20,000 nt of DNA from an uncultured virus (IMG/VR IMGVR_UViG_3300025131_000020) (IMGVR_UViG_3300025131_000020), one strand, 5' to 3'. Shown: positions 1 through 20,000, counted from the stretch's first letter. Notes: generated by a model not told the origin, from the sequence alone. Numbers and translations: made by a program.

Positions 1-3000
1 ATCTCTTCTAAAGCAAGCCTTTGAGTTCTCAGGGTGGATATTCTTTATTCCGTATCTAAATCCGCGAGATCCAGTTGAATTTGGGTGAGCGTGGGTGTAT
101 GTGAGAACATTGTTGATCTGATTATACAGCTTACCTTTTTTATTTGTGGACCACCATGTAAAATCTATCATTCCCGGCGTTCTTGAAGACTGTCTTACAC
201 CGGATCCGTATCCCACCTCAAAGAGAATCATCTTTATAATTGTGCTATTGTGTGCATAGAAAGTTCCCCTGCCGAAGAATAGGGATTCCCCAAAAATTGC
301 AAGAGCTGTATTTTCATCAATATTTCTAACAGGATTTCCAGAATAAGGCCACGGCATTCTGTCATTACCCCTCTCTTGATAATAGTAGGGAGGATCAAAA
401 ACTATTGTATTTTTTGAGCCTGTTGATTGAAGCTTAGCAGCATTTGTTCTACTTGCATACGTCCATAAATCTGGCATGAGTGTATCATAAAATCTCTCAG
501 AATCATCATATAGTGTGACTGATCTCTGAAAAGATCCTCCCCGGGGGTCAGCAGTACCTCTGACGAAGCTTCCAGCAACTCCTCTTGCTTGATCTAGCCT
601 GCTACTTTCTCCAGACGTTCCGCCTGAAAATCCAGAAATTGTAGGAGGGTTCGTCGATATATTTGTGGATATTGTTCTATTTCCAAGAAGCCCTTTTACA
701 TCCTGGGCTAGCTTTAGAATAGGCGGATTTGTTGCTAGCTTAACGACATCTATCTTTCCGTTATGACCATTTGAGTGTTCTATGCAAGCCTTTAAAGAGT
801 CTGCAATCTCAACAGTAGTTCCGTTAAAGTCATACTTTGGAGGATTTGTTGTCAGGTCTTGAGATGCGGCACCCACATAAGCCTTTGATGTTCCATCTGT
901 CGAGATAATTGTAATCGTATTTCCAATTGCTCCCATTGGTGATGTTGGGATTGTTATTCTGGCAACAGCTTCAGCACCAGCTCCATGAGGATAGTCAGAA
1001 GAAAGCATAGAGCCTGTTACGAGATTATCAGAATAATTTCCTGCATTTGCATGCTCAGAGGATATGTCGTACTGATCAACGATCTCTTCCTGGAGGGCTT
1101 CATGGATGGCATCTGATGTTAGGTGTTGGTTTAGTCCTCCGTGGAACTCAACTTGATCACGAATTAATGATCCGTAGAGTGTGATTGTGTGATTAGAAAG
1201 AGGTGATTCCCATTCGGGAGCGGTTTCCGGTGTGTCTGAAAAGTCATCAGGTGATATGATTCTCAGATGAGATCCAGAGAAGTGACACTGACCACCGCGT
1301 GGGTTTAATCCGGCATTTCCAGATCCGGTTATCATGGTATTAAATCCAGGAGAAATTGCCGCGTCTAGGCCAAGAATTATCTCGTCCTCAGGGAATAGAA
1401 GATATGGTGAGATAGCTGACTGACTGTAGTCAATAATCCTAGCCCTTCCGTCTGTTGCATCGAAGTGATCAGCAAATTCTGTCTGAACAGTCTTCTTATC
1501 ACCGAACGGTCTTATGACTCTTGGATCTAGCTCATAGATCTCAGATCCCAGCTGACGTCGGGCAGAGTTTGAATCAGGTTGATACTCAATACCTGTATTT
1601 GGATCTGTTGTGATTCCAGCGCCATTGCAGAATTGTGAAAATGTCCACTTTCCATAGCTTGCTGTCACACCCGCCTTCCCCGTGTAGATGGAGGGACGAG
1701 CTGGATCGTAGGCGATGCCGGGACCTCGCTTTCCACCATCGAAGAATGCCTTGTGAGTCGTTCCTCCTGGCCAGTAATGATATATTTTAGGAACTCTTCT
1801 TGATGCCGTTGCATCTTTTGGTGATGCTGAGTTGAAGACAGCTGAGACACCATTAAAACCCTCAGAGGCAACAGCTGGAATAAGATTCATATTGACAGAT
1901 CCAGTGAATTTGCTTATAATCCGAGACCCGCCTTTGATGCCCATATTGTGCATGAAGGCTGGTGTGTTAATAGGCCTATAAGCGTAATATCCTTCGGTTG
2001 TTCCCGCTGATCCAGAAGTAAAGACTTTTTCCTCATAGAATGTCATAACACCGCTACAGACTAAGAATCTCTGACTTCCTGAAACATCAAATGCAGAGTC
2101 TACTCTAAAGTTCTCAGATGGATTTGTAGCAGGTGTTGTTGACCACTTTCCACCCCTAAAGCTTCCAGACCTGTTTCTTCTCTCCTGTCTATAGATAAAG
2201 AACACATAATCATCCTGATGCCTGGTGTGTGTCCCTTTAGCAGTTGTTCCATCAATATTCCCTGCGTACTGCCTCTGTGCAGTTACATTTAAATTAACAA
2301 CAACCTTTTCAAGCAAGAAAGGGTGTTGAATAAAGCTAGACATCTTAATTGCCTGACTTGATGTGGCATGATATATTGTCTTATTTGGTGCAAATGATGC
2401 AATTGTAGGTGATCCGATTTTATGATAAAAGAACGGAGCTAGAAGGCCTGTATTTGTACCATAAGTGAATGTATTACCAGGTGCAGTAGACCAATCAGGG
2501 GGAGACGATCCACTTTCAATCACCTGTGCAGCTGAAAACATCTTATGCCTGCAGGGAGCAAACTGAGAGGGGTATGAATTTGTACCGCTTACAATATCAT
2601 GTGTTGGTTGAGCTTCTGAATTCATTCCAACTGCAGCAAAGTCGTATTTTATGTCTGCACCTGTGACCGGATCAGAGAATCCAATCTGCTCCCATCTCTT
2701 AAGAGAATTATTCCAATAGGCAAAACCTGTCTTACTTGCTCTTCCGGCTGAAACTGTATCTAGTATTGAGTATCTTTTTATTGGCGTTCTTGATAATTCA
2801 AGTGTCTCTGTTGGTGTGATATCAAGATGAATCATCGTCTTGCTTGAGAGCCTGGATGTGAATCCTTCCATGACATCTCTTGATGTGCCTGTTAGATAGT
2901 ATGATGAGCTTGAAAGAGGTATTGTCTCAATGACTGATGATCCGGCTGAATCCACACGTGTGATTGGGGGAAGGCTAACAGCTCGTGTATCATCAAATGG

Positions 3001-4434
3001 CCCTGATTCAATTCCAGGCGTGAATTCAATGTGATTATCTGAGACTCCTTTTACAACTGTTCTCGTAATTGTCCCTATTGATGACGAAGGGTATAAAAAA
3101 TTATCCCTAGATCCCGATTGTAGAACTTGAGGATATGAGACACCGTGTGCTCCTGTGAGAAACAGACCAAGCCCTTTTTCATTGGAGAAAACAACTGTCT
3201 TTCTATCGTCGAAAAATGTGTTATAGTTTCCCTTTGTGAGCTTAGATCCTGCTGGTGTTCTTAAATTTGTAGGATATGACCCGGTTCTACAATCCCTTCT
3301 CTTTAGTTCAAGACGAACTGGTGGGCTGATAATTCCAGATCTATTTCTATAATATCCGTTTCTTGCAGCGTATAGTGCACTTGCAACATTTGCGATGACT
3401 GCACCAGACTGGTAGGGATAGGGAACATCTTTCCAAAATGCAACCTCTGCTATCTCACCTTTAAATCTCTTTGTATAGCTTGTTGCAACGTAAGACCCAT
3501 TAACCTGCTTTTGACCACCTATAGTAAGCTCAGGAAGATTATAAGACCCAGCCATTCCACCAAAAGAGGCATTTGTCTTTGTTGCGGCCATCCTTCTACC
3601 GTTAATGTATATGTGTGTGTCCATGGGCTGTCCAGCAGCCAGTGTAGTTCCTGTGCACCAGACGAATATGTGAACCCATTTGTTGTCTAGACATCCGTGA
3701 TCTGTTCCTGTCACATCTATGTCAGTAAATTTTTTATCCATCCTTGTCTCAACATAGTCTGATGCCTCAGCAACAGCGCCCTCATATAGCCTAAAGACTA
3801 GCTGATCAGTGGAGTTATCAACATAGAGTCTATATAGTTGTCTATCATTTGTTGATCCGCCGGCATCCTCTTGTCCCATACAAAGAATGGTATCGTCATC
3901 TGATGATCCCGCCTCTCTTTTAACCCAAGCTTGAAGACAGAATCCCAGTAAAAAAGATGCTGATGGTGTAAAGTTAGCATGACCAATGTTGCTTTCCGCA
4001 ATAGCAAGAGCGCCTGCGTCATTGATAACTACAGACTGCGGCCTTCTAGTAATCGGACCATCGACAACATTGAACGGATTATCTGAGCCGTATTGTAGAC
4101 CAACAGTCCCTACCTTTGTTCCGTTATAGGGAGTTGCAACTGCAGGTGGAAGCATGTTGAGTGCTGCTGGATTCTTATCAACAAGCCTCATCTGCCACCA
4201 GGAGGTCAGATATTGGGAAAAGCTATACTCTAGTGCTGTTGATCCGTGAAGACCTTTGACATTTCTCGACACACCTCCGGACCTACTGATATGATCATCA
4301 ACTGTCCTTCTTGAGCATCCGACTGTCCTAACAGAGAAATTTTGTCTGAGATCTGGGAAATAGTTGTTAAGCTTTGTAGTTCTTCTAAGATCTCCGAGCT
4401 GCCTATTGCTCTTGCCTTTTTCTAAATCACTCAT
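1..4434 (-). CDS. Large virion structural / receptor-binding protein with N-terminal LamG (concanavalin A-like) domain; 3'-partial, at least 1478 aa
   Basis: Absent from the ORF track. I read the minus frame from ATG 4434-4432 (ATGA overlap with the upstream TGA stop) to base 1 and found no stop codon. It begins MSDLEKGKSNRQLGDLRR and reaches the window edge at FRYGIKNIHPENSKACFRRD. LamG-type motifs at about 3430-4215: YLTSWWQM, FCLQAWVK, KWVHIFV, IYINGR, LTIGG, FKGEIAEVAFW. It is the last gene of the baseplate cluster in this window. Confidence 0.85.
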   Translation of the reverse strand, partial: MSDLEKGKSNRQLGDLRRTTKLNNYFPDLRQNFSVRTVGCSRRTVDDHISRSGGVSRNVKGLHGSTALEYSFSQYLTSWWQMRLVDKNPAALNMLPPAVATPYNGTKVGTVGLQYGSDNPFNVVDGPITRRPQSVVINDAGALAIAESNIGHANFTPSASFLLGFCLQAWVKREAGSSDDDTILCMGQEDAGGSTNDRQLYRLYVDNSTDQLVFRLYEGAVAEASDYVETRMDKKFTDIDVTGTDHGCLDNKWVHIFVWCTGTTLAAGQPMDTHIYINGRRMAATKTNASFGGMAGSYNLPELTIGGQKQVNGSYVATSYTKRFKGEIAEVAFWKDVPYPYQSGAVIANVASALYAARNGYYRNRSGIISPPVRLELKRRDCRTGSYPTNLRTPAGSKLTKGNYNTFFDDRKTVVFSNEKGLGLFLTGAHGVSYPQVLQSGSRDNFLYPSSSIGTITRTVVKGVSDNHIEFTPGIESGPFDDTRAVSLPPITRVDSAGSSVIETIPLSSSSYYLTGTSRDVMEGFTSRLSSKTMIHLDITPTETLELSRTPIKRYSILDTVSAGRASKTGFAYWNNSLKRWEQIGFSDPVTGADIKYDFAAVGMNSEAQPTHDIVSGTNSYPSQFAPCRHKMFSAAQVIESGSSPPDWSTAPGNTFTYGTNTGLLAPFFYHKIGSPTIASFAPNKTIYHATSSQAIKMSSFIQHPFLLEKVVVNLNVTAQRQYAGNIDGTTAKGTHTRHQDDYVFFIYRQERRNRSGSFRGGKWSTTPATNPSENFRVDSAFDVSGSQRFLVCSGVMTFYEEKVFTSGSAGTTEGYYAYRPINTPAFMHNMGIKGGSRIISKFTGSVNMNLIPAVASEGFNGVSAVFNSASPKDATASRRVPKIYHYWPGGTTHKAFFDGGKRGPGIAYDPARPSIYTGKAGVTASYGKWTFSQFCNGAGITTDPNTGIEYQPDSNSARRQLGSEIYELDPRVIRPFGDKKTVQTEFADHFDATDGRARIIDYSQSAISPYLLFPEDEIILGLDAAISPGFNTMITGSGNAGLNPRGGQCHFSGSHLRIISPDDFSDTPETAPEWESPLSNHTITLYGSLIRDQVEFHGGLNQHLTSDAIHEALQEEIVDQYDISSEHANAGNYSDNLVTGSMLSSDYPHGAGAEAVARITIPTSPMGAIGNTITIISTDGTSKAYVGAASQDLTTNPPKYDFNGTTVEIADSLKACIEHSNGHNGKIDVVKLATNPPILKLAQDVKGLLGNRTISTNISTNPPTISGFSGGTSGESSRLDQARGVAGSFVRGTADPRGGSFQRSVTLYDDSERFYDTLMPDLWTYASRTNAAKLQSTGSKNTIVFDPPYYYQERGNDRMPWPYSGNPVRNIDENTALAIFGESLFFGRGTFYAHNSTIIKMILFEVGYGSGVRQSSRTPGMIDFTWWSTNKKGKLYNQINNVLTYTHAHPNSTGSRGFRYGIKNIHPENSKACFRRD

Positions 4435-5390
4435 TTTTCTCTCTTAAGCCCACCAAATGCGATGGAGTCAGTTCCAAGTGGGTTGTTAGCATGCACAAAG
4501 CCTGCCTTGGCAGATTTATGATCTCTATCTACTAGTCCAGCTGATCTAACAGAAGATCCAGTTCCAACAAGAACTTTATAAAAACTATAGGTATCATCAA
4601 TAAATGGTGCTGATGTTACATTTATATCAGATGAATATCCTGGAGCAAATAGAACAAATCCACTTCCGTCAACCATTGCAGTTTCTGCTGAATCTATGAA
4701 AGAGTCGTAAACTGTGGATCCAGTTAAATGAGTTTCCTGTAAGATTCTATCTGATCCGTGTATTTTTTCAAAGTTTCCATCGAGAATACACGCGCTTATC
4801 TTTCTAGCTGTGAAAGGTGTTTCTGCGCCTCGGGTTGATAAAATATCTCTAATCGATAAGGGTTCAATAACACCGCTTAGTTGATCCGGATCCTTTAGCG
4901 CAGGATCCATTAATGTTGCCGGATATAGCTGTGAATCACCGGCATCTTCAATAAATGATATTGCACCACCGTAAGCAGATGTTACTCCGGAAACTATCTT
5001 AGTGTTAATCCTCATTGATGCCATATCTTCAAATGGCTCGTGATCTAAAAATAGCTTTGCCTGACCGAACTCATTGAGGCTTACAGCATGAATATTCTCA
5101 ATCCTTTCTCCATCAAATCCATCAGAAGTGAGAACTGGAAGACATCCAATTGTTGCAGTTCTATTTGTTGATGCAACGGTGGAGGGAGAATTTCTTCTAA
5201 TATATCTCTTTGATACAACACTTACACCCTGTCTAAATCTGTCAATTTTTGACGTATTCATTCCAGAAGTTGCTCTGTTCATTAGACCAAAAGAAGAGCT
5301 AACACCGATCTCTGGAAGTGAAGATTTTACAGATGACCCAGTCAGAGCCGATGGGTTTTGAAATCTATCTCTATATGGTGTAACTGGCAT
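4431..5390 (-). CDS. Hypothetical phage virion/baseplate-associated protein (319 aa)
   Basis: ORF track. GGAG Shine-Dalgarno 6 nt upstream of the ATG; tightly packed between two large structural genes; Ser/Gly/Asp-rich. No recognised domain. Confidence 0.7.
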   Translation of the reverse strand: MPVTPYRDRFQNPSALTGSSVKSSLPEIGVSSSFGLMNRATSGMNTSKIDRFRQGVSVVSKRYIRRNSPSTVASTNRTATIGCLPVLTSDGFDGERIENIHAVSLNEFGQAKLFLDHEPFEDMASMRINTKIVSGVTSAYGGAISFIEDAGDSQLYPATLMDPALKDPDQLSGVIEPLSIRDILSTRGAETPFTARKISACILDGNFEKIHGSDRILQETHLTGSTVYDSFIDSAETAMVDGSGFVLFAPGYSSDINVTSAPFIDDTYSFYKVLVGTGSSVRSAGLVDRDHKSAKAGFVHANNPLGTDSIAFGGLKREK

Positions 5391-5393
5391 CTA

Positions 5394-8300
5394 CTACTCC
5401 GAAAGAAAATCATCAACAAGATCAGAAAAGGTTGCTTCTCTCTCACTAAGTTTAAGATATATCTCATCTGATAAGTATCTCATTCTATGTCTCTCCAGAA
5501 CATGAGACTCTATAACAAAATTAACACCATTAAATCTTGTCTTTTTGGGTATTAGTTGCTCGATCATAATTCCCAGCATGGAGTCAAACCACTTAAAAAA
5601 TTCAAAAAATTGCTTAATATTAATCTTATCAACAAGACGATTAAAATAAATCTTTTTCAATTGATCGAGCTCAGGATAGACATCATCAAATATCAAGTTT
5701 GGATTACCAAGTGCATTATCAAAAAAGTCTAATGATGAAAATAAAGTCATGATATCTTCGTCAATTGCCTGAGTAATAGAGAAGTCTACTGCAAATCTCG
5801 TGTCATCGTTTGGAAGATCATCCCTTGGTATTTCAAATAGAGGAGCTTGATATGCATAATCACTATCAGACACCCTGTCTTTAGAAAAATAGCTTCTAAC
5901 CCTAACCTTTTCATCTGTCTCAGACATGTCAAATCTTGGTGAGAGATAGCTATAGTAAAACGTCTTTGGAGCGATAATCCTCTTGCTTGGCTCAAATCCT
6001 GACCCAGACATGTGAAAAAAGCTTGCTGAGTTAATTCTCGATAGTGCCGATGCTTCTAATTTCTCAGAGCTAAAAATGCTCCAAGGTGTCGCTCTTGATC
6101 CACTAAAGACATACTGTTGTGAGAAATCATCTATCTGAATTGTACCTAGAGAATTTGACTCAGTGACTATTTGATCAGTTGATGCATCAATTCTTAGTCT
6201 TCCAAATGCACCAGTAGGTGCTCTATCAAAATTAAAATTAGTCTTTGGATTATCTACACCTAAAGATTTAAAGTTTCTAGTGTGCTCTTTAAATTCTGTC
6301 TCAGAGACAGCTTTTGACCAAAATCTTATGTGCCCAACCCTGCCTGAGAAATTTGTCCACCTTGCTGCACCATATTGTGCATATGGTAGTTTAGTTGTAC
6401 CGTTTAGAAATCTAGACCCCGCGTTATATAGACTCTGTGAGCCAATAACAATAAATGGTCCCTCCCTATTGAATGTATCGTCTGCCTGCTGCTGAACGCC
6501 TCCGTCTGGAGATCCAACCAGCTCTGCCTCAAATAAAGTTCCTGTTGTAAAGTATTCTCTAATAGCTCCGTAGCTATTTCTAGCACACCTAACGTAGAAT
6601 GAAGAGCTTGCCTGAACCCCACTACCTGAGACAGGGTCGTCAGATCTATATCTTCCAAATGAAACATTCCACATATTTCCATCAAAGATGTCAGGACCTG
6701 TCAAGACAAGTCTCATTTCTGGTGATGATGTAAGCGCATTATCTGAACCGGGTCTTCCAAAAAGTTCAATCTTTCTTGAACCTGAATATGCAACTAGGTT
6801 AAAAATAACACCATGTCTCTTTGCTGTGGTATTGGTTCCTGTTGTGTGCATTCTTGCTAGGCTTTGTGTTATAAAGTGAGATCCAGTAATAATCTTTGGA
6901 ATCTGATAAACTCCCTCGTAACACCACGATCCAGATGTAAAAAGTCCATCATTTCTATTATTTGAAATTCCATGAAGATTATGATTAAACAGGGGATTTG
7001 TGTGAGGAAGCGGTCCTATGAATGCCTGATCTTTTATGTCTGGATGCTGATTGGAAAAAGTTCCAGCAGGATCTGGAAATCCTATTTCAAATCTACTTGA
7101 GCTCAAATATGGAGACATTATTCTTGGATATTGAAATGTTCCAGTTAGAAATCCCTGATAGTTAAGCTCTCCAAGTCTTGCGGCAGGAAGTGTTGTTAGT
7201 GATCCTGAAAAGTCTATAAGTGTTGATACTTCTGATTTTTTAACCCTGAGGTTCCTTAGTGTCTTCTGAGATGGTCCGCCATACTCTCTTATTCTGAGTA
7301 TATTGTCAGGCTCTATTCCTATTGAACGTATTAGCGACTTTATACTGTGAACTGTTCCTCTTGAGATTGTAATCTCTCTCATGTTTGTGAGGATTCTTCT
7401 CCATATTTGATTTTGAACATAGCTCAGAGATCCTCCAGCTCTTGACTGATCTAGAGATAGATTTTCTCCGTCTACTTGCTGTAATATGCTTGCATTGTTG
7501 AATATTCTTGGTAGTTCGATTCCAAGATACTTTCCTGCAAACAGGAGAAATGGATCTGATGCACTGTTATCTTCATCATAGTCAACATGAATTATATTGG
7601 AAAACTCATCTATAAATAATTTAATTTCATCAAATTGTTTTGCATATGAAAAGAGCAAAGCTGTTAAAAGCTGGGAGGATCCAAGCTCTCCTGTTCCAGG
7701 TATGGATGATCCTGAATAATTTCCGGCTATCTCTCCATCAATTGTATTTAGTCCTTGAAATTCTTGCCCCTCTTCAAGGTAGTGCTGGGGAATTAAATTT
7801 GTAATTAAGTTTGGATTATCATTATCATAGTAGCTTGCAGAAGTCAACAAAGATGCGTTTAGCTCGGTAATCTTACTATGCTTGGGAAATAGTATGGGTG
7901 ATAAGTCTGTATTCTCATAAATTATCGGAGCCTTAATGTCTGATCCATAGAATGAGCTGGTGCTTCTTAGAGCTATGTCGTTTTTTGCAATATAGTAATT
8001 GGCAACCCTAGAGTGTAGTGACTTACCAGAGCTGTCCAGGACAATATCGTTAACCCCTGTAGACCCACTAGGTTCATTAAATTTAAAGTAAAGCTTTAGA
8101 TCATAGGATCCAAAAATTGATTTTTTAGCATACTCTTTTTGATCTTCTACAGTTCTTGTGTTATGAAAGAATCTAAATTCATCAATTGATCCAGAAAATG
8201 TCTCAGAAGGAAAAAATTTATTAGCAGTCGAGCTTGTTACTCCATCGAGATATTGTACTGATCCAGTCCCAATTGTAAGAAATGAAGACTGAGTAAACCC

Positions 8301-9134
8301 AAAATCTCCGATCTCAACCTCGCCATCTGACTCTCCTACAAGAGACTCATTGGTATACAGCCTAACCTTATTGACACCTTCTGATCTATCACATACAGCG
8401 CATATGTGCTCAAAGCTTCCCTTCGCAATTGATCCGGATGCTATTGATGCATTGGTTCCAGAAACTACTGAAAACAATATATCCACTGCTGATGTTGATG
8501 TAGTCTCCTTTAGAAGTAGACCAAATCCGTATGAGTCATCTTCAACTCTCTGACATATTACCTGCCTACTGTTTCCAGAAGCTGCACACAATATTTGCAT
8601 CTCAATTGAAAATGATCCAGTTGTAGGATCGAGAATTTTTTCACCTGTATTTAGTTTAGAAAATTCTGGAAATAGACTTCCTGCCTGATCTCTTACCTTT
8701 ATATACGTTCCGTGCCCACCATGATCATCATGGCTTCCAGAAAAATTAAGGTATCCTATATTTTTTGGAAATCTTTGAAGAATATAGTTTTCATATCCTG
8801 TCAACGAGTCTAGAAAGATCTCAACATCTCTCCTTGAGCCGTCGAATGGAAACTCATTAATAATTCTATCAAATGCAACATTAACTTTAGATACAGCAGA
8901 ATTAAAAAATGTGTGATTTTCAAATAGACTCCAGTCAATATTTAGTTGCTGGGTAGATTTCATAGGAGACCCAGGCGGGCTATACTTGAATGATGATGTA
9001 CTTTCTATGTTAGTATCTGACAGCTCAGATAGTGACATCTCTCCTGTTCTTCCGCTTCCAATCTGAATACCTCTTATTGTAGATGGCTTAAATAGACGCG
9101 GGACGCCTAAGCTGAAAACTCTATCTTCTGACAT
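5394..9134 (-). CDS. Baseplate wedge protein, T4 gp7 / P2 gpI-like core with two LamG-like domains (1246 aa)
   Basis: The central segment LLFSYAKQFDEIKLFIDEF...FLLFAGKYLGIEL...QIWRRILTNMREITISRGTVHSIKSLIRSIGI resembles the gpI/gp7 helical core with its (K/R)GT motif. LamG-type motifs are GSFSIEMQI...FEHICAV...LTIG...FSGSIDEFRFF and SGSWCYEG...MWNVSFGR...IVIGS...FSGRVGHIRFWSKA. It lies downstream of the gp25- and gp6-like genes; TAATG overlap with the upstream gene. Confidence 0.65.
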   Translation of the reverse strand: MSEDRVFSLGVPRLFKPSTIRGIQIGSGRTGEMSLSELSDTNIESTSSFKYSPPGSPMKSTQQLNIDWSLFENHTFFNSAVSKVNVAFDRIINEFPFDGSRRDVEIFLDSLTGYENYILQRFPKNIGYLNFSGSHDDHGGHGTYIKVRDQAGSLFPEFSKLNTGEKILDPTTGSFSIEMQILCAASGNSRQVICQRVEDDSYGFGLLLKETTSTSAVDILFSVVSGTNASIASGSIAKGSFEHICAVCDRSEGVNKVRLYTNESLVGESDGEVEIGDFGFTQSSFLTIGTGSVQYLDGVTSSTANKFFPSETFSGSIDEFRFFHNTRTVEDQKEYAKKSIFGSYDLKLYFKFNEPSGSTGVNDIVLDSSGKSLHSRVANYYIAKNDIALRSTSSFYGSDIKAPIIYENTDLSPILFPKHSKITELNASLLTSASYYDNDNPNLITNLIPQHYLEEGQEFQGLNTIDGEIAGNYSGSSIPGTGELGSSQLLTALLFSYAKQFDEIKLFIDEFSNIIHVDYDEDNSASDPFLLFAGKYLGIELPRIFNNASILQQVDGENLSLDQSRAGGSLSYVQNQIWRRILTNMREITISRGTVHSIKSLIRSIGIEPDNILRIREYGGPSQKTLRNLRVKKSEVSTLIDFSGSLTTLPAARLGELNYQGFLTGTFQYPRIMSPYLSSSRFEIGFPDPAGTFSNQHPDIKDQAFIGPLPHTNPLFNHNLHGISNNRNDGLFTSGSWCYEGVYQIPKIITGSHFITQSLARMHTTGTNTTAKRHGVIFNLVAYSGSRKIELFGRPGSDNALTSSPEMRLVLTGPDIFDGNMWNVSFGRYRSDDPVSGSGVQASSSFYVRCARNSYGAIREYFTTGTLFEAELVGSPDGGVQQQADDTFNREGPFIVIGSQSLYNAGSRFLNGTTKLPYAQYGAARWTNFSGRVGHIRFWSKAVSETEFKEHTRNFKSLGVDNPKTNFNFDRAPTGAFGRLRIDASTDQIVTESNSLGTIQIDDFSQQYVFSGSRATPWSIFSSEKLEASALSRINSASFFHMSGSGFEPSKRIIAPKTFYYSYLSPRFDMSETDEKVRVRSYFSKDRVSDSDYAYQAPLFEIPRDDLPNDDTRFAVDFSITQAIDEDIMTLFSSLDFFDNALGNPNLIFDDVYPELDQLKKIYFNRLVDKINIKQFFEFFKWFDSMLGIMIEQLIPKKTRFNGVNFVIESHVLERHRMRYLSDEIYLKLSEREATFSDLVDDFLSE

Positions 9135-10672
9135 TACTCATCCACTCTAAATTTATTGCCGACACTTGTAAAGACTCTATCAGTTCCAAAATCCTTTATA
9201 AGGAAGTCAAAAGAATATACTCTTCCTGAAGGCAGTGAGTCCATGTAGAAGTCAAAAAACATTCCATCAGAATCTGTTGATAAGAGCGTTCCTTTATATG
9301 CAGTATCAAATGGGATAATTATTTTTCCATTAAATGAATCTCTTACTCTATAATACATCTGTGTAAATATTTCACTTGTTGACTCAAGGGGCTTTTTCTT
9401 AAAGACGACCTCTTTTCCTAGATTTTCTACAAAGACTCTCATTCTAGCTTTTTCAAATGATCTATAGCTTGATTTAAGTGTTGTTACATTTAAAAATAGC
9501 TTATCTGGAGCATTATCAAATGATGTCCTTTCTACAGATTTTGCAACAAATGAACCCGTATGAAATCCGTATTTATAGTCTGTAGAACCCCAATACGTTG
9601 TAAATGTTGCAGATGCAGCATTAACTATCTCTGTTCTTAGAGATCCTGTTTCAAACTCACCTAGAGCAAAAGTTGCAGAATATACGCCTGCAATATAATT
9701 TTTTCCAATCTTGTGCTGTGAACCGGTTATAGATTTTGTAAAAAATGTTCCTTGCTCAAGTGATCCAGACTCTATTCTTAAAACTATACAATTATCACCC
9801 TTTATCTCATTTCCAGTTCTCCCGTCCATTGCGTGAGAAGGCTCATTTCTATGAAAATTATTTAAGAAAAGAGACCCAGTTAGAGTAAAGTAAAACTTTT
9901 TATGATGATCTTCTTGCCTATCATTGTAGTGAACAATTAGTTGAGGCCTATGTTCAACTGTTGTTGCATGTCTTGAAGAGAATCTTTTAACAAATCTCGT
10001 TCTTTCATCAGTCTCCATTGTTCCAGAGTATGAAATTCTAAATCCATGATCAGGTATTTGCTCTGCTAGAACACCAGATACAATTGTTGTAACGTCCACT
10101 CTAAAGTCTTCATATCCGGTTTCAAATAATTGATCTTTCCAGAGAAATACCGTACCATTTCCATCACTAAGATTTCCGCTTGTAATAATGTCTAAGTCAT
10201 CGCTTCCTAGAAGGCCTTCCTTATTTGCACCATCAAATGTCCATGTAGTAGGAGACTCACCAGATACTGATGCTGTAATAAAGTTAGATGAATCTAGATC
10301 AGAAAAAGATATTATATCTCTTCCTATTCCCTCATCAAATGATTTAGCTAGGGGTGCTGCTAGTATTCTAAAGTTAGAGGGTGTTGTCTGACCGCCGTAC
10401 ACATCAGTTAACTTTAGGAAGCACTTAAAAGAAGAATGAGAAATATCTAAGACAGATCCTGTAATAGACCGGAGTGGGTCAAGCTCAAATTTTATAAGTA
10501 TTCTTGATAGCTCTGTTGGTGTTGTATCAGATCCAGATATAGACTCAGCATAAAGCTTAAATAGATCTAATGTTCCTGCCTGGCCGGTATTTGCGTCAGT
10601 TCCACGAATATCATTATTAATGATCTTATTTGTAATGTACGTGTCTTTACTAGCTGTTAATATTCTATACAT
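9134..10672 (-). CDS. Virion structural protein, N-terminal DNRLRE/CBM-like beta-sandwich and possible C-terminal Ig-like domain (512 aa)
   Basis: Motifs ASKDTYI...SRILIKF...FRVDVTTIV...HGFRI...FSSR...RPQLIV match my recollection of the DNRLRE-type domain pattern. It lies between the gp6- and gp7-like genes and has a GGAG Shine-Dalgarno. Confidence 0.5.
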   Translation of the reverse strand: MYRILTASKDTYITNKIINNDIRGTDANTGQAGTLDLFKLYAESISGSDTTPTELSRILIKFELDPLRSITGSVLDISHSSFKCFLKLTDVYGGQTTPSNFRILAAPLAKSFDEGIGRDIISFSDLDSSNFITASVSGESPTTWTFDGANKEGLLGSDDLDIITSGNLSDGNGTVFLWKDQLFETGYEDFRVDVTTIVSGVLAEQIPDHGFRISYSGTMETDERTRFVKRFSSRHATTVEHRPQLIVHYNDRQEDHHKKFYFTLTGSLFLNNFHRNEPSHAMDGRTGNEIKGDNCIVLRIESGSLEQGTFFTKSITGSQHKIGKNYIAGVYSATFALGEFETGSLRTEIVNAASATFTTYWGSTDYKYGFHTGSFVAKSVERTSFDNAPDKLFLNVTTLKSSYRSFEKARMRVFVENLGKEVVFKKKPLESTSEIFTQMYYRVRDSFNGKIIIPFDTAYKGTLLSTDSDGMFFDFYMDSLPSGRVYSFDFLIKDFGTDRVFTSVGNKFRVDE

Positions 10673-10677
10673 TTAAG

Positions 10678-12507
10678 TTACTCCGCCATCCCTACAATGT
10701 CGCTTGATGGATACCTCATTTCAAAAATCCCGCCCGCTGGGGGAAAGACTATTCCCTTGAATGTTGCATCTTCTATATTTAAAATTACATTACTGTAAAT
10801 CTTACCAGAAGTAATTCCGCTTAAGTTTATCATCTCTATCTCAGACAGTGATATAACGCCGGATGTTTTAATTATAATTTTCTGAATTTCTGTAAGAAAT
10901 ATTGGCTGATCTATCTGAAAATTTACTATCTTAAAATAATTCTTAATTTTTGCATTAATTGACTGAATTACAGCATTTTTATTTGCAACTCCGTTGACAA
11001 CTATACTATACTTGATTCCAAAATTAACAATCTGTGAATCAACAATATCAATTGCATCTGAAATAAGCCTATTTTCATTTAAGAATAGTGCAAGATTATC
11101 CTTTAGTGAATCCGGAGCAGTAACAAGCTTTCCGGACCTATTTCTACTAACGATATAAAGCATAGTAGCTAGAGGATTATCAGGATTTGATCTTACTCCT
11201 GCCCTGAATATTCTTCCAAACCTAGACGGCATCATATAAACATGCGACAAAAGGTCATCTTTTGTTACAATTCTAGATTGAGAATTCTTTGCAGAGACAA
11301 CGAGCCGCTTAAGATCCTGAAGTGATGGCGGATTTTCTCCGCCAGCAGCTCTTTGGGGATTTCTAATATTTATAGATGCCCTTATTTTTGACACAAGAGA
11401 TCTTGACACTGAATTGTTAAATGTTGTCAAAAGTGAAGATATTCCATTTATTGATCCAGGTCCGACATTGTGGGACAATCCTCCTCCATACCTGTATTTT
11501 ACAGTTATTGTTGTGCCTATGGGAGATATTCCTAACGTTTGTGTTCTTAGCAGATTGTTTGGATCAATAGAGAATCTTGAAATAGTCTTCTTTCCATAAA
11601 GTGGAAGTGAAAGTTCACTTGGATCAGGTATAATGTCATCATCTAAAGTGTCTGCCCTGCCAGATCCAAATCTTAAAGTTGTTACTCCCGTTAGGGCATC
11701 ATTTTCAACAACATACCTATAGGGTGCAGGAATTAGCTCTAAGTTTTCAGGAACTTCAATTGCATCAGTTGCTAAATTTACCACTCTTTTATACACTACA
11801 TTTTGAACTAAAGAAGAAACCTCATGATATTCATTACCTTCACTATCTATAACTGCAATAATTTCTGTAACATCAGTTCCAGGTAGTGATATTTTTCTAA
11901 ATGGAACAAATGTATTTGGAATAGGAAATGGTTTTGTAGATGTCGTACCAGACACACACACACCAGTACGTTTAAGAGTATAGAATGAAGGGGGATCTCC
12001 TGCATTTGAGGGTGTTATTTGATGAAATAGATAGTTCCCTTCTTCATCTTTCTCAGAAAAATCTAAATCAGAGATAAGTGTAAATGTAACTCCTCTTGAA
12101 GATACTGTTGTTCCCTCATTAATTATCGGTAAATTATTATGAATCGGAACAGATGAATCGCTAGAATCAGATGAAATAGTTATAAAAAAATCAACCTCTG
12201 CAGAAGCAGGTGCTGCGCCAGCAATTGGAACACCAGCTGCCCTAAGAAGCTTCTGAATATTTTTATCCTCTACAGCTGTTTCAATATTTAGCTCATTAAA
12301 CTGATGATCAAGATAGTAGCTCATGACATCGCCAACATATGCGTTTAGCTCAAGAAGTAGCCCACCTAAGCTTGCCTCAGAAAAATCTTGAATGCTATCT
12401 GGAAAAAAAGTTTTTGCATATAAGAGAAGATCTGCTCTAAAGCTGTTAAAATCTTTATTAAGATATGACCTTAGCTCACTCTTTTTTAACTTAGTGTTAA
12501 CTGACAT
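10678..12507 (-). CDS. Baseplate wedge protein, T4 gp6 / P2 gpJ-like (609 aa)
   Basis: Typical N-terminus YLNKDFNSFRADLL..AK.FFP....DFSEASLGGLLLELNAYVGDVMSYYLD; also LRFGSG, ITVKYRYGGG and AAGGENPPSL...QSRIVTKDD. Directly follows the gp25-like gene. Confidence 0.88.
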   Translation of the reverse strand: MSVNTKLKKSELRSYLNKDFNSFRADLLLYAKTFFPDSIQDFSEASLGGLLLELNAYVGDVMSYYLDHQFNELNIETAVEDKNIQKLLRAAGVPIAGAAPASAEVDFFITISSDSSDSSVPIHNNLPIINEGTTVSSRGVTFTLISDLDFSEKDEEGNYLFHQITPSNAGDPPSFYTLKRTGVCVSGTTSTKPFPIPNTFVPFRKISLPGTDVTEIIAVIDSEGNEYHEVSSLVQNVVYKRVVNLATDAIEVPENLELIPAPYRYVVENDALTGVTTLRFGSGRADTLDDDIIPDPSELSLPLYGKKTISRFSIDPNNLLRTQTLGISPIGTTITVKYRYGGGLSHNVGPGSINGISSLLTTFNNSVSRSLVSKIRASINIRNPQRAAGGENPPSLQDLKRLVVSAKNSQSRIVTKDDLLSHVYMMPSRFGRIFRAGVRSNPDNPLATMLYIVSRNRSGKLVTAPDSLKDNLALFLNENRLISDAIDIVDSQIVNFGIKYSIVVNGVANKNAVIQSINAKIKNYFKIVNFQIDQPIFLTEIQKIIIKTSGVISLSEIEMINLSGITSGKIYSNVILNIEDATFKGIVFPPAGGIFEMRYPSSDIVGMAE

Positions 12508-12511
12508 TTTT

Positions 12512-12985
12512 CTATCCTATACAGTATAAAATAACTTCTATTCCCTTATTTTGCACTTGTAACTTGGGAATACTATAAAAAATCTTAATTGACACCTGTG
12601 CTATTGAATCGGTATCTGGGGGATCATTGAATGATGATTCAAAAGAATCTAGATTAAGATATGGCATATACTTCTTAACAGCAGATCTAATTCTCAACAT
12701 TGCTTCATTGTCAAAATCATCGTGAGAGAGTCTTTCTGTTGTTAGCTCCCTTAGATTTGCACCAAATTCATATTGACCAAGCCGCTCTCCGTGGTTGGTC
12801 AATAGAAGATTTTTTAAGTTATCTTGAACCTGAGATATGAGACTAAAGTTCATATCAAATATTCCTGACCTTCCTGTTCCAAGTCTAACTGGTGTCTTTA
12901 TACCAAATGGAACTGGATCAAAACTCTTATTAAACTTTCTATCAGAGACTCTATCTCCAACACTTTTGAAACTTCTTGTAGCCAA
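12512..12985 (-). CDS. Baseplate wedge subunit / sheath initiator, T4 gp25 / P2 gpW-like (157 aa)
   Basis: QVQDNLKNLLLTNHGERLGQYEFGANLREL...IRSAVKKYMPYL fits the GPW_gp25 signature. TTG start with AGGAG upstream. Confidence 0.92.
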   Translation of the reverse strand: MATRSFKSVGDRVSDRKFNKSFDPVPFGIKTPVRLGTGRSGIFDMNFSLISQVQDNLKNLLLTNHGERLGQYEFGANLRELTTERLSHDDFDNEAMLRIRSAVKKYMPYLNLDSFESSFNDPPDTDSIAQVSIKIFYSIPKLQVQNKGIEVILYCIG

Positions 12986-12993
12986 TTTACCTT

Positions 12994-13014
12994 TCTCCTT
13001 TTACTAAATATATA
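12994..13014 (-). promoter_or_regulatory. RBS (AGGAG) and candidate AT-rich late-promoter element (TATATATTTAG) upstream of the gp25-like gene
   Basis: The 64-bp intergenic gap (12986-13049) is the largest in the window and reads ...gggTATATATTTAGtaaaAGGAGaaaggtaaaTTG on the minus strand. The RBS is seen directly; the promoter role is inference. Confidence 0.35.
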
Positions 13015-13049
13015 CCCGGATAAATTATCATATCCCTCTCTTAACTTAG

Positions 13050-14309
13050 TTAAGTGCCAAGTTCTTTAATGGCGTTAGCGACTGCCTCAAAAATTAAACC
13101 GTTCCCCAAAATTCTCCCTACAAGAGCAATTGCTAGATATCTCACTACTCTGTTTATCATTACAATTACAGATGCAACCTTAAGAACTGCACCAGCTACG
13201 AGACCAAATGCTGCTTCAAATAAACCAACGACTATTTCAATAAGAAATGCTATTAGCCCTGCAACACCCTGTGCAAGCGCGGCAATAAGTGCCAATATAA
13301 AGTCAAGAGTAGGGATAATTGATGTAAAAAACTCAAGAATTGCGTAAAAGAATTCAAGAATTTCCGAAAATATATTTGGAAGCATTAGGTTAAAATTAAT
13401 AATTGGAGGCTGAAGGTTGAAAAACTCTATGATAGCCTCTGGAATCCTTAGAACCCATTCTGGAATTGACGGAAGTTCAGGGAGGGGTATGTTTAAAAGA
13501 GCAAGCACAGCAGCAAGAATTGCATCTTTGATCTCCTGTATAATTGTATCTTTAATAAAGATGACTATAGCAGCCAGTGCCTCAATTATTGCATTTTTAA
13601 TCTTGTTTTTAAGATTCTTTAATTCCCTAATAGCAGCCTGTATGTTCAAAATTATCATCACAATTGATTCAATTATGTCACCAATGGCTGGTATGTTGAA
13701 TAGTGCTAGAAGTTGTTCAATCCCCTCTAGCAAGGTTACCGGTATTGATGCAATTATTGCTGCAGCTTGTACCATCTTCTCGATGATTTCTTCAATGCCA
13801 AGATCATCAAAATTTAATTGAATTTTATCTAAAAATTCCTCAATCTTATCTCCTAAGTGCTCCTTGAATTCATTTAGCTTTTCTTTAACCATGTCTACAA
13901 TCTGAGAAACGACCTCTTGTATCTTGTCCTTAATAATTTTGATGATTATTGTTGGATCAATATACCCAAGAGGCCTTCCGATAGGAGAGTCGATTGACAT
14001 ATTGAGAAATTCTGCGATATTGACTAAAAATTCTCCAAAAGAGTTTGAAAATGCATCAAAGTCTTCTAGGTTTCCGCCCGCTTCTCTGACAGCGGCGGCG
14101 GCATCGGGCATAGCTGGGATTTCTAAAGGAATAAGTGTTTGTGTTACACCTGGAATGACATGGGTTAGCCCAGGAGACGCTGCTGTTCCATTCTCAACAA
14201 GAGAGAGTGAGCCTTCCCAAATGCTGACCACTTCAGAGTCTGACAGCTCCATGGCTCCAGTGTCTGGATTTTCACTTAAGATGTTTGCAGCTTCTAGTGC
14301 GTTTGCCAT
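13050..14309 (-). CDS. Hydrophobic/amphipathic alpha-helical protein of unknown function, coupled to the spike gene (419 aa)
   Basis: Ile/Leu/Ala/Glu-rich with no Cys, a Pro-rich hinge (NIPLPELPSIPEW) and a long apolar C-terminal region. Its start overlaps the spike stop (TAATG). Confidence 0.75.
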   Translation of the reverse strand: MANALEAANILSENPDTGAMELSDSEVVSIWEGSLSLVENGTAASPGLTHVIPGVTQTLIPLEIPAMPDAAAAVREAGGNLEDFDAFSNSFGEFLVNIAEFLNMSIDSPIGRPLGYIDPTIIIKIIKDKIQEVVSQIVDMVKEKLNEFKEHLGDKIEEFLDKIQLNFDDLGIEEIIEKMVQAAAIIASIPVTLLEGIEQLLALFNIPAIGDIIESIVMIILNIQAAIRELKNLKNKIKNAIIEALAAIVIFIKDTIIQEIKDAILAAVLALLNIPLPELPSIPEWVLRIPEAIIEFFNLQPPIINFNLMLPNIFSEILEFFYAILEFFTSIIPTLDFILALIAALAQGVAGLIAFLIEIVVGLFEAAFGLVAGAVLKVASVIVMINRVVRYLAIALVGRILGNGLIFEAVANAIKELGT

Positions 14310-15718
14310 TATTTAATCAGGACCTTTGTGGCAAATGTTGAGAGATTCATGGAAGTAGCGACTCCCTGGTCGTCTGGAACGCCGACAGATCCGCCAGCAG
14401 AGGTGACCAGGCTAACGGGTATTGAGATCTCTCCTCCAGTTTGAACAGTCTTTGCAGAAGGTGCTGCAAGTATAGCCTTGTCAGCATCATCTCCTCCAAG
14501 CTTAATAACTCCCTCTGGTCCGGGAATAAACACTATATTTCCATCAGACTTAAGAATTACTGATGCGCCAGTTGTTCCAGCTCCTACAACTATCTTGAGA
14601 TCATCCCTTGCAACAAGTCGAACCTGATCACTCTTTAAAACAATTGCAGGAAGATCTCCATCTGAACGATCCATTCCCTCAATATCTATTTCAAACTTAT
14701 CATCAGCTGAAGTCTTCATTGAAAGATAGATTCTTGATAGATCATTTGAAAAGCTAGCTAAGCCCTCACTTATATTCTCACTTCCCCTAAGAAGCTCTCT
14801 TCCTGGATTTTTTGATATCTCATTGTAGCCCCTTTCATTGATTATGCCGCCTTCCCTAAATGCAGCAGAAGTATTTTTTGTCTGACCTCTTCCTGCACAT
14901 ATATCAATTGCACCCTGACCTGGATCAAACATCGATTTTGGAAATGGACCCTTTGGATTTACGCCTGTCTTTCCAATCTCTGTTCCAAGAACTATGCTTG
15001 TGTTGTTTGATCCCTGCAGAATTAAGTCACCTACCTCTTTTGGAACTCTTGGGACAGGCTCTCCAATGAATTGATTTGTTGTGGAAAGATTTCCCAGAGC
15101 TGTAGATTTTCTTAAAATATCTAAATACGGTCGCTTACCTCTTAAAGTTCTTTGCTGTGATGTTGATAGAGTTCCATTTGGAAATCGTGGAACTCTCACC
15201 TGATCACTTGCCCCATCACCCGGAACGTCTAGCGTTTCAGTAAGCTTTGTTCCGCTATCCCTGCTATTTTGTGAAATCCTGTCTGCATGGGTGTAGTTTA
15301 AGTCATCAACCTGGAGATCTACACACTTTCTTGTCATCCAGTATCCCAGTGTTCCTGTGGATAGCCTTTCATAGACAACCCAGACCTGCTCACCAGGCTT
15401 TACAGGTAAACAGATGTGAGGTGAAAAGAACGGATAAAATATCTCAAGCTTTCCGTATTCACCATTTCCGTCTGAAACCCTGTAGCCGAGTATGCTATTT
15501 CTAGGCATTTTTGAAATAAATTGAGAGTTTAATACGCCCTTAACTACACCTCCGGATTGCTTTAATGAGCGAAGGGCTTCGGGAGGAAGAGAAGCGGGAT
15601 TAGAAATAAAATCCGCAACTACTATTGTATGAAATATTCTTCCCTGCCTCCTTTCTCTTCTATCACTCCTTCTGCCGTTAAACCCTAACGGATCATTTGG
15701 ATTATAATCTCTAGACAT
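14309..15718 (-). CDS. Baseplate hub / central spike, gp5/VgrG-like (N-terminal OB-fold, C-terminal beta-strand repeats; 469 aa)
   Basis: FYPFFSPHICLPVKPGEQVWVVYE...GYW resembles the gp5/Vgr OB-fold motif P..GE.V.V.F. Short beta-strand repeats follow (GDLILQGSNNTSIVLG, AIVLKSDQVRLVARDDLKIVVG, SVILKSDGNIVF, VIKLG). It lies upstream of the gp25/gp6-like genes. No lysozyme domain is visible. Confidence 0.65.
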   Translation of the reverse strand: MSRDYNPNDPLGFNGRRSDRRERRQGRIFHTIVVADFISNPASLPPEALRSLKQSGGVVKGVLNSQFISKMPRNSILGYRVSDGNGEYGKLEIFYPFFSPHICLPVKPGEQVWVVYERLSTGTLGYWMTRKCVDLQVDDLNYTHADRISQNSRDSGTKLTETLDVPGDGASDQVRVPRFPNGTLSTSQQRTLRGKRPYLDILRKSTALGNLSTTNQFIGEPVPRVPKEVGDLILQGSNNTSIVLGTEIGKTGVNPKGPFPKSMFDPGQGAIDICAGRGQTKNTSAAFREGGIINERGYNEISKNPGRELLRGSENISEGLASFSNDLSRIYLSMKTSADDKFEIDIEGMDRSDGDLPAIVLKSDQVRLVARDDLKIVVGAGTTGASVILKSDGNIVFIPGPEGVIKLGGDDADKAILAAPSAKTVQTGGEISIPVSLVTSAGGSVGVPDDQGVATSMNLSTFATKVLIK

Positions 15719-15719
15719 T

Positions 15720-16085
15720 TCAACTTCCTATCTCATTAAAAATATCATCTGGATTAATTATTTCTGTCTTGCTTTCTGCTTTGTCTATAATCTCTGCAAG
15801 CCTTAAAATTTGATCATTAGATTTTGACATTCTCTCGAGATATTTGGACATAATTGGTCCAAACATTGTGTGATTTGCTGCATTTCCCTGAGATTGCTTC
15901 ATTAGCTCCATAAATAAAATAGAGGCATTTTCTCTATCATTAAGAGCATTCTCGTAAATTTCTTTCCAAAGAAGCTTCTTTTTATCTTCAGTGCTTTCAA
16001 TTGCATCTAAGATATCACCGAAGCTTTCTATTTTTTTATTTTTTTTATTAATTCTCTTTTGGAGATCAGATATTTTATTTGACAT
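15720..16085 (-). CDS. Small helical phage protein, possible terminase small subunit (T4 gp16-like; 121 aa)
   Basis: The size and helical pattern IYENALNDRENASILFMEL...GPIMSKYLERMSKSNDQILRLAEII recall the gp16-type oligomerisation helices. The ORF is well supported; the function is tentative. Confidence 0.4.
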   Translation of the reverse strand: MSNKISDLQKRINKKNKKIESFGDILDAIESTEDKKKLLWKEIYENALNDRENASILFMELMKQSQGNAANHTMFGPIMSKYLERMSKSNDQILRLAEIIDKAESKTEIINPDDIFNEIGS

Positions 16086-16097
16086 TTTTTAGTACCC

Positions 16098-16838
16098 CTA
16101 AAAGAATATATCAAACTCTCCCTGTTTCACGAGAGTTTTGTAGTGTTTTCTAATTGATGACATGGCTATTGAAAGCTGTTTTGGGTTAAGATTTGATATA
16201 TCTCTCAGGTAAACAAATATTGCCCTCTTATTTAAAAGGTCTATATCATCAATTTTTTCAAAAAGAGTTATAATGGCATCTATACACGCAATCTCATTCT
16301 CACCTGACAACTTATCCTTTATCTCAACCATAAGCGAAAAAAGATTCTGCATAGATTCTCTTTTTATCATCTCAGTATCTTGGGGAGGTACAACCTTGTA
16401 GCTTTCTATTGCACCCATGTCCCTTCTGCTTATTGACAGCGGGTCATCTAGGCTTACCTGCCGCCTTAGCTGCTTTGTTCTTTGCTTACTTTTTATTATG
16501 AGCCAGTTTTTTGCTACAACATTAAAATATGAAAACGCCTTTGTTCCACGAGTATGGTCAAATTTATTTATCGTCTCATAGAGAAAGACAACACAATCAG
16601 ATTTGAGATCTTCAAATGAGGAATGAGAAGACTTAAAACCGTGAATAAATATTAAATTTTCAACTAGCTTATCAAATGCTGGGAAGATTTCTGAGACGTA
16701 TATGTTCTCACGATCTATTTGCTTTTCTAGTGATTGAAACTTTATTATTGCATCATGAGTTCCCTGGTGAAAGTATAAATTTCTCTTTCCCTTCCCCCTT
16801 TTTCTTCTAATTTTGATAAATTTCTTTTTTCCCTTCAC
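16098..16838 (-). CDS. Phage RNA polymerase sigma factor, gp55-like / sigma70 region 2 (246 aa)
   Basis: FEDLKSDCVVFLYETINKFDHTRGTKAFSYFNVVAKNWLI fits sigma region 2.2-2.4 (DL....L...I.KFD..RG.KF..Y). Basic N-terminus; GTG start with GGAGG Shine-Dalgarno. Confidence 0.72.
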   Translation of the reverse strand: MKGKKKFIKIRRKRGKGKRNLYFHQGTHDAIIKFQSLEKQIDRENIYVSEIFPAFDKLVENLIFIHGFKSSHSSFEDLKSDCVVFLYETINKFDHTRGTKAFSYFNVVAKNWLIIKSKQRTKQLRRQVSLDDPLSISRRDMGAIESYKVVPPQDTEMIKRESMQNLFSLMVEIKDKLSGENEIACIDAIITLFEKIDDIDLLNKRAIFVYLRDISNLNPKQLSIAMSSIRKHYKTLVKQGEFDIFF

Positions 16839-16858
16839 GCCCTTTGTCCTCCATTGAA

Positions 16859-17152
16859 TTACTCTGGAATAGTGCTCTCATCTATTGATCCGAGAATGTT
16901 AGCTACATCTAGGACAGCAGTTCTGGAATCTTTTATATCTCTGATAACCTGCCTAATCTCCAGACTATCAAAAAAAACAGGCTTTTCAAGAATCTTACTC
17001 ATTGAAGAATACTTTTCATCAAGCTTGTCAAGTGACACTTCAATTCCATCCTGGAGATTTATTAAAATGACACCGAACTTGTAATTAAAAAATACAGATA
17101 TGCACAAGCATAGAAATAGAATAATAGATAGTGATATCCCAATCCAGGTCAA
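16859..17152 (-). CDS. Small single-pass membrane protein with C-terminal coiled coil (97 aa)
   Basis: N-terminal hydrophobic helix WIGISLSIILFLCLCISVFF followed by heptad-like segments. The TTG start overlaps the glycosyltransferase TGA stop (TTGA); GGAG upstream. Confidence 0.65.
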   Translation of the reverse strand: MTWIGISLSIILFLCLCISVFFNYKFGVILINLQDGIEVSLDKLDEKYSSMSKILEKPVFFDSLEIRQVIRDIKDSRTAVLDVANILGSIDESTIPE

Positions 17153-18318
17153 CTCTTTTTTCTCCAGTATGCACTATCAATTAAGTCATCGTATTTCATA
17201 CAAATCGCTCTTTGGGAAAAGGTATCTTTTAGCTTATCAGACAGATCAGAGGCCCACTGGATGGGCTTTTCATAATTATTTCTAAACTTTTTAACTTTCT
17301 TCTTAAAGTCTTCTTCACTTGGATCTGCCCATTTAAACCCTTTAAGAAATATTCTTCCGTCAATCCTACTATCAGGTATGTCAACAAGGCTATATGATAT
17401 TGGTATAAATTTTCCAATATTGAGAAAATCTAGGTGACCAGACCAGTTTGTTGCTATTACAGGAATTTTTGCTGCTGATGCTTCAAGAAGCGGGAGACCA
17501 AATCCCTCTCCTCTTGTTAGACTCACTAGACACTTTATTGAATCTATCTTATAAAGTGATGCAATTTCATCACTTGACATATTTCCGTGAAGAAGGTGGA
17601 CTCTTGGATATGGTCCCTTTCTTGCCTCGCTAATTACCTGTTTAATCTTTTGAAGTGTAATTCCTCGATCTATTCTTGTCCCCCTTCCGTGATTTGTTTT
17701 TACAACAATTCCAACGTCAGGATCGTCCTCAAATGATTCAAAAAGCCACTTTAGTGTAAAAAGTAAATTCTTTCTATCATTATACGGATCACCTCCTGTA
17801 AATTGTCCCAAAACTAAAAAATTAAAGTCCGTATTTAAATTTAATGGAAGTGGATCTAGGTCTTCATCTATCTTTTCGATATATGACTCTGGAACAACAT
17901 GGACAGGTGTCTTTACAGTTCCTGTTCTCATAATTGTATTTTTAACATGTTCTGTTGGAACAATTACCAGGTCCATTTCATTAATCTTGGATAGCCATTT
18001 AGGATTACATCGATCTGTTTCAACAAATGCACTTACACCGATATTGAACTTTGCCAAATTTGAATCCCACTCATCAGGAAGCTGGACCTGTATAGAAATA
18101 TCACCATTTTTAATTACGGGAGAAGATTTTTTCATAACTTCTTCAATTAGTCCGTCTTCCATTTCTGGATTAATCATCCATGTAGTGTTTCCCCAGTTGA
18201 CAACCTGGGCAATAACATCAAAATCCTTTCTGCCTAGAAGCCACTTAAAAATTTGCCTAGAGTGAGTTCCATACCCACTGTAAGATAAAAGTGGTGCTCT
18301 TATAATAACTTTTTTCAT
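17149..18318 (-). CDS. GT-B fold glycosyltransferase, GT4 / Glycos_transf_1-like (389 aa)
   Basis: N-terminal MKKVIIRAPLLSYSGYGTHSR, RKN motif, and the C-terminal nucleotide-sugar binding motif RGEGFGLPLLEASAAKIPVIATNWSGHLDFL. I moved the start to ATG 18318 (AGGA upstream), which removes the 53-bp overlap of the track's 18384 start. Confidence 0.9.
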   Translation of the reverse strand: MKKVIIRAPLLSYSGYGTHSRQIFKWLLGRKDFDVIAQVVNWGNTTWMINPEMEDGLIEEVMKKSSPVIKNGDISIQVQLPDEWDSNLAKFNIGVSAFVETDRCNPKWLSKINEMDLVIVPTEHVKNTIMRTGTVKTPVHVVPESYIEKIDEDLDPLPLNLNTDFNFLVLGQFTGGDPYNDRKNLLFTLKWLFESFEDDPDVGIVVKTNHGRGTRIDRGITLQKIKQVISEARKGPYPRVHLLHGNMSSDEIASLYKIDSIKCLVSLTRGEGFGLPLLEASAAKIPVIATNWSGHLDFLNIGKFIPISYSLVDIPDSRIDGRIFLKGFKWADPSEEDFKKKVKKFRNNYEKPIQWASDLSDKLKDTFSQRAICMKYDDLIDSAYWRKKS

Positions 18319-18331
18319 AAAATAATATTTC

Positions 18332-19579
18332 CTATAGCGTAAAGCATTCCCAAGTTTTATAGCTTTCCTTCCAGTTTTCTGCAAGATTTTTCATTGTATC
18401 ATGCCATTTATCAACAGTATCTTGTAGAAGAAAATTTTCTTCAACATACTTTAGACATTTTTCTCTAAGTTCTAGCTTTTCCTGACTAGAAAGCTTTGCC
18501 ATCTTTAAGAGCCCATCTGCGACTGTCTCTGAGGAGACATAGTCTTCATAGATGTAGGGTACCTGCTGGGATCCTACAAGCGATCTAAACTCTACTGGAA
18601 GTGCGACACCATTTTCTGTTCCATCTCTATGATCTTCAACCTGTCTTGTTAAACCGCCTGTCTTTATTGCTACAGAGGGACATCCTGACATCATTGCCTC
18701 AAGTGTGGCAAGCCCGAAGCCTTCTGCATAGCTAATATTAAGACATGCATCTGATATATTGTAGAGAACATTTATTTTTTCAAACTCTAGCCGCTCTGTT
18801 GAAAAATAAACATTTTCAACAATTCCAAAATATTCAGAATTTTGAAGCAAGTTTGGCCCCTCTTGATCAAGGGGATCAGTATGCATAATAAGAGTGGCCT
18901 TTCTATGCCCTTCAGACTCTTCAAGCCTATCTAAAAAGATCTTCCATGATTCCATGACATCAGCAGGCCTTTTTCTCTTAGCATTTCTATTGACCCAAAT
19001 ACAGACAAAGTGATCAAGCCTGTCATTTCCTAAAATCTGTTGCTTATATGATATTCTCTCTGTCTCGGGCATAGGAAAGAATAATTCTTTCGGAACTGCA
19101 TGTGGAATAAAGTTAACTTCACTTTCAACGTTATCCTTTATTAGCTCATATGTCATATGAGAGTGACAGTTAATTAAATCTGTTGAATCATATAGGACCT
19201 GATTAAAAGAGGGATACGGAGCATTATCCCAAACATGCCACCAGGCTATTGGGCAAACTTGATGAACCTCATCTTCCATCTCAAAGAGCCAGATAAAGAA
19301 TCTTGGATCAGTGAATATAAATAAGACATCAGGTTTTTCTGTTGCAAGTGCAATTCTTAATAGATTTCTATCTCCAAATCCATCAATTGGCTTAATTATA
19401 AGATCTTCATTTACTACAACAGTTTCATAGTCTGTGTGCTTTAGGGCAGCGCCAAACTGTCTAAATGTCCACTCATTTTTCTGTATCAAGCCGCCTAAGA
19501 GATGTCGTGTCTGGGTTCCAACGCCGGAGCATGAAAGAGCATGATCTGATAGGACTACGACTTTTTTCTTTTTTGCCAT
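18332..19579 (-). CDS. GT-B fold glycosyltransferase, GT4 / Glycos_transf_1-like (415 aa)
   Basis: KVVVLSDHALSCSGVGTQTR, VNRNAKRKRP, LYNISD...ISYAEGFGLATLEAMMSGCPSVAIKTGGL (E-X7-E motif). Confidence 0.9.
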   Translation of the reverse strand: MAKKKKVVVLSDHALSCSGVGTQTRHLLGGLIQKNEWTFRQFGAALKHTDYETVVVNEDLIIKPIDGFGDRNLLRIALATEKPDVLFIFTDPRFFIWLFEMEDEVHQVCPIAWWHVWDNAPYPSFNQVLYDSTDLINCHSHMTYELIKDNVESEVNFIPHAVPKELFFPMPETERISYKQQILGNDRLDHFVCIWVNRNAKRKRPADVMESWKIFLDRLEESEGHRKATLIMHTDPLDQEGPNLLQNSEYFGIVENVYFSTERLEFEKINVLYNISDACLNISYAEGFGLATLEAMMSGCPSVAIKTGGLTRQVEDHRDGTENGVALPVEFRSLVGSQQVPYIYEDYVSSETVADGLLKMAKLSSQEKLELREKCLKYVEENFLLQDTVDKWHDTMKNLAENWKESYKTWECFTL

Positions 19580-19587
19580 TGATTTAT

Positions 19588-19622
19588 TATCCTCAGTGAA
19601 ATATTAACACTGAGATATTATA
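19588..19622 (-). promoter_or_regulatory. Intergenic hairpin overlapping the glycosyltransferase RBS, with adjacent TATAAT -10-like hexamer
   Basis: Perfect 7-bp inverted repeat CTCAGTG (19592-19598) / CACTGAG (19608-19614) with a 9-nt loop, extendable across one bulge. SD GAGGA at 19594-19590 lies in the 3' arm on the minus strand. TATAAT at 19622-19617; no correctly spaced -35 seen. Confidence 0.5.
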
Positions 19623-19629
19623 AAGTAAA

Positions 19630-20000
19630 TCAGGTGCAATGTTCTGTATTTTTAAATTGACAGTATCTACAAGAGTCTCTATTTTTTAAAAATATGCCCC
19701 TATAGACAGAGGATATCATGCTATTCATCATCTTTATACCCATGCCTAGAGTCTTAGGGCCCACAGATACTGTTACAAGCTCGCAGATACGTCCAGGCTT
19801 ACCTCCTCGCTTAAGAAGGATAAAACCACAACGTACATCCTTGAGAGGTACATCATGCTTTCTGGACCAAAAGTGCTTATATAAAATAAGCTGTGCTGTC
19901 ATTAGCAAGCTCTGTTTCTTTTCTCTTCTCCAGCCATAGGATTGAGCCGTCTTCCAGTCGAGAATCCAATAGTTATATCCCTCTCCTCGCTTCTTTGGAA
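19630..20000 (-). CDS. PD-(D/E)XK nuclease, RecB/Cas4-like; 5'-partial
   Basis: The frame stays open past the track's start to the window edge: ...PKKRGEGYNYWILDWKTAQSYGW...AQLILYK...SCRYCQFKNTEHC. This gives the D-x-K catalytic motif, the RecB-family QxxxY motif and a C-terminal CxxC-x7-C cluster. Confidence 0.82.
   Translation of the reverse strand, partial: PKKRGEGYNYWILDWKTAQSYGWRREKKQSLLMTAQLILYKHFWSRKHDVPLKDVRCGFILLKRGGKPGRICELVTVSVGPKTLGMGIKMMNSMISSVYRGIFLKNRDSCRYCQFKNTEHCT

Follow-up and report, generated by a model that had tools for sequence, protein, structure and literature searches.

A dispersed φ-[ST]-[GA]-S-φ motif enriched in the outer tail proteins of large aquatic phages is a candidate O-glycosylation sequon

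In a large group of giant phages from aquatic habitats, the outer tail proteins carry a short peptide motif about six times more often than expected by chance. The motif, φ-[ST]-[GA]-S-φ (φ, a hydrophobic residue), is limited to outer tail proteins and to the outer domains of the sheath, and the selection that keeps its [ST]GS core acts on the protein sequence. Our best guess, a tentative one, is that it serves as an acceptor or recognition site for phage-encoded O-glycosylation.

The window, i.e., the whole 20,000-nt stretch of IMGVR_UViG_3300025131_000020 that was analysed, has all its genes on the minus strand. Downstream of the gp6-like baseplate gene, four ORFs together contain 36 [ST]GS tripeptides, and the remaining ten ORFs (3066 aa) contain none (Table 1). 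The original prediction had listed 14, 7, 3 and about 12 tripeptides in these four ORFs and had called the motif gene-restricted; our recount gave 14, 7, 3 and 12 and bears out the restriction. The zero in the ten other ORFs is not significant by itself (2.19 expected, p = 0.11); the wider form [ST][GA]S is likewise missing from them (0 vs. 3.69 expected). The gp6-like and gp25-like genes form the border of the motif-enriched gene set.

Table 1. Motif-bearing ORFs, individual motif sites and neighbouring genes in the window
Feature	Position (nt)	Strand	[ST]GS count	Motif sites (residues) or profile match
1478-codon open ORF	1-4434	-	12	384, 440, 641, 756, 785, 807, 844, 1036, 1053, 1140, 1338, 1454
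319-aa ORF	4431-5390	-	3, all TGS	17, 223, 277
1246-aa ORF	5394-9134	-	14 (11 SGS + 3 TGS)	132, 172, 233, 290, 314, 356, 474, 643, 734, 750, 784, 836, 1011, 1043
512-aa ORF	9134-10672	-	7	
512-aa protein, site	10529-10537	-		46
512-aa protein, site	10454-10462	-		71
512-aa protein, site	9872-9880	-		265
512-aa protein, site	9761-9769	-		302
512-aa protein, site	9719-9727	-		316
512-aa protein, site	9641-9649	-		342
512-aa protein, site	9551-9559	-		372
gp6-like (609 aa) and gp25-like (157 aa) inner baseplate wedge genes	10678-12985	-	0	phrog_6, PF04965
Two adjoining GT4 glycosyltransferase genes (411 and 415 aa)	17149-19579	-		PF00534

The enrichment, for which composition-preserving shuffles had been proposed as a check, survives both null models used. 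Residue shuffling of the four ORFs gave 6.17 (sd 2.45) expected [ST]GS vs. the 36 seen, a number reached in none of 3000 shuffles; even when dipeptides were preserved, 19.2 were expected and none of 500 shuffles reached 36. For the 1246-aa protein alone, the early estimate of about one SGS by chance agrees with the shuffled expectation of 1.40, compared to 11 observed. When all 8000 tripeptides were scanned, TGS ranked first (17 vs. 2.57; Bonferroni p = 1.8e-5) and SGS second (19 vs. 3.61; p = 8.4e-5), and no other tripeptide was significant. Anagrams built from the same residues were not enriched: 19 SGS stand against 1 SSG and 7 GSS, and 17 TGS against 3 SGT, 5 TSG, 3 STG, 3 GTS and 5 GST. 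Shuffling within local windows of 10-40 aa gave 6.5-7.3 expected [ST]GS, with a maximum of 19. Local compositional patches are ruled out as the cause by these anagram controls and window shuffles.

The motif proved to be broader than first stated. A hydrophobic residue, already said in the original prediction to precede the tripeptide often, was indeed found there at 20 of the 36 window sites (1.9 expected), and among 161 pooled sites hydrophobic residues were enriched 1.9-fold at position -1 and 1.6-fold at +3, with Asn and charged residues strongly avoided at -1 and Asp absent from all 161. The two hydroxyl residues around Gly are coupled (odds ratio 4.2, p = 1e-6). Their joint frequency depends on the centre, being 13.1% for G, 7.2% for A and 1-3% for every other residue, including N (1.6%) and D (0.9%), which are at background. 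The hydrophobic frame φ-x-G-x-φ by itself is enriched only 1.24-fold (142 vs. 114).

Each of the four proteins belongs to an enriched family, as judged from homologue counts in which the sequences are not phylogenetically independent. The 512-aa gene lies directly downstream of the gp6-like gene; at 78 loci its homologues contain 407 [ST]GS vs. 61.5 expected, whereas the gp6 homologues of 78 loci contain 12 vs. 45.1. Homologues of the 319-aa protein carry 42 vs. 12.9, those of the large ORF 171 vs. 50.3, and 120 homologues of the 1246-aa protein have on average 11.7 sites vs. 1.98 expected. In one relative (G001) the homologue of the 319-aa protein is fused to that of the next ORF. The large ORF runs off the window and stays open to the contig end, giving at least 1571 aa; this added part has no further motif site. 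Residues 1105-1309 of the large ORF form a module common to another enriched protein and to a sheath paralogue of G001.

The motif is clade-wide: it was found in marine jumbo-phage relatives, in Flavobacterium phage immuto and in Microcystis phage Mel-JY01, the clade comprising more than 600 related contigs that were found, with hosts at least among Bacteroidota and Cyanobacteria. It is not a generic property of phage tail fibres, as ruled out by 26 T4 proteins (8 vs. 11.9 expected) and by the gp7-to-wac proteins of the marine T4-like Vibrio phage K571 (2 vs. 4.4), neither of which is enriched. Marine habitat or a host-specific system is an unlikely explanation as well, the latter because the motif is common to phages of Bacteroidota and of cyanobacterial hosts. 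Within a genome, only certain virion proteins are affected. In G001, 6 of 93 ORFs are significantly enriched, and other large Ser/Gly-rich proteins are devoid of the motif (0 vs. 1.83 in 814 aa; 0 vs. 1.74 in 1038 aa); all 11 sheath sites fall outside the conserved sheath core; immuto shows no enrichment in its head (capsid) and replication proteins. With 5 in 3087 aa, LR756508 has the lowest motif density that we encountered, although by gp6 identity it nests within motif-rich lineages and has homologous downstream proteins; conserved sites are replaced there, and the observed/expected ratio is still about 3. Our literature search found nothing on such a motif, nor any glycan mass spectrometry or staining data for such virions.

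Predicted structures place the motif in unrelated kinds of domains. The 512-aa protein is modelled as all-beta with three sandwich-like domains (AlphaFold, pLDDT 84.1), the N-terminal one being CBM-like according to Foldseek matches to chondroitin- and alginate-binding CBMs (8wab, 7vbo); a DNRLRE domain (NF033679) scored below its cut-off (19.8 vs. 34 bits, the match covering only positions 113-163 of 164). In the 1246-aa protein, residues 168-330 match Laminin_G_3 (PF13385; 39.8 bits vs. a cut-off of 27.6, E = 6.5e-10), and the top Foldseek matches are LamG, pentraxin and PAPP-A LamG-like domains with a probability of 1.00; the model of residues 1-1200 (pLDDT 81.0) adds helical and further beta domains. 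An arrangement with one motif per tandem LamG-like repeat is not supported: a single LamG domain was found, BLAST self-comparison found no internal repeats, and the flanks of the sites are unrelated. Besides LamG and the CBM-like sandwich, the motif occurs in sheath insertions and in loops of the helical region. Of the 21 modelled sites, 5 fall in loops, 5 at the beginning of a strand, 3 within one, 3 following one, 3 between two close strands and 2 at the beginning of a helix, a spread similar to that of other x-G-x tripeptides. In the models, the motif has no single structural context. A type I'/II' beta-hairpin turn motif does not match either, with 3 of the 21 sites between close strands and G, then A, at the centre. 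We found no solved homologous structure that would give the three-dimensional context of the sites.

The positions of the motif turn over while its number is kept. In an alignment of 121 sequences of the 1246-aa family, 100 columns bear the motif, 81 of them in less than 10% of sequences; 10 carry it in half of the sequences or more and are conserved over 43-72% identity, and the motif at residue 734 is kept in 116 of the 120 homologues. The count per protein nevertheless stays at 11.7 ± 2.9, and lineage-specific insertions are enriched too (62 vs. 15.2). A refuting outcome named beforehand was that the sites be mostly buried, fold-conserved positions; a part of them proved to be fold-conserved, and the FSGSIDE site indeed falls inside the LamG match.

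A candidate trans-acting partner of the motif is the pair of glycosyltransferases encoded in the same window. Both match the GT4 profile (44.2 and 41.5 bits for the 411- and 415-aa proteins vs. a cut-off of 26.4) and keep the EX7E signature (EGFGLPLLE and EGFGLATLE), all family members (43/43 and 38/38) having the first Glu of EGFGLxxxE; a GtfB-like dead partner within the pair is thus not supported. Orthologues of this M415/L411-type pair are present in all four (near-)complete motif-rich genomes, among the holders being immuto, Mel-JY01 and the complete genome G005, where the GT4 ORF is intact, and both genes were found at every one of the 32 marine loci whose upstream flank is 6.9 kb or longer. 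Two GT2 genes likewise occur in all four genomes. In three of the four, the pair lies within or beside a glycan-biosynthesis cluster. By annotation, the immuto pair heads a cluster with WecE-type aminotransferases, a methyltransferase, a mannosyltransferase, a 'pilin glycosylation protein' and an NDP-sugar epimerase. In G001 and G002, the cluster lies just upstream of the GT4 pair and the baseplate genes and includes GDP-mannose dehydratase, UDP-glucose dehydrogenase and more glycosyltransferases, with NeuB in G001. Among 50,697 phage records, the L411-type GT4 was found in immuto (4 records) and Mel-JY01 only. Motif-poor LR756508 has neither an orthologue of the pair nor a GT2 gene, which gives a single contrast for a possible co-variation with the motif; its sugar genes are one or two of the GT1 family and two NDP-sugar epimerases.

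Taken together, the data are best accommodated by the following model. Protein-level selection keeps φ-[ST]-[GA]-S-φ in tail proteins that face outward, in a large clade of aquatic myoviruses that includes many jumbo phages. The proteins concerned are the peripheral baseplate proteins and fibres encoded downstream of gp6 and, in the sheath, the outer domains. There the motif would be recognised by a trans-acting factor that the phage itself encodes; foremost among the candidates is Ser/Thr O-glycosylation by the conserved GT4 pair with its glycan-biosynthesis cluster, and the tail surface would become coated with sugar. The motif would then be read by an enzyme, presumably the GT4 pair. As the hosts span different phyla (Flavobacterium, Microcystis), the modifying enzyme, if any, would be phage-encoded. 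We count in favour of O-glycosylation the presence of the motif in unrelated domains and without a single context, its turnover at a steady count, the enriched insertions, the hydroxyl coupling around a tiny centre and the restriction to certain virion proteins; on the genomic side, the GT4 pair and GT2 genes in all four genomes, the cluster, the finding of the L411-type enzyme in no phage records but those of immuto and Mel-JY01, and the LR756508 contrast.

Several observations count against O-glycosylation. The window GT4s lack specific similarity to protein O-glycosyltransferases: the GtfA (TIGR02918) and SdgA (NF047880) profiles scored 15.5 bits (cut-off 574.6) and 15.2 bits (cut-off 800), other GT4 families outscored them, and the PDB matches were to generic GT4 enzymes only. 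Most modelled sites are in or beside strands of ordered, high-pLDDT beta structure, some of them inside strands, and about 9% of sequences have Ala at position 2 in the well-occupied columns of the 1246-aa family. Nor is there any enrichment in capsid proteins. LR756508 is a lone contrast with a ratio of about 3 and has sugar genes of its own. Moreover, the GT4 pair belongs to the core genes of the clade, so shared descent alone may account for its occurrence together with the motif, and the target of the glycan cluster could be the host envelope or something else. In its most specific form, in which the clade's own multi-enzyme glycan pathway, with the GT4 pair at its head, O-glycosylates the tail exterior and excludes the head by means of the five-residue sequon, the proposal is possible and, in our estimate, rather doubtful.

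The motif may instead be intrinsic to the proteins that bear it, namely a local packing or strand-edge motif of beta-rich accessory domains that have been shuffled among the outer tail proteins of the clade, with no trans-acting factor. A tiny centre would sit between two core-facing hydrophobic residues, with the hydroxyls on the opposite side. Hydrophobic flanks, the aversion to Asp, Asn and charge at -1 and a centre limited in size to G, then A, would be equally expected from such a constraint, which also fits the ten conserved columns, the coincidence of site 314 with the LamG strand matched by PF13385, the placing of most sites inside or beside strands in the confident models and the sharing of some domains by enriched proteins. 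Against packing stand the lack of a common secondary-structure context, the weak enrichment of the bare hydrophobic frame, and the spread over unrelated folds and non-homologous positions with high turnover and enriched insertions. Beta-rich, Ser/Gly-rich proteins of the same genomes, the homologues in LR756508 and the tail proteins of T4 and K571 manage without the motif. We regard packing as unlikely taken by itself and still nearly as likely as O-glycosylation.

A non-covalent recognition site for another phage factor, such as a tail-assembly chaperone or contacts between outer tail proteins, would produce the same context-independent pattern confined to a particular set of proteins, and the present data do not separate it from the glycosylation reading. 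However, no candidate partner was found, and dozens of sites per protein exceed what docking motifs usually need, so that we consider it improbable.

A DNA-level origin, in which a GGATC/GATC methylation or restriction word or a codon-pair bias yields Gly-Ser codons, has next to no chance of being correct: although GGATC lies inside 22-26 of the 36 sites, the window as a whole has roughly double the expected number of GATC (89 vs. 37.9 and 51 vs. 31.1) and the first motif codon ends in T at 21 of 36 sites, GGATC on the coding strand is nearly confined to codon frame 0 (38 vs. 3 in the other frames; the antisense strand has 14 without a comparable excess), none of the 45 Mel-JY01 sites contains it despite the same peptide enrichment, codon usage at the motif tracks the background of each relative's genome, and the third-base T bias is not seen clade-wide. 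The frame bias and the GGATC-free Mel-JY01 sites refute a repeat or methylation word and support the view, put forward in the original prediction, of protein-level selection on a short linear motif instead of DNA repeat expansion; the sites are also dispersed, as described there, with diverse flanks.

If the motif is a sequon, it would be the first sequence rule for phage virion glycosylation, and the glycan coat that it directs would be the first of this kind to be described on a phage tail. Widespread aquatic giant phages would then sugar-coat their tails, a trait of relevance to adsorption, to the stability of virions and to their recognition by hosts or grazers, and glycosites could be predicted straight from metagenomic sequence. 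If it is structural, tail accessory domains would follow a clade-specific sequence rule of unusual strength, and the motif would serve well as a marker with which to locate outer tail proteins in this clade. Since immuto and Mel-JY01 are in culture, either reading is testable now.

Among known systems, the φ-x-G-x-φ-D-E strand of LamG/pentraxin domains resembles site 314 (FSGSIDEF), which has the same hydrophobic-x-Gly-x-hydrophobic register. However, this strand accounts for one of the 36 sites, the whole LamG domain holding four, and the flanking hydroxyl pair is, to our knowledge, not part of the LamG signature; at site 314, the 120 homologues have SGA in 56 cases and SGS in 52. GT4-family protein O-glycosyltransferases act on serine-rich repeat adhesins (GtfA/GtfB) and on Ser-Asp repeats (SdgA/SdgB). 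The phage system is similar in the GT4 fold, in the two adjoining glycosyltransferase genes and in putative acceptor serines of the S-x-S type. It differs in the very low profile scores (about 15 bits, far under the cut-offs), in the EX7E kept by both enzymes, and in putative acceptors that are single motifs dispersed in folded beta domains rather than long repeats. Sequons such as N-X-S/T in N-glycosylation and D-[ST]-[AILVMT] in the O-glycosylation of Bacteroidota are likewise short linear motifs whose number per protein is kept while positions turn over; unlike the Bacteroidota motif, the phage motif has Asp at -1 at none of the 161 pooled sites. Finally, Freeman and colleagues reportedly described in 2023, in Cell Host Microbe, glycosylation of mycobacteriophage virions, with modification of the capsid and tail tube of siphoviruses. 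Phage-encoded glycosyltransferase genes are a feature common to both cases, and modification of virion proteins would be another. We know of no defined short sequon for mycobacteriophage virion glycosylation; the candidates described here, in contrast, are outer tail proteins of myoviruses that carry a defined, dispersed motif of five residues.

The [ST]GS tripeptides (SGS and TGS) are strongly enriched in four proteins encoded in the window. The counts reported in the original prediction were exact (14 in the 1246-aa protein, 7 in the 512-aa protein, 3 in the 319-aa protein and 12 in the large 1478-codon ORF), and the absence that it had reported elsewhere was found in all the other ten ORFs (0 sites in 3066 aa). 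The shuffle check it had proposed showed 36 pooled [ST]GS vs. 6.17 expected from residue shuffles (0/3000 reached 36) and vs. 19.2 from dipeptide-preserving shuffles (0/500). When all tripeptides were scanned, TGS and SGS ranked first and second and were the only ones to pass Bonferroni correction. Anagrams of the same composition stayed at chance (SSG 1 and GSS 7 vs. SGS 19; SGT 3 vs. TGS 17), and local shuffles within 10-40 residues produced about 7 [ST]GS, thus ruling out Ser/Gly-rich patches as the cause of the excess. The wider pattern [ST][GA]S occurs 45 times in the four proteins vs. 10.4 expected, and 0 times vs. 3.7 in the other ORFs. In the same proteins (window 1-10672), the Gly-Ser dipeptide is doubled (68 vs. 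33.1), Gly-Asp is strongly depleted (5 vs. 19.3) and [ST]GD is absent (0 vs. 5.5).

Genes of the window in transcription order, every one on the minus strand
Feature	Coordinates	Strand	Place
5′-open ORF	19630-19998	-	first in transcription order
Two GT4 glycosyltransferases, 415 and 411 aa	17149-19579	-	after the 5′-open ORF
97-aa ORF		-	after the GT4 pair
Sigma-like protein (weak), 246 aa	16098-16838	-	after the 97-aa ORF
ORFs of 121, 469 and 419 aa		-	after the sigma-like protein
gp25-like (157 aa), then gp6-like (609 aa; 10678-12507) baseplate wedge proteins	10678-12985	-	after the 419-aa ORF
512-aa protein	9134-10672	-	downstream of gp6-like
1246-aa protein	5394-9134	-	downstream of gp6-like
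319-aa protein	4431-5390	-	downstream of gp6-like
Large ORF, at least 1478 aa	1-4434	-	last, downstream of gp6-like

Among the four large proteins, a Pfam domain was found in the 1246-aa protein only (Laminin_G_3, residues 168-330). The 319-aa ORF and the next large ORF (window 1-5390) correspond to one fused 1335-aa protein (C1:43625-47632) in the closest large relative, G001, where the first ~365 residues of the large ORF have no counterpart. The 246-aa protein, whose gene comes after the GT4 pair and ahead of the baseplate genes, weakly resembles sigma-70 region 2/SigK, with matches that do not reach the cut-offs (Pfam E = 0.0045; NCBIfam 22 bits). Compared over its whole length, window 1-19974 did not test as identical to the reverse-complemented contig; the large ORF translation was nevertheless identical at the stated offset.

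Many motif sites in the window read NCN-GGA-TCN and hence contain GGATC. On the coding strand, this word falls in frame 0 in 38 cases vs. 3 in the others; the antisense strand bears 14, without a comparable excess. In relatives, the codon choice at motif sites tracks the background of each genome, and in the Microcystis phage Mel-JY01 0/45 motif sites contain GGATC, because Gly there is mostly GGT. The codon-frame restriction and the retention of the peptide in Mel-JY01 rule out the DNA word as the cause and bear out the protein-level selection proposed originally: selection acts on the peptide. As for GATC, it occurs at about twice the base-composition expectation throughout the window (89 vs. 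37.9 in 1-10672; 51 vs. 31.1 in 10673-20000), and Gly-Ser codons account for only a part of this.

The enrichment is conserved among relatives. Homologues of the 1246-aa protein (n = 120; 43-72% identical) bear a mean of 11.7 sites vs. 1.98 expected. At 78 related viral loci, the 512-aa and 1246-aa families contain 407 sites vs. 61.5 and 549 vs. 90.8, respectively, and the families of the 319-aa protein and the large ORF are enriched ~3.3-fold; these homologue counts are not independent events. At the same loci, gp6 homologues are depleted (12 vs. 45.1), while GT4 homologues show 11 vs. 8.3 and 1 vs. 4.4. The 512-aa and 1246-aa families are enriched 3.2-9.0-fold in every one of the 64 loci that cover 400 aa or more of them. 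A second set (n = 80), found with gp6 from the side of the family comprising Mel-JY01 and the Flavobacterium phage immuto, gave 3.0-8.9-fold enrichment in 39/39 loci that extend 1000 aa or more beyond gp6 on the downstream side. The enrichment persists between lineages with proteins now only 25-30% identical.

Since the window's assembly is a single virus contig of 20,255 bases, the genome-wide test was made on relatives, which are jumbo phages (G002, 322 kb, 93% complete; G005, 197 kb with terminal repeats). The motif is restricted to particular proteins: 6/93 ORFs in G001 and 3/336 in G002 passed Bonferroni correction, being homologues of the window's proteins and a few other large unannotated proteins of the structural region. 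Other large Ser/Gly-rich G001 proteins showed no excess (814 aa, 0 vs. 1.83; 1038 aa, 0 vs. 1.74; 1473 aa, 3 vs. 2.44), and its non-structural genes are near expectation, unlike the motif-depleted gp6. Relatives bear two tandem tail-sheath paralogues of ~1000-1170 aa (G001:C1:87308-94023; G002:C1:296551-302608; G004), each with 650-780 extra residues before the conserved sheath core. The two in G001 show mild enrichment (5 vs. 1.44 and 6 vs. 1.63); 11/11 sites fall in the added N-terminal or inserted stretches and 0 in the core. In immuto, enrichment is seen in a 373-aa protein (12 vs. 1.26) and in the sheath (7 vs. 1.28), and not in the head, portal, terminase or replication proteins or in two proteins annotated as "tail fiber".

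Flanks of 161 sites pooled from three lineages (gp6 ~30% identical) extend the motif. Position -1 favours hydrophobic residues (I, F, V; 1.9x background), lacks Asp and strongly avoids Asn and charged residues; position +3 is likewise hydrophobic (F, L; 1.6x). In the window's four proteins, the two hydroxyl residues show coupling when Gly stands between them (odds ratio 4.2, p = 1e-6) and none when the centre is A, N, D, S, T, P or V. In a larger pool, [ST] before and S after the centre coincide at 13.1% of G, 7.2% of A and 1-3% of any other centre; inside a hydrophobic-x-Z-y-hydrophobic frame, the figures are 31% for G, 24% for A and 0% for V, L and T. The motif is therefore φ-[ST]-[GA]-S-φ, where φ is a hydrophobic residue. 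Its centre is limited by size; a requirement for positive phi is not indicated, as neither N nor D is favoured there. Nor does the pattern reflect a general preference for Ser on exposed strand faces. Full-text literature searches found no description of a similar motif.

No solved structures of homologues were found. The AlphaFold model of the 512-aa protein (pLDDT 84.1) is all-beta with a CBM-like N-terminal domain, and that of residues 1-1200 of the 1246-aa protein (pLDDT 81.0) comprises a LamG domain, helical regions and further beta domains. As modelled, the 21 sites share no common context: 5 lie in loops, 5 at strand starts, 3 between close strands, 3 after strands, 3 inside strands and 2 at helix starts, resembling other Gly-centred tripeptides apart from an avoidance of helices. 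Within a strand, both φ and the G/A would lie on one face and both hydroxyls on the opposite one. In the 1246-aa family alignment, the motif appears in 100 columns (in at least 1 of 121 sequences); 10 columns occupied in at least half of the sequences hold 58% of the instances, and 81 are occupied in <10%. Sites per protein number 11.7 ± 2.9, and lineage-specific insertions are enriched 4.1-fold (62 vs. 15.2; core, 5.9-fold), indicating that some sites are conserved and that new ones keep arising at other positions.

Unrelated folds and contexts, turnover, enriched insertions and confinement to outward-facing tail parts suggest that a trans-acting factor may read the linear motif, the obvious candidate being the conserved phage-encoded glycan machinery. 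O-glycosylation is our tentative candidate for the function. An intrinsic packing motif is only slightly less probable, in keeping with the tiny centre between hydrophobic flanks, the ordered beta structure around the sites and the strong conservation of some of them. We regard a role in non-covalent recognition as improbable, and leave the remainder to something unforeseen.

As regards the putative glycan machinery, the window's two GT4s keep the EX7E signature and fall in virus-only clusters, and 32/32 marine loci whose upstream flank spans 6.9 kb or more contain both genes. Immediately upstream of this pair and of the baseplate genes, G001 and G002 encode GT2s, further GT4s, GDP-mannose 4,6-dehydratase and UDP-glucose/GDP-mannose dehydrogenase, joined in G001 by a NeuB-family synthase. 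The marine clade (G001:C1:28543-31852; G002:C1:235648-239510) and immuto (L208, 47964-51883) share a syntenic arrangement in which a PD-(D/E)XK nuclease gene precedes the GT4 pair, and the window's 5′-open ORF lies at the matching place. The uncultured LR756508 (484 kb) groups by gp6 with Mel-JY01 (44%) and immuto (38.5%), and its downstream proteins are homologous to those of motif-rich relatives. It has neither a GT4-pair orthologue nor a GT2, and its motif density is the lowest encountered (5 sites within the first 3087 aa downstream), with observed/expected still ~3. Across 1820 aa of its homologues of the two main families, 2 sites occur (Mel-JY01, 15; immuto, 8; window, 21), sites conserved in other lineages being replaced. 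LR756508 does carry two epimerases and one or two genes of the GT1 family. This single contrast is suggestive, not decisive.

Phage T4 showed no excess (8 vs. 11.9 in 26 proteins; gp7, gp10 and gp12, 0; gp34, 2 vs. 1.3; gp37, 4 vs. 2.2), nor did the marine, T4-like Vibrio phage K571 from gp7 to wac (2 vs. 4.4), which excludes a generic trait of tail fibres or of marine phages. The closest cultured phages by gp6 (~30% identity), immuto and Mel-JY01, are enriched 4-15-fold in nearly every gene downstream of gp6, and not in gp6, gp25 or upstream genes. Both phages, like the complete genome G005, bear the orthologous GT4 pair, adjacent or near-adjacent; among 50,697 phage records, the 411-aa type was found in immuto (4 records) and Mel-JY01 only. 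In immuto, the pair heads a cluster annotated as GT2, two WecE-type aminotransferases, methyltransferase, mannosyltransferase, "pilin glycosylation protein" and NDP-sugar epimerase.
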